Origin: an uncultured Gammaproteobacteria bacterium
GTDB lineage: Bacteria; Pseudomonadota; Gammaproteobacteria; Steroidobacterales; Rariloculaceae
Length of the DNA stretch: 64,000 nt
Assembly (NCBI GenBank): GCA_964384125.1
Contig: CAYLKA010000001.1
Location: 18,616-82,615 of the forward strand
Direction of reading: 5' to 3'
Shown: positions 1-64,000 of the stretch, one piece after another
How positions within the stretch are numbered: position 1 is the stretch's first letter
Layout: each line of letters begins with the position of its first letter
Program-made: the position numbers and the translations under genes
The notes under the pieces: generated by a model
What the model saw: the letters and a program-made list of their open reading frames with translations, nothing else
Databases searched by the model: none
Told to the model about the DNA's origin: nothing

Positions 1-89
1 GACCTGATCGAAAAAGTTGATCTGTTCCTCGCTGGATAGATCTACGCGCCCAGCTGTGATGTCGAGTCGTTCTTGGTCTACGGAGTTGA

Positions 90-110
90 CGCCCGTTGGT
101 ACAACGGGCG
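90..110. other. Perfect 9-bp stem / 3-nt loop hairpin (CGCCCGTTG-gta-CAACGGGCG) in the non-coding gap upstream of murU
   Basis: Read directly: 90-98 pairs with 102-110. No T-tract follows on either strand, so I do not call it a terminator. Confidence 0.5.
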
Positions 111-374
111 GGCTAAGATCTTGGGGTAGACACATCTGCTGCGCCACGGCTGGTTTCCAGGCCGTGGTAAGGCAGCACGACGTGACTAGAATGAAGCTTT
201 TCCTAAAGGCCACAAGGTTGAGCGCAGCAAAGGCGGCTACAATGGCACAGTTCTTCTACGCCTTCAATGAATTAAACCCTATGTCGCAAGTGGTGGATGA
301 ACTAGCTCCTCAGCCTATTGACGGCATTTTTCAGCCGGCATCGTTTCCATGGATCATCGGGTGAAACGCGTCAA

Positions 375-1043
375 ATGGCACGCTCGATGAAGGCGATGGT
401 ACTGGCGGCTGGGCGCGGTGAGCGGATGGGGCGACTGACCGAGAAGCGGCCGAAGCCGCTCCTGTCAGTCGGCACCGAGACACTTATCGATCGTCATCTA
501 AGACGGTTGGCCCAGGCCGGGATCGATGAAGTAGTGATTAATCTCTCTTATTGTGGAGGGCTGATCAGACGCTCGGTTGGAGAAACGAGTGCGTGGGGAC
601 AGACCATCCTGTATAGCGATGAGGGAGAGCCACCGCTCGAAACAGCAGGCGGCATTATTCGGGCTTTGCCGTTGCTCGGTCCCGGAAGATTTCTTGTAGT
701 GTCTGCCGACGTTGTCACGGACTTCGATTTCGAAATCCTGACGGCCGAGCAAGATGCGGGTTGTCTGGTCTTGGTATCGAATCCGCCGCATCATGCGGGC
801 GGAGATTTCGGGTTGGGCGGGAACGGTGAACTCACCCCGCAGCCGCCTCTATTCACATATAGTGGGATCGCGCTGCTCGATTCCTCCCTGTTCCGTGATC
901 TTCAGCCCGGTGTGCGACCGTTGCGTCCGGTGTTTGATGCGGCGATCCAGAGAAAAGAGCTGCGCGGCGTGCTTTTCGAGGGGCTATGGAAGGACGTCGG
1001 CACACCGGAGCGACTCGCCGACGCACGAGCGACCTTCGCTTAG
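375..1043 (+). CDS. murU: Sugar-1-phosphate nucleotidyltransferase, MurU type (N-acetylmuramate alpha-1-phosphate uridylyltransferase)
   Basis: ORF 318..1043 trimmed to ATG 375 (MARSMKAMVLAAGRGERM). It has the nucleotide-binding loop LAAGRGERM and PKPLL, and is collinear throughout with Pseudomonas MurU as I recall it (EGEPLETxGGI, VGTPERL). Confidence 0.8.
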   Translation: MARSMKAMVLAAGRGERMGRLTEKRPKPLLSVGTETLIDRHLRRLAQAGIDEVVINLSYCGGLIRRSVGETSAWGQTILYSDEGEPPLETAGGIIRALPLLGPGRFLVVSADVVTDFDFEILTAEQDAGCLVLVSNPPHHAGGDFGLGGNGELTPQPPLFTYSGIALLDSSLFRDLQPGVRPLRPVFDAAIQRKELRGVLFEGLWKDVGTPERLADARATFA

Positions 1044-1179
1044 AGTCAATCCCTGCAGCTCGTCTTCATGTGGATCCGACAGCTAGTCGCAATTTTGTGC
1101 GATGTGGGTCCCGACAGGGAGCAAGTCCAAGCAGTCTATTTAACAGTGATCATTCTCCAGAGGCGGCTGATCATGAATG

Positions 1180-2208
1180 CTACTGATAACTCATCGGCGT
1201 TCCGGGTATGCAGTCGTATCGGATGATTTCTTTGTCAGTGCTCTGCAACTGCTGACTCCCAGTAAGTGGTTCTGAGTAATAGATGGGTTCGTCGACGATC
1301 CAGGAAATTAGCAATCGGCCAGTGTCTTCTTGGATCGAGAGCCTTTCCACCATAGTCATCTGATTCGTATGTAACGTAGATCCTCTCAATACCCCGGCTG
1401 AGAATCCCGCGGTATCGATAATTAGCGTTCCGCCTTCAAACCGACCGATCGAGTGGCCCATGTCAGATGGTTCGATATCAGTAGGGTGTGCATCCATGTT
1501 CATATGGACCGTACGCGTCACATCCATCGATTCGTGGTAGATCAAGATCTCACCGTCCATCTGGCGGATGGATGTTGCAAGACCCGGGGGTCCCCAACTT
1601 CGCACAGGGCTGCCTGGCTCGCAGTGAACGACAGGATTGTCTGCGATGGGATCGAACGCGTCGCGCGCCGCCTCACCAGTGGGCGTAATCGAGTCCTCAC
1701 CGGTGCGCGTACCTGAGCCGCTTGCGTCACCGAACATCCCGGGGCGGATCCAGGTGCCGAAGATAGACCGGCCGGTACCCGGTGTGAAAGGTATTTCCTG
1801 GTTCTCTGCGAACTGCGTTCGCGCTTCGTCGGTACTGCGCATCGTATAGCTGCTACCGTCGGCAAAATACCCTGTGCCGAACTCGCAGCCGTACGGGTCG
1901 CGCCTTGCTGGGAACCCTTCGACGATGATGGGTTCGCCCACCGTGAACAGGGTCTGGTCGGCACCGCGTCTGGCTAACTGAGTTCGCGCTTGCAGGTCGC
2001 AGACGTAGACGACCGGTTCGCCAGCATCATTCACTGAGTCTATATGCAGAAAGCCGTGCGGATTAATGAAATCGAACTGTTTTATCGTCCCCTCGATTCT
2101 GATGAGCTGGTTGGGGTCGAAATGGGCCGCAAAGCCGTGGTGGGCGGTGGCCGATGCTGAGGCAGCGAGCGCAGTCAGGGCGGCAAGGTTAATAAGTTGA
2201 TTCTTCAT
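1180..2208 (-). CDS. Exported HH/NPH-module protein, long two-domain form (DUF6152-like N-domain plus conserved C-domain); copy 1
   Basis: ORF 1180..2268 trimmed to ATG 2208 (MKNQLINLAALTALAASASATA|HHGFAAHF). Contains the FINPHGF motif. The C-domain motif GHSIGRFEGGTLIIDT and Cys pair (VHCEPG ... RYDCIPG) are shared with copies at 33982 and 55081. Confidence 0.85.
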   Translation of the reverse strand: MKNQLINLAALTALAASASATAHHGFAAHFDPNQLIRIEGTIKQFDFINPHGFLHIDSVNDAGEPVVYVCDLQARTQLARRGADQTLFTVGEPIIVEGFPARRDPYGCEFGTGYFADGSSYTMRSTDEARTQFAENQEIPFTPGTGRSIFGTWIRPGMFGDASGSGTRTGEDSITPTGEAARDAFDPIADNPVVHCEPGSPVRSWGPPGLATSIRQMDGEILIYHESMDVTRTVHMNMDAHPTDIEPSDMGHSIGRFEGGTLIIDTAGFSAGVLRGSTLHTNQMTMVERLSIQEDTGRLLISWIVDEPIYYSEPLTGSQQLQSTDKEIIRYDCIPGTPMSYQ

Positions 2209-2359
2209 CGATAAAGGTCTCAAAAGAGCTGCGGTCCGTATTTTCGAAAGTCCGAGTTGCGACCGCAAGTTATATTTTCTTAAGGAATGCTCATGACCGT
2301 ACCCGAGAGCAGGCGTTCGTTAACCGTTAAATGGGGTCAACGACAACCAAGACTGAGAG

Positions 2360-3160
2360 TCAATGAGTCATCGCATAGATGACGTAGTTGACCGCGAAGC
2401 GGTATGCCATTGCGGTCATGGGTTCTGGATAGCCCGGTGTGTCCGCATGTTCCCAGGCATCGCCGAGGTCCATATTGAAATTAATAGCGACGACCAGCCT
2501 ACCCTGGTCATCGTAGATTCCCCGCCAGCGTGGATTGACGCCACCCTTCTCCCACGTGCGCCCGTTGTACAGGGCTGCGATGCCGGGTATCTGGGTCCCC
2601 TTGTTCAAGTCGTACAGGACGTGCATCACCTCGTCGGTCTCGGGTATCTCGACGACGGGGCGATCCGGAAAAACACGGGCCATCGAATTGAGAAATCCCG
2701 CCCACTCTCGCGGTCCGTGGAAATCGTCGACCATCAGAAACCCGCCGCGAAATAGGTACTCTCGGAGTCGCGTCGCCTGAAATTCGTCCAGGCGCCATGC
2801 ACCCACTTCCACGGCGTAAAGCCATGGGAAGTCGAAAAGCGAATCGTCGTGAAGATTGATCCTGCGACCACCCTCCCCGTCGTAGCGGCTGACGATTGCC
2901 CCATTGACTCGGGTGAGCCGGGTCAGCCCCTGCATGAAATGGTATTCGGCGTCCGGCCAGTCCACACACTCGCTGCCGCGGCCCCAGCCGTAACCGAAGT
3001 TGAGGCAATTGCCTCCAGAGTACATGAGACGGGAAAATTGAAACTCGTGATCAGGGGGCGAATTGAAAAGCCCGGACTCTTGTCCCAGCGCCGAAAACAC
3101 GGCCGTCGAGCTGGTCAGTATCACCAGAACGAGCACCGCGAGATCCTTTCTCATCATCAT
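2360..3160 (-). CDS. DUF4159 domain-containing exported protein (Bat/MoxR-cluster associated)
   Basis: ORF 2360..3385 trimmed to the MMMRKDLAVLVLVILTSS signal peptide (ATG 3160). Contains FQFSRLMY, WPDAEYHF, FPWLYAVEVG and GGFLMVDDFHG, which are typical of DUF4159 as I recall it. Confidence 0.8.
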   Translation of the reverse strand: MMMRKDLAVLVLVILTSSTAVFSALGQESGLFNSPPDHEFQFSRLMYSGGNCLNFGYGWGRGSECVDWPDAEYHFMQGLTRLTRVNGAIVSRYDGEGGRRINLHDDSLFDFPWLYAVEVGAWRLDEFQATRLREYLFRGGFLMVDDFHGPREWAGFLNSMARVFPDRPVVEIPETDEVMHVLYDLNKGTQIPGIAALYNGRTWEKGGVNPRWRGIYDDQGRLVVAINFNMDLGDAWEHADTPGYPEPMTAMAYRFAVNYVIYAMTH

Positions 3161-3442
3161 CCCAGGACACCATAGCACGCCTTGTCGGGGCTGCACTTGT
3201 GTTCCCTTCCGGTCCTGAGTTCTCATGTTCGTAGAGGATTCTGCGGAACCCTCTTGAGGTTGCGGCGATGATGATATGATCGTCGCAGACGCGTTGAAGT
3301 GAAGCGGGATTAACGCATATTGGCTCCCCACTCTGACAGGGGTTAGTTTCGCGGCACTCGTGCGGGCATACTCGGCCCCACGCATTTAGATCACGTCTGC
3401 TGGGGGAGCTCATTAGGGGCCAGAGAGTCTTGGTATAGAAGA

Positions 3443-5686
3443 TTGTTCGAGTTTCTCTTTAAGTATTCCCGCGCCACTTTCGAGAACAGTGAGTTTCTGT
3501 TTGCTCGCGATTGGCCATTCTGGCTCCTTATTCTTGCCACGCTTGTTGCCACCGGGGCTATTGGATACAGCCTCATGCAGAGGCGTGAGACGTTGCACGT
3601 TGCCAAGCTAGCTGTGCTGGGGATATGCCAGGTGGCGATGGTTGCGCTCATGCTGTTGCTTCTCTGGCAGCCTTCTCTGTCTACTCAGACGCTGCGGGCG
3701 CAAGAGAACTCCGTGGCGGTCGTGGTGGATACCTCAGCGAGTATGAGCTACGGCGAGGGAGAGGTCTCTCGTCTGCAACAGGCCGTCGCCGCGTTGAATG
3801 ATGGTGTCTTGGAAGATCTATCCGAAACATTCGAGACCCGCATATACGCGTTTTCCTCGTACTCCGAGGGCATAGAAGCTCTGGAGCAGGTTCCTGCTCC
3901 CGGTGATTCCACGTTAATCGGAGAGGCGCTCGTTGATGTTCTTCGTGAGGCCCGCTCATCGGCGCTCGGTGCCGTGGTGCTGCTGAGTGACGGGGCGGAC
4001 AACTCCGCGACTTTCGACGCTGCGCAACTCGCTGAAATCGGTGGCTACGGTGTACCGATTCACACGGTTGGCGTCGGGCGCGAAGTGATTCCTGAAGACA
4101 TTGAACTCGAGAGCGTGAGCATGACGACTCAGGCTATGGCGGGTTCCCGGGTGAGCGCCCAGGTGAGCGTTCGGCATGCCGAGTCCGGTGAGACGCGACT
4201 CAGAGTTTACGATGGCGACGCCATCCTGGCCTCGGAGGAGGTGGAGCTTGAAGGCGACTCTGGCCTGACGACTCACTGGGTGGAGCTGGACATCGGTGAG
4301 GCTGGTGTGAAGGACCTACAGTTCGTGCTCGATGCTATGCCCGGGGAGCGGAACACGATCAACAACGCGCAATACCGGACCATAGACGTACCCGAGGACC
4401 GCCGCCGCATCCTTTACGTCGAAGGTGAGCCTCGTTGGGAGTACAAGTTTATTCGTCGAGCCCTCGACGAGGACTCCCCGATCCGCTTGGCGAGTCTTCT
4501 GCGCACCACACCCAACAAGTTCTACCGCCAGGGTGTAGAGAGCGAGGAAGAGTTGGCGGCCGGGTTCCCTGAGGACAGGGAAACGTTGTTTATGTATGAC
4601 GCGCTGATCGTTGGTAGCTTCGCGGCGGCCGGGTTGACCGAGGAACAACAGGAGTCGATTCGGGATTTCGTGAGCGAACGCGGTGGCAGTCTCCTCATGC
4701 TAGGTGGACGTCAGGGACTCGGCGATGGCGGTTGGGGCAACAGCGCGGTTGCCGAGGTATTGCCCGTGCAGTTGCCCGAAATCGATGCACCGAGCTTCAT
4801 TCGCGTGCCGGTCCCGGTCTCGCTGACGGCCGAGGGTGCGGAATCTCTTCTGACTCAGCTTGACGCGGACCCGGAAACGAACCAACAGCTGTGGTCCGAA
4901 ATGCCGGACATAGCGGATTTTCAGTATCTTGGGCAGATTAAGCCCGGCGCGGTCACATTGCTCGACGCGAATGTCAGGGGAACGGCTCAGCCGCTACTGG
5001 TGCAGCAGCGCTTCGGGCGTGGAAGCGCGTACGTGCTTGCGAGCGGCGGCACCTGGCGCTGGCAGATGCAGTTGCCATCCGAAGATCAACGCCACGAGAC
5101 TTTCTGGCGGCAGGTACTTCATGCTCTGGCCTCTGGTACACCTCGCCCGGTCTACCTCACAGCAGAACGGGACTTCTATGGGGATGAAGACCAAATAACG
5201 TTGCGCGCAGAAGTGAGGGACCGGTCATTCGAGCCCGTTGCTGGCGCTGCTGTCTCTTTGTCCGTGCAGCGGGACTTTTCCGAGCCGACTACGGTGACGC
5301 TGAATCCTATTCCCGGGGAGATCGGCGCGTACGAAACGACGATCCAGGCGGAAGAGACCGGTTTGTACCAGTTTGATGCCACCGCTAGTTTGGGCGAGGA
5401 CCCGCTGGGTGCCGCGCAAGTCGCGGTGCGACGCGCGGACGGTGTGTCGGAGCATTTTCAGACCCAGCAGAATCGACCCCTTCTGGAGCGCCTGTCGACA
5501 CTTACAGGTGGCCGTTATTTTACGTTGGACGATCTGGACGCGTTACCGGAGGCGATTCAGTTCTCCGAAGCCGGTATCGTTGAACGAGAATTGCTCGATC
5601 TTTGGAATATGCCCTTCAACTTCCTGTTACTCATGCTATTGAAGGCGGGGGAATGGGTGTTGAGACTCTACTGGGGGAGCCTATGA
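3443..5686 (+). CDS. Membrane-anchored von Willebrand factor A (VWA) domain protein, large Bat-like
   Basis: TTG start. N-terminal TM helices (WPFWLLILATLVATGAIGY; LAVLGICQVAMVALMLLLLW). MIDAS motif VVVDTSASMSYG. The stop overlaps the next start (ATGA at 5683-5686). Confidence 0.85.
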   Translation: MFEFLFKYSRATFENSEFLFARDWPFWLLILATLVATGAIGYSLMQRRETLHVAKLAVLGICQVAMVALMLLLLWQPSLSTQTLRAQENSVAVVVDTSASMSYGEGEVSRLQQAVAALNDGVLEDLSETFETRIYAFSSYSEGIEALEQVPAPGDSTLIGEALVDVLREARSSALGAVVLLSDGADNSATFDAAQLAEIGGYGVPIHTVGVGREVIPEDIELESVSMTTQAMAGSRVSAQVSVRHAESGETRLRVYDGDAILASEEVELEGDSGLTTHWVELDIGEAGVKDLQFVLDAMPGERNTINNAQYRTIDVPEDRRRILYVEGEPRWEYKFIRRALDEDSPIRLASLLRTTPNKFYRQGVESEEELAAGFPEDRETLFMYDALIVGSFAAAGLTEEQQESIRDFVSERGGSLLMLGGRQGLGDGGWGNSAVAEVLPVQLPEIDAPSFIRVPVPVSLTAEGAESLLTQLDADPETNQQLWSEMPDIADFQYLGQIKPGAVTLLDANVRGTAQPLLVQQRFGRGSAYVLASGGTWRWQMQLPSEDQRHETFWRQVLHALASGTPRPVYLTAERDFYGDEDQITLRAEVRDRSFEPVAGAAVSLSVQRDFSEPTTVTLNPIPGEIGAYETTIQAEETGLYQFDATASLGEDPLGAAQVAVRRADGVSEHFQTQQNRPLLERLSTLTGGRYFTLDDLDALPEAIQFSEAGIVERELLDLWNMPFNFLLLMLLKAGEWVLRLYWGSL

Positions 5687-6591
5687 GGGCTGCGACAATT
5701 TGCCTGTTTCTCAGCGCGATGAGTCTGGTGGGCAGTGCCCGTGCGGAGCTCTACTACCTGATCGTCGGTGGGCTTGGTGGGGAACTGCGTTACGCTGAGC
5801 GTTTCGAAGCGCAGGCGGAGTCGTTGGCTCAGGCGGCGCAGCGCTCTCTTGGTGACGATTCTAGGGTATCGCTGTTGAGTGGTGAGGGGGCCAGCCGGGA
5901 CTTATTGACTAGTGAGCTCACTAGGCTCGCCGAAGTAATGACACCCACCGACACTCTGGCGGTCTTTCTCATCGGCCACGGCACGCATGATGGCGAGCAG
6001 TACAAGTACAACCTGCCGGGTCCCGATATCGACGGCGAGACATTAGCCTCTTTGATGAGCGCGATACCGGCCAGTCGACAATTGGTGGTTAATGCGACCA
6101 GTGCCAGTGGGGCTGTTCTTGAATCTTGGCTGAGTGAAGGACGCACGCTCATCACCGCGACGAGGACCGGCGGCGAGCGAAACGCGACCCGTTTCGGGGA
6201 GCATTGGACGGCCGCGCTCTCCAGTGATGAAGCCGACGCTAACAAGAACGGGGCGATAACCATTCAGGAGGCGTTCGATTTCACCGCGCGTATGGTCGCG
6301 GATAGTTATGAGAGCGAGGGCACGTTGGCGACGGAACACCCGCAGCTCGTGGGCGAGACGACGAGTTCATTCAATGTGGCGTTGCTCGAGGAACGGGTCG
6401 CCACGACTGAGGAGCTCGAGGGGCTCTTGGCGCAACTGGATGTTCTGGAAGGTGAGGTGGAAGTCTTGCGTCAGCGCCGTGAACAAATGGATAACGATCT
6501 CTATCTTGAAGGGCTCCAGGCATTGCTGCTGGAGCTCGCCCTTGTTCAGCGCGAAATCGATGATGTCCGTTCGGCGTCGAGCCAACAGTGA
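5683..6591 (+). CDS. Exported legumain-like (peptidase C13 / clan CD fold) protein with Ser in place of the catalytic Cys, plus a C-terminal coiled coil
   Basis: ORF 5602..6591 trimmed to MRAATICLFLSAMSLVGSARA (ATG 5683). The His motif VFLIGHGTHDG is retained. The position of the C13 SACxSG nucleophile reads NATSASG. The C-terminal heptad-like region reads EELEGLLAQLDVLEGEVEVLRQRREQ. Confidence 0.6.
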   Translation: MRAATICLFLSAMSLVGSARAELYYLIVGGLGGELRYAERFEAQAESLAQAAQRSLGDDSRVSLLSGEGASRDLLTSELTRLAEVMTPTDTLAVFLIGHGTHDGEQYKYNLPGPDIDGETLASLMSAIPASRQLVVNATSASGAVLESWLSEGRTLITATRTGGERNATRFGEHWTAALSSDEADANKNGAITIQEAFDFTARMVADSYESEGTLATEHPQLVGETTSSFNVALLEERVATTEELEGLLAQLDVLEGEVEVLRQRREQMDNDLYLEGLQALLLELALVQREIDDVRSASSQQ

Positions 6592-8855
6592 ATCGCTGGC
6601 TCGCGGTCGGTTGCTTATGGCTCATCGGGAGCCCGCTAGCGACCGCGCAGTTATTCGATTACTCATCTGATCGTGACGCCTCGCTGGAGCCGTGCGATGG
6701 GCTTTTTCATAGTGGCGAGCGACCGCAAGCCAATAGCTGCTACGCCGCACTTCTTATAGAAAGCGACGACGCTACCGTCAGGGCCGAGGCTGCGTGGCGC
6801 ACGGGGGATCTCCAAGCCGCGAACGCCTACTTCAGGACAGCCGTTGAGATCGAGCCTGAGTCCCCGCGAGCAAGAACCCGGTGGGGTCGATTGTTCCTTA
6901 CTACCCATCAAAACAGTGAGGCCATCAAGCTGTTCCAGGAGGCGTTGGAGCTAGATGACGGGTATTTGCCTGCCAAGCTGGGTTTGGCTGCCCTCGCCGC
7001 TGGAAGATTCGACGATCGGGCACAGGCGCTGGTCGAAGAGGTTTTGGAGGCAGACGGCTCGCAGATCGAAGCCCATCTGCTGCGTGCTCGAATGAGTCTT
7101 GAGGAGGGGGCGCTGATGCTCGCTGACGAGATTTTGAGCGAGGCGCTTCGTATTGCTGAGGCCGAGGGGCTGCCGCCGCTGGAGGTCTACGCACTCAACG
7201 CCTCGGCGGACCTTCTCAGGGGTATCACGGAGAGCGATTGGACGGAGCGCGCCTTGGCGTACAACCCCGGTTTCGGTGGGATCTACGCCACGCCAGCCCA
7301 TTTCTACGTAATTACGCGGCGGTATCGGGAGGCCATCGAGCTCTATTTCGAGGCGGTTCGTATCCAGCCGGACCTTTGGTCTGCACATGCTGAGCTCGGT
7401 GGCAATTTGTTGCGGGATAATCGGATCGAAGAGGCCCAGACGCACCTGGCCGCGGCCTATGAGGGTGATCCCTACAGTCCGCAGGTCGTCAATACGCTGC
7501 GCTTGATCGACAGTTTCGATAACTTCCAGGTTTTGAATCGCGACCTGCCGGCGACGGGCGAAGATTCGATCGAGACGGATGCGCCCGGAATGATTTTGCG
7601 TCTCCATAACGAAGAGGCGCAGGTTCTGGACCCCTACGTCACAGATCTGGTGGCAGATAGCATTCGGACGTTCTCGGAGCGATATCAGTTCGAGCTGCGT
7701 GAGCCGGTGGTTGCGGAGCTCTATCCTGAGCCCGATGATTTTGCGGTGCGCACCTCTGGCCTGCCTGGGATCGGGTTGCTCGGCGTTACATTTGGTTACC
7801 TGATGGCGATGCACAGCCCTTCCGGGCGCGACAGCGACTATCACTGGGGCACTACCCTGTGGCATGAGATGGCCCACGTATTCACGCTTGAGGCCACCAA
7901 TCATCTCGTCCCGCGCTGGTTTAGCGAGGGTGTTTCGGTGTTTGAGGAATGGAGCACTGGGCCCAGGCCTGGGCGCCACGTTCCCATGCACGTGCTTGAC
8001 GCGATGGAAGAAGACAAGTTTCTTTCCATTGTGGAGCTCGACAGCGGCTTCATCCGGCCGACCTACCAGGGCCAGGTCATGGTCTCGTACATGCAGGCGG
8101 GCTTGATCTGTCAGTACATCGACAGCAATTGGGGACAGCAGGGGCTCGTCGATCTACTCCAGCTTTATCGTGATGGCCTGGACACCGGGGAGGCAATCGA
8201 GCAGGGGCTCGGAGTTTTACCCGAGGCGTTCGATGGGGGCTTCAAGGAGTTCATCGAGTCCGAGTTCCGTCCCACACTCGATGCCTTGGATGAGTGGCGC
8301 GAACGCATAGAGGCGGGCTACGAAGCTGCGAGCGACAGTGACTGGGGCCGCGCAGTCGAATCTAGCGCCGCCGCTATGGAGCTCTATCCTGGATACGTGG
8401 AGGAAGGCAACGCCTATGTCCTGAATGCCAAGGCTCACGAGGAGTTGGAGCAAAACGAGGCGGCCATTGAGACACTCGAGGCGTATTGGCGGCTCGGCGG
8501 CTTCGAGCCGGGCGTGCTTCATCAGCTTGCAGATTGGTTGTATGAGGCAGGCCGTCCTGCAGACGCGATCGCGGTTTTGAAAGACGTGATTTTTGCTGCG
8601 CCGCTTGACGAAACACTCCATAGGAAGCTCGGCGACTGGCTATTGGAATCCGACATGGCAGCGCCGGCTCTGCGTGAATATCAAGCGCTACTCGCGATGA
8701 ATCCCTTCGATCAAGCTGCTGCGCACTACCGATTGGCGACAACCTACAGAAAGCTCGAAGATGACGCCAAGACGCGAGAGCATTTGTTGTATGCTCTTGA
8801 GACTGCCCCTCACTACAGGGAAGCTCAGCAAATGTTATTGGAGATCTTACGTTGA
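6588..8855 (+). CDS. Exported TPR-repeat protein with an embedded HExxH...E (gluzincin-like) metallopeptidase motif
   Basis: GTG start overlapping the upstream stop (GTGA). Signal peptide MNRWLAVGCLWLIGSPLATAQ. TPR-like helical repeats lie at both ends. Central motif WHEMAHVFTLEATNHLVPRWFSEGVSVFEE. Confidence 0.65.
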   Translation: MNRWLAVGCLWLIGSPLATAQLFDYSSDRDASLEPCDGLFHSGERPQANSCYAALLIESDDATVRAEAAWRTGDLQAANAYFRTAVEIEPESPRARTRWGRLFLTTHQNSEAIKLFQEALELDDGYLPAKLGLAALAAGRFDDRAQALVEEVLEADGSQIEAHLLRARMSLEEGALMLADEILSEALRIAEAEGLPPLEVYALNASADLLRGITESDWTERALAYNPGFGGIYATPAHFYVITRRYREAIELYFEAVRIQPDLWSAHAELGGNLLRDNRIEEAQTHLAAAYEGDPYSPQVVNTLRLIDSFDNFQVLNRDLPATGEDSIETDAPGMILRLHNEEAQVLDPYVTDLVADSIRTFSERYQFELREPVVAELYPEPDDFAVRTSGLPGIGLLGVTFGYLMAMHSPSGRDSDYHWGTTLWHEMAHVFTLEATNHLVPRWFSEGVSVFEEWSTGPRPGRHVPMHVLDAMEEDKFLSIVELDSGFIRPTYQGQVMVSYMQAGLICQYIDSNWGQQGLVDLLQLYRDGLDTGEAIEQGLGVLPEAFDGGFKEFIESEFRPTLDALDEWRERIEAGYEAASDSDWGRAVESSAAAMELYPGYVEEGNAYVLNAKAHEELEQNEAAIETLEAYWRLGGFEPGVLHQLADWLYEAGRPADAIAVLKDVIFAAPLDETLHRKLGDWLLESDMAAPALREYQALLAMNPFDQAAAHYRLATTYRKLEDDAKTREHLLYALETAPHYREAQQMLLEILR

Positions 8856-9895
8856 GTTCTGAAACCGAAAGTCAGCTCGATACCGAAGAAGCCCGAGAAT
8901 TGATCCAGACATTCCAGAAATCCTTGGACTCCATTCGGGGCGAGGTGCGAAAGGTCATAATTGGACAGGAAGAGGTCGTAGACCATCTGCTAGTGACGCT
9001 CCTGGTGGGCGGCCACTGTCTTATTACCGGCATGCCCGGGACGGCGAAGACATTACTGGTGCGGACTCTTGCGGTCGCTCTAGGGCTTTCCTACAAGCGG
9101 ATACAGTTCACGCCGGACCTCATGCCCACGGACGTGACCGGCACGGACATCATTGAGGAAGACAGTTCCACCGGGCGTCGCACGTGGACCTTTGTTCCGG
9201 GTCCGCTCTTCGCCAATGTGTTGTTGGCCGATGAGGTCAATCGCACGCCACCCAAAACGCAATCGGCCCTGCTTGAGGCGATGCAGGAGCTCACGGTAAC
9301 CGTGCGAGGCAACCTCCACCAGATCTCCCCACCGTTCTTCGTGCTGGCAACCCAGAATCCGATCGAGTTAGAGGGCACTTACCCGCTGCCGGAGGCCCAG
9401 CTCGACCGCTTCCTCTTCAACGTGATACTCGATTACCTCACCGACGACGAAGAGCTATCCGTCGTCGAGCGCTACACGACACGAATGGATATTCCGGAGG
9501 TCACGCCGGTGACCAATCCGGAGCAGATTCTCCAGTTCCAGGCGCTAGTCCGGCAGGTGCCCGTTTCGGAAACCGTGGGCCGGTATGCTGTCGACCTCGT
9601 ACGTGCGACACGTCCAGAAGATCCGATGGCCCCCGACATCGTCAAGCGTTACGTGCAATACGGGGCCAGTGTGCGCGCCACCATGTTCGTCACTTTAGCG
9701 GCTAAAGCCAGGGCGCTGATGATGGGTCGTTACCACGTGACCCATGACGACATCGCGGCGCTGGCATTGCCAGTGATGAGACACCGTGTCCTGACCAACT
9801 ATTTCGCGGAATCGGACAAGGTAAATGTGGACGATGTTCTCAGGCAGCTTGTCGAGGAATTCAGCCCTTCGGGTCGAACGGCGCAAGCAGGCTAG
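8852..9895 (+). CDS. MoxR-family AAA+ ATPase
   Basis: TTG start overlapping the upstream stop (TTGA). Walker A GMPGTAKT, Walker B LLADEVNR, and FFVLATQNPIELEGTYPLPEAQLDRF, which is typical of MoxR/RavA-type ATPases. Confidence 0.95.
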   Translation: MSSETESQLDTEEARELIQTFQKSLDSIRGEVRKVIIGQEEVVDHLLVTLLVGGHCLITGMPGTAKTLLVRTLAVALGLSYKRIQFTPDLMPTDVTGTDIIEEDSSTGRRTWTFVPGPLFANVLLADEVNRTPPKTQSALLEAMQELTVTVRGNLHQISPPFFVLATQNPIELEGTYPLPEAQLDRFLFNVILDYLTDDEELSVVERYTTRMDIPEVTPVTNPEQILQFQALVRQVPVSETVGRYAVDLVRATRPEDPMAPDIVKRYVQYGASVRATMFVTLAAKARALMMGRYHVTHDDIAALALPVMRHRVLTNYFAESDKVNVDDVLRQLVEEFSPSGRTAQAG

Positions 9896-9904
9896 GATCG
9901 ATTC

Positions 9905-10822
9905 GTGTCCGGAATGGCTGAAAGCTCGCCGGGCGATGTCCAACACCTCCTTCACCCTGAAGTACTGGCCGCCCTGTCGAACCTCGAGCTGGTGGCTCGA
10001 GCTGCCGTACACGGTTTCTTAAATGGCCTTCATCGTTCGCCGTTTTTTGGTTTCAGCCAGGAGTTTGCGGAATACAGGATGTATTCTGAGGGTGATGATC
10101 CGCGGTTCGTCGATTGGAACGTGTACGCGCGGACCGAGCGCACCTATATCAAACGTTATCTGGGCGAAACCAATACCCGGCTGGTGATCCTATTGGACGC
10201 GAGCGCGTCGATGGGATACGGGTCAGGTGCCGTGACGAAGTTGCAATATGCGAAGTTTTTGGCTGCGACTCTGGCCTACCTGGCCGCGCAACAGCACGAT
10301 GCGGTTGGATTGATCGTGTTCGACGAGGAGGTGCGTGAGCATCGAGCACCATCATCGCGCGCCGGAAAGTTGAACGGTGTGCTGCATGCGATCGATCGCG
10401 CTTCCCCAGGAACCGGCACGGACCTGAGGGTTCCATTCGAGACCTTCCGTCAGTTCGAGCGTGGACGCGGTTTGGTCGTGGTGATCTCTGATTTCTATTG
10501 CGAGCCTGATGCCATGCTGAAAGGTGTCCAGCCCCTGGCCTATCAAGGGCAAGATGTGGTTCTGTTCCAGCTCTTGGATCCAGAGGAGTTGGAGCCTGAG
10601 CTCAAAGAGTCGGCGCTCATGGAGGACATGGAGACTGGGGAGTCATTGGAAGTTTCGCCGATCTTCATGCGTTCCCGATACAGGGAGAAGATCCAGGAAC
10701 ACGTCCAGGAGTTAAAAGATTGCGCATCCGGTGCGGGGGCGGATCATGCGTTAATTAAGATCACCGATCCACTCGACGTGGCTTTGAGAAATTACCTTTT
10801 ATTCCGCCAGAGGCGCGGCTAA
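9905..10822 (+). CDS. DUF58 domain protein (VWA-like MoxR partner)
   Basis: Contains HRSPFFGFSQEFAEYRMYSEGDDPRFVDWNVYART and the MIDAS-like motif ILLDASASMGYG. The start is GTG 9905, or ATG 9914 in the same frame. Confidence 0.9.
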   Translation: MSGMAESSPGDVQHLLHPEVLAALSNLELVARAAVHGFLNGLHRSPFFGFSQEFAEYRMYSEGDDPRFVDWNVYARTERTYIKRYLGETNTRLVILLDASASMGYGSGAVTKLQYAKFLAATLAYLAAQQHDAVGLIVFDEEVREHRAPSSRAGKLNGVLHAIDRASPGTGTDLRVPFETFRQFERGRGLVVVISDFYCEPDAMLKGVQPLAYQGQDVVLFQLLDPEELEPELKESALMEDMETGESLEVSPIFMRSRYREKIQEHVQELKDCASGAGADHALIKITDPLDVALRNYLLFRQRRG

Positions 10823-12819
10823 TGACGCTTCTCGCACCGTTGTTTCTCCTTGGGCTATTGGCGATCGGCGTGCCGATCTGGCTTCATCGCCTGTCGTCGG
10901 AGAACCCTAACCGTCAGCCTTTCAGCTCGGTCATGTTTTTAGAACCCGGTGAGCCCCGTCGAGTTCTGGCGAAAAAGCTGCAGTATTTGCTTCTGTTTGC
11001 GCTCAGGGTGGGGGTGCTGGTTCTGCTGGCTCTGCTCTTTGCAGGGCTTGCTCTCGAAGGCCGAGTTCAAAACTTGGTGGCTGAGACGGCCAGGCTGCAT
11101 GTAATTGTTATGGATCTCTCGGCCTCCATGGCCCACGGCCAGCGTTGGGACCGCGCTCAGGACCTTGCTGATGCCGTCATTGACGGGCTCGACAACGCCG
11201 ATGTGGCCCAAGTGGTAACCGCGGAACGAATCATTGAGGTCATCGCTGAGCCGTCCCTGGACCGAAACGCGACTCGTCGGGCCGTTGCGGCCGTGGGGCC
11301 AGGCCCTTTTCGGGTCGACTACGGTCAGCTCATCAGTTCCATGGACAGCTTGCTTAGGAGTGCGGAGTTACCGGTCGTAGTTCACATCATCACCGATGCT
11401 CAGCAGACTGCGCTTCCCACGCGGTTTGCTGATCTTGCACCTCGTGCGTCCTATGAGCTGGTGATCCATGACGCGTCGGTATCCGGGGATGACAACTGGG
11501 CGGTGGAGGGGCTGGCCTGGTCGTCAGTGTCTGGAGATTTTGTTGCCACGCTGCATGGATATGCCGATGCGGATGCTGAGCGAACGGTGGCGTTGCGGCT
11601 CAACGGGACGCAGGTGGCAGCCCAGAATATTGAAATCGCGGCCGGCGAGATGGCGCAAGCCCGTTTCGAGGGTCTAGAGCTAGCTGACGGGGCGAACCGT
11701 GTCATTGCTGAGCTTGCCCCTGGGGATGACCTGCTCGCCGACGACGAGCGATACCTGGTTGTGAAGCGCCCGACGCCAAGACCCGTTCTGCTGGTTTCGA
11801 GCGACAGTCGGGGGAGGGCAGAGCTGTTTCTCACATCGGCATTGGGCACGCTGGCCGCTCAGGCTTACCAAATCGAGCAGATCTCACCGGGGGCGCTCGC
11901 GGAAGAGGCACTTGCTGAGTACGTATTCATCGTGGTGGCGGATGCGGGCGCCCTCGCCGAGGACGACGCCGCGATCTTGGGTGAGTATGTGGAATCGGGC
12001 GGGGCCTTGCTCATGACCCTAGCCCAACGTTCGGCTGGGCTGGGACAGGTGCCGGTGACCGGGCACGCGTTCGAGCCCTTTTCCCAGTTCGGTATGGAAG
12101 AGGGTGAGTTTCTCGTCGTTGGGACAATGGACCGATCTCACCCGGGTCTGGCTCAGATGGATGAGCTGCGGTCTGCTCGGTTTTACCGTCATATTTCGCT
12201 TCAGCCCGTGGAGACGGACCGAGTGCTCATTCGTCTCGAAGAGGGTTCCCCGCTGTTAGTCGAGCACTCGCTAGGCGATGGCCGGGTCATCATTTTTGGT
12301 TCGTCGCTGGATAGGGAGTGGAACGACCTGCCGGTGCAGCCAGTGTTCGTGCCCTTGATTGCGCAACTGTCCGCCTATCTTGCGGGCGATCACCAGATCA
12401 GCGCTGAAGCTCGTTTAGGCGGCACGCTGTCGGCTCGCGCCATGGGTTTTGCAGGAGGGCAGATATTTGCGCCCGACGGTGAGGCGGCGCTCGGGCTAGC
12501 AGGCGCTGGTGCGGGCGATGATGTGCTCGTGGAGCAGGTCGGGTTCTACGAGGTTGTGGCCTCGGGCCAGACAGAACTGGTGGCTGTCAATGTGGATCAA
12601 AGGGAATCCGATGTTACGCCGATGCAGGCCAATGGACTTACGCGCTGGCGCGATTTGAGCCCCGGGGCGAGTCAGGCGGGCGGTGGTAACGTGGCGCTTA
12701 TGGAAACTCCCCCTACCGAGCTATGGCCCTGGATACTTGCCTTGCTGGTTGTGGTGGTTTTCGTAGAATCCTGGGTTGGAAACTGGCATCTTAGGGTGCG
12801 GAGAGGGATTGCGACATGA
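10822..12819 (+). CDS. BatA-type protein: N-terminal double-TM aerotolerance domain plus VWA domain
   Basis: N-terminus MTLLAPLFLLGLLAIGVPIWLHRL. MIDAS motif VIVMDLSASMAHG. C-terminal TM helix WPWILALLVVVVFVESW. TAATG junction with DUF58 and ATGA junction with the next gene. Confidence 0.85.
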   Translation: MTLLAPLFLLGLLAIGVPIWLHRLSSENPNRQPFSSVMFLEPGEPRRVLAKKLQYLLLFALRVGVLVLLALLFAGLALEGRVQNLVAETARLHVIVMDLSASMAHGQRWDRAQDLADAVIDGLDNADVAQVVTAERIIEVIAEPSLDRNATRRAVAAVGPGPFRVDYGQLISSMDSLLRSAELPVVVHIITDAQQTALPTRFADLAPRASYELVIHDASVSGDDNWAVEGLAWSSVSGDFVATLHGYADADAERTVALRLNGTQVAAQNIEIAAGEMAQARFEGLELADGANRVIAELAPGDDLLADDERYLVVKRPTPRPVLLVSSDSRGRAELFLTSALGTLAAQAYQIEQISPGALAEEALAEYVFIVVADAGALAEDDAAILGEYVESGGALLMTLAQRSAGLGQVPVTGHAFEPFSQFGMEEGEFLVVGTMDRSHPGLAQMDELRSARFYRHISLQPVETDRVLIRLEEGSPLLVEHSLGDGRVIIFGSSLDREWNDLPVQPVFVPLIAQLSAYLAGDHQISAEARLGGTLSARAMGFAGGQIFAPDGEAALGLAGAGAGDDVLVEQVGFYEVVASGQTELVAVNVDQRESDVTPMQANGLTRWRDLSPGASQAGGGNVALMETPPTELWPWILALLVVVVFVESWVGNWHLRVRRGIAT

Positions 12820-15800
12820 CGGAACGTAAACAACTGGAAGCCTATCTCGGCGAGTTCCGCCAGCGCCTTAGGACGTCAATCGTCGCACGGGGTTTGGCGG
12901 TACTCTGCGTGGCCGCATTGGCGATTACCTTGGTGGCGGTCCTGATGGGCACCCGGCAAGCGTTTCCGACCGAACTCATGAGCGGCGCCCGCCTTTTCCT
13001 GGCCCTGTCGCTCGGTGCGATCGCCCTGGCGCTCATGGTGTATCCGCTGAGAACCCTGCGTCGGACTCGGGGGATCTCGGATATTGAAAAGCGTGCTCCG
13101 GACTTCGACGGGCGAATCGAGACCTATGACAAACTGGCGGTTCAGAGCGAGGAGGGTGCGGGCAAGCCGTCACCGTTCCTCGGGCTGCTCGCGGAGGATG
13201 CGCTCAATCTAGCTCGTCGGATCCCCGTATCCCTGAAGGTGCCCAACTGGGAAATTTCGGCACCCGCCGCTCTCGCCGTGATCGCGCTGGGGGCACTAGT
13301 GTGGTTTGCTGCCGTTGGGCCCGACAACTGGCGTTATGGAGTCCGCCATCTATGGGCTGGTTGGGTCCTTTCCGACACGCTGCCACCTCAGAGGGTGGTG
13401 GTGAATCCCGGAGACGGTGCCGTGCGCCTCGGGGGCGATCTGTTCATCGACGCCCGCGCAGAGGGTTTCGATCCCGCAGAGGCGGAAGTCTTCGCACTTT
13501 TCGAGGGGAGTGAGGACTGGGAGAGTGCGCCGATGCTCACCGGTGAGGGTGACGACTTTGAATTCACGTTCTTCGCCGTCCGTGAGCCACTGCGTTACTA
13601 CGTCGTCTCCGCGGGTGTCCACAGTCCCGAATATTCCATCGAGGTCGTGGCTCTACCTCGTGTGAGAAACGTCAAACTCACCTATCACTACCCTAGATGG
13701 ACCCAATTAGAGACCGACATTACCGACCCAGGGGGTGACATCAGCGCCGTCGCCGGTACTCAGGTCGAGGTGGAGGTGACCACTGACCAGCCGCTGAACG
13801 GAGCCGAGCTAATGGTCAACGGTGAGGTACTCGCCATGACGACGGCGGGTGCGGTAGCTACGGCCACACTAGAAGTGGAGGAGGACGGTGAGTATTTCGT
13901 CTCCACCTTTTTTAACGAGGACCCCGTGCGTTTGACGGACGATTATTTCATCGACGTCGTTCCGGACAACAAGCCGGTGGTCAAGGTCATTCGGCCCGGG
14001 CGAGACTGGAAGGCGAGCAATATTGAGGAAGTCTCGGTTCGGATAGAGGCAACCGACGACTTCGGTCTGGATCAACTGGATCTGCACTATTCGATTAACG
14101 GTGGGGAATGGAGTGCGATTTCCCTGGACGTTGACGGTGCCTACACGCTCAGCGAGGAGGTTTTGTACCTAGAGGAGCTCGGCAAGACTGTCGGCGCGAG
14201 CAATCTGTTGGACTTGTTGATGGAGAACGAGCAGAGCGCGGAGCCTGAGACCGAGGCGGTAGTTTCGAGCCTTGAGCCGGGTGATCTCATTTCCTATTAC
14301 GCCGAAGCTCGTGATCGGGATACATCCGAACGCACCGATCTGTTCTTCTTAGAGGTCCAACCCTTTGATCGTAGCTATTCGCAGTCCATGCAGGGCGGTG
14401 GCGGTGGCGGTGGCGGCGGTGGCCAGCAGCAGGACGAAATTTCTCAGCGGCAAAAGGAAATCCTCCTTGCGACGTGGAACCTGATCCGTGAGCAGGGAGA
14501 GCAGACCGGATTTCAGGACGAGCAGCAGTTGGCGGACAACGCACAAATGTTGTCGGAGCTGCAGCGAACGTTGGCTGAGCAGGCGCGAACGCTTGCGAAT
14601 AGGACTCGAGCCCGCCAGCTAACCAGTGTCGACGAGCAGATACAGACCTTTGTTGAGAGTCTGGAGAGTGCCGCCGAGGCCATGATACCGGCGGCGGATC
14701 GTCTGGTAGATCTTGAGTTCGACCAGGCGGTTCCGTCCGAACAGGAAGCCCTCCAGCATCTGCTAAAAGCTGAAGCGGTGTTTACCGATATCCAGGTGTC
14801 CTTCCAGCAGGGTGGTGGTGGCGGTGGTGGTGGCGGTTTCGCCGGACGCGATCTTGCCGAGTTATTCGAGCTCGAGATGGACCTGGAGAAGAACCAATAC
14901 GAGACCGAGTCCCCCGCCTCGTTTGACAGTGGTCCCGAGGCGGAAGCTGACGAAGCCATTGCCAAGCTCCAGGAGCTTGCGCGCCGGCAGGAAAGCCTCG
15001 CCCGGCAGGCCAATCGACAACAATCCTTAACCGAGGAGGAACGCTGGCAGCAGCAGGAGTTGCGACGGGAGACCGAGGAGTTGCGCAGGCAGTTGGAGGA
15101 ATTGCGTCAGGCGGCGGCTCAGCAACAGCAGCAACAGGGGCAGCAGTCAGGACAACAATCCGGTCAGCAGTCCGCGCAACAGTCTGGTCAGGGGGCGCAG
15201 GGTGCTGCGGCCGAGGCGATTCGTCAGTTGGACAATGCGCTCCAGGCGATGGATCGCGCGCAGGCCCAGAGCGCAGAGGATCCGGAGCAGACTCAGCGGG
15301 CGATCGAGCAAGCACGTCGTCAGCTCGACCGGGCCTTGGAGCAGATGACCGCTCAGCGTCAAGCGGCGGCGGAGGAGGTATTCTCCGATCTTCGTGAGCG
15401 GTCTCAAGACCTCCTTGATGATCAGCGCCAATTGGCTGCCGAGCTGCAACAGGTCGCGCGAGAAGCCCTAGAGAATAGGGACGATGACGGCGTCCGAGAG
15501 AGCCCGTTGGACGATGACGAGGCGATCGAGTTGGCCGAGCGAAAAAGGGAGATGCAGCGCGAGCTGGAGGCGCTTGAGCAGGATATCCAAGAGGTCTCGC
15601 AGCGATTCCGCGGCCAGACCCCTGGGGCGTCCGAGGAGCTCAACAACGCGCTGTCGGACCTCCAACAGACTCAGGTGGTACGACGTCTGGCTTACGCCGC
15701 AGAGATGATTCGTCGCGGACTCGCTGATGAGCTCGCGCCGTTCGAAGGTATTGTCACGACCGCATTGGATGACCTTCGCCGGGATACCGAATCCGCGCTC

Positions 15801-16439
15801 ACCTTAGCGAGTCGCGAAGCCCGAGAGGGGCAGCAGATGGAGCAGGACCCAACTTCAGAGTTGGTGGCCGAGCTGCAGGCACTACGCCGTGAGCTTGCCG
15901 AGTTGCAGAACGGTGGGTCTGCGCAGGAGGGCCAAGAAGGCCAGGGCGCTGCTCAAGGCGGACAGAACGGTGGTCAGAACGCGGGCGGACAGTTTGGCGG
16001 TAATCAGTTCGGCGGCGGTCCTGGTGGGGGCGAATACGCTGATCGGCGCGGGTTGGGTTTCTGGGATCCGGAGAGCCCGTTGGGGCTCGATCCGGCGGCT
16101 CAGGAGGAGCTGGAAGCTCGGTTACAGGAAGCCGGGCGTGACCTTCTCGCATTGGGCACGAGGCTGAGGGCCGAGGGCCTGACAGTGGAAGAGCTTGAAG
16201 CCATTCGACGCTTAGGCGACGCGCTGAGGGGTGGTTTGCCGGGCAACCCCCAGCTGATCGAGCAGGAGTATCTCGCCATGCTAGATTTGGTGGAGCAGCT
16301 CGAGCTACAGCTAGTCGCTGATCAGCTCGAGGCTGAGGAGTCCGCTGTTCGTACGCAGACCCCGGCTGAGGTCGCACGCGAGTACGAGGAGGCTGTGGCC
16401 GAGTATTTCCGGCAATTGAGTCGCTCCGAGCAGCGTTAA
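12816..16439 (+). CDS. Large membrane-anchored coiled-coil / low-complexity protein (DUF4175-like terminal gene of Bat-like operons)
   Basis: 1207-aa ORF with three N-terminal TM helices, Gly runs, a QQSG-type repeat, E/R/Q-rich coiled-coil stretches and a GQNGG tail. The family name is from memory of alphaproteobacterial MoxR/DUF58 clusters. Confidence 0.7.
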   Translation: MTERKQLEAYLGEFRQRLRTSIVARGLAVLCVAALAITLVAVLMGTRQAFPTELMSGARLFLALSLGAIALALMVYPLRTLRRTRGISDIEKRAPDFDGRIETYDKLAVQSEEGAGKPSPFLGLLAEDALNLARRIPVSLKVPNWEISAPAALAVIALGALVWFAAVGPDNWRYGVRHLWAGWVLSDTLPPQRVVVNPGDGAVRLGGDLFIDARAEGFDPAEAEVFALFEGSEDWESAPMLTGEGDDFEFTFFAVREPLRYYVVSAGVHSPEYSIEVVALPRVRNVKLTYHYPRWTQLETDITDPGGDISAVAGTQVEVEVTTDQPLNGAELMVNGEVLAMTTAGAVATATLEVEEDGEYFVSTFFNEDPVRLTDDYFIDVVPDNKPVVKVIRPGRDWKASNIEEVSVRIEATDDFGLDQLDLHYSINGGEWSAISLDVDGAYTLSEEVLYLEELGKTVGASNLLDLLMENEQSAEPETEAVVSSLEPGDLISYYAEARDRDTSERTDLFFLEVQPFDRSYSQSMQGGGGGGGGGGQQQDEISQRQKEILLATWNLIREQGEQTGFQDEQQLADNAQMLSELQRTLAEQARTLANRTRARQLTSVDEQIQTFVESLESAAEAMIPAADRLVDLEFDQAVPSEQEALQHLLKAEAVFTDIQVSFQQGGGGGGGGGFAGRDLAELFELEMDLEKNQYETESPASFDSGPEAEADEAIAKLQELARRQESLARQANRQQSLTEEERWQQQELRRETEELRRQLEELRQAAAQQQQQQGQQSGQQSGQQSAQQSGQGAQGAAAEAIRQLDNALQAMDRAQAQSAEDPEQTQRAIEQARRQLDRALEQMTAQRQAAAEEVFSDLRERSQDLLDDQRQLAAELQQVAREALENRDDDGVRESPLDDDEAIELAERKREMQRELEALEQDIQEVSQRFRGQTPGASEELNNALSDLQQTQVVRRLAYAAEMIRRGLADELAPFEGIVTTALDDLRRDTESALTLASREAREGQQMEQDPTSELVAELQALRRELAELQNGGSAQEGQEGQGAAQGGQNGGQNAGGQFGGNQFGGGPGGGEYADRRGLGFWDPESPLGLDPAAQEELEARLQEAGRDLLALGTRLRAEGLTVEELEAIRRLGDALRGGLPGNPQLIEQEYLAMLDLVEQLELQLVADQLEAEESAVRTQTPAEVAREYEEAVAEYFRQLSRSEQR
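14394..14423 (+). repeat. In-frame (GGY)10 trinucleotide tract encoding Gly10
   Basis: Codons read directly: ggc ggt ggc ggt ggc ggt ggc ggc ggt ggc, followed by cag cag cag. Confidence 0.9.
14811..14837 (+). repeat. In-frame (GGY)9 trinucleotide tract encoding Gly9
   Basis: Codons read directly: ggt ggt ggt ggc ggt ggt ggt ggc ggt, preceded by cag cag. Confidence 0.9.
15120..15203 (+). repeat. In-frame CAR-rich tract encoding Q6 followed by degenerate QQSG repeats
   Basis: Translates to QQQQQQGQQSGQQSGQQSAQQSGQGAQG, with near-repeated 12-nt units (cagcagtcagga / caacaatccggt / cagcagtccgcg / caacagtctggt). Confidence 0.85.
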
Positions 16440-16534
16440 AATGCGCCTGCGTAGGGTTGCAGCGAATTCCTTAAAAGCCATCTTTTTGTCTCACCGGCCG
16501 TAAAATTCGGACGCCAAGGTGTGATAATCAGCGC

Positions 16535-17302
16535 ATGGAGCAGCTGCGGCAGAACCAGGAGAGGGAGCCCGGCGCGCGAGCCTTGAGTGCCCCCGGGGAG
16601 ACCTCGCCGAGGATCCGAACACGCAATCTGCAGCGCCGGTACTCGATGGGGGGAGAGGTCATACATGCCCTGCGCGGAGTCGACCTCGAGATCAACTCGG
16701 GGGAATACGTCGCCGTCATGGGGCCGTCCGGGTCCGGAAAATCGACGCTCATGAACTTGATTGGCTGTCTGGATACGCCTGACGACGGCGAATACTGGCT
16801 GAACGGTAAGCTAGTATCCGAGATGGATGACTCCGAGCTTGCCAAGGTGCGCAACAAGGAAGTTGGCTTCGTGTTCCAGACCTTCAATCTGTTACCGCGC
16901 GCTAACGCGCTTCACAACGTGGAAATGCCGTTGATCTACGGCGGCATGAAAAGCAAAGAACGCCTAGAACGCGCTGCCGGTGCACTGACCCGTGTGGGCT
17001 TGGGAGACCGCATGGACCACCGGCCCAGTGAGATGTCTGGAGGGCAGCGGCAGCGTGTGGCCGTCGCCCGAGCGCTTGTTACCGAGCCCAGCATTCTTTT
17101 GGCCGACGAGCCGACCGGGAACCTGGATACGGCGACGGGCCAGGAAATGATGGCACTGTTCGACGAACTGCACGATTGGGGCAATACGATCATACTCGTC
17201 ACTCATGAGGTGGGGGTCGCGAACCACGCAGCCCGAGCCGTGCTCCTGCGCGATGGCGCGATTGAGGAAGATCGAGAGATGTTGAGGAAAGGTGGGCACT
17301 GA
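16535..17302 (+). CDS. ABC transporter ATP-binding protein (MacB/LolD-type ATPase without a fused permease)
   Basis: Walker [10 protein letters not shown], signature [15 protein letters not shown], Walker [14 protein letters not shown]-loop VTHE. The start is uncertain because the N-terminal 30 aa look atypical. Confidence 0.9.
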
Positions 17303-18702
17303 TGCGTGCTTTCTCCGCAGCGCTAATGGCGATGTCCCTAGGGGCTTGTGAGCAGCAGCAGCCGGATGTTGTGGTGCCGTTGTACGATGTGACACCGGTG
17401 GAGACTCGACCGATCCAGGTCAGCGTCGATGCGGCGGGGGTGATAGAACCCGAGATAACCGTGGAGGTTAAATCTAAGGCGTCAGGGGAGATTCTGGCGA
17501 TTCACGCGGAGACGGGCGATGTCGTCGAGGCAGGATTCCTGCTGGTCGAGATCGATCAGCGCGTGCCGCGTAACACCGTCGCAGAGGCTGAGGCGAGTCT
17601 GGTGGCCGCGCAGGCGAGGCGGGCTATTGCGGAGACACAGATGGAGCGTTCAAGGACGCTCTTTGGTTCCGGCACGGTGACAGAGACCGAGTACGAACAG
17701 GCGCAACTGGAGTTCGCCAACTCGGAGGCGCAGGTTATCGGTGGTGAGGTCGCGCTCGAAAACGCGCGCATCGCTATGGACGATACTGAAGTCAGAGCGC
17801 CTATAACCGGGACGCTCATCGAAAAGCCGGTTGAGCAGGGTATGGTCATTTCTTCGCCCATCCGGGACGTTGCCGGCGGGACGATTCTATTGAGGATGGC
17901 TGACCTGACGACCGTTCTCGTCCGCACGCTCGTCGACGAGACAGATATCGGCAAAATCAGACCCGGAATGCCGACTCAGGTCACGATGGCCGCTTACCCC
18001 AATCAGCCCTTTGAGGGTGAGGTATTGAAGATCGAGCCCCAGGCCATCGTTGAGCAGAATGTCACGATGTTCGCTGTGCTGATACGCCTAGAAAACCGCG
18101 GGAGTCTCCTGATGCCAGGAATGAATGCGGATGTGGAGATAAGAATAGCCAGCCGAGACTCGGTAGTGGCCGTACCAACGATGGCGTTACGCGCAGACAG
18201 CGACATTCCAGCAGTTGCTGTCATGTTGGGGATCGAAGAGGCGCAGTTGCGCGATGCGCTGGGCCGCCCATCGGAAGGGCTTAATGACAACGCCGTGGCG
18301 GGGGAGGCGGCGTTAGAGCTAACGCAACTCAGGGCGCTTGTTAGCAAACGCCGAAGTGGGGAGGCATTAAGTCCTCAGGAGGAATCGCGGCTCAGAGTGG
18401 CGATGCAACGTGCCAGTAATGGCGCAGCTGCGGTAAGCCGACACAATGTCGGGACCGATTATCAGTTCGGCGGCGATTATTGGGCGGTGGCGTTGAGGAA
18501 CGGTGCGCCAGTCCCGGTACCGGTTCGCACCGGGGTAACGGATTTGGAGTACAGCGAGGTTGTCGCTGGTTTGAAGCCCGACGATCAGATACTGCTCCTC
18601 CCCAGCACGAGCCTTTTCGAACAACAGGAAGCGTTACAGAGATTTATCTCTGACCGGTTCTCCTCATCGCCTTTCCAGCAGGGCTCAGGTCGAGGCCGGT
18701 AG
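17302..18702 (+). CDS. Efflux transporter periplasmic adaptor (HlyD/MacA family membrane fusion protein)
   Basis: ATG overlaps the upstream TGA. Lipoyl/hairpin/beta-barrel pattern (VKSKASGEILAIHAETGDVVEAGFLLVEID; coiled-coil AEAEASLVAAQARRAIAETQMERSR; VRAPITGTLIEKPVEQG). Confidence 0.85.
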   Translation: MRAFSAALMAMSLGACEQQQPDVVVPLYDVTPVETRPIQVSVDAAGVIEPEITVEVKSKASGEILAIHAETGDVVEAGFLLVEIDQRVPRNTVAEAEASLVAAQARRAIAETQMERSRTLFGSGTVTETEYEQAQLEFANSEAQVIGGEVALENARIAMDDTEVRAPITGTLIEKPVEQGMVISSPIRDVAGGTILLRMADLTTVLVRTLVDETDIGKIRPGMPTQVTMAAYPNQPFEGEVLKIEPQAIVEQNVTMFAVLIRLENRGSLLMPGMNADVEIRIASRDSVVAVPTMALRADSDIPAVAVMLGIEEAQLRDALGRPSEGLNDNAVAGEAALELTQLRALVSKRRSGEALSPQEESRLRVAMQRASNGAAAVSRHNVGTDYQFGGDYWAVALRNGAPVPVPVRTGVTDLEYSEVVAGLKPDDQILLLPSTSLFEQQEALQRFISDRFSSSPFQQGSGRGR

Positions 18703-18798
18703 CTTAGGGTGCGCCCCCCGGCTATTCCTTTAAATCACACTCAAAATCAGTAAACTCTCCGGCTTTCCGCTTGACACATTTCCGGAGAGTGATTTCAC

Positions 18799-19515
18799 AT
18801 GACAGTTCAAACTAAAGCGCTGGACTACAGCCAAGACGATACGACTTTCGAGGGTTACTTTGCTTGGGACGATGCAGGTGCCGAGCCCCGTCCTTGTGTT
18901 TTGGTGTCACACGCTTGGGGTGGTCAAGGTGAATTTGAGCAGGCGCGAGCCCGGGATTTAGCGGAGCTTGGATATGCGGCATTCTGTGTTGACGTTTACG
19001 GTAAGGGTGTGCGAGGCGCAAACCCCGAGGAGAATGCAGCGCTTATGCAACCCTTCCTCGACGACCGAGCCTTGCTCCAGAGTCGTTTGACGACAGCGCT
19101 TGATGTCGCCAGCCAGCAGCCGGGTGTTGATGCTTCCCGGATGGCGGCCATTGGTTATTGCTTTGGTGGGCTCTGTGTCCTGGACTTGGCTCGTGTCGGG
19201 GCTGATGTACTCGGCGTCGCAAGTTTTCACGGCATATTCTACCCGCCGGGCAACACCGAGGGGAACGAGATCAAGGCCAAGATTTTGGCACTGCACGGCT
19301 GGGATGATCCCTTGGCTCCACCTGATCAAGTAGTGGGGCTAGCCGCGGAGCTAACCGCCGCTGGAGCGGACTGGCAGATTCACGGCCATGGTCACGCGGT
19401 CCACGCCTTCACCAAACCTGAAGCGAACGATCCTGCCTCCGGCATGGTTTACAACGAGACGGCAGCTAATCGATCCTGGCAGGCGATGAGCAATTTCCTC
19501 GAGGATCTTTTCTAG
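18799..19515 (+). CDS. Dienelactone hydrolase family protein
   Basis: GGAGAG Shine-Dalgarno sequence 8 nt upstream. Contains the nucleophile elbow IGYCFGG and HGWDDPLAPP ... HGHGHAVHAF, characteristic of the DLH fold. Confidence 0.85.
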   Translation: MTVQTKALDYSQDDTTFEGYFAWDDAGAEPRPCVLVSHAWGGQGEFEQARARDLAELGYAAFCVDVYGKGVRGANPEENAALMQPFLDDRALLQSRLTTALDVASQQPGVDASRMAAIGYCFGGLCVLDLARVGADVLGVASFHGIFYPPGNTEGNEIKAKILALHGWDDPLAPPDQVVGLAAELTAAGADWQIHGHGHAVHAFTKPEANDPASGMVYNETAANRSWQAMSNFLEDLF

Positions 19516-19627
19516 GAGCATCCTTCGGTAAGGCCTCTGGGGGGTTGAACCTGTCGTAGGCAACCGGCCTCGGCTTCTATCCGTGTGGCGTCTTGTCAGG
19601 CGCTGATTTCGGCGTGTCCATGCTCTT

Positions 19628-19648
19628 GCCTTAGCTTTCTAAGGCTTT
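19628..19648 (+). terminator. Candidate intrinsic terminator after the dienelactone hydrolase gene
   Basis: GCCTTAG-cttt-CTAAGGC (7-bp stem) followed by TTT. The short T-tract keeps confidence low. Confidence 0.35.
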
Positions 19649-19845
19649 AACTAATGTGTGAGCTAATCGTCGCCCGTTCCACCTTAAGGATTATTAGAAC
19701 GCCATGCGGCCAAGGGGGTATTAGGCATAACACTTGAATATATGTATATAACCAGATAACCAATATTTCCTGTGTTTTTAAAGCCTTATTCATTATTTTT
19801 TGTTCATTTTTCGACTGACCGTCAGCCAAGAAGGTATAAGAATGG

Positions 19846-20475
19846 TTGTGCGGAGGAGCGCCTTTAACGCTTTACGGTTGGTTGCCCCTTACGCGTTTTG
19901 TTGGTGAGAGTCGCCACTGGGGCTCTTTGAGCTTTCTGGTTATTACAGTGCTTGCTGATAGGGGGAATTGGGTGGCAGCTAGTGAAATTGTAGCCTTTTT
20001 GAACGGAGTGGATTCAGAGCGGAGTTCATCGGGTAGTGAGCGTCGCAAACTACTGACCTTCAGATTATTCATTCTTTCCAGGCTTATAACTCGACAATCT
20101 ACTCGTTACCTTAAGAAACACCACGGCCTTTCAGTGGCCGAGTGGGCGATACTGGCCCAGCTTGCCGATGTCTCTCCACGTACGCTGCGGCAGCTCGCTG
20201 GGTACAACCATATAGATAAGGCCCAGCTCAGCCGGGCAAGCGGCGCCTTGTTGAAAAGGGGGCTGTTGGAACGAGAGTTCGACCCCAAGGATGGCAGAAG
20301 TGTGTTGTTCTTGATTACGCCCGAAGGGCGAGAACTCAGAGATAAGGTGTTGCCGGCTCGACGGGAGTTCAATAAAAAACTCATGGATCAACTCTCTGAA
20401 GAAGATTGTAGTGGGTTGGATTCTGGGATCGACGCCCTCACTAACTATCTGACCGACGAGTTTGGAGGCGTTTAA
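19846..20475 (+). CDS. MarR family transcriptional regulator (start uncertain)
   Basis: The winged-helix core reads HGLSVAEWAILAQLADVSPRTLRQLAGYNHIDKAQLSRASGALLKRGLLEREFDPKDGRSVLFLITPEGREL. The ORF begins at TTG 19846. The first ~60 aa look non-MarR, so the true start may be internal (for example GTG 19972). Confidence 0.75.
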   Translation: MCGGAPLTLYGWLPLTRFVGESRHWGSLSFLVITVLADRGNWVAASEIVAFLNGVDSERSSSGSERRKLLTFRLFILSRLITRQSTRYLKKHHGLSVAEWAILAQLADVSPRTLRQLAGYNHIDKAQLSRASGALLKRGLLEREFDPKDGRSVLFLITPEGRELRDKVLPARREFNKKLMDQLSEEDCSGLDSGIDALTNYLTDEFGGV

Positions 20476-20507
20476 CTTCTTTTTGGCTTAGCGACGATTG
20501 CAGGCGA

Positions 20508-20960
20508 TCAGCCGTTAATTACGTATCCGAGTATCTCGACGACTTGCTCGGGAGTACGAGCGGTGGCGTTTGCAGCCGCGTCGACTTCTTTTAACGCATG
20601 GTTGTGTTCCTCGTCGTGGAGGATAATGAGGGCCTTATTCAGTGCTGCCGCGTATCCGGCATCAAAGGCCGCATTCCATTGCTTGAACTTCGGTCCGAAC
20701 CGCACCACGACTACGTCGGCTCGGCTGATCAGGTTGGACGTGCGAATCGCGTTGATTCCGGCGCCCTTGCGGTCTTGCCAAAATTGTTGTGACTCCTCGC
20801 CAAGGATCTTTGTGCCACAAAGGTCGCTTGCATCATGGTCAGTGACCGGGCCGGAGAATGTCACCGGGAGATCGATCTTGTTCGATCGGTCCATGATCCG
20901 ATCTCTCCAATCGGAGTGAATCTCGCCTGAGAGATAGATGTTCCATATCCTGTCTGCCAT
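20508..20960 (-). CDS. YtoQ family protein (nucleoside 2-deoxyribosyltransferase-like fold)
   Basis: IYLSGEIHSDWRDRI and VVVRFGPKFKQWNAAFDAGYAAALNKALIILH match the YtoQ pattern as I recall it. ATG at 20960. Confidence 0.75.
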   Translation of the reverse strand: MADRIWNIYLSGEIHSDWRDRIMDRSNKIDLPVTFSGPVTDHDASDLCGTKILGEESQQFWQDRKGAGINAIRTSNLISRADVVVVRFGPKFKQWNAAFDAGYAAALNKALIILHDEEHNHALKEVDAAANATARTPEQVVEILGYVING

Positions 20961-20996
20961 CAATTGATACTCCAGTCGCTATATCGTGTCAGTTGG

Positions 20997-21335
20997 TTAG
21001 CCTCGGGTCAGTCGGGGGACACCGCTCACTTTTTGATAACAGGCCGTCGAGCCTTTCATTTGCGAGAGCGAAAAGCCCGGAAGGAAATTCCTTCCTTGCC
21101 GATCCAGCCGTCCTTGTGCACCCTTACATGCTAGAAACCGGTCCAGCAGCCGGACGACTCGCCGACTTAGATCTAGATCGATTTCGGGTCTCAGATGGGC
21201 ATTATAGAAGTTTCTGAATATCGAGTAGAGAGCGAGACTGAGTGACTCGCGTTGTTCCGGTGTCATCTGCTCGAGATCTCCCTCGTCCAAATGCCAAAAC
21301 CTTTTTATTTCGGGGTCAAAGTAAATGGTCTTCAT
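20997..21335 (-). CDS. Hypothetical protein (weak call)
   Basis: This is the only ORF covering the gap. The N-terminal half (MKTIYFDPEIKRFWHLDEGDLEQMTPEQRESLSLALYSIF) looks protein-like, but the C-terminal third is Arg/Gly-rich and may be read-through. Confidence 0.3.
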   Translation of the reverse strand: MKTIYFDPEIKRFWHLDEGDLEQMTPEQRESLSLALYSIFRNFYNAHLRPEIDLDLSRRVVRLLDRFLACKGAQGRLDRQGRNFLPGFSLSQMKGSTACYQKVSGVPRLTRG

Positions 21336-21591
21336 GATGGAAGATAGTGACTCAGAGAGGGTTTAGTGAGCCTTGAATCTCACAACGCGGTAGTTCTGGC
21401 GGACCTGTAGTTCAAGCTAGGCAATCGAGATCACCATGGCTATGGCACCGACGACCACGCCGATCGTTTTCCAATTGGTCATTGGCGCCCCTGGTTTTTA
21501 GATTCACAGGAAGATTTTTTGGTCAAATTGCGTATAGCATCTGGTTTTCTGAGGCGGTATTGTTTAGTCGAATTGGAGCGACGATCCGGTC

Positions 21592-22554
21592 ATGATACCT
21601 ACGCTCGATTTGGGCCCCTATCTTGCAGGTAGCACCGAGGCGCGGGATGCGCTAGCCGCGGAGCTTCGTCGCATCCAGGAGAATATCGGGTTCTACGTGG
21701 TGGTGAATCACGGTGTTCCCCAAGCGCCTATTAATCGGGGCTATGACGCTTTGCGGGAGTTCTTTGCACTTCCCTTGGAAGAGAAGCTGAAAGTTAAGAT
21801 CGACCAAAGCTCGGTCGGTTACGTTCCTATTCGCTCAACTGTTTACGTGACGTCGAAGTTCAATAGAAACACTAAACAGGACCTAAACGAAACCATTACC
21901 ATCGCACGGGAGAGGCCACTCGATGATCCTGATATCCAGCAGGGGTTGCGGTTCGTGGGCCCTAATCGATGGCCCGAGGGCCTGAAAGGTTTTCGTGATG
22001 CGATGATCGCCTATCAGGAGGCTCTGTCCACCCTCGGTTATGCGATGCTGCCCCTCTACGCTTTAGCGCTCGATCTTCCTAGCGATTATTTCGAACCTTA
22101 CTTCACCCGACCCACTTGGTGGACGAGGAACACTTATTATCCTGTCGTCGACCCGGAAGATAACCAGTTCGGGATTTCGCCCCACTCAGATCATGGTTTC
22201 GTTACCTTGCTACCCATGTCGCAGGTTGCTGGTCTGGAGATCTTGGGCCCGGACGATGAGTGGATTCCTGCTAAGCCCGTACACGATGGGATCATCGTCA
22301 ATACGGGGGAATTCCTGAATCGATGGACGAACGGTCGGTTTCTTGCCACGCCCCATCGTGTCATGCCGCCCGAGGAGGATCGTTATTCGATGGCGATGTT
22401 CTTCAATCCTAGTCCTGAGACGCTGGCTGTGCCACTTGAGTCGTGCGTCTCCTCAGAGCGTCCCGCTGCGTTCGAGCCGGTTAGCATGATCGATTACATG
22501 TGCTGGTATATCGATAGCAACTATAAACGGGAAGCGGGCGGCATCCAGGTATGA
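21592..22554 (+). CDS. 2-oxoglutarate/Fe(II)-dependent oxygenase (isopenicillin N synthase family)
   Basis: Iron facial triad context SPHSDHGFVTLL ... ATPHRV, and N-terminal DIOX_N-like region IPTLDLGPYLAGS. Confidence 0.85.
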   Translation: MIPTLDLGPYLAGSTEARDALAAELRRIQENIGFYVVVNHGVPQAPINRGYDALREFFALPLEEKLKVKIDQSSVGYVPIRSTVYVTSKFNRNTKQDLNETITIARERPLDDPDIQQGLRFVGPNRWPEGLKGFRDAMIAYQEALSTLGYAMLPLYALALDLPSDYFEPYFTRPTWWTRNTYYPVVDPEDNQFGISPHSDHGFVTLLPMSQVAGLEILGPDDEWIPAKPVHDGIIVNTGEFLNRWTNGRFLATPHRVMPPEEDRYSMAMFFNPSPETLAVPLESCVSSERPAAFEPVSMIDYMCWYIDSNYKREAGGIQV

Positions 22555-22557
22555 CGG

Positions 22558-23424
22558 TCAGCTAACCGCCTTGTACCAGTCGAGGATCTGTTCGCCGGTC
22601 ATCATGCAAACGCCCGGCTTTTTAAGTATGTGGTCATAGAGCTCTGCTAGATACTTGATGCGGTGCGGTGCACCTGTGAGGAAGGGATGGACGCTAATCG
22701 CCATAATCCGCGTGTGCTCCGCACCCTCTTCGTACAGTCGGTCGAAATGATCAATGCCCCGGCGTAAGAAGACCTCGGACTCGTGCTGCTGAAGAGCCAT
22801 GATCGGAATGTCGTTGACCTCGACGGTATAGGGAACGGAGATCAATGGACCTGCTGTGGTTCTAATCTCCACTGGCTGGTCATCCACCACCCAATCGGCA
22901 ACGTATTCGATCCCTTCCTCCGCCAACAGGTCCGGTGTCTCAAAGGTCTCCGTGAGGCCTGGGCTCTCCCAACCCCGCGGTGGTCTGCCCGTCGAGTTGC
23001 GGATCGCCTCGATCGTATCGCGGATGGCCTGGCGCTGATCCTCCAGTTTGTGCATCGGTCCCTGTAGGAAGCCGTGGCCCATGAGCTCCCACTCCGCCTC
23101 AAGTGCGGCCTCGATAATGCGGGGGTAGGTCGAGCACACCGAGCCGTTCGTCGCGAGGGTGGCACGGTGGCCCCTGGCCTTGATTGTCTCCAGAATTCGC
23201 CAGAAGCCCACCCGCATGCCGTACTCGTGCCAAGCCCAATTCGCGAGGTCCGGCAGCAGGGGTTCCCCCCTTGGCGGGGGCAGTACTGTGCGAGGCATTG
23301 CCTGATCGATGGACCACTCCTCGACGTTGACTATGGTCCATACAGCGATTCGCCCACCATCGGGAAGAGGTAGCGGGGGGCGATCCACGATCGCGCTGTA
23401 AGGCAATCGCTCCCGAGGCTTCAT
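22558..23424 (-). CDS. Polysaccharide deacetylase family protein (PuuE/allantoinase-like subgroup)
   Basis: ORF trimmed to MKPRERLPYSAIVDRPPLPLPDGGRIAVWTIVNVEEW (ATG 23424). Contains NWAWHEYGMRVGFWR and HGF, with overall PuuE-like collinearity. Confidence 0.8.
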   Translation of the reverse strand: MKPRERLPYSAIVDRPPLPLPDGGRIAVWTIVNVEEWSIDQAMPRTVLPPPRGEPLLPDLANWAWHEYGMRVGFWRILETIKARGHRATLATNGSVCSTYPRIIEAALEAEWELMGHGFLQGPMHKLEDQRQAIRDTIEAIRNSTGRPPRGWESPGLTETFETPDLLAEEGIEYVADWVVDDQPVEIRTTAGPLISVPYTVEVNDIPIMALQQHESEVFLRRGIDHFDRLYEEGAEHTRIMAISVHPFLTGAPHRIKYLAELYDHILKKPGVCMMTGEQILDWYKAVS

Positions 23425-23438
23425 TGGACGATCCAACG

Positions 23439-24383
23439 CTAGCGCTCCCCCCATCCCGTTTCGATCAGATATTCCTCGAAAGTTAACAGCCAGGGAAACT
23501 CTCTGCGAAGCGCCCCCACGTCTATCGGATCCGCGTTGTCCCGGTACCAGATCGTGGCTGCAATGGCCGTGTCAGGTGCAGATGCAACGAACTCTTCCCA
23601 GGGAGTCTGGTGGTAGACAACCGGCCGGCCCATGACCTGAGTCATGGCGGCTGCAATGCCCGCGTAGGTAATCCGGTCGCTCGCAATGGAGATCTCCTGT
23701 CCGAGCCAGTTCGATGGGTCATCGAACGCTTCCGCGACAAACCGGCCGATATCCGAGGGAGCCACGAAGACCCTCTCGAATTCCGGTGCTAGCGGGCCGC
23801 TGAAGTTGCCCGCTTCAGCATCGCCTCTGAACGGCTCGACCGTACTCATGAAGCTCGCGGGGCGAACGATCGTATAGGGGATGTCTAGGGAGCGAATGTA
23901 GCTCTCGATGAGCGCTTTGCTCTCGAATTGTGGTACGCCGGTTCCGAGCGGCGCCTTGGCCACGGAGGTGTAAACGAAGTGTTGAATGCCTGCCCGTTTT
24001 GCGGCATCGGCGAATGCTTCGCTTTGGCGTATTTCTCCGTTGATGCCGACGCCTCGATACTGCTGAACGGAGAATGCCCCATAGACGCCTTCCAAGGCCC
24101 TGTCCAAGGACGCGGCGTCATCGAAGTTACCGCGGACCATCCGAACACCCAGTTCTGTCAGTGCCCGTGACGTATCGCTGTCCGGATTGCGTGTGAGTCC
24201 TCGGACGGTGTAACCGCGGTCCACCAACTCCCGGGCCACGGCGCCACCCTGGGTACCAGTTGCGCCAGAGACCAGGATCACTCTAGCACCGCGATCCGGC
24301 TCCTGGCCCCAAGCGGCGGCTGAAGCGAAGCTCATCAGGAGCAAGAGGGTTAGGTCGCGGAGAGTAAGTCGGGTTCTTGGCAT
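23439..24383 (-). CDS. Exported NmrA-family NAD(P)-binding protein
   Basis: Signal peptide MPRTRLTLRDLTLLLLMSFASAAAWGQ followed by the Rossmann motif VILVSGATGTQGGAV. Confidence 0.8.
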   Translation of the reverse strand: MPRTRLTLRDLTLLLLMSFASAAAWGQEPDRGARVILVSGATGTQGGAVARELVDRGYTVRGLTRNPDSDTSRALTELGVRMVRGNFDDAASLDRALEGVYGAFSVQQYRGVGINGEIRQSEAFADAAKRAGIQHFVYTSVAKAPLGTGVPQFESKALIESYIRSLDIPYTIVRPASFMSTVEPFRGDAEAGNFSGPLAPEFERVFVAPSDIGRFVAEAFDDPSNWLGQEISIASDRITYAGIAAAMTQVMGRPVVYHQTPWEEFVASAPDTAIAATIWYRDNADPIDVGALRREFPWLLTFEEYLIETGWGER

Positions 24384-24413
24384 TTTTCTGGAGCAAGCTT
24401 GCGGGGTCGCGGC

Positions 24414-25079
24414 CTACACTAGCATTTTTCGGGCGTTCTCCACAGCGGCTTTGTTTCGGGTGGTGGCCTTGCTGCTTGGGGCGACGATCCCTCTCTGTAC
24501 TGCAGGGCGCGCCTCGATCGCATGCAGCCAGCGTTGCAGGTTCGTGAGTCCCTCCACGCCCACCCCCGACCAGTCGTGTCTGCTCACCCAAGGCCAGGTC
24601 GCGATGTCGGCAATGGAGTACTCGTCGGCGAGGTATTCGTGTTCGGCGAGTCGCTGATCCAAAACCTCGTACAGCCTGAGGGTTTCATTCTGATAGCGCT
24701 GAATGGCGTAGTCGATCTTCTCAGGCGCATAGCGGTAGAAGACATTTGCCTGTCCCTGCATGGGACCGATCCCGCTCATTTGAAACATCAACCATTGAAT
24801 CGCCGTGGAGCGTGCTTTGTGGTCCGCAGGCAGAAATCGACCAGTCTTTTCGGCTAGGTAGAGCAATATCGCACCAGATTCGAATACCGTGAAGTTCTCT
24901 TCCTCTCGATCGATGATGGCGGGAACTCGTCCATTAGGATTGATCTCAAGGAACCACGGCTCCTTTTGGGTGAGCTCACCCAGATCGAACCACGTTGCTT
25001 CGTAGGGCAGCTCACATTCCTCGAGCATGATTGTGACCTTGCGACCATTCGGGGTTGCTGCTGTGTACAGGGTGATCAT
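24414..25079 (-). CDS. Glutathione S-transferase (YfcG/Nu-class-like)
   Basis: ORF trimmed to [21 protein letters not shown] (ATG 25079). Contains [12 protein letters not shown] and [15 protein letters not shown]. Confidence 0.85.
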
Positions 25080-25219
25080 CGTTACTGCGCTCCGGGGGCG
25101 AGGGGGCACTATTTTGAGGCAGATGGGGAGGGCCCGACAACACGCTGACCGGTCCGCCCACACCCGGTAAGATCAGGCTTGGGTATCAAATCGACAGTCA
25201 ACAATAAGAGGACATCGAT

Positions 25220-26215
25220 ATGAGCATGGTGGGTCGCAGATACGATATGCCTTTCGCGCAGCCAAGGTGGGTCTTTTTTTTAGCGGCCTTGGTGGGACAC
25301 AGCCAGGCGCAGGAGGTCAACCGGAGTCCGGATACGGCCGCTGTGGCACAACACACCAGTGCCGCTCGGGCTCACGCCGGAACGAACTGGACCGCGGCTG
25401 TCGATTTCCTATGTTCGGTGGAGCCTGATATTGGGGGGCGCGATCAGAGCCCGATGATCGAGCCGACCCAGCTTTTCGACAATCTTTATGTGATTGGGCG
25501 CACCGGAACCGTGGTGTACGCCATCACTACCTCCGAAGGAATCATCCTGATCGATTCTGGTTATGAGGGGCAGACAGAATCCGTGCTCATGCCGGGATTG
25601 GTCGAGCTCGGTTTGGACCCCGCGGACATCAAATACGTGGTCATCGCTCATGGTCACCGTGACCACTTTGGTGGTGCGCGCTACCTGCAGGACCGTTATG
25701 GTGCTCGTATCGTATTGGCAGCGGAAGACTGGGATCTTTTGGAGCAGGCAAGCACTGGGGTCAGCGACTCCTTGCCGCCGCCCACGAGGGACCTCGAAGC
25801 CGTGGAAGGGATTCCGGTCACACTCGGCGATACGTCGGTAACTCTGGTGGCTGTCCCAGGTCACACGCCCGGCTCGATCGGCTTGATTTTTCCCGTTCGA
25901 GACGGGGGTGCTAGTCACACTGCGGGGCTCTTCGGGGGGACAATTCTATTATCGTCGCGTATTTCCGATGAGGGGTTGCGCCAGTATCTTCGCTCACTCG
26001 CCTATTTCGCTGAGGTGGCTGGTCGTGAGGGTGTGGATGTTGAGATTCAAAATCATCCCATCTTCGACAGCATGCTCGAGAAACTGGTTAAGCTTAAGGT
26101 GCGAGACGCTGGCGCGTCTCATCCTTTCGTGGTTGGCGAGGCTGTTTACCAAGGGTTTCTTAATGTGATATCTGAATGTACCCAAGTTGAGCTTGCTAGG
26201 CGTGGCTCGACTTAG
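25220..26215 (+). CDS. Exported MBL-fold metallo-hydrolase
   Basis: HxHxDH motif IAHGHRDHFGG, downstream VPGHTPGS, and the signal-like stretch PRWVFFLAALVGHSQAQ. An alternative ATG start lies at 25247. Confidence 0.85.
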   Translation: MSMVGRRYDMPFAQPRWVFFLAALVGHSQAQEVNRSPDTAAVAQHTSAARAHAGTNWTAAVDFLCSVEPDIGGRDQSPMIEPTQLFDNLYVIGRTGTVVYAITTSEGIILIDSGYEGQTESVLMPGLVELGLDPADIKYVVIAHGHRDHFGGARYLQDRYGARIVLAAEDWDLLEQASTGVSDSLPPPTRDLEAVEGIPVTLGDTSVTLVAVPGHTPGSIGLIFPVRDGGASHTAGLFGGTILLSSRISDEGLRQYLRSLAYFAEVAGREGVDVEIQNHPIFDSMLEKLVKLKVRDAGASHPFVVGEAVYQGFLNVISECTQVELARRGST

Positions 26216-26603
26216 TCATCACCGCAACGTGACCAGCACACACAAGAATAGGGGCCTGATCGCGCGATTGGGCTTTGCCTTCAGCGGCCTCATGCAGTGC
26301 TGGCGAGAGGAGGCGAGCTTTCGCTTCCAGATATTCGTCGTTGTTCTAGTCATCATCACCCTCGTCGTTTTGCGTCCACCCCTGATTTGGATCGCGTTGA
26401 TAGTTCTCATCTCGTCGTTGGTGTTGAGCGCTGAGCTCTTCAATTCGGCCATGGAACGTCTCGCAGATGCGTTTGGCTCGATGGCGAATCCGCAGATCAA
26501 AGCGGCGAAGGACATGGCCGCCGGAGCTGTACTCTTGCTCGCGTTGACTGCTGCGGTTTTAGGGTTGTTTCTTCTGTTGGTTATATTGCAAGGGGACGTT
26601 TAG
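26187..26603 (+). CDS. dgkA: Diacylglycerol kinase (prokaryotic DgkA family)
   Basis: Contains REEASFRFQ, AELFNSAMERLAD and AKDMAAGAVLL, with three TM helices collinear with E. coli DgkA. The start is ambiguous (TTG 26187 overlaps the MBL gene; GTG 26229 does not). Confidence 0.8.
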   Translation: MSLLGVARLSHHRNVTSTHKNRGLIARLGFAFSGLMQCWREEASFRFQIFVVVLVIITLVVLRPPLIWIALIVLISSLVLSAELFNSAMERLADAFGSMANPQIKAAKDMAAGAVLLLALTAAVLGLFLLLVILQGDV

Positions 26604-26606
26604 CCC

Positions 26607-27137
26607 GTGTTTAGGTATGCCTTCATTCTTTTTGTGCTTATCGGGCACTCGTTAACTGTCCATGCTGAAAGCTCGAGGGATTGGTGGGTGGATGATGCCC
26701 TGCTTGCAGGTCTTCCACTAGCTGCTTTAGGGATGACTTTTGTTAACGAGGATGGAGAAGGACGTATCCAGCTTGTTAAATCTATTGGTTTGAATACGTT
26801 GGTTGTAGGGGCTCTGAAAGAAACGGTAGATAAGGAACGCCCAAACGGTGATTGTTGTGATGCTTTCCCTTCTGGTCACACTTCAACGGCTTTCGTAAGC
26901 GCGGCCTTTATGCATCACCGTTATGGTTTCAGGATAGCTATACCCGCCTACGTTGTGGCGACCTGGGTTGGGTACGCTCGGGTAGATGATGACAAGCATT
27001 TCGCCGAGGACGTGGTTGCGGGCGCAGCGATCGGGTTTCTCAGTAGTAGGTTCCTGACCACTCGCTATGGTAGCGCGCAAATAGTGCCGGTCGTCCGAAC
27101 AGGCTATTACGGACTTCAGGTTAACGGAAGTTTTTAG
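26607..27137 (+). CDS. PAP2-family phosphatase (exported/membrane)
   Basis: PAP2 motifs KERPNG, PSGHTS and FAEDVVAGAAIG. GTG start 3 nt after the dgkA stop. Confidence 0.85.
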   Translation: MFRYAFILFVLIGHSLTVHAESSRDWWVDDALLAGLPLAALGMTFVNEDGEGRIQLVKSIGLNTLVVGALKETVDKERPNGDCCDAFPSGHTSTAFVSAAFMHHRYGFRIAIPAYVVATWVGYARVDDDKHFAEDVVAGAAIGFLSSRFLTTRYGSAQIVPVVRTGYYGLQVNGSF

Positions 27138-27275
27138 CCTCGTATTTCCACGCGATTTAAAGCCCGGTGGTTGACAGGGGCCTTTAGGGAGTCTAGCTTT
27201 CAACGGGCATTTCTTTAGAAAATCTGCTTTCCCCCAATCGGCGGTGGACTAGCACAAAAAAAGGGGAGATGACCC

Positions 27276-28343
27276 ATGAAACGCTCATCGGTTTTTATCG
27301 TTTTAGCGCTTGCGATGCCGCTCAGTCTTCTGGCCCAGGAGGTGGTGCCATTTAAACTGGGTACGTTCGCAGACGGCGGCGACAATTATCTGGGCCTGGT
27401 CCTTGATGACCAACTGGTAGTCGATATCGCGGCAGCTAACCAGGCGCTCGACGGTGCGAAACCGCCGATACCTGGGACTATGACGGGGCTAATCACCGAG
27501 TACGATGGGCTTCGTGATCGGTTACATCAGATTGCCCGCGCGGCGTCAGCCATGCCGTCGGCGGCTTACGTCGAGGAAGTGAGCGATATCACCATCCGTC
27601 CACCTATGAGGCCTCACGTCATCTATAACGCTGCTTCTAACTACGATTTGCATGCTGCGGAGATGGCACGACGGAATAATCCTCAGGCGGATTTAGAGCC
27701 GCTACCTCCCGCTCCAGGCTCAATAACTGGGATTTGGGAACGGGAGTCAGATGACATTCGACAAAACCCCTACATGTTTCTCAAGCTGCCGAACACAATT
27801 ATCGCTGACGGTGAGGCGATTCGTGTTCCACCCGAGCGTCCTAATCTAGATTGGGAGTGTGAGCTAGCAGTGGTGGTTGGTAGGACCGCAAGCCGCGTCT
27901 CTGTTGCGGATGCGGAGGATTACATATTTGGTTACACGTTGGAGAATGACGTGTCTGATCGTGGAGGTCGGGGTGACGGCCGCTTCAACGGCCCGGATTG
28001 GTTCCTGCAAAAGAATCACGACACATTCGCGCCATTTGGGCCTTACATTGTCCCCAAGGAGTTCGTGGATGATCCGCTAAATCTTAGACAGACACTGACC
28101 ATGAGCGGTGAACTGATGCAGGACTCCAACACGGGCAATATGACGCACGACGTTTACGATATGTTGAGCTATGTCTCCAACATCATCACTATGACACCGG
28201 GTGATGTTTATGCGTTGGGCAGTCCATCTGGTGTGGGAACTGCTCGAGTGCCTCCGATATACATGCAGGCTGGTGATACAGCGGTATGTGAGATTGAGGG
28301 TATCGGTGTTCTCACCAATCCGGTTGTCGCTTGGGATGAGTAG
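27276..28343 (+). CDS. Exported fumarylacetoacetate hydrolase (FAH) family protein
   Basis: Signal peptide MKRSSVFIVLALAMPLSLLAQ. FAH core motifs DWECELAVVVGR, GYTLENDVSDR and PGDVYALGSPSGVG. Confidence 0.85.
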   Translation: MKRSSVFIVLALAMPLSLLAQEVVPFKLGTFADGGDNYLGLVLDDQLVVDIAAANQALDGAKPPIPGTMTGLITEYDGLRDRLHQIARAASAMPSAAYVEEVSDITIRPPMRPHVIYNAASNYDLHAAEMARRNNPQADLEPLPPAPGSITGIWERESDDIRQNPYMFLKLPNTIIADGEAIRVPPERPNLDWECELAVVVGRTASRVSVADAEDYIFGYTLENDVSDRGGRGDGRFNGPDWFLQKNHDTFAPFGPYIVPKEFVDDPLNLRQTLTMSGELMQDSNTGNMTHDVYDMLSYVSNIITMTPGDVYALGSPSGVGTARVPPIYMQAGDTAVCEIEGIGVLTNPVVAWDE

Positions 28344-28369
28344 TCTTAAGTAAAGGAATCTATAAACAG

Positions 28370-28400
28370 CGGCCACCCTATGGGGGTGGCCGTTTTTTTT
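28370..28400 (+). terminator. Rho-independent terminator
   Basis: CGGCCACCC (28370-28378) pairs with GGGTGGCCG (28384-28392) across a 5-nt loop, followed by T8 (28393-28400). It lies 27 nt after the FAH stop. Confidence 0.85.
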
Positions 28401-28576
28401 GCTTCGTCAGCTCAATTAGTAAAATCGCCGAACCTGCTTGACCGTTGCGCCTGTAAACCTCGGTTCGATTTAATTGGTGCACATTCCTAATCGCCGGTGG
28501 GCTTGACCCGGCGACCTCGCCGAGCGAAGCTTCCGTTGGTCGCTCAGACGAGCAAAGAGAGTGATGAGGAAGGATC

Positions 28577-29023
28577 ATGGCGGACATCCGGCAAAGCATC
28601 GTTGAGGCATCCCGTTTTCAGATGGCGTATGCGCTGTTTCGAATCACCCTGGGCGTCAATATGTTTTTCCATGGTTTCATGCGCATCATTAGCGACACGG
28701 GTGCGTGGGTCGACAGCCAAGTCGCGCTTTTCACGGATTCCTTTCTCCCGACTTTGTGGGTCACGGCGTTTCTTTGGGTACTGCCATTTTTCGAAGTCGT
28801 GTTTGGCGCGTTGCTGACGTTCGGTCTATTCACCTACTGGATGTCTGTGACCGGTGCTTTGATGATGTTCGTGCTCATATTTGGCAACACGACGCGCCAG
28901 GCCTGGGGCGTGGTCGGCAACAATATGCATTACACGGTCTATTTCTGCATCCTAATCGCTGCGCATCCCTATGATTGGTTGGCATTAGATAATCGTCGCT
29001 CGCCTGAGCCCAATACCGACTAA
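28577..29023 (+). CDS. DoxX-like small membrane protein
   Basis: Four predicted TM helices and the FRITLGVNMFFHGFMRI motif typical of DoxX/DoxD-like proteins. The family call is moderate. Confidence 0.55.
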   Translation: MADIRQSIVEASRFQMAYALFRITLGVNMFFHGFMRIISDTGAWVDSQVALFTDSFLPTLWVTAFLWVLPFFEVVFGALLTFGLFTYWMSVTGALMMFVLIFGNTTRQAWGVVGNNMHYTVYFCILIAAHPYDWLALDNRRSPEPNTD

Positions 29024-29054
29024 CGCCCGTTCAATAACGACAATAGGTTCATTT

Positions 29055-30530
29055 GTGTCCGACTCCGCGAGCTCGCCGGCGTCAGGGTCCTCCGCCAAGA
29101 GAACTCCGCCCGATCGGCAGAGAACAATAAGCATCGTCTCGGGACCCGCGATCTTTCTGGGATTGGCTTTTTTGCCTATCTCGGGGCTGCCCTATGAGAT
29201 TCGATGCAGTATTGGGCTGCTCGTTTGGATGGCGTTGTGGTGGATCACACGGCCTGTCCACCTAGCTGTCACTGGTTTTCTCCCTTTGGCTACTGTCGCG
29301 CTCTTCAACTTTGCATCTGTGGAGCGAATCTTGCCTGCTTACGCGGCGGAACTCGTAATTCTTCTCCTGTCTGCGAATGTGCTTACTACCTGCTGGACGC
29401 GTTGGGGGTTGGATCGGCGCATTGCGCTGGTTTCATTGATAGGCGTCGGTACTAATACGACGCGACAGATTATTTCCTGGTTTGCCATAGGCATGATACT
29501 GAGCGCGTTTTTGCCTAATACCATTGTTGCAGCGACCATGATCCCTATTGTCGTTGCCATGTTGAGATTTATCGGTATTGAAGATTTGTGGGAAAGCAAT
29601 CTTGGTACCGCTTTGGTTATAGCAGTTGCATGGGGTACGAGTGCAGGAGGTGCTACAACTCCGCTCGGTGGTGCACCTAATCTTCTAACGGTTGAATATA
29701 TCCAGGAAATGGTTACCGGGGAGGAGTTTCTTTTCGCGACCTGGGTGACACGATTTCTACCGCTGAGCCTCGCTGTCATGATCGTAACTTTTATCTATGT
29801 AAGGTTCGCATTTAAACCGGAGATAGCAGAAGTAGAAGGAACTCGAGAGTTCTTTCTCTCTGAGCTCAAGTCTCTTGGCTCAATGAGTATTCAGGAGAAA
29901 TGGGGTTTCTTTTTGTTTGTATCGGCAGCATTTCTTGCGTTTAGCCGACCCCTGTACGCAAGCTTGATACCTTCGCTTACGCCCGCCTACGCTTTTCTAT
30001 GTTGCGCAATCATCTGTTTCTTGGTTCGCACACAAGGCGAGAATCTTATGACCTGGGAATATGCTCAGGGGAAAATGATGTGGGGGTTGTTTTATCTCTT
30101 TGCTGGCGGCACGGCTTTAGGGCGTGTGTTGACCGAGACTGGGACAGCAGGTCATATCGCCGAGGTGTTGTTGCCGTACGCCAGTGAGGGTGGGTTCGTC
30201 GCTGTTTTAGTCTTTGCCGGATTAACTCTCTTTATGACACAGATCACAAATAATACGGCAGCTATTGCGATTACCGTGCCTATTACTATTAGTACCTTCG
30301 AGAGTCTGGGTTTGAACCCGTTACCGTTCATTTATATCGTAACAACGGTAGGCAATTGCGGCTTCATGTTGCCAACCTCCGCTGGAGGCCCTGCAGTTGC
30401 AGCCGGTTATGGAATCAATCTTAAGACTATGGCGATCAAGGGCTTTTGGGCTTGTTTGTTTGCATTAATTGCGGTTGTGGTCGTGGGGTATCTACTTTCC
30501 GTTTATTGGCCTGCTTTTAGCTCAGTGTGA
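29055..30530 (+). CDS. SLC13/DASS family anion:sodium symporter
   Basis: 491-aa polytopic ORF with GTG start. The repeated hairpin-type motifs SAGGATTPLGGAPNL and LPTSAGGPAVAAGYG are characteristic of the DASS fold. Confidence 0.8.
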   Translation: MSDSASSPASGSSAKRTPPDRQRTISIVSGPAIFLGLAFLPISGLPYEIRCSIGLLVWMALWWITRPVHLAVTGFLPLATVALFNFASVERILPAYAAELVILLLSANVLTTCWTRWGLDRRIALVSLIGVGTNTTRQIISWFAIGMILSAFLPNTIVAATMIPIVVAMLRFIGIEDLWESNLGTALVIAVAWGTSAGGATTPLGGAPNLLTVEYIQEMVTGEEFLFATWVTRFLPLSLAVMIVTFIYVRFAFKPEIAEVEGTREFFLSELKSLGSMSIQEKWGFFLFVSAAFLAFSRPLYASLIPSLTPAYAFLCCAIICFLVRTQGENLMTWEYAQGKMMWGLFYLFAGGTALGRVLTETGTAGHIAEVLLPYASEGGFVAVLVFAGLTLFMTQITNNTAAIAITVPITISTFESLGLNPLPFIYIVTTVGNCGFMLPTSAGGPAVAAGYGINLKTMAIKGFWACLFALIAVVVVGYLLSVYWPAFSSV

Positions 30531-30606
30531 GGCGGGGCATTCACCACCAAGCTATACTAGCCGTCAACTTCTTTGCTTGGGATCTTATTCCGTAAAAGGG
30601 GACAGC

Positions 30607-31617
30607 ATGAATCGCACTTTGGGCCTGATTTCAGTTTTTTCGCTGTTTGTTGCGTTGATGAAGCCCGTTGCGGTGAGCGCCCAGGATGGGGTGGTTTACG
30701 AGACAGAGGATGTTGCTGGCTCTGAAATCCCTGTGACCTATCATCTAATTTCAACCGATGACGGACTTTTGACGCCGATTGGCTTGAGAAAGCCCGCTGG
30801 CGATGGGCCTTTCCCAGCGGTGCTGTTTTCGTCAGGGAACGGCGGCGAAGGGTTAGAGTACGTCAAGGATAACAGCCATAATCGTGGTTGGACGCTTGAC
30901 CAATTTCTTGCTGCCGGTTATGCGGTCGCTTGGTTGCGCTATCGCTCCGAAGTGGAGATCCCAGTTTACGATGGTTCAGCGTTGTTAGCTCAACCATGGT
31001 CAGGTCGACCGGTATTTAATAGGGCGCCATTAGAATACGACGACGCTATTAGGATTATTGACTACGTTCGCGCTCTGCCCTACATCGATTCCGATAAGGT
31101 TGGATGGATGGGAGTAAGTCATGCCGGTGAGATGCTGATGAAAATTGCAGGTGTCTACGATGGGCTGGCTGCAGGAATAGCGTCTGAGCCTGCATCTGCG
31201 GGTTTTATGGCGCGTGGTGAAGTTGCTTCAATCTCTGAAATCGGCTCAGAGGAATATGGTGAAGACGGACAGTCTGCACTTGAAACGGCAGACAGGTACG
31301 ATGCAGAAAGTCTCCAAGCAGCGGTGAAGGCGACCCATAGTGCAATCGATCGTGACGTTGCTATGGCGAGAATTGACCCGATTGGTATTCCGATTTTCGT
31401 TCAAGGTAGGGATCGCGATCATAACCAGCCAGTTTTCAGAGTTAATTACGAGTTGCTTTCTCAGGCGGGTAAGAATGTGGAGTGGAAGACCTATGACCAT
31501 GACGTGCATGGGTTCGTATACGTGTGGCGTGATGCTGCGGGCAAGTATCAACCAGATGAGGTTCAGCTCGAAGCGATTTCTGACTCTATAGCGTTTTTCA
31601 ATCGTTATTTGAAGTGA
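30607..31617 (+). CDS. Exported alpha/beta hydrolase (dienelactone hydrolase / S9-like)
   Basis: ORF 30469.. trimmed to MNRTLGLISVFSLFVALMKPVAVSAQ (ATG 30607). Nucleophile elbow GWMGVSHAGE and C-terminal DHDVHGF. Confidence 0.7.
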   Translation: MNRTLGLISVFSLFVALMKPVAVSAQDGVVYETEDVAGSEIPVTYHLISTDDGLLTPIGLRKPAGDGPFPAVLFSSGNGGEGLEYVKDNSHNRGWTLDQFLAAGYAVAWLRYRSEVEIPVYDGSALLAQPWSGRPVFNRAPLEYDDAIRIIDYVRALPYIDSDKVGWMGVSHAGEMLMKIAGVYDGLAAGIASEPASAGFMARGEVASISEIGSEEYGEDGQSALETADRYDAESLQAAVKATHSAIDRDVAMARIDPIGIPIFVQGRDRDHNQPVFRVNYELLSQAGKNVEWKTYDHDVHGFVYVWRDAAGKYQPDEVQLEAISDSIAFFNRYLK

Positions 31618-31638
31618 TGGGGTTAACAGATCATTGGA

Positions 31639-32583
31639 GTGTTCGACGTGATAAAAAAAGTGACTGAAGAAGGCGCAACTACACGAAGAGAATTTATCGC
31701 TACGATGTCGGCTCTTGGTCTTTCTGGGCTGAGTTCCAATTCATTGCTGGCACAAACTCAGATGCCGCAGCGACCCATCCCTGGAAAAGGGGAAATGCTT
31801 CCCGTAGTCGGCCTTGGATCTAGCAAGGTGGTTTCCCAGATATCTTCCAATGGGACGAACCCGCTCGCTGCGGTGTTGGAGGCACTGCGTGATAACGGTG
31901 GTCGAGTAGTTGATACTTGGCCAAGAAATCCTGAGAACGATGCCGGGCTTGGTCAAGTTGTAAACACGCCGGATTTTCGTGATTCCCTTTTCTTGACCAC
32001 CAAGATTGATCAGGTTGGCAAGGAAGCTGGGATTGAGCAATTTCGCCAAACCCAGCGCCTTTACGGTAGAGAAACGATCGATCTTGTGCAGATATTCAGC
32101 CTAATTGATCTGGATACCCAGTGGCAAAACCTCAAAGAATGGAAGGCGGAAGGGTACGCAAGATACATTGGGGTTACGGTCTCTCAATACGACCTATATG
32201 AGCAGCTCGAAGAATTTTTGGGTCGAGAAACACCCGACTTTGTGCAGATGAACTATTCGATCACAGAGCGTCGGGCGGAAGAACGACTGTTGCCTCTAGC
32301 AGAAGATATGGGTTTAGCCGTTCTCCTTAATCGGCCATTTATGAACGGTGCGTATTTCACGCAGCTAGCGGGGCGACCCTTGCCCGAGTGGACGGCGGAG
32401 TTCGACTGCGATAGCTGGGCGCAATTTTCACTCAAGTACATTCTCGCCCATCCGACGGTTACGTGTGTGCTGACGGAAACCAGTAACCCCGTTCATATGG
32501 CGGAGAACGCTGCGACCGCGCTGGGGCGAATGCCGGATGCTGCCGCGCGGGCGCGAATGCGAGACTTTATCGATCAGGTTTGA
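31639..32583 (+). CDS. Aldo/keto reductase with a twin-arginine (Tat) signal
   Basis: Tat motif TRREFIATMSALGLSGLSS. AKR-like motifs IDLVQIFSL and YIGVTVS. GTG start. Confidence 0.75.
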   Translation: MFDVIKKVTEEGATTRREFIATMSALGLSGLSSNSLLAQTQMPQRPIPGKGEMLPVVGLGSSKVVSQISSNGTNPLAAVLEALRDNGGRVVDTWPRNPENDAGLGQVVNTPDFRDSLFLTTKIDQVGKEAGIEQFRQTQRLYGRETIDLVQIFSLIDLDTQWQNLKEWKAEGYARYIGVTVSQYDLYEQLEEFLGRETPDFVQMNYSITERRAEERLLPLAEDMGLAVLLNRPFMNGAYFTQLAGRPLPEWTAEFDCDSWAQFSLKYILAHPTVTCVLTETSNPVHMAENAATALGRMPDAAARARMRDFIDQV

Positions 32584-32706
32584 GGTTCCCCTGAGGCGTA
32601 ACGGCCTCACCTAACCCAGCAAGCTTCTGTCTAGATGCTCGCGGGCATGTCTGGTATGCGCCGTGGGCGGTGTTTCTTCCTGGATATGATTCGCCCAGTT
32701 CCTGGC

Positions 32707-33654
32707 TTAGTCAGTCCGACACTGCCTCGAGTCCTGGATGCACAAGGTTGCCTCCTCCTGTGTGATTCTGGCGTTAGGCTCGCGGTATCGGTAAAGATAG
32801 TCCCACATGGTTACGATGTTGTGCTCTAAGAGCCGATCGATGCCGTTGTAGTCACCGAAGTCCTCCCGCATCGTGGCATCCGAGAGTGTCTTGATCTCTT
32901 GTAGTGTGCGTCCGTCTCGCATGTGTCCGAGGATGTTTTCTTTGAGTGCCAACAGGTAGTCGTAGTAGTCGATGAAGGCATCCTGCGTGGTGACGGGTCC
33001 GTGGCCCGGCAATACGACGTCTACGTCTTCTAGATTGGCTAAGATGCGCATGACTCTGAGTTGGTTGTTGACTTCCATATCCCTGAAATCGGGGAAGAGG
33101 TTTCGGCCCTTGGCGGAGTCGACCGCAATCAAAACCCGTTCCTCTGGAATATGAATCTGGATGAGGTTGTCGCTGTGGGTTGGGCCGAAGTACAGGAGTT
33201 TTAGGTGGACGCCGCCAAACCGAAGATCCATCTCTTCTTCGAAGGTAATGGCGGGGACGATCGAGTTCCGGTTCTCTCCGACCAAGTGGGGAACGATGTT
33301 CACGTGACCTATACCCACCGCCGTGTCACTGAAAAGACCTGTGTGACAGTTGTGGTCTTGGTGATCGTGACTCAGTATCACATACCTCACCGGCACGTCA
33401 TAACGGCTGTCGAGTTCCCCCTTGAACCACTGTGCTGTGCCGGAGTCGCAGTAGTGACCGTCGATAACGATGATGCCTTCATCGGTCAGGATGTAGGCCC
33501 CGTATTGGTTATCCGAGCCCCAGCGGTAGACATGTTCTGAGATCTGCTCGATGGATCTCGTTGAGGGTTGCCACACTCGACTCTGTGCGTGAAGACTCGG
33601 AGCACTGATCACAGTGATGGATATTGAGGTAAGCAGGAGTGTTATTGGTCTCAA
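32707..33654 (-). CDS. Exported MBL-fold metallo-hydrolase
   Basis: Signal peptide MRPITLLLTSISITVISAPSLHAQ. Motifs LSHDHQDHNCH and LPGHGP. Confidence 0.85.
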   Translation of the reverse strand: MRPITLLLTSISITVISAPSLHAQSRVWQPSTRSIEQISEHVYRWGSDNQYGAYILTDEGIIVIDGHYCDSGTAQWFKGELDSRYDVPVRYVILSHDHQDHNCHTGLFSDTAVGIGHVNIVPHLVGENRNSIVPAITFEEEMDLRFGGVHLKLLYFGPTHSDNLIQIHIPEERVLIAVDSAKGRNLFPDFRDMEVNNQLRVMRILANLEDVDVVLPGHGPVTTQDAFIDYYDYLLALKENILGHMRDGRTLQEIKTLSDATMREDFGDYNGIDRLLEHNIVTMWDYLYRYREPNARITQEEATLCIQDSRQCRTD

Positions 33655-33770
33655 TTCCTTCTCCTCCGGAGATGGTCTACAGGAAATTTCAGCGGGTATT
33701 TTACTGTAAGCGCGGTGAAAGTCGGATTGGAATGGTGCTAGGGGACGTAGTTTATAATGCGGGTTAGAGT

Positions 33771-33848
33771 GGTGATGTAGCTCAGGTGGTTTAGAGCGGC
33801 GGATTCATAACCCGCAGGTCGGTGGTTCAAGTCCACCCATCACCACCA
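33771..33848 (+). tRNA. tRNA-Met (anticodon CAT), elongator type by its paired 1:72
   Basis: Cloverleaf folded by hand: acceptor GGTGATG/CATCACC, D-arm GCTC/GAGC, anticodon arm GCGGA-ttCATaa-CCCGC, variable loop AGGTC, T-arm GGTGG-ttcaagt-CCACC, discriminator A and encoded CCA. A TATAAT box lies at 33753-33758. Confidence 0.9.
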
Positions 33849-33981
33849 TGAATTCAGAGACTTGCGCTAGGTCCGATTTTCGAAGTACCCAAAAAATGAC
33901 GGGAAGCGGGGATTGCGATATACACCAGGTGTGGAGAACGTTACTGCCTGACCAATCGTCTGCCAAGGAGATAGTCGCCAC

Positions 33982-35007
33982 ATGAACATGAAAGCATGCA
34001 CGATAGGTATCACCGCAGCACTTGTCATGGTCTCGCCCACATTGGGGCACCATAGCGATGCTGGCGTAGACACAGAATCGGTCGTGGCGTTTGAAGGAAC
34101 GGTACGAGAGTTTGCCTGGCTGAATCCTCATGCCTACGTCGTGGTCGAAACCGAGCAGAGCGGCGAGGCGGTGGAGTGGGAACTGCAGATGGGCTCAATC
34201 TCCGGTCTTATAAGACGTGGGTGGTCGCGCAACACGCTGTCATCTGGTGACCAGGTGACGGTTCGGGTAAGTCCAGCCGAGGGTGAGCGACCCTACGGCA
34301 TCCTGCGGTCCGTCGAGAAGGATGGTGGTCTCTCCCTGGCGGCGACAGCCGCCGCCCCGGACGTCACGCCCGTTACTGCGACCTTGGCTGGCAAGTGGCT
34401 CACCGACCGCTTGTCAGTGCTGGACTATCCGGCCGGCAGCTTCGACGAGTTCTTTCGTACGCAGCTCTCGTTGACTGAGAAGGGTCAAGCCGCCGAGGCT
34501 GCTTTCGATTCGCTCTCGGCTGAGAACCCTGAAGCGACGTGTGTGGGACGACCGACGCCCTCGGCGTTGGTGTCGACGGGCCTGTATCTGATGGAGATCG
34601 ACCTCACGCAACAGGAGGAGATGATCATTTTCCGAAGCGAGTGGTTTAATGAGGTGCGGACGATCTATATGGATGGCCGCGCACATCCCGACCCCAGTGA
34701 GCGTTTCACCACGGGCCACTCAATCGGCCGCTGGGAAGGAGATACGCTGGTGGTCGATACGGCGAATTTCGCGGATCACCGCTCGCCTTACCAGATCGGC
34801 GTGCCGTCGGGCGGGCAGAAGCATGTCGTGGAGCGTTACCGGCTGACCGAGAGCGGTACCCACATCGACCTTGAGTTTGTACTGGAGGATCCGGAATACC
34901 TGGCGGCCCCCATGTCTCATCGCCGGCAATTGATCCATTCGCCACACCTCGAGATGTTGCGTGTCGAGTGTGATCCGGCAGCGGCCAGTCGCTTCCTCGC
35001 AAACTAG
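33982..35007 (+). CDS. Exported HH/NPH-module protein, long two-domain form; copy 2
   Basis: Signal peptide ...VMVSPTLG|HHSDAG. Contains WLNPHAY, the C-domain motif GHSIGRWEGDTLVVDTANF and the Cys pair (ATCVG ... VECD). Confidence 0.85.
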   Translation: MNMKACTIGITAALVMVSPTLGHHSDAGVDTESVVAFEGTVREFAWLNPHAYVVVETEQSGEAVEWELQMGSISGLIRRGWSRNTLSSGDQVTVRVSPAEGERPYGILRSVEKDGGLSLAATAAAPDVTPVTATLAGKWLTDRLSVLDYPAGSFDEFFRTQLSLTEKGQAAEAAFDSLSAENPEATCVGRPTPSALVSTGLYLMEIDLTQQEEMIIFRSEWFNEVRTIYMDGRAHPDPSERFTTGHSIGRWEGDTLVVDTANFADHRSPYQIGVPSGGQKHVVERYRLTESGTHIDLEFVLEDPEYLAAPMSHRRQLIHSPHLEMLRVECDPAAASRFLAN

Positions 35008-35239
35008 TATCTCGTTACAGTAGTTCGTGGCGTAGGTCCTGGAGCGTTGGATGAAACAAGGCTTACGCTAACGCGGCCGCCAGCCTGCAAGTTATTGCTG
35101 GTTTCCTGAGTCGCCTCGATGGGCGTATAGAGTTGCCGTGCTTTTCAGGGAAACCACACTTCATGTTCTTGTAAACGGCATCAATCCCTTTGCGTTAAGG
35201 AAGGGGTTTCTGTGAGTCACCAAGAGGAGGGGTAGGGAA

Positions 35240-35731
35240 ATGGCGTTCAAACTTTGGACAATGGTAATGCTAGTGCTTATCCAAACAAGTGTTGCTTTCG
35301 CACAGTCTGCCTTTGTCGAACGAAAACTGCTCTCAACGGATGCAGCAAGAACAATTGTTGATACCTGTGTCGCCTATGCGACCGAGCATGACGCGACGGT
35401 TGCCGTTGCAGTGGTTGATATTTCGGGCGTTCTGTTGGATTTCCATATGATGGAAGGTGGTGGGCCGACAACCTCCGAGACGGCGATATTAAAGGCAAAA
35501 ACCGCGGCGCATTGGCGTCGTCCAACAACTGTTCTTGAGGAAAATGTCACCGGTGGCGGTAATCAGGCCCCGCTGTGGATTAATGATTTTCCGAAGGGTG
35601 GCGGGCTTCCCATTATGGTTGACGGACAGATCGCCGGTGCTGTCGGTGTCGGTGGGCCGCAGCTACAAGATGAATGCGCGCAGGCAGGCATCGACGCCGT
35701 TCTCCCACAGGAAGCCGCGTCTTTGCAGTAA
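35240..35731 (+). CDS. Exported GlcG/HbpS-family (DUF336) putative heme-binding protein
   Basis: Signal peptide MAFKLWTMVMLVLIQTSVAFAQ. Contains VAVAVVDISG, AILKAKTAA and GGLPIMVDGQIAGAVGVGG. Confidence 0.8.
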   Translation: MAFKLWTMVMLVLIQTSVAFAQSAFVERKLLSTDAARTIVDTCVAYATEHDATVAVAVVDISGVLLDFHMMEGGGPTTSETAILKAKTAAHWRRPTTVLEENVTGGGNQAPLWINDFPKGGGLPIMVDGQIAGAVGVGGPQLQDECAQAGIDAVLPQEAASLQ

Positions 35732-35857
35732 CAGTTGGTTCACGCAAAGTCGGCTTAGATTGACTCCCCGGCATCGCTGAGGCTGGAGCGTCGTCGGCGC
35801 GGTATGCGCAGGCTAGAACCAAAAGTCTAAAGTCAAAGACTCTCGAGGGTTTCGCGC

Positions 35858-36706
35858 ATGGTGGAAGCAATTCTCGCAAACGAACTGAGCGTCAGACTCG
35901 GCTTCTTCCTTGCTGTGTTTTTGATCATGGCCTTGTGGGAGTTGCCGATGCCGCGCAGGAAGTGTGAGGTGTCCCGCTGGGGACGTTGGCCTAGCAACCT
36001 AGGCATTGTGGCGCTCGATGCGGTTGTTGTGCGCGTCTTCATTCCTGCGACTGCCGTAACTATGGCGTTAATCGCTGAAGAAGGGGGGTGGGGGTTATTC
36101 AACCAGCTGGCGCTACCGGGTTGGGCAGCGGTGCTGTTATCGGTGATTATCCTGGATCTTGTCATCTACCTTCAGCATGTGATGTTTCATGCAGTGCCCA
36201 TGCTGTGGCGATTGCATCGTGTACACCATGCTGATCTGGGTTTTGATGTCACCACTGGGGTTCGTTTCCACCCCATCGAAATCTTTCTGTCGATGGGGAT
36301 CAAACTAGCTGCTGTAGCGGTTCTTGGGGTGCCCGGCATCGCCGTACTCATCTTCGAGGTGCTACTAAACGCCACATCTATGTTCAATCATGGCAACGTG
36401 AGGCTTCCGTCCAATCTTGATCGAGTGCTGCGATGGGTGGTGGTCACGCCGGACATGCACCGGGTCCATCATTCAGTTATTCCACGCGAAGCGAGCAGCA
36501 ATTTCGGCTTCAATCTGCCATGGTGGGATCGCTTGCTGGGCACGTATCGCGCCCAACCCACTGACGGTCACGAAGGCATGGTTATCGGTATCGGTCAATT
36601 TCGAACGCGACGTGATCTGTGGCTTGATTGGATGCTCTTTCAACCCTTCCGCGGTAACGTCGGCGATTACCCACTTAGTGGGCGTGAAAGTGGCCCATCC
36701 GGTTGA
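35858..36706 (+). CDS. Sterol desaturase / fatty acid hydroxylase superfamily membrane protein
   Basis: Histidine boxes HVMFH, HRVHHAD and HRVHHS, with multiple TM helices. Confidence 0.85.
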   Translation: MVEAILANELSVRLGFFLAVFLIMALWELPMPRRKCEVSRWGRWPSNLGIVALDAVVVRVFIPATAVTMALIAEEGGWGLFNQLALPGWAAVLLSVIILDLVIYLQHVMFHAVPMLWRLHRVHHADLGFDVTTGVRFHPIEIFLSMGIKLAAVAVLGVPGIAVLIFEVLLNATSMFNHGNVRLPSNLDRVLRWVVVTPDMHRVHHSVIPREASSNFGFNLPWWDRLLGTYRAQPTDGHEGMVIGIGQFRTRRDLWLDWMLFQPFRGNVGDYPLSGRESGPSG

Positions 36707-36826
36707 TCACTGTTGATCGAATGTCCGCTGTATCTAAACGGCTAACGTTCTCGGCCTAGTGCACGTGAGAGGCGGCAGCGAACGGCTCCACAGTACCACT
36801 GTACTGCGGAGCCAGCGTTGCTTTTC

Positions 36827-38062
36827 TCAGGTCTCGATCTCGACTAGGGCGACTCGATTTACCGCACTGCAAGCCAATACAAGGTTGCCGTCCGGGGTTG
36901 CCTCCATGTGGCGCACGACGCCTCCACCGGAGGGGATCACCCACGACTGGAAGCGTTCGGTTTGCGTATCGAAGCGCACTAGCGTATTCGGTCGCGAATA
37001 CGTCTCGACGTACCAGATCACGTCACCGATAGCCGCAATGCCGTACGGTAGCGACCCAGGTCCGCCGGGTGAGGCCCACTCCTGCACGTCACCGGTTTCA
37101 GGATCGAACCGGCCTAGATAGCCGCGTGGATAGTCCGTGTACCAAACCGCATCGTCTGGAGTCAGCGCTATGCGTCGAGGTCGTGACTCTGGATTCGGTA
37201 ACTCGTACTCCGTGATCTTGGAGGTGTCTGGGTCGATACTGCCGACCCGGCTTCCGCGAAAGTCGACATACCAGGGCACCCCTTGGGAATTCACCTTGAT
37301 GCCGTAAGGATACGTACCGGAGGTCGGCGTTGCCGAGATTGTCATCTCCTCAGTGTCGGGCACTATTCTGCCCACGTGACCCGACTGCATGGTGAACCAC
37401 ACTGCGCCCTGCTGATCGATAGTGGGGGTGTGAGGACCACGGCCTTCCGACACATGGTATTCGGTCACATCTCCCGTGCTGGGGTCTAGCTTGCCAACGT
37501 AGCCCTGAGAGACGGCCGTGAACCAAATGTTGCCGCTGCCGTCTTCCTGTAGACCATGTGGGCCGGAACTTGCGGTTTCGAGCGGGAACTCCTGCATCGC
37601 GCCGGTCACGGGGTCGACTCGGCCGAGCCTGTTGGCGAATTGGCCGGTCCACCAAATTGAACCGTCGGCGGCAGGGAAAGGATCATGGGGTCGTGAGCCT
37701 AGCGTTGGGGCGATCCACTCGCTGATACTGACATTCACTGGGCCTGAAATCAGCGTTGGGTCGGTGCCTGGTTTTTTGGGAAAGTGCTCCGCCAGGTACT
37801 CCACGACCGAGTCGTTGGTGTCGCCGGGCAGCGTAATCATCGTGCTGATCAGCGCCTCCCAATCTTCGTGCGTGTACCCTCTCGAGTTCGGAATAAAGTC
37901 GAGCCGGTGGCAGGCGGCGCACGTCCCTTCGACGATGGTCTTTGCCTCGCCGTCGGGTAGCTGGACGGCGGGGCGGTCCCGCTGAGCCAGCAAGGTGCTG
38001 GGCAGGGTTAACGTCCAGGCCAGCACAACCGCCGTGTTGGTGATCATTCGTTGTCGCATCAT
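36827..38062 (-). CDS. Exported fusion of a mono-heme cytochrome c domain and a Vgb-like (streptogramin-lyase-type) 7-bladed beta-propeller; paralog A
   Basis: Signal peptide ...LPSTLLAQ and heme site CAACH. Seven repeats follow of the Vgb-type blade (for example GPHGLQEDGSGNIWFTAVSQGYVGKLDPSTGDVTEY). Confidence 0.8.
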   Translation of the reverse strand: MMRQRMITNTAVVLAWTLTLPSTLLAQRDRPAVQLPDGEAKTIVEGTCAACHRLDFIPNSRGYTHEDWEALISTMITLPGDTNDSVVEYLAEHFPKKPGTDPTLISGPVNVSISEWIAPTLGSRPHDPFPAADGSIWWTGQFANRLGRVDPVTGAMQEFPLETASSGPHGLQEDGSGNIWFTAVSQGYVGKLDPSTGDVTEYHVSEGRGPHTPTIDQQGAVWFTMQSGHVGRIVPDTEEMTISATPTSGTYPYGIKVNSQGVPWYVDFRGSRVGSIDPDTSKITEYELPNPESRPRRIALTPDDAVWYTDYPRGYLGRFDPETGDVQEWASPGGPGSLPYGIAAIGDVIWYVETYSRPNTLVRFDTQTERFQSWVIPSGGGVVRHMEATPDGNLVLACSAVNRVALVEIET

Positions 38063-38195
38063 TGTTCCCCTTTTTGGCTAGATCTGCTTTGGGCCGACAG
38101 CCCTAGAGCCTAGGGCGACGCATGAGTGTATCATCGTGGCAGAGAGGAATTAACGCTATGACCTCTGAACGATAACAACTCAAAGTGAGGCTAAG

Positions 38196-39512
38196 ATGAT
38201 TCGGATTCCCAGACCCTTGACGGTGGTTTTCCTGAGAGCGCTTCTGGTTGCGGTGGGCGGCTTGCTGCAGTCTGCAGTTGCCCAGGTCCCTGATGGGGCT
38301 GCGGTGGCGTTGACCGGTGCACGTCTGTTCGATGGCACTGGCCGTGCTCCGCATGAACAATCGGTATTGGTTATCAGGAACGGTCGAATAGAGATGGTGG
38401 GCGCATTAGGTGACGTAGATATACCGGATGATGCTGAAAGGATCGATCTTTCTGGTAAAACAATTCTTCCAGGATTTGTCAACGCGCATGGTCATTTAAA
38501 CGAAGACCAGTCAGATAGACCTATTCGGACTAAGCTGACCGAACAACTTCGAGTCTACGCCGATTATGGAGTTACCACAGTTGTCGTTCTCGGGGTTTTT
38601 TCTGACGAAGAACTTGTAGTAGCAGCAAATTTAAATGATGAGCAGGAGCAAATAGCTTTAGAGCGAGCCCGGGTTTATGTTGCGGGGGATAGTTTGCAGA
38701 ATCTAGCCACGGCAGAAGAAGCTCGAATGAGAGTGAACGATTATGCCAACGCGGGCGCGAATATTGTGAAGATACATATTACTGGTGGTCCAAATGACAT
38801 GACGCCAGAAGTATATGGCGCTCTTATTGATCAGGCCCATTCACGTGGTCTCAGGGTTGCATCACATCTTTATTATCTGGAAGACGCCCATGGCCTCTTA
38901 GATGCCGGTGTGGATGTTATTGCTCACAGTGTCCGAGATCAGGCCGTTGATGACTCATTGATTGAGAAGATGCTCCAACAGAACGTTCCTTATATTCCGA
39001 CCTTAACAAGAGATTTAGCACGATTTGTTTATGAAACGCGGCCAGCCTTTCTGGACGATCCGTTTTTCTTGCGTCGGGTTAACGCCTACCAAGGAGATGT
39101 TGATTTAGTCACCGGATCCGATTATCAGGCTACGAGTAGGAGTCCACAGAGACAAGCAGACAAGGGGGGTCTAGAGCAAGGATCCCAGAATCTCAAGACA
39201 GTGTCTGATGCTGGCGTAGTCATAGCGATGGGAAGTGATTCTGGTACGAATCAAGGACAATGGCAGGGTTACTTTGAGCACACAGAAATCGAGATGATGG
39301 TGGAAGCTGGGATGTCAACGACCCAGGCTCTTGTGGCGGCCACGGGCGGTGCAGCGGAGGCTATGGGTCTCGACCAGGATGTTGGTGTGCTGCAGCCTGG
39401 CAGATGGGCGGATCTTCTGGTGCTGAATGCCAATCCCCTTGAGGATATTCGTGCAACTCGGGAGATCGATTCAGTCTGGATTGCCGGAAGGCCTCTGGAC
39501 GATCTGCCATAG
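38196..39512 (+). CDS. Exported amidohydrolase family protein
   Basis: Signal peptide ...LLQSAVAQ. Contains the metal motif GFVNAHGHL, a downstream HITGG, IAHSV, and GSDSG near the C-terminus. Confidence 0.85.
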   Translation: MIRIPRPLTVVFLRALLVAVGGLLQSAVAQVPDGAAVALTGARLFDGTGRAPHEQSVLVIRNGRIEMVGALGDVDIPDDAERIDLSGKTILPGFVNAHGHLNEDQSDRPIRTKLTEQLRVYADYGVTTVVVLGVFSDEELVVAANLNDEQEQIALERARVYVAGDSLQNLATAEEARMRVNDYANAGANIVKIHITGGPNDMTPEVYGALIDQAHSRGLRVASHLYYLEDAHGLLDAGVDVIAHSVRDQAVDDSLIEKMLQQNVPYIPTLTRDLARFVYETRPAFLDDPFFLRRVNAYQGDVDLVTGSDYQATSRSPQRQADKGGLEQGSQNLKTVSDAGVVIAMGSDSGTNQGQWQGYFEHTEIEMMVEAGMSTTQALVAATGGAAEAMGLDQDVGVLQPGRWADLLVLNANPLEDIRATREIDSVWIAGRPLDDLP

Positions 39513-39579
39513 CCGGGCGTACTAGTATATTACGATGAAGTTTTCGCCCGCTCGGGTCGGTTGATAGGAGGTATAGGTC

Positions 39580-40407
39580 ATGCGGCTACTCATTACCGTT
39601 TTTTTGTTCTCTCTTGTTTCGCCAGCCTATGCTCAATTGGCGGTCCCAAATGATACGGGCATTGCTTTCGGTCATGTTCATCTAAAGGTTTCTGATCCAG
39701 AGCTACACACTAAGCTTTGGGTTGATCACTTTGGGGGAGTTGTAAGCGAGCAAAGCGGGCTAGCAGACAGGGGACTAACAGCCATAAACTTTCCTAACTT
39801 TTTTATTATCTTGGAGGAGGGCGCTCCTACCGGAGGCACAGCAGGTTCAGTAATGGATCATATCGGCTTCAAGGTACGCAACCTTGCAGATTTTCTAGCT
39901 AATTGGCGGGCAGCTGGCTATTCAGTTGACAGAGAGTTCGTTGGGTCTGAGGGCGTACCGAATGGATACGTGACCATGCCAGATGGTGTCTGGGTTGAAC
40001 TGCAAGAAGACCAGGCTCTACCAGTCGAGGCTTCCGGTTATCACGTCCACTATCGCACACCTATGTATACAGAGCTGCTTGACTGGTACGTTGAGGTTTT
40101 TGATTTAGAGATTCGACCGCGAGGCAGAATTGAGACTGCAACAAATGTTCCTGGAATGAATATGAGTTTCGCTCTCCCTACAGGAGAATGGGCCGATTCC
40201 GACACGGCTCCAACTCGCGGCCGGGCTTTAGATCATATTGGTTTCGAGATTGACAATTTGGAAGCTTTCTATCAAAGCCTTGTGGCTAAAGGCATAGAGT
40301 TTGATGTCGAGTTTCGCGAGATTGAGAGCATCGCTGTCAAGATCGCTATATTCACCGATCCGTCGGGAGTTCGCTTTGAACTGACGGAAGGCCTCGACCG
40401 ATGGTGA
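39580..40407 (+). CDS. Exported two-domain VOC (glyoxalase/bleomycin-resistance/dioxygenase) family protein
   Basis: Signal peptide MRLLITVFLFSLVSPAYAQ. Two VOC modules (FGHVHLKV...; LDHIGFEIDNLEAFYQSLVAKGIEF). Confidence 0.75.
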   Translation: MRLLITVFLFSLVSPAYAQLAVPNDTGIAFGHVHLKVSDPELHTKLWVDHFGGVVSEQSGLADRGLTAINFPNFFIILEEGAPTGGTAGSVMDHIGFKVRNLADFLANWRAAGYSVDREFVGSEGVPNGYVTMPDGVWVELQEDQALPVEASGYHVHYRTPMYTELLDWYVEVFDLEIRPRGRIETATNVPGMNMSFALPTGEWADSDTAPTRGRALDHIGFEIDNLEAFYQSLVAKGIEFDVEFREIESIAVKIAIFTDPSGVRFELTEGLDRW

Positions 40408-40448
40408 TACCAGCCTGCTTCTGAGGGAATTAGCCCTCCGATGGGGGG

Positions 40449-41060
40449 TCAAGGGTTGGTCTTTCGTGCAACGAGTTGGGCGAGTGCTGCGGGGCGTCCG
40501 TCGGGATCGTCGATAATACCTTCTCGGTATGAGACGATCTCGAATTCTGCCGCCGCCTTCAGAAGCGCCCCGGGCGCGACGCGAAACTTTGAGTTTTGCG
40601 GCCCGACCACGTCAGCGTCAGTTACTAGATGCTCCTCTACGATCAGATATCCACCGTCTTTCAGGGCGCCGTTGAGGGCGTCCAAAAGCGACAGATTGGT
40701 GTAGCGGATCAAGATGCCTAGGTCGTATTGCTCTTTCTTGAAAAAACACTTGAATCGATTCTCGGGGCTTCCGAGATCTGCTTCAAAGCAAGTAATGCTC
40801 AGATTCTCGGAGCGTGCCGTTTTACTAAGGTGATCGAGCGCGATATTTGAGATATCGACAGCATCAACTTGCCATCGCTCCCTCGCGAGGTAAACACTGT
40901 TTCTTCCGCGGCCGCACGCAACGTCCAGCGCCCTTCGATCGTCCCCATCCCACCCGAGTTTTGGGAGCCATTCGGTCAGTAGCGCGCTGGGATGAGTGCG
41001 ACTGACATACGTGCCGCTGCGATAGCGCTCATTCCACTTATCCCTATCCGCCTGGCTCAT
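40449..41060 (-). CDS. Class I SAM-dependent methyltransferase (TehB-like)
   Basis: N-terminal WNERY and SAM motif I ALDVACGRGRNSVYLA, followed by VDAVDIS. Confidence 0.8.
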   Translation of the reverse strand: MSQADRDKWNERYRSGTYVSRTHPSALLTEWLPKLGWDGDDRRALDVACGRGRNSVYLARERWQVDAVDISNIALDHLSKTARSENLSITCFEADLGSPENRFKCFFKKEQYDLGILIRYTNLSLLDALNGALKDGGYLIVEEHLVTDADVVGPQNSKFRVAPGALLKAAAEFEIVSYREGIIDDPDGRPAALAQLVARKTNP

Positions 41061-41123
41061 TGGGCATCCTTCCGATCAGTGAGCGTTGAACCTCCGTCAT
41101 GGCTGCAAGAGAGGGGACGCCCA

Positions 41124-41294
41124 CTAAGTCGGCCAAACGTTGTGAAAGGTCAGCGAGAGATTGAGGGTGAGCAGGGCTGTGATCACGGAGAACCACAACC
41201 TCGCCCGCATGGAGACGTCAATCGTGTCTAAAGCATTACGAACCAGGCCTGAACCTTTTTCCTCAGGCGACGGGCCTTTCCCGAGTGGTTTCAT
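41124..41294 (-). CDS. Candidate 56-aa single-TM protein (below the ORF-track cutoff)
   Basis: Hand translation: MKPLGKGPSPEEKGSGLVRNALDTIDVSMRARLWFSVITALLTLNLSLTFHNVWPT. The ATG lies 6 nt after the stop of the upstream phosphatidyltransferase gene. No homology is recognised. Confidence 0.3.
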   Translation of the reverse strand: MKPLGKGPSPEEKGSGLVRNALDTIDVSMRARLWFSVITALLTLNLSLTFHNVWPT

Positions 41295-41299
41295 CGGTA

Positions 41300-42052
41300 T
41301 CATGTCCTCGAGTGTTTCACGAGATCACTAGGATCTTGTGTGAGATGGGCAACATCGATAGCGAACGAAAGGCTCAGAACGGCCAGTCCCAGCAAGGCAA
41401 TCGCCCCGCTGAGGGGTTGTCCTACCACTGGTGAAATACACACGATCAAAGCGACGGCCTGAATCACGTAAGCCGTCTGTCGCCTACGTTTGGGGGGCAG
41501 GGGACGGCTGAGCCAAAGAAAAAAATAGCTGGACGCCACGAAACAATAGCGCATGAGTGCGGCGAGGATGATCCACGACCCAGCCTTCTGATACTGCCAC
41601 GCAAGAGCGACCAGAGCGACCAGCAACACCGCGTCCGTCTCCATATCGAAGCGAGCTCCAAAATCACTGGCAACCCCGAAACGCCGGGCTAGCCAGCCAT
41701 CGACACCATCGAGAACCAGAACGAAAGAGGCGACTATGACCACGAGCCAGGGCACGAGGGGTTCCCCGATCAACCCGAAGAGCAAAGCAACTAGGGCGGC
41801 GCGTGCAAGCGTCACCTGATTGGCGGGTCCGAAGGAGTGAGAAGGAAAATGCCTTGTTGCTAGAATTAACGTGAGCGCACTGCCAATGAGAAACAGCCCA
41901 AGAACCTTCCATGGAAAAATCCCACTGAGCTGGAGCGTTTTTAAAAGGGCGATTGAGAATGTGACCAGTGCGACGATCAAAATAGTATTGATGCGCAGTA
42001 TGTCGTTCACGAGATTTTTTCTGCGTTCAGCTGTTAGATTGTTTTTCGACAT
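41300..42052 (-). CDS. CDP-alcohol phosphatidyltransferase family membrane protein
   Basis: Signature D-G-x2-A-R-x8-G-x3-D-x3-D, read as DGVDGWLARRFGVASDFGARFDMETDAV. Six or more TM helices. Confidence 0.9.
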   Translation of the reverse strand: MSKNNLTAERRKNLVNDILRINTILIVALVTFSIALLKTLQLSGIFPWKVLGLFLIGSALTLILATRHFPSHSFGPANQVTLARAALVALLFGLIGEPLVPWLVVIVASFVLVLDGVDGWLARRFGVASDFGARFDMETDAVLLVALVALAWQYQKAGSWIILAALMRYCFVASSYFFLWLSRPLPPKRRRQTAYVIQAVALIVCISPVVGQPLSGAIALLGLAVLSLSFAIDVAHLTQDPSDLVKHSRT

Positions 42053-42128
42053 ATTTAAACGCTTGCATGTTTTCTAATGCCTTGCAAGTATTGTGAAGCT
42101 CTCATCCGCAGAGAAAATCGGACTGCTT

Positions 42129-43127
42129 ATGACTGGTGACAATAGCGCGCGTGCTTTTTGGGTGACAGGTATCGGAGAGGGGGAGATCCGTGCCGAGCAG
42201 TTACCTGAGCCTGCAGATGGAGAGGTCTTGATCCGCACACTCTATAGCGGAATCAGCCGTGGAACTGAGACTCTCGTATTCACGGGTGCTGTTCCGGTGA
42301 GCGAATACGAGCGAATGCGTGCGCCTTTTCAAGAGGGTAATTTTCCCGCGCCCATAAAGTATGGGTACATCAATGTCGGCTTGGTTGAGAAAGGACCAGA
42401 TGGGTTGCTGGGAAAATCGGTATTTTGCATGTACCCACATCAAACTCGGTATGTTGTCCCGGTCGAGGCCGTATACCCTCTCCCGGAGGGTGTGCCGTGC
42501 GGGCGGGCGGTACTTGCGGCCAATCTCGAGTCCGTTGTGAACGGGCTTTGGGATGCTACGCCGAGGGTGGGTGATCGAATCGCCGTGGTGGGTGCCGGAA
42601 CACTCGGGTGTCTTTTCGCGTGGTTGACGACTCAGATCCCGGGCTGCTCAGTCGAATTGGTTGACATCAATCCCGACAAAGCACTCGTGGCTGACGCCTT
42701 GGGTGTTACCTTTAAGCATGTCGATCGCGCGACGTCTGGTGCTGACCTGGTGGTTCATGCTAGCGGGACAGGCGAGGGTCTTTCGAGCGCGCTTGGATTG
42801 GCGGGGTTTGAGGCGAAAGTGCTTGAGTTGAGCTGGTTCGGAGACCGCCACGTTGCACTGCCCCTTGGCGAGAACTTCCATGCGCAACGGCTAACGCTAC
42901 AGTCATCCCAGGTTTCATCCATCCCCAGCGCTCAACGAGGGCGTTGGTCTCCTCGGCGAAGGTTGGAGTTGGTATTTCGACTGCTGGAAGACCCGCGCCT
43001 TGATGTCTTGATCACAGATGATAGCTCATTCGAGGAGTTGCCAGCTGTGCTCGAGACGCTCAGCGTAGGGTCGGGGAATACGCTGTGTCACCGCATTAAC
43101 TATACTGGTGAGGCTGTTGAAGGCTGA
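42129..43127 (+). CDS. Zinc-type medium-chain dehydrogenase/reductase (MDR)
   Basis: GroES-like N-domain ([16 protein letters not shown]) and Rossmann motif VVGAGTLG. The start is ATG 42129 or the upstream in-frame GTG 42093. Confidence 0.8.
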
Positions 43128-43135
43128 GAGGATAC

Positions 43136-43546
43136 ATGCATAGCGTTTGTGTGAGAGATCATTTCATGATCGCCCATAGTCTTAAAGGTGAGGTTTTCGG
43201 CCCCGCGCAGCGGCTGCATGGTGCGACCTATGTGGTCGATGCCGAATTTCACCGTGCGGAGCTCGATCCGGACGGTGTCGTGGTAGATATTGGAAGAGCA
43301 AGCGAAGTCTTGAAGGAGATGCTGGCAGAGCTTAACTACCGAAATCTGGATGAAGACGACACTCTTTCCGGAAACAATACGACAACCGAGTTCCTCGCGT
43401 ACGTTATTTTCCAACGCATGGCTGCCAGGGTGCGCGACGGCGCGCTGGGCGCCTCGGCGCTTTCGTTGAGCTCCCTGCGGGTGACCCTGCATGAATCGAA
43501 CGTAGCTTGGGCTGCGTATGAAGGGAGTCTGGATGGGGACACCTAG
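43136..43546 (+). CDS. 6-pyruvoyl-tetrahydropterin synthase / QueD-like protein with a degenerate active site
   Basis: PTPS-fold N-terminus [11 protein letters not shown]...RLHGATYVV. Compared with the QueD pattern AAH...C-x3-HGH...HH, the Cys, the second His of HGH and the HH pair are absent. Confidence 0.7.
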
Positions 43547-43548
43547 GT

Positions 43549-44604
43549 GTGATCGACGAGCCTGTGCTCGACTTTCTGCTACCGGGTGATCCACAGACAC
43601 TGACTGGCGGGTACATCTACGACCGTCGTATCGCTGAAGGTTTGGTTAACCTTGGATGGCGGGTAGCGGTGCATTCACTCGATGCGAGTTTCCCGTTTCC
43701 AACGCCATTAGCGCTAACCGAAGCCCGCACACTGCTGGAGAGCATCCCGACTGGGAGGATTGTTGTGATCGATGGATTGGCGCTAGGCAGCATGCCAGAA
43801 CCGCTGGCCGACCACGCCGATCGCCTTAGACTGATGGCGTTGATACACCATCCGCTCGCCTGTGAGACGGGGCTAAGTTCGGTGGAACAGCAAAAGCTCA
43901 AGGATTCCGAGCAACGTTCTTTAAGCGCAGTGCGTGGGGTTTTTGTCAACAGCCATTGGACGAAGCAAAAGGTCGCCGGCTACGGCGTCGATCTCGAACG
44001 AATTCACGTCGTGCCGCCCGGGACAGACCCGGCACCACTAGCCGGTGGGTCGGGAAGCGCCTCGCTGCAGCTCCTTTGTGTTGCCACCTTGACGCCAAGA
44101 AAAGGCCACGCGGATCTTTTCGATGCGCTCGCTCAGCTCCGAGATCGATCCTGGTACCTGCGCTGTGTGGGCAGCCTTACACGCAACGTCGATACCGTGA
44201 GCGCACTGCGCAAGCAGATTACACAGTTGGATTTGACGGACCGCGTCGAGTTGCTTGGGGAGGTGACAGCCGACGCTCTGGCTCACTGCTACGAAACAGC
44301 AGATCTGTTCGTGCTTGCTTCTTACCTTGAGGGTTACGGCATGGTGCATTCAGAGGCTCTGTCCAGAGGGTTGCCGCTGGTTTGCACATCTGCAGGGGCT
44401 GTTCCGGAAACAGTTAAGGCTAATGCGGCGCTGCTTGTGCCGGAGGGGAATGTCGCCGGATTGGTTTGCGCGCTGACGAAGGTCATGGACGATCGCAGTT
44501 TATTGTCCGACCTGGCGAGTGGAGCGCGTATCGCTCGCGATAACCTTCCAAGCTGGGATCAGGCTGCAGCGCAGTTCGCCGCTGGGCTTAGGGTGTTACT
44601 GTGA
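43549..44604 (+). CDS. GT-B glycosyltransferase (GT4 / Glycos_transf_1-like)
   Basis: GTG start 2 nt after the upstream stop. C-terminal domain motifs ADLFVLASYLEGYGMVHSEALSRGLPLV. Confidence 0.85.
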   Translation: MIDEPVLDFLLPGDPQTLTGGYIYDRRIAEGLVNLGWRVAVHSLDASFPFPTPLALTEARTLLESIPTGRIVVIDGLALGSMPEPLADHADRLRLMALIHHPLACETGLSSVEQQKLKDSEQRSLSAVRGVFVNSHWTKQKVAGYGVDLERIHVVPPGTDPAPLAGGSGSASLQLLCVATLTPRKGHADLFDALAQLRDRSWYLRCVGSLTRNVDTVSALRKQITQLDLTDRVELLGEVTADALAHCYETADLFVLASYLEGYGMVHSEALSRGLPLVCTSAGAVPETVKANAALLVPEGNVAGLVCALTKVMDDRSLLSDLASGARIARDNLPSWDQAAAQFAAGLRVLL

Positions 44605-45467
44605 GCCGGTTCGATTGCGAATGGCTGAGCTTGAGGGAACCACTCGACACGGCATCGCGCGCTCACGTTATTGCGGAAACCTTGATAGACGTAATGCCCG
44701 ATCGGCCGATTCAGATAATCGACCTCGGGACTGGTACCGGTGCCAACTTACGTTACTTGAGTCAGATTCTTGGGGGTCCCCAGGAGTGGTGCCTAATCGA
44801 CCGGGACCAGACTCTCCTTGACTCCATCTCTGCCACCTTAAGCGAGTGGGTCCTCGGCTTCGAAGGCGAAGTAAAGCGGTCGGGTACTGAGCTCATCGTC
44901 ACCCGGCATGATTTCGAGTGCCACGTGCGTACCGAACAGAGAAATCTTGCGACCGACTTGGCAGCGGTCGATTTTTCTGCAGATGCTCTGGTCAGCGGGT
45001 CTGCGTTACTTGACCTGGTTTCAGAGCAATGGTTGCAGGAGCTTGCGCAGCGCTGCCACGCCGTCCGCGCTCCAGTGCTTTTCGCTCTTAACTATGACGG
45101 GCACATGGAATTTGACCCGCGCGAAGCGGACGATGAACGCGTACGCAAGTTGGTCAATCTCCATCAAATGACAGACAAGGGATTTGGAAAGGCGCTCGGG
45201 CCCAAGGCGGGACAGAACGCCGTAAGGACTTTCGAACAACTCGGATACCGGGTTAAGCACGCTCGCAGTGATTGGCGGATATCTCCGAGCGATCAGGAAG
45301 TGCAAGGGATATTGCTGGATATGTGGTTTTCTGCCGCGCTGGAAGTCGCTCCCGATGATGTGTCGGCGCTTCGTAACTGGATACAACGACGCCGTGACCA
45401 TGTGGCATGCGGGCGCTCCGGTCTAAGCGTCGGCCACATCGATCTTCTTGGATGGTTGCCGAGATGA
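44601..45467 (+). CDS. Class I SAM-dependent methyltransferase
   Basis: GTG start overlapping the upstream stop (GTGA). SAM motif I IIDLGTGTGANLRYL. Confidence 0.75.
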   Translation: MSRFDCEWLSLREPLDTASRAHVIAETLIDVMPDRPIQIIDLGTGTGANLRYLSQILGGPQEWCLIDRDQTLLDSISATLSEWVLGFEGEVKRSGTELIVTRHDFECHVRTEQRNLATDLAAVDFSADALVSGSALLDLVSEQWLQELAQRCHAVRAPVLFALNYDGHMEFDPREADDERVRKLVNLHQMTDKGFGKALGPKAGQNAVRTFEQLGYRVKHARSDWRISPSDQEVQGILLDMWFSAALEVAPDDVSALRNWIQRRRDHVACGRSGLSVGHIDLLGWLPR

Positions 45468-45478
45468 GCGAGCTTGTT

Positions 45479-46456
45479 TCAGATGATTCGGTTTAGGCCG
45501 CCGACAGAACCTTTCGCTGCCTCGGGCTCAGGCTCCCCTCGGAGATCGCAGTCGAAAAGCACGTCTCCACCCATTCTGAAGATGCGATGAGTTGGATGTA
45601 AGCACTCGTCGATGCGCTGTTTCGCGGCTAATCGAATGCCGGGTCGTCCGATGCCCGTTATCAAGGGCGCGACTGCAACTTGCAGGCGGTCGAGCAAACC
45701 GGCCTCGAGGAAGCTAGATACAGTGGTGCCTCCGCCTTCAACGAATATCAGAACCAGGCCGCGAGCGTGCAGTGCTTCGAGTAGATGCCCAAGATCAAGG
45801 CGCCCTGCCTTCATTGGGATACCGAGGACGTCCGCTGCTGCAATTCGCTTGGAAGCGTTCACCGTCTGGGCCTCGTCGCATACGAGCAGCGTTGGTGCTT
45901 GCTGATCAGAGAAGACTCGCAGTTTGGGGGGCAATCTTAGATGAGGATCGAGGATGACCCGGACTGGATTCTCCCCTTCCACTCGTCGGGTTGTTAGCTG
46001 GGGGTCATCGGTGGAGGCGGTTCCCGCTCCAACTATCACTGCATCACAAAGCGCCCGCATACGGTGGAGGTGCAGTATGTTCTCTGGGCCAGTCACATAG
46101 TTGGAATCACCCGAGCGAGTTGCGATGTATCCGTCGAGCCCCTGTCCCAGGTGTCCCACCGTGAGGGGAGACTCACGTGAAGCACCACAGATCGGCAGAT
46201 AAAGATCCAGCAGAGAGTGGCTCGAAGGCGGCGCACTCGGCGAGTGGGCCCAACCGCTGGGCGTTTGCCACACCAGGAAAGCTCGATTATCGTCGCTGGA
46301 AACCGGATAGAGGTAGCCGGAAGAATCGACTCCGTAGGCGCTCCCGTCCTCTGGGTTTTGCGCCCGACGCGCCCGACGCCCGGCTGCTAGCAGTGCGCTC
46401 CACACCCGCTCGATGTTCTCGTTGCCGTCGGTCACTTTGGGTTCAGGACTAGACAT
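45479..46456 (-). CDS. RibD C-terminal-domain (pyrimidine reductase / DHFR-like) protein without a deaminase domain
   Basis: Reductase-domain pattern SLDGYIATRSGDSNYVTG, CDAVIVGAGTASTDDPQLTTR, NPVRVILD and VEGGGTTVSSFL. The ~95-aa N-terminal extension has no HAE/PCxxC deaminase motif. Confidence 0.8.
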   Translation of the reverse strand: MSSPEPKVTDGNENIERVWSALLAAGRRARRAQNPEDGSAYGVDSSGYLYPVSSDDNRAFLVWQTPSGWAHSPSAPPSSHSLLDLYLPICGASRESPLTVGHLGQGLDGYIATRSGDSNYVTGPENILHLHRMRALCDAVIVGAGTASTDDPQLTTRRVEGENPVRVILDPHLRLPPKLRVFSDQQAPTLLVCDEAQTVNASKRIAAADVLGIPMKAGRLDLGHLLEALHARGLVLIFVEGGGTTVSSFLEAGLLDRLQVAVAPLITGIGRPGIRLAAKQRIDECLHPTHRIFRMGGDVLFDCDLRGEPEPEAAKGSVGGLNRII

Positions 46457-46464
46457 CTGGGGAT

Positions 46465-47637
46465 ATGAATATCTCGGACACGGCTACTCGGCAGTCTGCT
46501 ATCCTAGCACCCAAGAAGGATTCGGCGGAGACCATGGCCTCTGAAGAAAAAGAAATAAACGGACACCCTTCGAGTTTGATGACGGAGCGTGCGGTGGAGG
46601 AGATGCGCCGTGGTCGCGCCATTCAACTGCTCGATGGCAAACGATGCTGGCTAATGGCCGCCATGGAAACCATGGAGTCACCGTTGCTGGATCGGCTAAA
46701 GCAAGTAAACGGTGGTGACATAAGATTGCTTGTCACGCCGCAACGGGCTACGGCAGCGGCGCTCGCGGAGGAGTCGACTGACCCCGTTTCTATCTCCTTT
46801 CCTAAAGGTATAAGTCTCGAGGTTCTTCGTTCGTTGGCTGGAGTCGGGTCTCAAGTGCCAATTAAAAAAACGACGCTGGCAGTGGAAGTCCCAACGAATG
46901 CAGCGAGTGTAGGGGCCGGTTTCCGACTCGCGAAGCTTGGCAGGCTTCTGCCCGCACTGATCAGTGTGCGCAGTACTGAAGTTTCGAACTCCGATCTGGT
47001 TAGTATCAGTGTGGAGGATATCGATCGCTATCCTCGTTCCCAAGGAAATGACCTAAGACTCACGAGCCGAGCTCGTGTTCCGCTGGTTGACACAGCGGAT
47101 TGTGAGGTCGTGCTCTTTAGACAGAAGTACGGATTTGGTGAGCATCTGGCGATTGTAATCGGTGAGCCGAACTCAGAGGCTGTCGTGCCCGTTCGGTTGC
47201 ACTCAGCCTGTTTGACCGGAGATCTCCTCGGCAGCTTGCGTTGCGATTGTGGCGATCAGCTCAGGAGAGCGGTTAGCCGCATCGCGTCTTTGGGCGGTGG
47301 TGTGCTCTTGTACCTCGATCAGGAGGGTCGCGGAATCGGGCTTGCTAACAAGTTGCGAGCTTATGCCCTGCAGGATGCTGGTTTGGATACTTTGGACGCA
47401 GACCAGCACTTAGGATTTCTTCCGGATGAGCGTAGCTATGATGTTGCAGCTGCGATGTTGCGCGAGTTGGGGATTAAACGCATTCGACTGCTCACGAATA
47501 ACCCCTCAAAGATCGACGCCCTCACGGAACATGGAATTAAGGTCATCGGAAGGCTGCCGCTGGTAGTGCCCGTAAACTCGCACAATCAACGCTATCTCAA
47601 AGCCAAGCTCGATCGAGCTGGTCACCTGGCTGAGTGA
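46465..47637 (+). CDS. GTP cyclohydrolase II with a degenerate RibB-like N-terminal domain
   Basis: The GCH II core reads VRLHSACLTGDLLGSLRCDCGDQL ... LLYLDQEGRGIGLANKLRAYALQD ... RLLTNNPSK, with all three Zn Cys present. The N-domain resembles DHBP synthase but lacks its acidic DRENEGD-type cluster. An alternative ATG start lies at 46534. Confidence 0.85.
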   Translation: MNISDTATRQSAILAPKKDSAETMASEEKEINGHPSSLMTERAVEEMRRGRAIQLLDGKRCWLMAAMETMESPLLDRLKQVNGGDIRLLVTPQRATAAALAEESTDPVSISFPKGISLEVLRSLAGVGSQVPIKKTTLAVEVPTNAASVGAGFRLAKLGRLLPALISVRSTEVSNSDLVSISVEDIDRYPRSQGNDLRLTSRARVPLVDTADCEVVLFRQKYGFGEHLAIVIGEPNSEAVVPVRLHSACLTGDLLGSLRCDCGDQLRRAVSRIASLGGGVLLYLDQEGRGIGLANKLRAYALQDAGLDTLDADQHLGFLPDERSYDVAAAMLRELGIKRIRLLTNNPSKIDALTEHGIKVIGRLPLVVPVNSHNQRYLKAKLDRAGHLAE

Positions 47638-47656
47638 CGCGACGACCGCGAAACCT

Positions 47657-48463
47657 CTATCCCTTATCTGGGCCCTTATCGATCACGCTTAGTGGCGTGT
47701 CGGTGACTTCTACGAGCAGAGTAGTGAGGCAGCTCGCGAGGTGACTCAGGTAGATCGCGCCGAGTTTGGCATCTGCCCTTGTGGCGTCTCCACATACACC
47801 GGCTGGATTCAGATCCTGGCTCATCCAGCCAAAGCCGACAGGGTTTTCTGCACCCAATAAAGTGTTTTGATCCGCCATTGCACCGGATATGCCCGTGAAA
47901 TTATCTAGAGCATCTCTGCGAACGAGGTCAGGTCGTATATGTAGTATTAAGGATGTCTCAAGAAGTCCACCGTGCAGATCCTGCGAGAGATCTTCTTCAT
48001 CGAAGAGTCCCGGCGGTGTGCCAAAGGCAAAATAATTGGCGCGAACTACGAACATTTTCCGCTCTACGCGTAGTTGCAGTGCTGCAAGGTCCACCAATGC
48101 CGTTTGACCCCCGTGGCTGTTGAACACCACGAGTTTTCTAATGCCGCTGTGCGAGACGCTAGTGCCGATTGCCTTCCAGGCCGAAAGAAGCGTGTCGGCA
48201 TCGATACTGAGGGTGCCCGGAAAAGCGGTGTGCTCAAGGCTGCTGCCGACGGTCATGGCTGGCAGCACCAGTACGGCGCAATGTTCCGGCAACAGTTTCA
48301 AGCATTCCGAGACGATGGCTTCGTTGATGAGTGCATCCGTAGCCAATGGCAGGTGCGGACCGTGTTGCTCGATGGCGGCTACGGGAAGCAATGCGATCGT
48401 GCCCTCTGGACTCAATCGTAAGAAATCGCTCGTCGTGAAATCTTGCCAATATCCGCTTGCCAT
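47657..48463 (-). CDS. Creatininase-family amidohydrolase
   Basis: Family motif LPVAAIEQHGPHLPLATD and downstream FNSHGGQ. Confidence 0.85.
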   Translation of the reverse strand: MASGYWQDFTTSDFLRLSPEGTIALLPVAAIEQHGPHLPLATDALINEAIVSECLKLLPEHCAVLVLPAMTVGSSLEHTAFPGTLSIDADTLLSAWKAIGTSVSHSGIRKLVVFNSHGGQTALVDLAALQLRVERKMFVVRANYFAFGTPPGLFDEEDLSQDLHGGLLETSLILHIRPDLVRRDALDNFTGISGAMADQNTLLGAENPVGFGWMSQDLNPAGVCGDATRADAKLGAIYLSHLASCLTTLLVEVTDTPLSVIDKGPDKG

Positions 48464-48475
48464 GTCTTTTTTTAT

Positions 48476-49102
48476 TCAGTGCCTGCGCGCTTCGAACTCG
48501 ATGATTATCTCGACCGTGTCACCTACCCAGCCGTTCTCGACACCGTAGTTCATATCGTAAGAGCTACGTTGAAAACTTCCGCGCGCCGAAATACCCATTA
48601 CGTACTGCTCATCGCCGAAGGGGTACGTTCCGCTCTTATTCCACGAAACGGTGAGATTTAAGGGTCTGATAAGGCCGAGTAACTCTAGTTCGCCCTCTAC
48701 CTCAAAGGTCATCTCATCGATCGGTCTGGCAGTAGCTCCCGAAAATGTCATCGAAGGGAATTGGCGGACGTTTAGGAAGTCGGCACTTCGCAAATGCGTG
48801 TCCCGTCGCCTGTGATTCGTAAAAATGCTGGCCGTATCCACAACTATTAAGACGTCGGATAGTTGGCCGGTATCTTCATCGAATTGGTATGAGCCGCTTG
48901 CCTCCTGGAAAGAGCCCAGAACCTTCGCGTAGCCAAGATGTTCGACCAGAAAGCCAAGGGCGAGATGCTCCGGGTCTATTTCATACTGTTGGGGTTCTGC
49001 CTGTGCCGCGAACCCGATGAGGACCAAACTGCATAGAGCCATCACCCCCAATCGTGAGGGCTGAAAGCAGATGGCTGTAGTGCGACCAAGGGTTCGAGAC
49101 AT
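48476..49102 (-). CDS. YceI family periplasmic (polyisoprenoid-binding) protein
   Basis: YEIDPEHLALGFLVEHLGYAKVLGSF, RDTHLRSADFLNVRQFPSMTF and LGLIRPLNL match the YceI pattern. The signal peptide fits best from the internal ATG at 49042. Confidence 0.8.
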   Translation of the reverse strand: MSRTLGRTTAICFQPSRLGVMALCSLVLIGFAAQAEPQQYEIDPEHLALGFLVEHLGYAKVLGSFQEASGSYQFDEDTGQLSDVLIVVDTASIFTNHRRRDTHLRSADFLNVRQFPSMTFSGATARPIDEMTFEVEGELELLGLIRPLNLTVSWNKSGTYPFGDEQYVMGISARGSFQRSSYDMNYGVENGWVGDTVEIIIEFEARRH

Positions 49103-49202
49103 TCTTTTCGCTCTTCGTGCAGTTTGGTTGGTTTAGGCTGCTTGTTAGAGCCTATCGCAAGTGTCTACTCTGAGTCGAAGGTGACGTTTTTCGTGCTCGG
49201 CT

Positions 49203-49217
49203 TTAGAACGATTCTAA
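49203..49217. promoter_or_regulatory. Perfect palindrome TTAGAA-cga-TTCTAA (candidate operator), copy 1
   Basis: Read directly in the 337-bp divergent gap between yceI-like (-) and cytochrome c/Vgb paralog B (+). A near-identical 17-mer (CTTTAGAACGAKTCTAA) recurs at 54911-54927. Confidence 0.45.
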
Positions 49218-49439
49218 GCCAAATGACCGGGCGTCATAGCTGGGGAAATCTGCAGAATTGGGCGCCGAAGGCAACTATGGCGTGATCAACGTTATCAAAG
49301 AGGCGCGGATCTGGGCGGCCGATTACGAAGCCGAGTTGATGAGGTGAGTGATCGATGCGGCCACACGAAGGCGAACGAAGCGATATTCGAGTAGACTAAT
49401 TTTCTTGGTTCAGGCTAACCATATCTGCGGGGGAAGAAA

Positions 49440-50681
49440 ATGAGAATTCGAACACTAATAGGGTTTTCGCCAGCGTTGCTCTTGATAGTAGCGTTTCCAT
49501 CAGCCGTCCTGGCTCAGCAGGAATCACCCGCGGTGCAGCTGCCCGAGGGCGAGGCGAAGGCGATAATCGAAGGTACCTGCATTGCGTGCCACGAACTCGA
49601 CTACATCCCGAACTCAAGGGGTAACTCGCACGACGGCTGGGAAGCTTTGATTAGCTCGATGATCGCGCTGCCCGGCGAAGTAAAGGGTTCGATAGTGGGA
49701 TATCTCGCGGAGAATTTTCCCAAGAAACCGGGCACCGACCCGGTGCTAATTCCCGGTCCGGTTGACGTCACCATCACGGAGTGGATAGCGCCAACGCTCG
49801 GTTCACGACCCCACGATCCGCTCGCGTCAGCCGACGGCTCCCTCTGGTGGGCCGGGCAGTACGCGAACAGGCTGGGCCGGGTCGATCCGGCGACTGGCGA
49901 GACACAGGAATTCCCCCTAGACATCGCGAATTCCGGGCCCCACGGCCTGATCGAGGACGGAGAAGGCAACATTTGGTTTACCGGCAACTACCAAAACTAC
50001 ATGGGCAAGCTCGATCCGAAAACGGGGGATGTGACTGAGTACCCTGTGCCGGAGGGTCAGGGCGTCCGCGCTCCGCACACGCCGATCGTCGATCAAGACG
50101 GAATCGTTTGGTACACCACGCCATCGGGGCATGTGGGCAGGCTCGACCCTAAGACAGAGGAAACAACGATTTCGACCGCACCGACCCCCGGAGCGTTTCC
50201 GTATGGCATTGAGATAAATTCGAAAGGGGAGCCCTGGTATGTTGATTTTCGGGGTAACCGGGTCGGAAGCGTCGATCCCTCGACAGGTAAGATCACCGAG
50301 TACGAGCTCCCCCACCCCGACTCTCGTCCTCGGCGCATCACGCTGACGCCAGATGATGCCGTTTGGTATACGGACTACCCTCGCGGCTACCTGGGTCGCT
50401 TCGATCCTGAGACTGGAGAGGTGCAAGAATGGCTATCTCCGAGTGGCACCACCTCTCAGCCGTATGGCATTGCCGCGGTGGGTGACATTATCTGGTATGT
50501 GGAAACCTACTCGCGGCCCAATTCGCTCGTGCGGTTCGATACGAAGACCGAAGAGTTTCAGACCTGGGCAATCCCCTCTGGCGGGGGTGTTGTTCGCCAT
50601 ATGGTAGCAACCGAGGACGGCAATCTCGTACTGGCTTGCAGCGCGGTTAACCGCATCGCCCTGGTAGAGGTAGAGACTTGA
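49440..50681 (+). CDS. Exported fusion of a mono-heme cytochrome c domain and a Vgb-like beta-propeller; paralog B
   Basis: Heme site CIACH. Collinear with 36827..38062 over its full length, with roughly three quarters of residues identical by eye and an almost identical C-terminal block (GGGVVRHM.AT.DGNLVLACSAVNR.ALVE.ET). Confidence 0.8.
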   Translation: MRIRTLIGFSPALLLIVAFPSAVLAQQESPAVQLPEGEAKAIIEGTCIACHELDYIPNSRGNSHDGWEALISSMIALPGEVKGSIVGYLAENFPKKPGTDPVLIPGPVDVTITEWIAPTLGSRPHDPLASADGSLWWAGQYANRLGRVDPATGETQEFPLDIANSGPHGLIEDGEGNIWFTGNYQNYMGKLDPKTGDVTEYPVPEGQGVRAPHTPIVDQDGIVWYTTPSGHVGRLDPKTEETTISTAPTPGAFPYGIEINSKGEPWYVDFRGNRVGSVDPSTGKITEYELPHPDSRPRRITLTPDDAVWYTDYPRGYLGRFDPETGEVQEWLSPSGTTSQPYGIAAVGDIIWYVETYSRPNSLVRFDTKTEEFQTWAIPSGGGVVRHMVATEDGNLVLACSAVNRIALVEVET

Positions 50682-50727
50682 TTCGACTCCGAACGTTAAG
50701 TACGGAAAATAATTTATCTGAGGTTCG

Positions 50728-51447
50728 ATGATGAAATCGAAACATTTACTATGGGGCGTCTTTGCCCTGATGATCGCCGCCTATGCTGCGGAATCCGACT
50801 ACTCCATGCTGCCCATTCTGACCGTGGAAGATATACCGACTGACATTCACCAGAATTCGATGGCCAGGCTTCCGCAGGTAAGAAGAGAGGATCTCGACGC
50901 GATAGGACAAAATGCCTTCGACACCTACGTCAGGCCGGGGACCGGCTACGATACCGGTCTCCGAGGCCCCATCGGCATGTGGATGCACAGTCCGGTGCTA
51001 GCTGAGGCGCTGTTTGATGTCCGCCAGCGCATGCGGTATGGCTCGGCGAAGGATCAAAGACTCACAGAGCTTACGATTATCACAACTGCTCGCGAGATCA
51101 ATAACCAATACGTCTATACGTCCCATGAGCCCGCGGCGAGGAGAAACGGGCTAGAGCAGGAGATCATTGATATCGTTCGGTTTCGCGAGCCGTTGGATGG
51201 CTCGACAGCGGTCGACGGTTTGGGCGAGGTCGAAAGAGTGATCATCCAGTTTACCCGCGAGCTCATCAATGAAGACAAGGTCAGTTCGGAGACGTTTGCC
51301 AGAGCTATAGAGGTGTTCGGCAACGAGGGTGTTATGGATTTGACTGGTTTGATCGCCTATTACCATTTCACTGCGCTGACGATAAAAGCTTTCGACGTGC
51401 AAAGGGCGGTTGGTAGTGATCTGCTACTTCCGGTCAGAGTCGAATAG
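50728..51447 (+). CDS. Exported carboxymuconolactone decarboxylase (AhpD-like) family protein
   Basis: Signal peptide MMKSKHLLWGVFALMIAAYA. CMD-like helices LTELTIITTAREINNQYVYTSHEPAARRNGL and VMDLTGLIAYYHF. Confidence 0.6.
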   Translation: MMKSKHLLWGVFALMIAAYAAESDYSMLPILTVEDIPTDIHQNSMARLPQVRREDLDAIGQNAFDTYVRPGTGYDTGLRGPIGMWMHSPVLAEALFDVRQRMRYGSAKDQRLTELTIITTAREINNQYVYTSHEPAARRNGLEQEIIDIVRFREPLDGSTAVDGLGEVERVIIQFTRELINEDKVSSETFARAIEVFGNEGVMDLTGLIAYYHFTALTIKAFDVQRAVGSDLLLPVRVE

Positions 51448-51525
51448 TCTAATTGCAAGCAAGAGTTAGGATGAGACACGATTGCAGACCCGTATCCCAG
51501 ATAGCCAGCCCCGGAGATAAATTTT

Positions 51526-51981
51526 ATGAGTGAACACAGTATTCCTGCCGAGTTGCCGAGTTGGATCGCTGAGCATGTCGAGCTTTATTTGGAGGATCCC
51601 GAAAAGGCCCATATGTGGGATTCCACGCCCCGCGGGGGTCCGGGCGTGTTGCCCACGTTGCTCTTGACCACGACCGGCCGTAAATCGGGCCTGGCTAGAA
51701 TATTGCCCCTGCTCTACGTGAAAGTGGATGGTGGTTTCGTTGTTATTGCGTCGAAAGGCGGTGCGCCTCAGCACCCAGCTTGGTACCTGAATCTTGTGGA
51801 AACTCCCGCGTGCGAAATTCGTGTTGGGAAGGAACACTACCGGGTAAACGCACGCGTGTCAGAGGGCGAGGAGCGAGCAGAACTCTGGAAGGAGATGGCC
51901 CAGATGTATCCGCCCTATGACGACTATCAGGTGGCAACCAACCGGGAGATTCCGGTGGTTGTGCTGGAGCCTGTCGACTAA
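51526..51981 (+). CDS. Ddn-family deazaflavin-dependent nitroreductase/quinone reductase-like protein (DUF385 type)
   Basis: LLLTTTGRKSGLARILPLLYVKVDGGFVVIASKGGAPQHPAWYLNLVETP ... REIPVVVLEPV is the canonical pattern of this split beta-barrel family. Confidence 0.8.
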   Translation: MSEHSIPAELPSWIAEHVELYLEDPEKAHMWDSTPRGGPGVLPTLLLTTTGRKSGLARILPLLYVKVDGGFVVIASKGGAPQHPAWYLNLVETPACEIRVGKEHYRVNARVSEGEERAELWKEMAQMYPPYDDYQVATNREIPVVVLEPVD

Positions 51982-52007
51982 TCTCCGCCTAACCCAGTTT
52001 GGCAGAC

Positions 52008-52814
52008 TTAGCCCTCGAAGAACGCGAAAACACGTGATTCGATGGACTCTCGTGGTTGCGCGCCGGACTCAGTGCCTTCGACATCCACCGCCGTATGGAT
52101 ACACCATCGCGTGCGCCCGTCTTCGCGGGAATCATAGGTCTTAATCAAAATAGCTTCCTCTGGTGTCATGCGGGGGAAGTAGACCCAGCGTTGCCCTGGA
52201 GAGAAGCGCGCAACGTAGATCTCCCCGATACGATCCTTTGCACGACGTTCGGCTGGGATCAGTACCTCGGGCTCGACCGTCCGAGCGTCGCATAGCGCCA
52301 GGGGGAAGGATTCTACGGTTTGGATAGGTCGCCATACATTGATAATGGCGAACGGCTTGCGCAGCAGCGACTCAGCCTTTTCCCCCATGAGGTCGTTTAG
52401 ACGTTGTGGACCTGAGCGCGGGGTGTAGTCATTGTGGATAACGGTCGTCGGTTCGCGACTACATTTTTCTTCGCGGCGTTGAGGATCTCCTGAGCGCAAA
52501 GTGTGATCGAAAACGTGGGCGCTTGTTGCCCCGGTCGCTTCGATTACGAGCTGACGACACTCGGCTTCATAGATTCGAGACCGTTGATCCACATCGTAAA
52601 CGTTAGGCACCGCGCTCTTGTGTCGAACCAGCCGGAAGCCCTGGAGGTCGAGCCTGAACGTTTCCGGAAGGTCGCGGCCGTTCAAGATCTCCGCTTCGCG
52701 GTCTTCGTAATTCCCCGACAGATCCAGACGCGCCTCGGCGCCGCCTACCGCGGCGCGGTACACTGGCGCGGAACTTTCGCGGGACAGAAAAGTGAGGATT
52801 CCGCGGGTGGTCAA
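52008..52814 (-). CDS. CmcJ/NvfI-family oxidoreductase-like protein
   Basis: VHNDYTPRSGPQR, INVWRPI, FPLALCD and YFPRMTPEEAILIKTYDS match the CmcJ-like pattern as I recall it. TTG start. Confidence 0.65.
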   Translation of the reverse strand: MTTRGILTFLSRESSAPVYRAAVGGAEARLDLSGNYEDREAEILNGRDLPETFRLDLQGFRLVRHKSAVPNVYDVDQRSRIYEAECRQLVIEATGATSAHVFDHTLRSGDPQRREEKCSREPTTVIHNDYTPRSGPQRLNDLMGEKAESLLRKPFAIINVWRPIQTVESFPLALCDARTVEPEVLIPAERRAKDRIGEIYVARFSPGQRWVYFPRMTPEEAILIKTYDSREDGRTRWCIHTAVDVEGTESGAQPRESIESRVFAFFEG

Positions 52815-52866
52815 CGGTTGCGAGGAGCCGCTTCGCTTCCCAGGATCAAATTGGCGAGACGGAGCT

Positions 52867-53310
52867 CTATTGGCCTCGTTGCTCTCGATATTCGCTCAGG
52901 CGCGCTTCGACAATTCGCAGGCGTTCGCCAGCCTGACCGTTTCCACCGCCGACCTCCGAGCCATCGGGCATGGTAATGAACGTCCACTCCACTAGGTTCT
53001 GCCCAAATCGGGACGGGCGCCCAAGGATTCGAATACGGTCTCCAGGCTTGAACTGATCATCTGTCCAGCCTGAGCGCCGAAGGTTGATAATGCTGTCGCC
53101 CTCCGCCATCCAGGACTCCGTTTCCCCTTGCTCGTTGGTGATGTCAAGGTAGATCCGAGAGTGCGGATTGACCGGGCGAAACTCCGTCACTACACCTTCG
53201 ATTTCTACACGCTCATCGACGATGTAATGGGCTGCCGGGTTGTGATGGGCCATCGCAGGCAGCGACACCAGCGCTGCGGTATAAATGAGAGCGAAATTTC
53301 TACCTGTCAT
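52867..53310 (-). CDS. Exported HH/NPH-module protein, short single-domain form; copy 3
   Basis: ORF trimmed to MTGRNFALIYTAALVSLPAMA|HHNPAAHY (ATG 53310). Contains PVNPHSRIYLD, LRRSGWT and ITMPDGSEV. Confidence 0.85.
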   Translation of the reverse strand: MTGRNFALIYTAALVSLPAMAHHNPAAHYIVDERVEIEGVVTEFRPVNPHSRIYLDITNEQGETESWMAEGDSIINLRRSGWTDDQFKPGDRIRILGRPSRFGQNLVEWTFITMPDGSEVGGGNGQAGERLRIVEARLSEYREQRGQ

Positions 53311-53324
53311 TACTACAGTCCTCG

Positions 53325-54200
53325 TTATAGTTCCCCAGAGATCGACTCGCATGGAGCATCCAGGAGGTCGACATCGGGTGTAAAGATTCTAGTACGCTCG
53401 AGCACCAATGGCTCTTGGAACATCACGGGGTCGATCAGAGTGAACTGCATGTGCAGACGTTGACCGTCTTCGCTGAGCGTGTAGCGTTCAATGCTGCTCG
53501 CATAATCTGCGTTATGAATATTCAAAGCGTCTTCCGCAATGTTGGCGGCTACATTGACTGTGTCTACGACGAGAGTAGAGCCTTCGTACCACCCGATTGA
53601 GTGCCCCAAGGGGCTGAGTGGCCCGTTTTCCGGATGATCGCGGCCATCTACGTAGATGATTCGGTCCGACGCCATATCTTCGGTCCGTAAGATGATGCGC
53701 ACCTCGTTTTGGTCAATCAGTATAGGGTCGTTGTGCAGGATAGTTCGGAAGGTTCCGAAGTACTCACACTGGATCGAGGGATCGTCGGCGTGATCGTATC
53801 CCGCAAGATATTCCCTCTGTGTGTCGGTGAAGAGCTCCTGGATGGCTGCCCGATTGTGATTGCTTAACGCCCGTTGAATCTCGTCGGCGGACATATGGTC
53901 GTTCTCGGGTAGTAGTAGCTCTTCCAGCAACTCGTAGGTTTCCTCGGTGCAATTGCAGGCGAAGAGATCCTGGATCGTCCAGCCTGGGTGCTGGATGGCC
54001 GTCACCGTCGTGCTCCACATCCCCCCAAGGGCAGGGGGAGGCGCTTCCTGCGTTCCGGCGAACCCGCCAGGAAATATCAGGCAGCCGCTGACCATGATGC
54101 CGAGGAATCTGTGTTTGGCCGTCTTGGTGACTCCACGCCCTGGAAGTGCGTCGTGGCGCTTAACCGCGGTCAATCCCATCTTTCTGTTAAATGTTTTCAT
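53325..54200 (-). CDS. Stand-alone homolog of the C-terminal domain of the long HH/NPH proteins
   Basis: RIIYVDGRDHPENGPLSPLGHSIGWYEGSTLVVDTVNV ... ERYTLSEDGQRLHMQFTLIDPVMFQEPL aligns with the C-halves of 1180, 33982 and 55081. There is no HH/NPH module. The start is uncertain. Confidence 0.8.
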   Translation of the reverse strand: MKTFNRKMGLTAVKRHDALPGRGVTKTAKHRFLGIMVSGCLIFPGGFAGTQEAPPPALGGMWSTTVTAIQHPGWTIQDLFACNCTEETYELLEELLLPENDHMSADEIQRALSNHNRAAIQELFTDTQREYLAGYDHADDPSIQCEYFGTFRTILHNDPILIDQNEVRIILRTEDMASDRIIYVDGRDHPENGPLSPLGHSIGWYEGSTLVVDTVNVAANIAEDALNIHNADYASSIERYTLSEDGQRLHMQFTLIDPVMFQEPLVLERTRIFTPDVDLLDAPCESISGEL

Positions 54201-54368
54201 AAGCGGATTCTACCCGTATTTCAGGTGTTTGCAGCCCCAACATGCTCGTGCCTACGGAGCCTGAGGTTTTCCGGTAACCGGATCCTCGACCCCTACCCGC
54301 TCATAGGATACGTCTACGCGGGTTCGGTGGCCGTCGGTATCATACTCGAACCGGGCCCGTTTCCCCGT

Positions 54369-54740
54369 CTAGTCGAACTCCTTCTCCGAACCATCGGGCA
54401 TCGTGATGTAACCGAGGAGGCAGCCACGCGAGCCGTCCTTTAAGGGATGACATCTCAACGAAAGACTCTGTCCGATCTGGACGCTGTCCTGGGTCCAGCC
54501 GTCACGCCTGAGGGTCGTCACGCTGGCACCCTCCAGCGCCCAGGCCCTGGATTGACCGTCCGTGTCCACGACGTCGAGATAGATCCAACTGTGTGGGTTC
54601 ATCCAGTGGACTTCGCGCACCGTGCCTTCCAGGGATAGCCACTCCGACTCCACGTAATTGGCGTGGGAATGGTGTGCCCATGCCTGAGTGTTTGCGATCA
54701 GGATCGTTGTTACGATGGCGCTTGTTACTGTGACTTTCAT
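54369..54740 (-). CDS. Exported HH/NPH-module protein, short single-domain form; copy 4
   Basis: ORF trimmed to MKVTVTSAIVTTILIANTQAWA|HHSHANY (ATG 54740, GGAG Shine-Dalgarno sequence upstream). Contains WMNPHSWIYLD, LRRDGWT and CHPLKDGSRGCLLGYITMPDGSE. Confidence 0.9.
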   Translation of the reverse strand: MKVTVTSAIVTTILIANTQAWAHHSHANYVESEWLSLEGTVREVHWMNPHSWIYLDVVDTDGQSRAWALEGASVTTLRRDGWTQDSVQIGQSLSLRCHPLKDGSRGCLLGYITMPDGSEKEFD

Positions 54741-54912
54741 CTCCCTCTCCTCAAAACGATACCGTCGATCAACCTCTAGTTCCCCTCTGGGGCAGACCGG
54801 TGCCGAAACACGCATGATGGAGGTCCTGGCTGCGTTGTTTCGTGCAGCTTTTTGGGTTCCCCAGCCCCCCTGAGTCTACCGCTCTTGCGGCTCTGGCGCG
54901 CCCTTGCGCTCT

Positions 54913-54927
54913 TTAGAACGAGTCTAA
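54913..54927. promoter_or_regulatory. Near-palindrome TTAGAA-cga-GTCTAA (candidate operator), copy 2
   Basis: Read directly in the divergent gap between HH copy 4 (-) and HH copy 5 (+). It matches 49201-49217 at 16 of 17 positions. A degenerate repeat (TTAGAAttagGGTCTTGGCTC) follows at 55001-55021. Confidence 0.45.
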
Positions 54928-55080
54928 TTCTTGGCTCGCAATAAATCGTGTGTCTCGGGCGATTCCGACGGCAAGATGACACTCTGCCTGCTCGAACTGG
55001 TTAGAATTAGGGTCTTGGCTCTGAATCTCCCGTGCTGGGGGAAACACAACAACAAAGAGCGCAGGAAGCGAGGTCATACC

Positions 55081-56082
55081 ATGTTACTTGCGAGATCTAC
55101 GGTCATCCCAGCCGTTATTCTTTTAACAGCCCATCCCGTCGCTGGTCATCATAGCCCGATTGCCTTTAACGAGGGCGCTGTCATTAGCGTACAGGGAACC
55201 GTCACGCGATTTGATTTCAGGAACCCCCACGTTTACTTCTACATGGAGTCTACGGATGAGGCGGGCAATATTGTGGAATGGGAAATGGAGTCGGATTGGA
55301 CGACCGAGTTGAGGCGCCTTGGCTGGAATGAGGACTCTCTGCAGCCCGGCGACCGCATTTCGGTCCAGGCGCACCCCGCGAGAAACCCCCAACGCCATTA
55401 TGCGAATCTCATCATGCTGGAGAAAGAGGACGGTACGGTGCTCACCTCCTGGGATTTGAGGCCGGAGGAAGCGCCTCCGCCACCAGCTCGGGCAAGTACC
55501 CTTGCCGGCAGATGGCTTCCCGACCGGGATTTCCCGCGTTTCTTCGAGTTGACTGGACGTCTCGCTAACGCGAAGGGTCGAGCGGCACGGGACGCCTTTG
55601 ATGAAAATCAGAACCCTGGAGCGGAGTGTGTTCCTCACCCCATCCCGCAGCGGTTGGGGAATCCTCATGTCAACGACATCGAGGTGTTCGACGACCGTGT
55701 TGTCATCACGGCAGAGACAGAGAGCGAGTCGAGGATTATTTACCTGGATGGGCGCGGACATCCCGAGACCTTCGAGCCCACTTCCCGCGGCCACTCCGTT
55801 GGGTACTGGGAAGGTGACGTTCTCGTGGTCGAGACGGTTCATTTCGCAGCGCATCGCAGCGGAAATGGGCGCGGACTGCCTTCCGGTGCCGAAAAACGCC
55901 TGACGGAACGATATCGAGTCGGTGATGACCGAACCCGGTTGTTCGTCGATTACGTTCTCGATGATCCCGAGTATTTGGTAGAGCCGCTCGAAGACACTTT
56001 TGGATGGACCTATTCGCCGCACATGGACCTGATTCCCTTCAGTTGTGACGTAGATGTAGCTAGACGTTATATGGAGGAATGA
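55081..56082 (+). CDS. Exported HH/NPH-module protein, long two-domain form; copy 5
   Basis: ORF 54931.. trimmed to MLLARSTVIPAVILLTAHPVAG|HHSPIAF (ATG 55081). Contains FRNPHVYFY, GHSVGYWEGDVLVVETVHF and the Cys pair (AECVP ... FSCD). The stop overlaps the next start (ATGA). Confidence 0.85.
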   Translation: MLLARSTVIPAVILLTAHPVAGHHSPIAFNEGAVISVQGTVTRFDFRNPHVYFYMESTDEAGNIVEWEMESDWTTELRRLGWNEDSLQPGDRISVQAHPARNPQRHYANLIMLEKEDGTVLTSWDLRPEEAPPPPARASTLAGRWLPDRDFPRFFELTGRLANAKGRAARDAFDENQNPGAECVPHPIPQRLGNPHVNDIEVFDDRVVITAETESESRIIYLDGRGHPETFEPTSRGHSVGYWEGDVLVVETVHFAAHRSGNGRGLPSGAEKRLTERYRVGDDRTRLFVDYVLDDPEYLVEPLEDTFGWTYSPHMDLIPFSCDVDVARRYMEE

Positions 56083-57530
56083 CGATGAGGGTGAGACTGG
56101 AGGTAGGCCGACCTGCTAATAGGCGCAGTTTGAGTTTGGTCGCCGGGGTCGTCCTGTGCCTTTTTGCGCAGACGCCTTCCCTCGCTCAGGACGCATCCGA
56201 TCTGCCCCACCAACAAAGGGCACGGGAATTGTTGCGGGAGTTGATCGAGATCGACACGACTCACAGTACGGGTGATACCACGGTGGCGGCCCAAGCCATG
56301 GCCGCGCATCTAGTCGCCGCGGGTTTTCCGGAGCAGGACGTGCAGGTTCTCGCGGAGCGACCTCGCAAGGGCAATCTTGTCGTCCGGTATCGTGGGCGTG
56401 ATGCGGGCAGTAGGCCGGTGCTCTTTTTGGCTCACTTGGACGTGGTCGAAGCGGACCCGACCGATTGGACAGTCAACCCTTTCGAGTTTATCGAGCGTGA
56501 CGGCTACTACTACGGGCGAGGCACGCTCGATGACAAGGACGAGGTGGCGATCCACGTAGCAAATCTGATTCGGCTTCGTGAGGAGGGTTTCGTTCCGGAC
56601 CGCGACATTATCGCCGCGTTTACAGCCGATGAGGAAGGAGGCGAGCACAATGGGGTCGCATGGCTTTTGGCAAACCATAGCGACTCGATCGATGCTGAAT
56701 TCGCAATCAATGAGGGCGGGGGCGGATTCCTTCAGGATGGTCGACACGTGTCCAATAACGTGCAGGCCAGCGAGAAGGTGTATCAGAGCTTTGCGCTTGA
56801 GGTAGTCAACCCGGGCGGGCACAGCTCGCTGCCGGTGAAAGACAATGCAATCTACCGTTTGGCCGACGCACTTGTCAGGATTCGGGACTACGATTTTCCA
56901 GTCAAACTGAACGAGGTGACTCGAACGTTCTTCGAGCGTTCGGCTGCGTTGGAGTCCCCCGAGATCAGTGCGGCGATGCGTGGAATCCTTGAGGATGTGC
57001 CGGACCCAGAGAGCATTGAGCGACTGGCGACGATCGCGAATTACAACTCGCGCATGCGCACCACCTGTGTGGCGACGCTTCTCGACGCAGGACACGCTGA
57101 GAACGCGCTGCCACAGCGGGCTCAGGCCGTAGTCAACTGCAGGATACTGCCGAACGATGTGCCTGCAGAAGTCAGGACGACGCTCGACTCGATTATCGCC
57201 GACAGTCAGGTGGTGATCACACCTCTGGCAGACGCCAAACCCTCGCCGCCGTCGCCACTCACCCCCGAGGTGCTGGGGCCCATCGAGAGGATCACGCAGG
57301 ACATGTGGCCCGGAGTGGCCGTGATACCCATCATGAGCGCAGGAGCCACCGACGGACTCTATCTGCGCAATGCCGGTATTCCCGTTTACGGTGTGTCAGG
57401 TATTTTCAGGGAGCGTGGTGACAATCGCGCCCATGGGCAGGACGAGCGGATTCTAGTGAGCGCGTTCTTCGACGGGCAGGAGTTTCTTTACCGGCTGACG
57501 AAGGCTCTCGCGCAGACGTCAGGTCTATAA
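56079..57530 (+). CDS. Exported M20/M25/M40-family metallopeptidase/deacylase
   Basis: Signal peptide ...LCLFAQTPSLAQ. Motifs LAHLDVV, GRGTLDDK, DEEGG and NEGGGG. Confidence 0.85.
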   Translation: MTMRVRLEVGRPANRRSLSLVAGVVLCLFAQTPSLAQDASDLPHQQRARELLRELIEIDTTHSTGDTTVAAQAMAAHLVAAGFPEQDVQVLAERPRKGNLVVRYRGRDAGSRPVLFLAHLDVVEADPTDWTVNPFEFIERDGYYYGRGTLDDKDEVAIHVANLIRLREEGFVPDRDIIAAFTADEEGGEHNGVAWLLANHSDSIDAEFAINEGGGGFLQDGRHVSNNVQASEKVYQSFALEVVNPGGHSSLPVKDNAIYRLADALVRIRDYDFPVKLNEVTRTFFERSAALESPEISAAMRGILEDVPDPESIERLATIANYNSRMRTTCVATLLDAGHAENALPQRAQAVVNCRILPNDVPAEVRTTLDSIIADSQVVITPLADAKPSPPSPLTPEVLGPIERITQDMWPGVAVIPIMSAGATDGLYLRNAGIPVYGVSGIFRERGDNRAHGQDERILVSAFFDGQEFLYRLTKALAQTSGL

Positions 57531-57554
57531 CACTAACAAATGCAGGTCTCTGCA

Positions 57555-58616
57555 TTAAGTGAACGCTATGGATAACTTATCGATGACGTCGGATACAGTA
57601 ATCAGGCTCATGGCGTTCGGATTGCGGACACGCTGTCCCCAGCGAATCTGTGCGACGTCGACACTCAGTTCGTTCCGAACGGCGTCGGGATACTTGTCTA
57701 CCACGAGGTGCTGACTTTCGTAGGGCCCTGTGCGGTGCCGGTTGGATGTCGCATACAAGCCGACTACGGGTGTGCCAACCGAGGTGGCCATATGTGCCGG
57801 ACCGGAGTCCGGACAAAGCAGGACCGTCGCATGCTTTAATAATGCTAGGAGTTGTTTCAGGGTTGTCTTGCCGATCAGATTGACGATCTGTGCCTGCGCC
57901 TGCTCGCAGATGCGCTCTCCGTACTCTCGTTCAAGCAACGTAGGTCCGCCGGTGAGGACGACGTTCGCGCCGTAATTTGTCGAGGCGTAATCAGCAATCT
58001 CCGCGTAATGAGAGGCCCTCCAGTTTCTGAAGTTTCGAAAGCGCTGACCGGTGCAGGGACTGATGAGTAGCACAGGATCGGGCCCGCTGACGTGTTCCAG
58101 AGCGAAACTATCATCGTCTGCAGAGATAGGGATATCCCAGCGCAGTGGCCCCCGCTCGACACCAAGCGCAGTCGCGAATTCGAAGAGTCCGTCCATGACA
58201 TGCTGGCACGGTTTCGGCGTAATCCGCTCGTTACAGAAAAACCATTGAAAGTCGCGAGCTCGGGCACGATCGAAGCCGAGACGAATGTCGGAGGATGTCA
58301 TGAGGCTCACGAGGTTGGCTCGCATCGAAGCATGCATATGAAGCACAAGATCGAAGCGCTGGCTTCGGAGTTCACGCCGGGCATCGAGATAACCTCGCAA
58401 GCCACGGTTCTTGTCGACTACAACGAACTCGACACCTTCGAGTCCTGCGAGGAGCGTGTGCTCAACCTTTCCAATGACCCATGTGAGCCTCGTGTCTGGC
58501 CAAGCGGCCTGGATTGCGCGGATGACCGGAACCGTGTGGCACGTATCTCCGATCGCGGAAAGCCTAATGATGCAGAGATTACTTATAGGGAGATCGAGCG
58601 TAGGTGACACGACCAT
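57555..58616 (-). CDS. Glycosyltransferase family 9 (LPS heptosyltransferase-like)
   Basis: N-terminal IIRLSAIGDTCHTVPVIRAI and C-terminal LLCPDSGPAHMATSVGTPVVGLY are hallmarks of GT9. Confidence 0.85.
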   Translation of the reverse strand: MVVSPTLDLPISNLCIIRLSAIGDTCHTVPVIRAIQAAWPDTRLTWVIGKVEHTLLAGLEGVEFVVVDKNRGLRGYLDARRELRSQRFDLVLHMHASMRANLVSLMTSSDIRLGFDRARARDFQWFFCNERITPKPCQHVMDGLFEFATALGVERGPLRWDIPISADDDSFALEHVSGPDPVLLISPCTGQRFRNFRNWRASHYAEIADYASTNYGANVVLTGGPTLLEREYGERICEQAQAQIVNLIGKTTLKQLLALLKHATVLLCPDSGPAHMATSVGTPVVGLYATSNRHRTGPYESQHLVVDKYPDAVRNELSVDVAQIRWGQRVRNPNAMSLITVSDVIDKLSIAFT

Positions 58617-58902
58617 CGCTTGCTGTGAGAGTGACAGAAATGATACTCCAAGACCTCAGGTTTCCATACGGTAAATCAATGTGCGTTACCGTTTAAAAAA
58701 ATAAGTACCATTGATCCAGGTGAGCATTAGTTACGGCATCGCTGGATCGAGGCTACAATAAAGCAAAAGACTGCCGCCCAACGGAGCCTCCTGTCGAGTA
58801 GATCATCGCCGGAGTGTCGAGAAGAATACAGGCGAGACATCTGGTCCCATAGGCCCATTCGGGGACCGTGACCGCTTGGATGGACGTGCGAGGTGCGTAA
58901 AA

Positions 58903-59273
58903 ATGCAACTTAGATCTCTTGGCCTTGCCGGCGTTGCGACCTTTGCAGTTGCGTTTCCCGCCTCGTCACACCATTCACACGGCGCCTACGCGATGACGGA
59001 ATACACGGAGATTGAGGGTGTCGTGACGGAACTGTACTGGATCAATCCGCACGCTTGGATCTATCTTGAGGTTGTGGAAGAGGATGCACAATCCGCCTTG
59101 TGGGCATTGGAATCCGCCGGAGCTACCTCGCTTGTGGCGGGGGGGTCAGTCGTGAGGACGTGAGTGTTGGCGATACCATTTCTGTCCGATGTCACCAGCT
59201 TCGCGATGGTTCCCCTGGGTGCCTGTTAGGCTTCGTCACGACCGCAGATGGCGTTGAGAAAGAATGGGATTAG
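58903..59273 (+). pseudogene. HH/NPH-module short form, copy 6, interrupted by a frameshift in a G7 tract
   Basis: Frame 1 (MQLRSLGLAGVATFAVAFPASS|HHSHGAY ... WINPHAWIYLE ... ATSLVAGG) stops at 59161-59163. The conserved C-terminus VSREDVSVGDTISVRCHQLRDGSPGCLLGFVTTADGVEKEWD continues in another frame to TAG 59271-59273. G8 or G5 in place of G7 (59139-59145) restores one ORF. Confidence 0.85.
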
Positions 59274-59376
59274 GGTGGCGCTAGACGATACCCCGTTTAA
59301 CAGGGATATCTCTTCTTTTTTTGTGGGAAAAAAGGGGATGTCCTCTTTCTATTTTTAGATGAAATAAGGAACGATC

Positions 59377-60453
59377 ATGAGATGCTTTGTTACCACGTTT
59401 TCTTTTATCGCTTTGTCGTTATCGCTGGTTAGTCCGAGTCTGGCGCAGCAGACGAACGATAATGTGCCCTTGATACCCTACGAATCGGTTCCGGATTTTC
59501 TCAAGTACTCCCCCGACATGAATCTCGGGGAGGTTCTTTCGGTCGCTGTAAATTCCAAGGGCCGCATTATGGTCCTCAATCATCCGGGATCTGCCAGCAA
59601 CGGGGGGCCACTCTACGGCAATGCGACGACGCAGATATTGGAGTTCGACGAAGCGGGTTATTTCGTTCGAGAGATAGGCCAGGGTGTGTATGGACTCGGC
59701 TACTCCCACTCGATCCGTTACGACAAATACGACAACTTGTGGCTTGTCGACAAGGGTGCGAACACGGTCATCAAGTTCGACCCGGCCGGCTACGTCACCA
59801 TGAATCTCGGCAGGCGCCCGGAGGGTTTCGACGAGTACACGCACGTGAGCGGACCTGATGCTGTGGCCCGCGATGGTTTCTTTGGTGGGCCGAGCGATGT
59901 CGCTTGGGACCCGGACGACAATATCTTTGTCAGCGACGGCTACTTGAACTCTCGGGTAGCCAAATACGACAGGCACGGCAACTGGATCAAGTCGTGGGGA
60001 TCCTATGGCTCGGAACCCGGACAGCTCAATTTGCCTCACGCCATGGTGGCGGACGGGGATGGCAACATCTATGTCGCCGATCGCACTAACCGGCGTATCC
60101 AAGTCTTCGACTCGGACGGCAATTTTCTGCGAATCATCCTGCTCAACGCTCCGTTCGACAAGACCATGCAACCGGTTTTGGGTAATGTGGATCCGGACCA
60201 GCCAGATGAGACTCAACCCTGGGCGCTTTGTATGTCCCCGGGCGATCCTCAATATCTCTGGGCGGCCGATCAGCACCCGGGGCGAATCTATAAGATTCAG
60301 CTGGATGGCGAAATCGTCGGCATGCTCGGAGAATCAGGGAAGCAATTGGGTCAGTTTAATTGGATCCACGGGATCGATTGCTCACAAGAGGGTGTGCTCT
60401 ATATCGCTGATCTGAACAACTGGCGGGTTCAAAAACTGATACTGAATCCCTGA
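59377..60453 (+). CDS. Exported NHL-repeat beta-propeller protein
   Basis: Signal peptide ...LSLVSPSLAQ. Repeated NHL-type blades (PSDVAWDPDDNIFVSDGYLNSRVAKYD; PHAMVADGDGNIYVADRTNRRIQVFD; IHGIDCSQEGVLYIADLNNWRVQK). Confidence 0.75.
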   Translation: MRCFVTTFSFIALSLSLVSPSLAQQTNDNVPLIPYESVPDFLKYSPDMNLGEVLSVAVNSKGRIMVLNHPGSASNGGPLYGNATTQILEFDEAGYFVREIGQGVYGLGYSHSIRYDKYDNLWLVDKGANTVIKFDPAGYVTMNLGRRPEGFDEYTHVSGPDAVARDGFFGGPSDVAWDPDDNIFVSDGYLNSRVAKYDRHGNWIKSWGSYGSEPGQLNLPHAMVADGDGNIYVADRTNRRIQVFDSDGNFLRIILLNAPFDKTMQPVLGNVDPDQPDETQPWALCMSPGDPQYLWAADQHPGRIYKIQLDGEIVGMLGESGKQLGQFNWIHGIDCSQEGVLYIADLNNWRVQKLILNP

Positions 60454-60483
60454 CTCGAGAACACCATTAATGGAGGCAGCAAG

Positions 60484-61515
60484 ATGAACGCACAAAAACC
60501 ACTGTCACTTGGGCATATATCTAGCGTGATGATCGTGGCCTTGGCGCTCGTGTCGGCCCAGACCACCCTGGCGCAGACGCGGGAACAGGGACCTTGGTGG
60601 CCAGGACCGCACGGTCCGGACGACCAGGCCGGCGCGTCCAACTACGTTACTGCGGAAAAAGTTCTTGCCGCGATTCAACTCCCGCAGACTGGTCAGACGT
60701 ACGAACTCGGCCACATCTATGAAGCGAGCATGCCCGCGTTCGGGTCGAGACCCTACTTCATGCAGGTTGTTCCTCCTCCGGCCCCAACCAGCGGAGAAGG
60801 AGGCATAGCCAACAGCGAATATTTCACGGGTTTTATTGGCCAGATGGGGACGCAGTTCGATGGCATGGCGCATCAGGGTGGCAATATCGAGATGGCGGAC
60901 GGTTCCTTCCAGACTGTTTTTTACAATGGTTTCACGGCCGATGATTTATTCAGGAACAACCGCGGTCGCGGGGGCGTTGAAGCTCTGGGTGTCGAGCACA
61001 TGAAGCCCTTTATTACCCGCGGCGTGCTTGTGGATATCGCGGGTTACAAGGGTGTAGATACTTTGCCGGCGGCTTATGCAGTGACTATCGAGGACATGCG
61101 CGGGGCGCTCGAGCGGCAGGGCATGAGTGAAGACGATATCGGGCAGGGTGACGCAGTGTTTTTCAATTACGGCTGGGCTGCTAACTGGGGTAATCCTTCG
61201 AAGTACAACGATTCCTACATTGGGACAGGCGAGAACGAAGGTTCCCCGGGTATCTACGCTGATATCTCTCGTTTCTTGGTCTCACGCAAAATTTCACTGG
61301 TCGGGGCCGACAGTTGCTGTGTGGAGGTCAGGCCACGTCCGGGGACGGATAACGTGCACCGCATACTCTTCCTAGGGGAGGGTATCGCTATGCTTGAGAA
61401 TATGGAGCTTCGAGAGCTAGCGGCCGACGAGGTTTACGAGTTCCTCTTTATTGGTCTGCCCGAGCGCATTAAGGGCGCAACTGGCTCACCGATGCGACCG
61501 ATCGCGGTTCGGTAG
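60484..61515 (+). CDS. Exported cyclase-family (kynurenine-formamidase-fold) protein with a variant metal motif
   Basis: Signal peptide ...LVSAQTTLAQ. The region aligned with the HxGTHxDxPxH motif reads QMGTQFDGMAH. Confidence 0.65.
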   Translation: MNAQKPLSLGHISSVMIVALALVSAQTTLAQTREQGPWWPGPHGPDDQAGASNYVTAEKVLAAIQLPQTGQTYELGHIYEASMPAFGSRPYFMQVVPPPAPTSGEGGIANSEYFTGFIGQMGTQFDGMAHQGGNIEMADGSFQTVFYNGFTADDLFRNNRGRGGVEALGVEHMKPFITRGVLVDIAGYKGVDTLPAAYAVTIEDMRGALERQGMSEDDIGQGDAVFFNYGWAANWGNPSKYNDSYIGTGENEGSPGIYADISRFLVSRKISLVGADSCCVEVRPRPGTDNVHRILFLGEGIAMLENMELRELAADEVYEFLFIGLPERIKGATGSPMRPIAVR

Positions 61516-61560
61516 CGGCATGCCTACGCATAGGGCCCTTGTCGGAAGGGTGTCGTGTGT

Positions 61561-63066
61561 ATGACTGAATACGTCGGCGCGATTGATCAAGGCACGACCA
61601 GCAGCCGATTTATTCTTTTTGACCGCACCGGCGAGATTGTCTCTGTTGCACAGAAAGAGCATAAGCAGATCTATCCAAAACCGGGATGGGTCGAGCACGA
61701 CCCTGTCGAGATCTGGCGCAATACGGCCGCGGTCATCGTCGGGGCATTGGAGCAAAAGGGCCTCAGCCAGACTGATCTTGCGGGTATCGGTATCACTAAT
61801 CAACGTGAGACCACGATTCTGTGGGACCGCCGCAGCGGTGAGCCGCTTTACAACGCGGTGGTGTGGCAGGACACACGTGTCGATGAGCGGGTAGCTGCCT
61901 ACGCGGCCAACGGTGGCCAGGACCGGTTTCGTGCTCAGACGGGACTGCCGCTCGCCAGCTATTTCAGTGCTCTTAAGTTGCAGTGGATCTTGGATAACGT
62001 GCCCGATGCCCGAGCGAAGGCCGAATCGGGGGACGCTATCTTCGGAACGATCGACACTTGGGTCCTTTGGAACCTGACAGGCGGCGTAGACGGTGGGTTG
62101 CACGCGACCGATGTGACCAACGCGAGCAGGACACAGCTGATGGGTCTCGTGAGTCTCGATTGGGATGATTCGCTCCTCGATGCGTTCAACATTCCGCGCG
62201 CCGCACTGCCGAAAATCGTTTCTTCGAGTGAGGTTTATGGTTCGGCTCAGCTTAAAGCGCTACGAGATGTCCCTGTCGCGGGGATACTTGGAGATCAGCA
62301 GGCGGCCCTGGTAGGCCAGACGTGCTTTTCCGAAGGGGAGGTGAAGAATACCTATGGCACCGGGTGTTTCCTCCTGATGAACATTGGCACGAAGCCGCGA
62401 GAGTCGACCGCAGGACTCATCACCACTGTTGCCTATCAACTCGGGTCGGAGCCCGCGCGCTATGCACTCGAAGGCTCGATCGCTATCACAGGGGCCCTGG
62501 TGCAGTGGCTGCGGGACAACCTCGGGATCATCGAAACCAGCTCGGACGTCGAGCGTCTTGCACGGGAAGCAGAAGATAACGGTGACGTCTACTTCGTTCC
62601 CGCGTTCTCCGGGCTCTATGCGCCGCACTGGAAGGAGAGCGCCCGCGGTGTGATCGTAGGTCTCACGCGCTACGCAAATCGTAACCACATCGCGCGCGCT
62701 GCGCTCGAAGCAACCGCCTACCAGACACGGGAGGTGCTGGAGGCCATGGAGCGAGATTCGGGGATCGCGATTAAGGAGCTTCGCTCTGATGGTGGGATGG
62801 TCGCCAACGAGTTTCTGATGCAGTTTCAGTCCGACATCCTTGACGTGCCGGTCGTTCGCCCAAAGATTTCGGAGACGACCGCTCTTGGGGCAGCCTATGT
62901 TGCAGGCCTTGCGGTGGGTTACTGGTCCGGCGCCCAGGAGCTGAGGCGCAACTGGGCTGAGGATAAGCGCTGGGTGTCAGGTATGGAGGAGAAAGAACGG
63001 TCCGAGCTCTACGCATCCTGGCAAAAAGCTGTAACTCGGTCCTTTGATTGGATTTCTGCAGGTTGA
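61561..63066 (+). CDS. glpK: Glycerol kinase
   Basis: [43 protein letters not shown] and GTGCF are the canonical FGGY/GlpK sequence. ATG at 61561 (the ORF track starts 6 nt earlier at a GTG). Confidence 0.97.
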
Positions 63067-63101
63067 AAGAACGCCGCCATTGAAGCGATGTTTCGGAGAG
63101 G

Positions 63102-63830
63102 ATGATGTCGAGTGCGTTTCTAGGTGAGTTTCTCGGGACGATGACGCTAATTTTGCTGGGCAACAGCGTCAACGGGACTGTCTTATTGAAAGGGACGTAC
63201 GGAGAGAACTCCGGATGGATGGTCATCGCGACGGGTTGGGGGCTCGCCGTGATTTTCGGCGTCATTGTTGCGCTAGTTGTCGGGAGCAATGCACACATCA
63301 ATCCGGCGGTAACTCTCGGTGTCAGTGTTGCCACCGGAGAGTGGGATCACGTGGGTACCTACGTCTTGGGCCAAATGCTGGGCGCAATACTCGGTGCCAC
63401 CTTGGTTTGGATCCACTTTCTTCCGCACTGGGGTGCCACAGAGCGGCCGGAGAGCAAGCGCGCGTGCTTCTGTACATCGCCCGCGATTCGAAACATCCCG
63501 GCTAATTTCGTGAGCGAAATCATCGGAACATTCATGCTGGTATTCATTGCCGCCGCCATTTTCTCCGAAAATCTTTCGCCTGGTGGGCAGCCTCCTGGGC
63601 TTGGTCCGTTCTTGGTAGGGTTATTGGTCTGGTGCATTGGTCTCGGACTCGGAGGAACGACCGGCTATGCCATCAATCCGGCACGAGACTTGGGTCCTCG
63701 CATTGCGTATTCCCTGCTGCCGATTGCGGGCAAGGGGGATTCTGGATGGGACTACGCGTTGGTGCCGGTGCTGGGACCCATTCTGGGGGCCGTCCTGGCG
63801 GGCATAACGGTTGCTACGCTTCAAATCTGA
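63102..63830 (+). CDS. glpF: Aquaglyceroporin (MIP family glycerol facilitator)
   Basis: Two NPA boxes (HINPAVT and AINPARD) and six TM helices, immediately downstream of glpK. Confidence 0.9.
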   Translation: MMSSAFLGEFLGTMTLILLGNSVNGTVLLKGTYGENSGWMVIATGWGLAVIFGVIVALVVGSNAHINPAVTLGVSVATGEWDHVGTYVLGQMLGAILGATLVWIHFLPHWGATERPESKRACFCTSPAIRNIPANFVSEIIGTFMLVFIAAAIFSENLSPGGQPPGLGPFLVGLLVWCIGLGLGGTTGYAINPARDLGPRIAYSLLPIAGKGDSGWDYALVPVLGPILGAVLAGITVATLQI

Positions 63831-63912
63831 CGGCGCTACTATCTCGCTTGGCCCGTCTTCGGTCGATAGACTGATAGACTGATACCGGTAAGAGTTCCTT
63901 TGGGGGAATCCA

Positions 63913-64000
63913 GTGAATCTCGAAGTTCGGCTTATTTTGGTCGTTTTAGCGATGTGTATCTTCTCGCTGCCCGGAGCGTCCGCGCACCACTCACCTAATG
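63913..64000 (+). CDS. 5' fragment of another exported HH-module protein; copy 7, truncated by the window end
   Basis: GGGGGAA Shine-Dalgarno sequence followed by GTG 63913. Hand translation: MNLEVRLILVVLAMCIFSLPGASA|HHSPN... Confidence 0.6.
   Translation, partial: MNLEVRLILVVLAMCIFSLPGASAHHSPN

What the first reader, a model, noticed from the sequence alone, without database searches (positions are those of the whole stretch)
40449..49102. Uncharacterised cluster combining GTP-derived pyrimidine chemistry with glycosyl, methyl and phosphatidyl transfer
Eleven ORFs lie in tightly packed, alternately oriented units:
- Minus strand: SAM methyltransferase, a 56-aa TM ORF and a CDP-alcohol phosphatidyltransferase.
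- Plus strand: Zn-MDR dehydrogenase, PTPS/QueD-like protein, GT4 glycosyltransferase and a second SAM methyltransferase. The junctions are 8 nt, 2 nt and a GTGA overlap.
- Minus strand: a RibD-type reductase.
- Plus strand: GTP cyclohydrolase II.
- Minus strand: a creatininase-family amidohydrolase and YceI.

The window contains no lumazine synthase, riboflavin synthase, functional DHBP synthase or pyrimidine deaminase, so this does not look like a housekeeping rib operon. My inference is that GTP is opened by GCH II and the ribosyl group is reduced. The pyrimidine or pterin-like intermediate is then tailored by the dehydrogenase, PTPS-like protein, two methylations and a glycosylation. It is finally joined to a lipid or other alcohol through the CDP-alcohol phosphatidyltransferase. 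The lipid-binding YceI protein could act as a periplasmic carrier. I do not know of a described product for such a gene set.
Basis: inference. Interest (0 to 1): 0.75.

Follow-up and report, generated by a model that had tools for sequence, protein, structure and literature searches.

The report
Orphan GTP-to-envelope-lipid biosynthetic gene cassette
This is a real gene cassette found in at least three bacterial phyla and related to a partly studied Streptomyces cluster; it probably turns GTP into a sugar- and methyl-decorated head group on a membrane lipid, but nobody has yet identified the product.

Summary
The eleven ORFs and their family assignments are confirmed. Nine of them (41,124-49,102) form a unit. 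In 54 independent loci chosen only by homology to the 288-aa methyltransferase, the dehydrogenase, PTPS-like protein, GT4 and RibD_C reductase are present in 51-54. GCH II is present in 37, and CDP-alcohol transferase and creatininase in 24 each. The window's flanking genes are present in 1. GCH II-RibD_C and GT4-methyltransferase also occur as fusions.

The cassette is not new as a gene neighbourhood. Its PTPS-like protein is about 65% identical to SCO6650 (PDB 3D7J, 'PTPS-IV', motif FGPAQ), and Streptomyces plasmids carry the same gene set. The window version differs in having a canonical Tyr-type GCH II.

It is not a rib operon: there is no deaminase domain, lumazine synthase, riboflavin synthase or FMN riboswitch, and copies sit on plasmids.

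New here:
- The reductase is closest to the solved diamino-substrate reductases 6P8C and 2AZN.
- The dehydrogenase is BchC-like and lacks the catalytic Zn cysteine.
- The '56-aa TM ORF' is the stump of a deleted five-TM sulfatase-fold transferase.
- In other lineages the cassette sits beside that transferase, MprF-like flippases and periplasmic-glucan genes.

The TehB-like methyltransferase is not part of the unit. The product remains unknown.

The parts
41124..41303 (-). 59-codon stump of a deleted five-TM, sulfatase-fold membrane transferase gene. It still overlaps the CDP-alcohol transferase stop by 4 nt, as the intact gene does in L004.
   Evidence: BLASTP E 3e-10 to residues 1-56 of the 590-aa gene L004:4929-6701, sharing the motif LSFHNVWPT. 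Nothing else of that gene is detectable in 39.5-42.2 kb. The stump is 73% conserved in the close relative L092. The intact homologues have about 5 N-terminal TM helices plus a roughly 400-aa soluble domain.
41300..42052 (-). CDP-alcohol phosphatidyltransferase, a polytopic membrane enzyme. Proposed to join the pathway's alcohol to CDP-diacylglycerol.
   Evidence: PF01066, E 2e-16. The catalytic motif DGVDGWLARRFGVASDFGARFDMETD is intact. Present in 24 of 54 loci, diverging from the dehydrogenase gene, including Streptomyces and Agrobacterium plasmids.
42093..43127 (+). BchC-like MDR-fold NAD-dependent dehydrogenase. The probable true start is ATG 42129, giving 332 aa. It is the first gene of the 4-gene translationally coupled operon.
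   Evidence: No Pfam hit above cut-off; weak TIGR01202 BchC hit at 2.9e-9. AlphaFold pLDDT 82; the nearest folds are RspB, threonine, xylitol, butanediol, idonate and sorbitol dehydrogenases and TarJ, with TM about 0.75. Invariant SRGxE replaces the catalytic Cys motif; GAGxxG and Asp179 are present. Present in 53 of 54 loci at 45-85% identity.
43136..43546 (+). PTPS-IV (SCO6650-type T-fold protein). It is not a functional PTPS/QueD.
   Evidence: E 2.7e-47 and about 65% identity to PDB 3D7J, SCO6650. The FGPAQ signature of PTPS-IV is present (PMC5445326). The catalytic Cys and Asp-His and the third Zn-His are replaced, while two His and the substrate-anchoring Glu120 are invariant. Present in 54 of 54 loci.
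43549..44604 (+). GT4 retaining-type glycosyltransferase, MshA/PimB'/BshA-like.
   Evidence: PF00534, E 2e-28. The best solved relatives are MshA 7QSG (8e-16), PimB' and BshA. Present in 54 of 54 loci. Natural fusions with the next gene exist (P0420, 646 aa).
44601..45467 (+). Cluster-specific class I SAM methyltransferase (288 aa). Its start overlaps the GT4 stop (GTGA).
   Evidence: AlphaFold pLDDT 95, with generic small-molecule methyltransferase neighbours. 1366 representatives at E<=1e-30. SAM motif DLGAGTGAN and many invariant residues.
45479..46456 (-). Stand-alone RibD_C pyrimidine reductase without a deaminase domain. It carries a lineage-conserved extension of about 95 aa at the N-terminus.
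   Evidence: PF01872, E 1.2e-40. The best PDB matches are 6P8C, named 2,5-diamino-6-ribosylamino-pyrimidinone 5'-phosphate reductase (3e-32), and 2AZN (2e-29; from memory this is Methanocaldococcus jannaschii MJ0671, the archaeal enzyme). Both rank ahead of bacterial RibD (2e-20). Present in 51 of 54 loci, and fused to GCH II in L001-L003, L006 and L007.
46465..47637 (+). GTP cyclohydrolase II (residues about 200-390) with a conserved N-terminal domain that looks like a degenerate DHBP-synthase domain. An alternative start lies at 46531.
   Evidence: PF00925, E 6e-58; PRK08815-like, 354 bits, below cut-off. The Zn cysteines and the Tyr105-equivalent (KLRAYALQD) are retained relative to E. coli RibA 2BZ0. 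The N-terminal domain has no Pfam hit. hhalign against E. coli RibB gives probability 31% and E 5e-4, with the acidic catalytic loop deleted.
47657..48463 (-). Creatininase-family amidohydrolase. The most likely role is a formamidase for the 5-formylamino intermediate of GTP ring opening (BrbF/ArfB-like).
   Evidence: PF02633, E 2e-64. A bacterial creatininase-family enzyme, BrbF, deformylates that intermediate (PMC9478397). Present in 24 of 54 loci, strongly similar in 9, and also in both Streptomyces loci.
48476..49102 (-). YceI-family periplasmic protein with a signal peptide. This is an accessory member of the cassette in this lineage.
   Evidence: PF04264, E 2.5e-35. One N-terminal hydrophobic segment. 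Present in 7 of 54 loci, always at the cassette edge. Other loci have a cytochrome b561-type gene instead.

Best explanation
Coordinates 41,124-49,102 hold one copy of a mobile, widely distributed cassette built around a PTPS-IV protein. It is the proteobacterial counterpart of the Streptomyces coelicolor sco6650-6655 region, and it makes a specialised GTP-derived envelope component rather than riboflavin.

Proposed steps:
1. A canonical Tyr-type GTP cyclohydrolase II opens GTP to 2,5-diamino-6-ribosylamino-pyrimidinone 5'-phosphate. This rests on sequence signatures only.
2. The creatininase-family enzyme removes formyl from any released formylamino intermediate. This is inferred by analogy with BrbF and ArfB.
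3. The deaminase-less RibD_C reductase reduces the ribosyl group to ribityl before any deamination. This is inferred from the enzyme's closest solved relatives, which act on the diamino substrate, and from gene fusions.
4. Four translationally coupled enzymes then tailor the ribityl compound. A BchC-like NAD-dependent polyol dehydrogenase oxidises a hydroxyl. PTPS-IV binds the 2-amino-4-oxopyrimidine end and may assist ring closure or rearrangement to a pterin- or lumazine-like ring. An MshA-like GT4 adds a sugar, and the 288-aa methyltransferase methylates. This step is inference.
5. The CDP-alcohol phosphatidyltransferase couples the product to CDP-diacylglycerol, giving a phospholipid with a new head group. 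This step is inference.
6. In most other lineages a five-TM sulfatase-fold transferase (the LtaS/OpgB/EptA architecture), sometimes with an MprF-like flippase, passes the phospho-head group to periplasmic glucans or another envelope acceptor. This is inferred from neighbourhoods.

In this window that transferase gene is reduced to a 59-codon stump. Here the pathway probably ends at the lipid, or uses a transferase encoded elsewhere.
For: Unit and boundaries:
- Core genes are present in 51-54 of 54 loci, against 1 of 54 for the flanking genes.
- L093 (56% identity) has the same CDP-OH-to-YceI cassette with unrelated flanks.

Functional coupling:
- GCH II-RibD_C fusions.
- GT4-methyltransferase fusions.
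- 8-nt, 2-nt and 4-nt-overlap junctions.

Not riboflavin:
- No deaminase, RibH, RibE, RibB families or FMN riboswitch.
- Plasmid-borne copies.

Homology with the Streptomyces cluster:
- SCO6650 match at 2.7e-47.
- Same gene set and order in L089 and L090.

Early steps:
- GCH II keeps the zinc cysteines and the switch Tyr.
- The reductase is closest to 6P8C and 2AZN.
- BrbF gives a precedent for the creatininase role.

Tailoring:
- The dehydrogenase fold matches polyol dehydrogenases, including TarJ.
- GT4 is closest to enzymes that glycosylate inositol phosphate, malate or phosphatidylinositol mannoside.
- PTPS-IV keeps the anchoring Glu but not the catalytic triad.

Envelope link:
- The CDP-OH motif is intact.
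- A sulfatase-fold five-TM protein lies next to CDP-OH in 27 or more loci.
- An MprF-like flippase domain occurs in 7 loci, including Streptomyces and Agrobacterium.
- Periplasmic-glucan genes are adjacent in several lineages: MdoH, which passes the NCBIfam cut-off, in 32 loci (31 alphaproteobacterial and one gammaproteobacterial, L067); MdoG in Acidobacteriota; an NdvB-like GH17-GT2 in L004; and OpgC plus a sulfatase in Bradyrhizobium.
Against: - No product has ever been observed, and every step after the reductase is inference.
- Only 24 of 54 loci carry the CDP-alcohol transferase within 10 kb, and most alphaproteobacterial loci lack it, so lipid linkage may not be universal.
- The sulfatase-fold proteins have no close characterised relative (no PDB or NCBIfam hit). 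Their transferase role rests on architecture alone.
- The many MdoH associations are largely within related Hyphomicrobiales and are not independent events.
- The window has a Tyr-type GCH II, which should not need a separate formamidase. All 46 non-actinobacterial GCH II genes have Tyr whether or not a creatininase is present, so the creatininase may do something else.
- In this window the transferase gene has decayed and no glucan genes lie within 64 kb.
- A published remark, citing unpublished work, links PTPS-IV to coenzyme F420 (PMC5041015).
Confidence: 0.45

Rival explanations
1. The cassette supplies a precursor for a flavin or deazaflavin cofactor. It would be an archaeal-style early pathway (cyclohydrolase, formamidase, reductase) in which PTPS-IV is the missing 2-amino deaminase or another F420/FO step, yielding 5-amino-6-ribitylaminouracil for FO/F420 or extra riboflavin.
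For: - PMC5041015 states that PTPS-IV is involved in F420 synthesis, citing unpublished work.
- The cyclohydrolase / creatininase-family / deaminase-less reductase trio mirrors archaeal ArfA/ArfB/ArfC, and the reductase's best solved relatives are 6P8C and 2AZN.
- An F420H2-dependent quinone reductase family ORF lies 2.4 kb away in the window, and a PPOX-class F420-dependent oxidoreductase lies next to the Streptomyces fungicidicus copy.
Against: - No cofC, cofD, cofE, cofG, cofH or late rib genes occur in the window, and none of the recurrent neighbour gene families in the 93 loci was one of them.
- The F420-related neighbours are not conserved (1 of 54).
- This reading does not explain the invariant coupling with GT4, the methyltransferase and the dehydrogenase (53-54 of 54), or the CDP-alcohol transferase, sulfatase-fold and glucan genes.
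- Carriers include taxa not known to make F420 (background knowledge, not tested here).
Confidence: 0.12
2. The cassette makes a soluble pterin glycoside, analogous to cyanobacterial biopterin glucoside, cyanopterin or Chlorobium tepidopterin. The ribityl intermediate would be oxidised at C2' and cyclise to a dihydroneopterin-type pterin, which is then glycosylated and methylated. The membrane genes would serve export or an unrelated function.
For: - A PTPS-family protein followed by a glycosyltransferase and a methyltransferase recalls pteridine-glycoside loci (PMC5683033 and PMC4133829, listed).
- SCO6650 was reported to keep residues suited to a pterin-like ligand (from memory of Spoonamore et al. 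2008), and the anchoring Glu is invariant.
- The dehydrogenase resembles polyol and ribitol-phosphate dehydrogenases such as TarJ, which makes C2' oxidation followed by ring closure chemically plausible.
Against: - No GTP cyclohydrolase I is present, and PTPS-IV lacks the residues for PTPS chemistry.
- I did not establish that the known pteridine glycosyltransferases are homologous to this GT4.
- A soluble product does not explain the CDP-alcohol transferase (24 of 54) or its tight pairing with sulfatase-fold transferases and flippase domains.
Confidence: 0.15
3. The cassette makes a diffusible secondary metabolite (a toxin or signal) of the toxoflavin type, built from the GCH II product and exported.
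For: - GCH II, a RibD-type reductase and a methyltransferase are also the core of toxoflavin clusters (background knowledge).
- Copies lie on plasmids and on Streptomyces linear plasmids or chromosome arms.
- ABC exporters lie near the alphaproteobacterial copies.
- SCO6652 is induced about 16-fold in late mycelium (PMC3610822). That SCO6652 belongs to the cluster is inferred only from gene numbering.
Against: - No ToxC or ToxD-type genes are present.
- The very high conservation of the dehydrogenase and PTPS-IV across phyla (about 60-70% identity) and the envelope-gene neighbourhoods look more like a structural or physiological function than a variable natural product.
Confidence: 0.1
4. The genes are a chance juxtaposition of unrelated housekeeping genes, including an ordinary ribA/ribD pair.
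For: The orientations alternate, and each family is individually common.
Against: - The unit is conserved across three phyla with unrelated flanks.
- Gene fusions exist.
- Plasmid-borne copies exist.
- The deaminase domain is missing.
Confidence: 0.02

Closest known systems
Streptomyces coelicolor sco6650-sco6655 region (PTPS-IV cluster)
   Same: The PTPS-like protein is about 65% identical to SCO6650. Streptomyces plasmid loci L089 and L090 carry CDP-alcohol transferase, then dehydrogenase-PTPS-GT4-methyltransferase, then RibD_C, creatininase and GCH II, in nearly the window's order. The PTPS-IV / GCH II / RibD_C neighbourhood was noted in PMC5445326.
   Different: The Streptomyces GCH II has Met at the switch position. 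From memory of Spoonamore et al. 2006, SCO6655 therefore releases the formylamino product. The window and all 46 other non-actinobacterial copies have Tyr. The window enzyme also has an extra N-terminal domain, and the window adds YceI. The Streptomyces copies carry a flippase-like gene. No product is known for either version.
Archaeal early riboflavin/F420 pathway (ArfA, ArfB, ArfC) and bacterial BrbF
   Same: The logic is the same: cyclohydrolase, then a creatininase-family formamidase, then a deaminase-less reductase. The reductase's best solved relatives are 6P8C and 2AZN. BrbF shows that a bacterial creatininase-family enzyme performs the deformylation.
   Different: The cyclohydrolase here is a GCH II homologue, not GCH III. 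No later riboflavin or F420 genes follow, and the products feed a dehydrogenase/GT4/methyltransferase module instead.
Phosphatidylinositol / PIM and mycothiol-type head-group chemistry (CDP-alcohol transferase plus GT4 such as PimA/PimB'/MshA)
   Same: A CDP-alcohol phosphatidyltransferase is paired with a GT4 whose nearest solved relatives glycosylate a polyol phosphate or a phosphatidyl-polyol.
   Different: The polyol here would be a GTP-derived ribitylaminopyrimidine or pterin, not inositol. Neither enzyme reaches the cut-off of any named NCBIfam model.
Phospholipid-donor decoration of periplasmic glucans and envelope (OpgB/CgmB phosphoglycerol transfer, EptA, LtaS; MprF flipping)
   Same: Related loci pair the CDP-alcohol transferase with a five-TM sulfatase-fold protein and sometimes an MprF-like flippase domain. 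They also lie beside MdoH, MdoG, OpgC or an NdvB-like synthase.
   Different: The sulfatase-fold proteins are very distant from the characterised ones (no PDB or NCBIfam hit). The head group would be new. In the window this gene is only a stump and no glucan genes are nearby.
Pteridine glycoside pathways (GCH I, PTPS, sepiapterin reductase, pteridine glycosyltransferase)
   Same: A PTPS-family gene is directly followed by a glycosyltransferase and a methyltransferase.
   Different: There is no GCH I. The PTPS catalytic residues are absent. Entry is through GCH II and a RibD_C reductase.

Membership tests
PTPS-IV (SCO6650-type) gene cluster | The PTPS homologue carries the FGPAQ signature and lacks the catalytic Cys/Asp-His triad and the third zinc histidine. 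| tested here: met
   The window protein has [13 protein letters not shown]. Cys is replaced by Ala/Phe, HGH by HGA, and D-H by N-Y. E 2.7e-47 to 3D7J.
PTPS-IV (SCO6650-type) gene cluster | GCH II (PF00925) and RibD_C (PF01872) genes lie in the immediate neighbourhood. | tested here: met
   Both lie within 3 kb in the window. RibD_C is present in 51 of 54 related loci and GCH II in 37 of 54.
PTPS-IV (SCO6650-type) gene cluster | Same accessory set as the Streptomyces copies: CDP-alcohol transferase, MDR dehydrogenase, GT4, methyltransferase and creatininase. | tested here: met
   tblastn of the window proteins on L089 and L090 finds all of them in the same relative order.
PTPS-IV (SCO6650-type) gene cluster | The GCH II is of the SCO6655 type, with Met instead of Tyr at the product switch (formylamino product). 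| tested here: not met
   The window has KLRAYALQD, i.e. Tyr. Only the two Streptomyces loci have Met. The window is therefore a Tyr-type variant.
Bacterial riboflavin (rib) operon | Bifunctional RibD with an N-terminal cytidine-deaminase-like domain. | tested here: not met
   Only the RibD_C domain is detected. The N-terminal 100 aa have no Pfam hit at E<=5.
Bacterial riboflavin (rib) operon | Lumazine synthase, riboflavin synthase and an active DHBP synthase are present, usually with an FMN riboswitch. | tested here: not met
   None was found among the window's ORFs of at least 150 aa. Rfam finds only a tRNA. The N-terminal domain of the GCH II aligns weakly to RibB with the acidic loop deleted.
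Archaeal-type ArfA/ArfB/ArfC early pathway | The reductase acts on the diamino (non-deaminated) substrate. | tested here: inconclusive
   The closest solved relatives are 6P8C, named a 2,5-diamino-6-ribosylamino-pyrimidinone 5'-phosphate reductase (3e-32), and 2AZN (2e-29). The TIGR01508 score of 114.8 is below its cut-off of 186. Substrate preference was not assayable.
Archaeal-type ArfA/ArfB/ArfC early pathway | A GTP cyclohydrolase III, and a formamide hydrolase that deformylates its product. | tested here: not met
   The cyclohydrolase is a GCH II homologue. A creatininase-family protein is present, but its activity is not testable here.
Coenzyme F420 biosynthesis | CofG/CofH (FbiC), CofC, CofD and CofE genes are present. 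| tested here: not met
   They are absent from the window and from the recurrent neighbours of 93 loci.
Pteridine glycoside pathway | GTP cyclohydrolase I plus a catalytically competent PTPS. | tested here: not met
   No GCH I is found in the window or in the recurrent neighbours, and the PTPS catalytic residues are missing.
Phospholipid-donor envelope decoration (OpgB/EptA/LtaS type) | A membrane protein with about 5 N-terminal TM helices and an extracytoplasmic sulfatase-fold domain is encoded with the lipid-synthesis gene. | tested here: not met
   In the window only a 59-codon stump remains. The feature is met in 27 or more related loci, so it applies to the cassette family, not to this copy.
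CDP-alcohol phosphatidyltransferase family | Motif D-x2-D-G-x2-A-R-x8-G-x3-D-x3-D in a polytopic membrane protein. | tested here: met
   The motif DGVDGWLARRFGVASDFGARFDMETD is present and there are several hydrophobic segments. Donor and acceptor are not testable here.

The most novel reading that the evidence does not exclude
The cassette makes a previously undescribed class of phospholipid whose head group is a GTP-derived, glycosylated and methylated ribitylaminopyrimidine or pterin. In most carriers this head group is flipped and transferred onto periplasmic glucans. That would be a new and widespread kind of envelope decoration in soil and marine bacteria of at least three phyla, and possibly a membrane- or periplasm-anchored redox-active or UV-absorbing chromophore.
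Probability: 0.3. Interest if true: 0.85.

Novelty: new member of a known kind. Interest (0 to 1): 0.6.

Why it matters
The cassette is common. The cluster-specific methyltransferase has 1366 representatives at 50% clustering, and its dehydrogenase and PTPS-IV partners each gave more than 8000 hits. It spans Actinomycetota, Pseudomonadota and Acidobacteriota, and it moves on plasmids.

It has stayed an orphan since two of its Streptomyces proteins were studied in 2006-2008. Identifying the product would do several things:
- It would assign functions to several large 'hypothetical' or mis-annotated families. PGAP currently names PTPS-IV '6-carboxytetrahydropterin synthase' with a queuosine GO term.
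- It would explain why bacteria keep a second GCH II/reductase branch.
- It would test whether a nucleotide-derived chromophore is built into membrane lipid or periplasmic glucans.

The neighbourhood data gathered here convert a vague orphan into a specific experiment: lipidomics and glucan analysis of mutants in organisms that are already genetically tractable.

Tried and rejected
1. FAPy-type GCH II. I expected the Met switch that would explain the creatininase. The window and all 46 non-actinobacterial homologues have Tyr; only Streptomyces has Met.
2. FMN riboswitch or any other Rfam element. None was found except a tRNA.
3. Reading the primary papers on SCO6655, SCO6650 and COG0720 (Spoonamore 2006 and 2008; Phillips 2012). 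They are not held, so what I say about them is from memory. It is supported indirectly.
4. Literature searches for the gene combination, for SCO6648-6655, and for creatininase plus GCH II. No product was described.
5. DHBP-synthase origin of the GCH II N-terminal domain.
6. Fold search of the 288-aa methyltransferase. It gave only generic class I neighbours with TM about 0.4-0.6 and no substrate clue.
7. PDB and NCBIfam searches for the sulfatase-fold transferase and for the 459- and 480-aa membrane proteins of the alphaproteobacterial loci. Nothing was found.
8. The first neighbour-clustering script was confounded by antisense ORFs in GC-rich DNA. I replaced it with targeted tblastn.
9. TehB-like methyltransferase as a cluster member. 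Rejected: it occurs in 1 of 54 loci.
10. A link to F420. It was considered because of PMC5041015 and a nearby PF04075 ORF. It is not supported by gene content.

Full report
**Observation**

Most Pfam and NCBIfam assignments hold:
- TehB-like methyltransferase, 40449-41060(-).
- CDP-alcohol phosphatidyltransferase, 41300-42052(-), with its full catalytic motif.
- PTPS family, 43136-43546(+).
- GT4, 43549-44604(+).
- RibD_C without a deaminase domain, 45479-46456(-).
- GTP cyclohydrolase II, 46465-47637(+).
- Creatininase family, 47657-48463(-).
- YceI, 48476-49102(-).

The 8-nt and 2-nt gaps and the GTGA overlap in the plus-strand operon were read from the sequence.

Two proteins have no family above threshold but are real:
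- The 'Zn-MDR' folds as an MDR dehydrogenase (pLDDT 82). Polyol and secondary-alcohol dehydrogenases are its nearest structures.
- The 288-aa protein folds as a class I methyltransferase (pLDDT 95).

No other riboflavin gene family and no FMN riboswitch occur in the 64 kb.

**Is it a unit?**

I used the 288-aa methyltransferase, the most cluster-specific protein, as bait. It has 1248 word-index hits and 1366 representatives at E<=1e-30. This brought in 80 genome loci plus contigs that encode individual homologues.

In the 54 non-duplicate loci of at least 18 kb, tblastn with the window proteins gives these counts:

| Gene | Loci of 54 |
|---|---|
| Dehydrogenase | 53 |
| PTPS-like | 54 |
| GT4 | 54 |
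| RibD_C | 51 |
| GCH II | 37 |
| CDP-alcohol transferase | 24 |
| Creatininase | 24 (9 at >=45% identity) |
| YceI | 7 |
| Each flanking gene of the window (TehB-like methyltransferase, glyoxalase, amidohydrolase, two Vgb-lyase paralogues, CMD, F420H2 quinone reductase) | 1 |

The single locus with the flanking genes is the 92%-identical relative L092.

L093 is 56% identical. It carries the same block from the CDP-alcohol transferase to YceI between unrelated genes. This sets the unit boundaries at about 41.1-49.1 kb.

GCH II and RibD_C are fused into one protein in Acidobacteriota. GT4 and the methyltransferase are fused in some metagenomic proteins.

Carriers include Acidobacteriota, Gamma-, Beta- and Alphaproteobacteria (Bradyrhizobium, Methylosinus, Agrobacterium, Rhizobium, Caenispirillum) and Streptomyces. 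Several copies are on plasmids.

The window itself comes from an uncultured gammaproteobacterium. A cluster-mate protein is named 'MAG ... CM1200mP36 [Gammaproteobacteria bacterium]', and a related PTPS sequence (72% identity) occurs in a Tara ocean dataset, which suggests a marine source.

**What was already known**

The PTPS-like protein is about 65% identical (E 2.7e-47) to PDB 3D7J, 'uncharacterized protein SCO6650' of Streptomyces coelicolor. It carries FGPAQ, the published signature of the PTPS-IV subfamily (PMC5445326).

- The catalytic Cys and the Asp-His pair of PTPS/QueD are replaced.
- One of the three zinc histidines is replaced.
- The Glu that anchors the 2-amino-4-oxopyrimidine ring is invariant.

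This agrees with my recollection of Spoonamore et al. (2008) that SCO6650 lacks zinc and PTPS activity but keeps a pterin-type pocket.

PMC5445326 had already noted that PTPS-IV genes neighbour PF00925 and PF01872. PMC5041015 says, citing unpublished work, that PTPS-IV is involved in F420 synthesis.

From memory of Spoonamore et al. (2006), the neighbouring GCH II homologue SCO6655 has Met in place of the conserved Tyr and releases the 5-formylamino product. PMC13151069 confirms only that the third S. coelicolor RibA homologue has a new, non-flavin function.

Streptomyces plasmid loci L089 and L090 contain the same set in nearly the same order as the window: CDP-alcohol transferase, then dehydrogenase-PTPS-GT4-methyltransferase, then RibD_C, creatininase and GCH II. 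Their GCH II indeed has Met at that position.

The window cassette is therefore a member of this already noticed orphan cluster family. I found no paper that describes a product.

**What is different or new here**

- *GCH II type.* The window GCH II, and all 46 proteobacterial and acidobacterial homologues examined, keep the zinc cysteines and the switch Tyr. They are predicted to make the ordinary diamino product.
- *N-terminal domain.* The enzyme carries a conserved domain of about 200 aa at its N-terminus with no Pfam match. It aligns weakly to DHBP synthase with the acidic catalytic loop deleted (inconclusive).
- *Reductase.* Its best solved relatives are 6P8C, named a 2,5-diamino-6-ribosylamino-pyrimidinone 5'-phosphate reductase (3e-32), and 2AZN (2e-29; from memory the Methanocaldococcus jannaschii MJ0671 enzyme). 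Both rank ahead of bacterial RibD. With the missing deaminase domain, this points to reduction before any deamination.
- *Creatininase.* A bacterial creatininase-family enzyme, BrbF, has been shown to deformylate the formylamino intermediate (PMC9478397). This gives the creatininase gene a plausible role. Its presence beside Tyr-type cyclohydrolases remains unexplained.
- *Dehydrogenase.* It is extraordinarily conserved, at about 63-85% identity among the top 120 of more than 8000 hits. It has the invariant SGISRGTE where zinc-MDR enzymes have their catalytic cysteine, as in BchC. It also has a GAGxxG/Asp NAD site.
- *GT4.* Its nearest solved relatives act on inositol phosphate (MshA), malate (BshA) or phosphatidylinositol mannosides (PimB').

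**The envelope connection**

The small ORF at 41124-41303 is not a free-standing TM peptide. It matches the first 56 residues of a 590-aa gene that follows the CDP-alcohol transferase in L004 (E 3e-10), and it ends where the similarity ends. No further remnant is detectable.

That gene family has about five N-terminal TM helices and a sulfatase-fold domain of about 400 aa, which is the architecture of LtaS, OpgB and EptA. It sits next to the CDP-alcohol transferase in 27 or more loci.

An MprF-like flippase-domain gene accompanies the cassette in seven loci, including Streptomyces and Agrobacterium.

Different lineages place the cassette beside different periplasmic-glucan genes:
- MdoH, which passes NCBIfam cut-offs, in 32 loci: 31 alphaproteobacterial ones, including the Methylosinus plasmid, and one gammaproteobacterial MAG (L067).
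- MdoG in Acidobacteriota.
- An NdvB-like GH17-GT2 synthase in L004.
- OpgC plus a sulfatase-family protein in Bradyrhizobium.

Overall, 46 of 62 large loci have a sulfatase-fold transferase and/or a glucan gene within 10 kb. FkbM-type methyltransferases recur in 42 loci.

These associations are partly inherited within clades, so they are not 46 independent events. They do recur across three phyla and with non-homologous glucan synthases.

**Mechanism**

My best reading is given under 'best explanation'. In outline, GTP goes to a diamino-ribosyl compound, which is reduced to a ribityl compound. That compound is oxidised or cyclised, then glycosylated and methylated. It is then phosphatidylated from CDP-diacylglycerol. 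In most lineages the phospho-head group is then transferred to periplasmic glucan or another envelope acceptor.

The first two or three steps rest on strong homology and on fusions. Everything after that is inference from family resemblance and neighbourhood.

One chemically attractive sub-hypothesis is oxidation of the ribityl C2' hydroxyl, which is the reverse of the TarJ-type reaction. That would give the Amadori-type ketone, which cyclises to a dihydroneopterin-phosphate-like pterin bound by PTPS-IV. I could not test this.

In the window the transferase gene has decayed. This copy would therefore stop at the lipid, unless a transferase is encoded elsewhere.

**Verdict**

The cassette is a new, Tyr-type proteobacterial member of a known but uncharacterised cluster family. 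It is not an unknown gene set, and not all eleven ORFs belong to it.

Its interest lies in three points: it is abundant, it is conserved across phyla, and it still has no product. The link to phospholipid head-group transfer and periplasmic glucans, which I did not find in the literature, makes it directly testable.

Noticed in passing
window 3443-16439 (+): A long co-directional operon of the Bat/MoxR 'aerotolerance' type. It comprises a GATase1-like/VWA protein, a TPR plus Peptidase_MA protein, MoxR AAA_3 (8852-9895), DUF58 (9905-10822), BatA/VWA (10822-12819) and a 1207-aa DUF4175-like protein (12816-16439).
   Followed up: no
window 1180-2268(-), 33982-35007(+), 52867-53352(-), 54931-56082(+); Vgb-lyase paralogues at 36827-38062(-) and 49440-50681(+): Four DUF6152-domain ORFs are scattered through the window. 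Two roughly 410-aa Vgb_lyase-family beta-propeller paralogues bracket the cassette in inverted orientation. The same arrangement occurs in the 92%-identical relative L092 but in no other locus. It may mark an expanded paralogous gene family, or the insertion site of the cassette.
   Followed up: partly
window 51526-51981 (+): An F420H2-dependent quinone reductase family (PF04075) ORF lies 2.4 kb from the cassette in a gammaproteobacterial context, with no F420 biosynthesis genes in the window. It is not conserved next to the cassette elsewhere (1 of 54 loci).
   Followed up: partly
window 46465-47064 (+): The N-terminal 200 or so residues of the GCH II form a domain conserved across gamma- and alphaproteobacterial copies, with no Pfam match. 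It aligns weakly to DHBP synthase with the acidic catalytic loop deleted. The domain is absent from the Streptomyces and acidobacterial versions, and its role is unknown.
   Followed up: partly
window 45479-46456 (-), residues 1-95: The RibD_C reductase has an N-terminal extension of about 95 aa with no family match. It is conserved in gammaproteobacterial relatives (the alignment with L088 starts at residue 19) but is missing from alphaproteobacterial and Streptomyces homologues.
   Followed up: no
L080 3587-4966(-) and 12909-14351(+), and homologues in about 15 alphaproteobacterial loci: Two polytopic membrane proteins (459 and 480 aa, 10-12 predicted TM segments) with no Pfam, NCBIfam or PDB match travel with the alphaproteobacterial version of the cassette. 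A fused ABC exporter, an FkbM methyltransferase and MdoH accompany them.
   Followed up: partly
L086-L091 (annotated plasmid records): NCBI's pipeline names PTPS-IV '6-carboxytetrahydropterin synthase' with a queuosine-biosynthesis GO term. The residues needed for that reaction are absent, so this is a systematic mis-annotation of a family with more than 8000 hits.
   Followed up: yes
window 20508-20963 (-): A YtoQ-type nucleoside 2-deoxyribosyltransferase-like ORF (PF11071, E 9e-65) stands alone between a MarR regulator and a 2OG-Fe(II) oxygenase.
   Followed up: no
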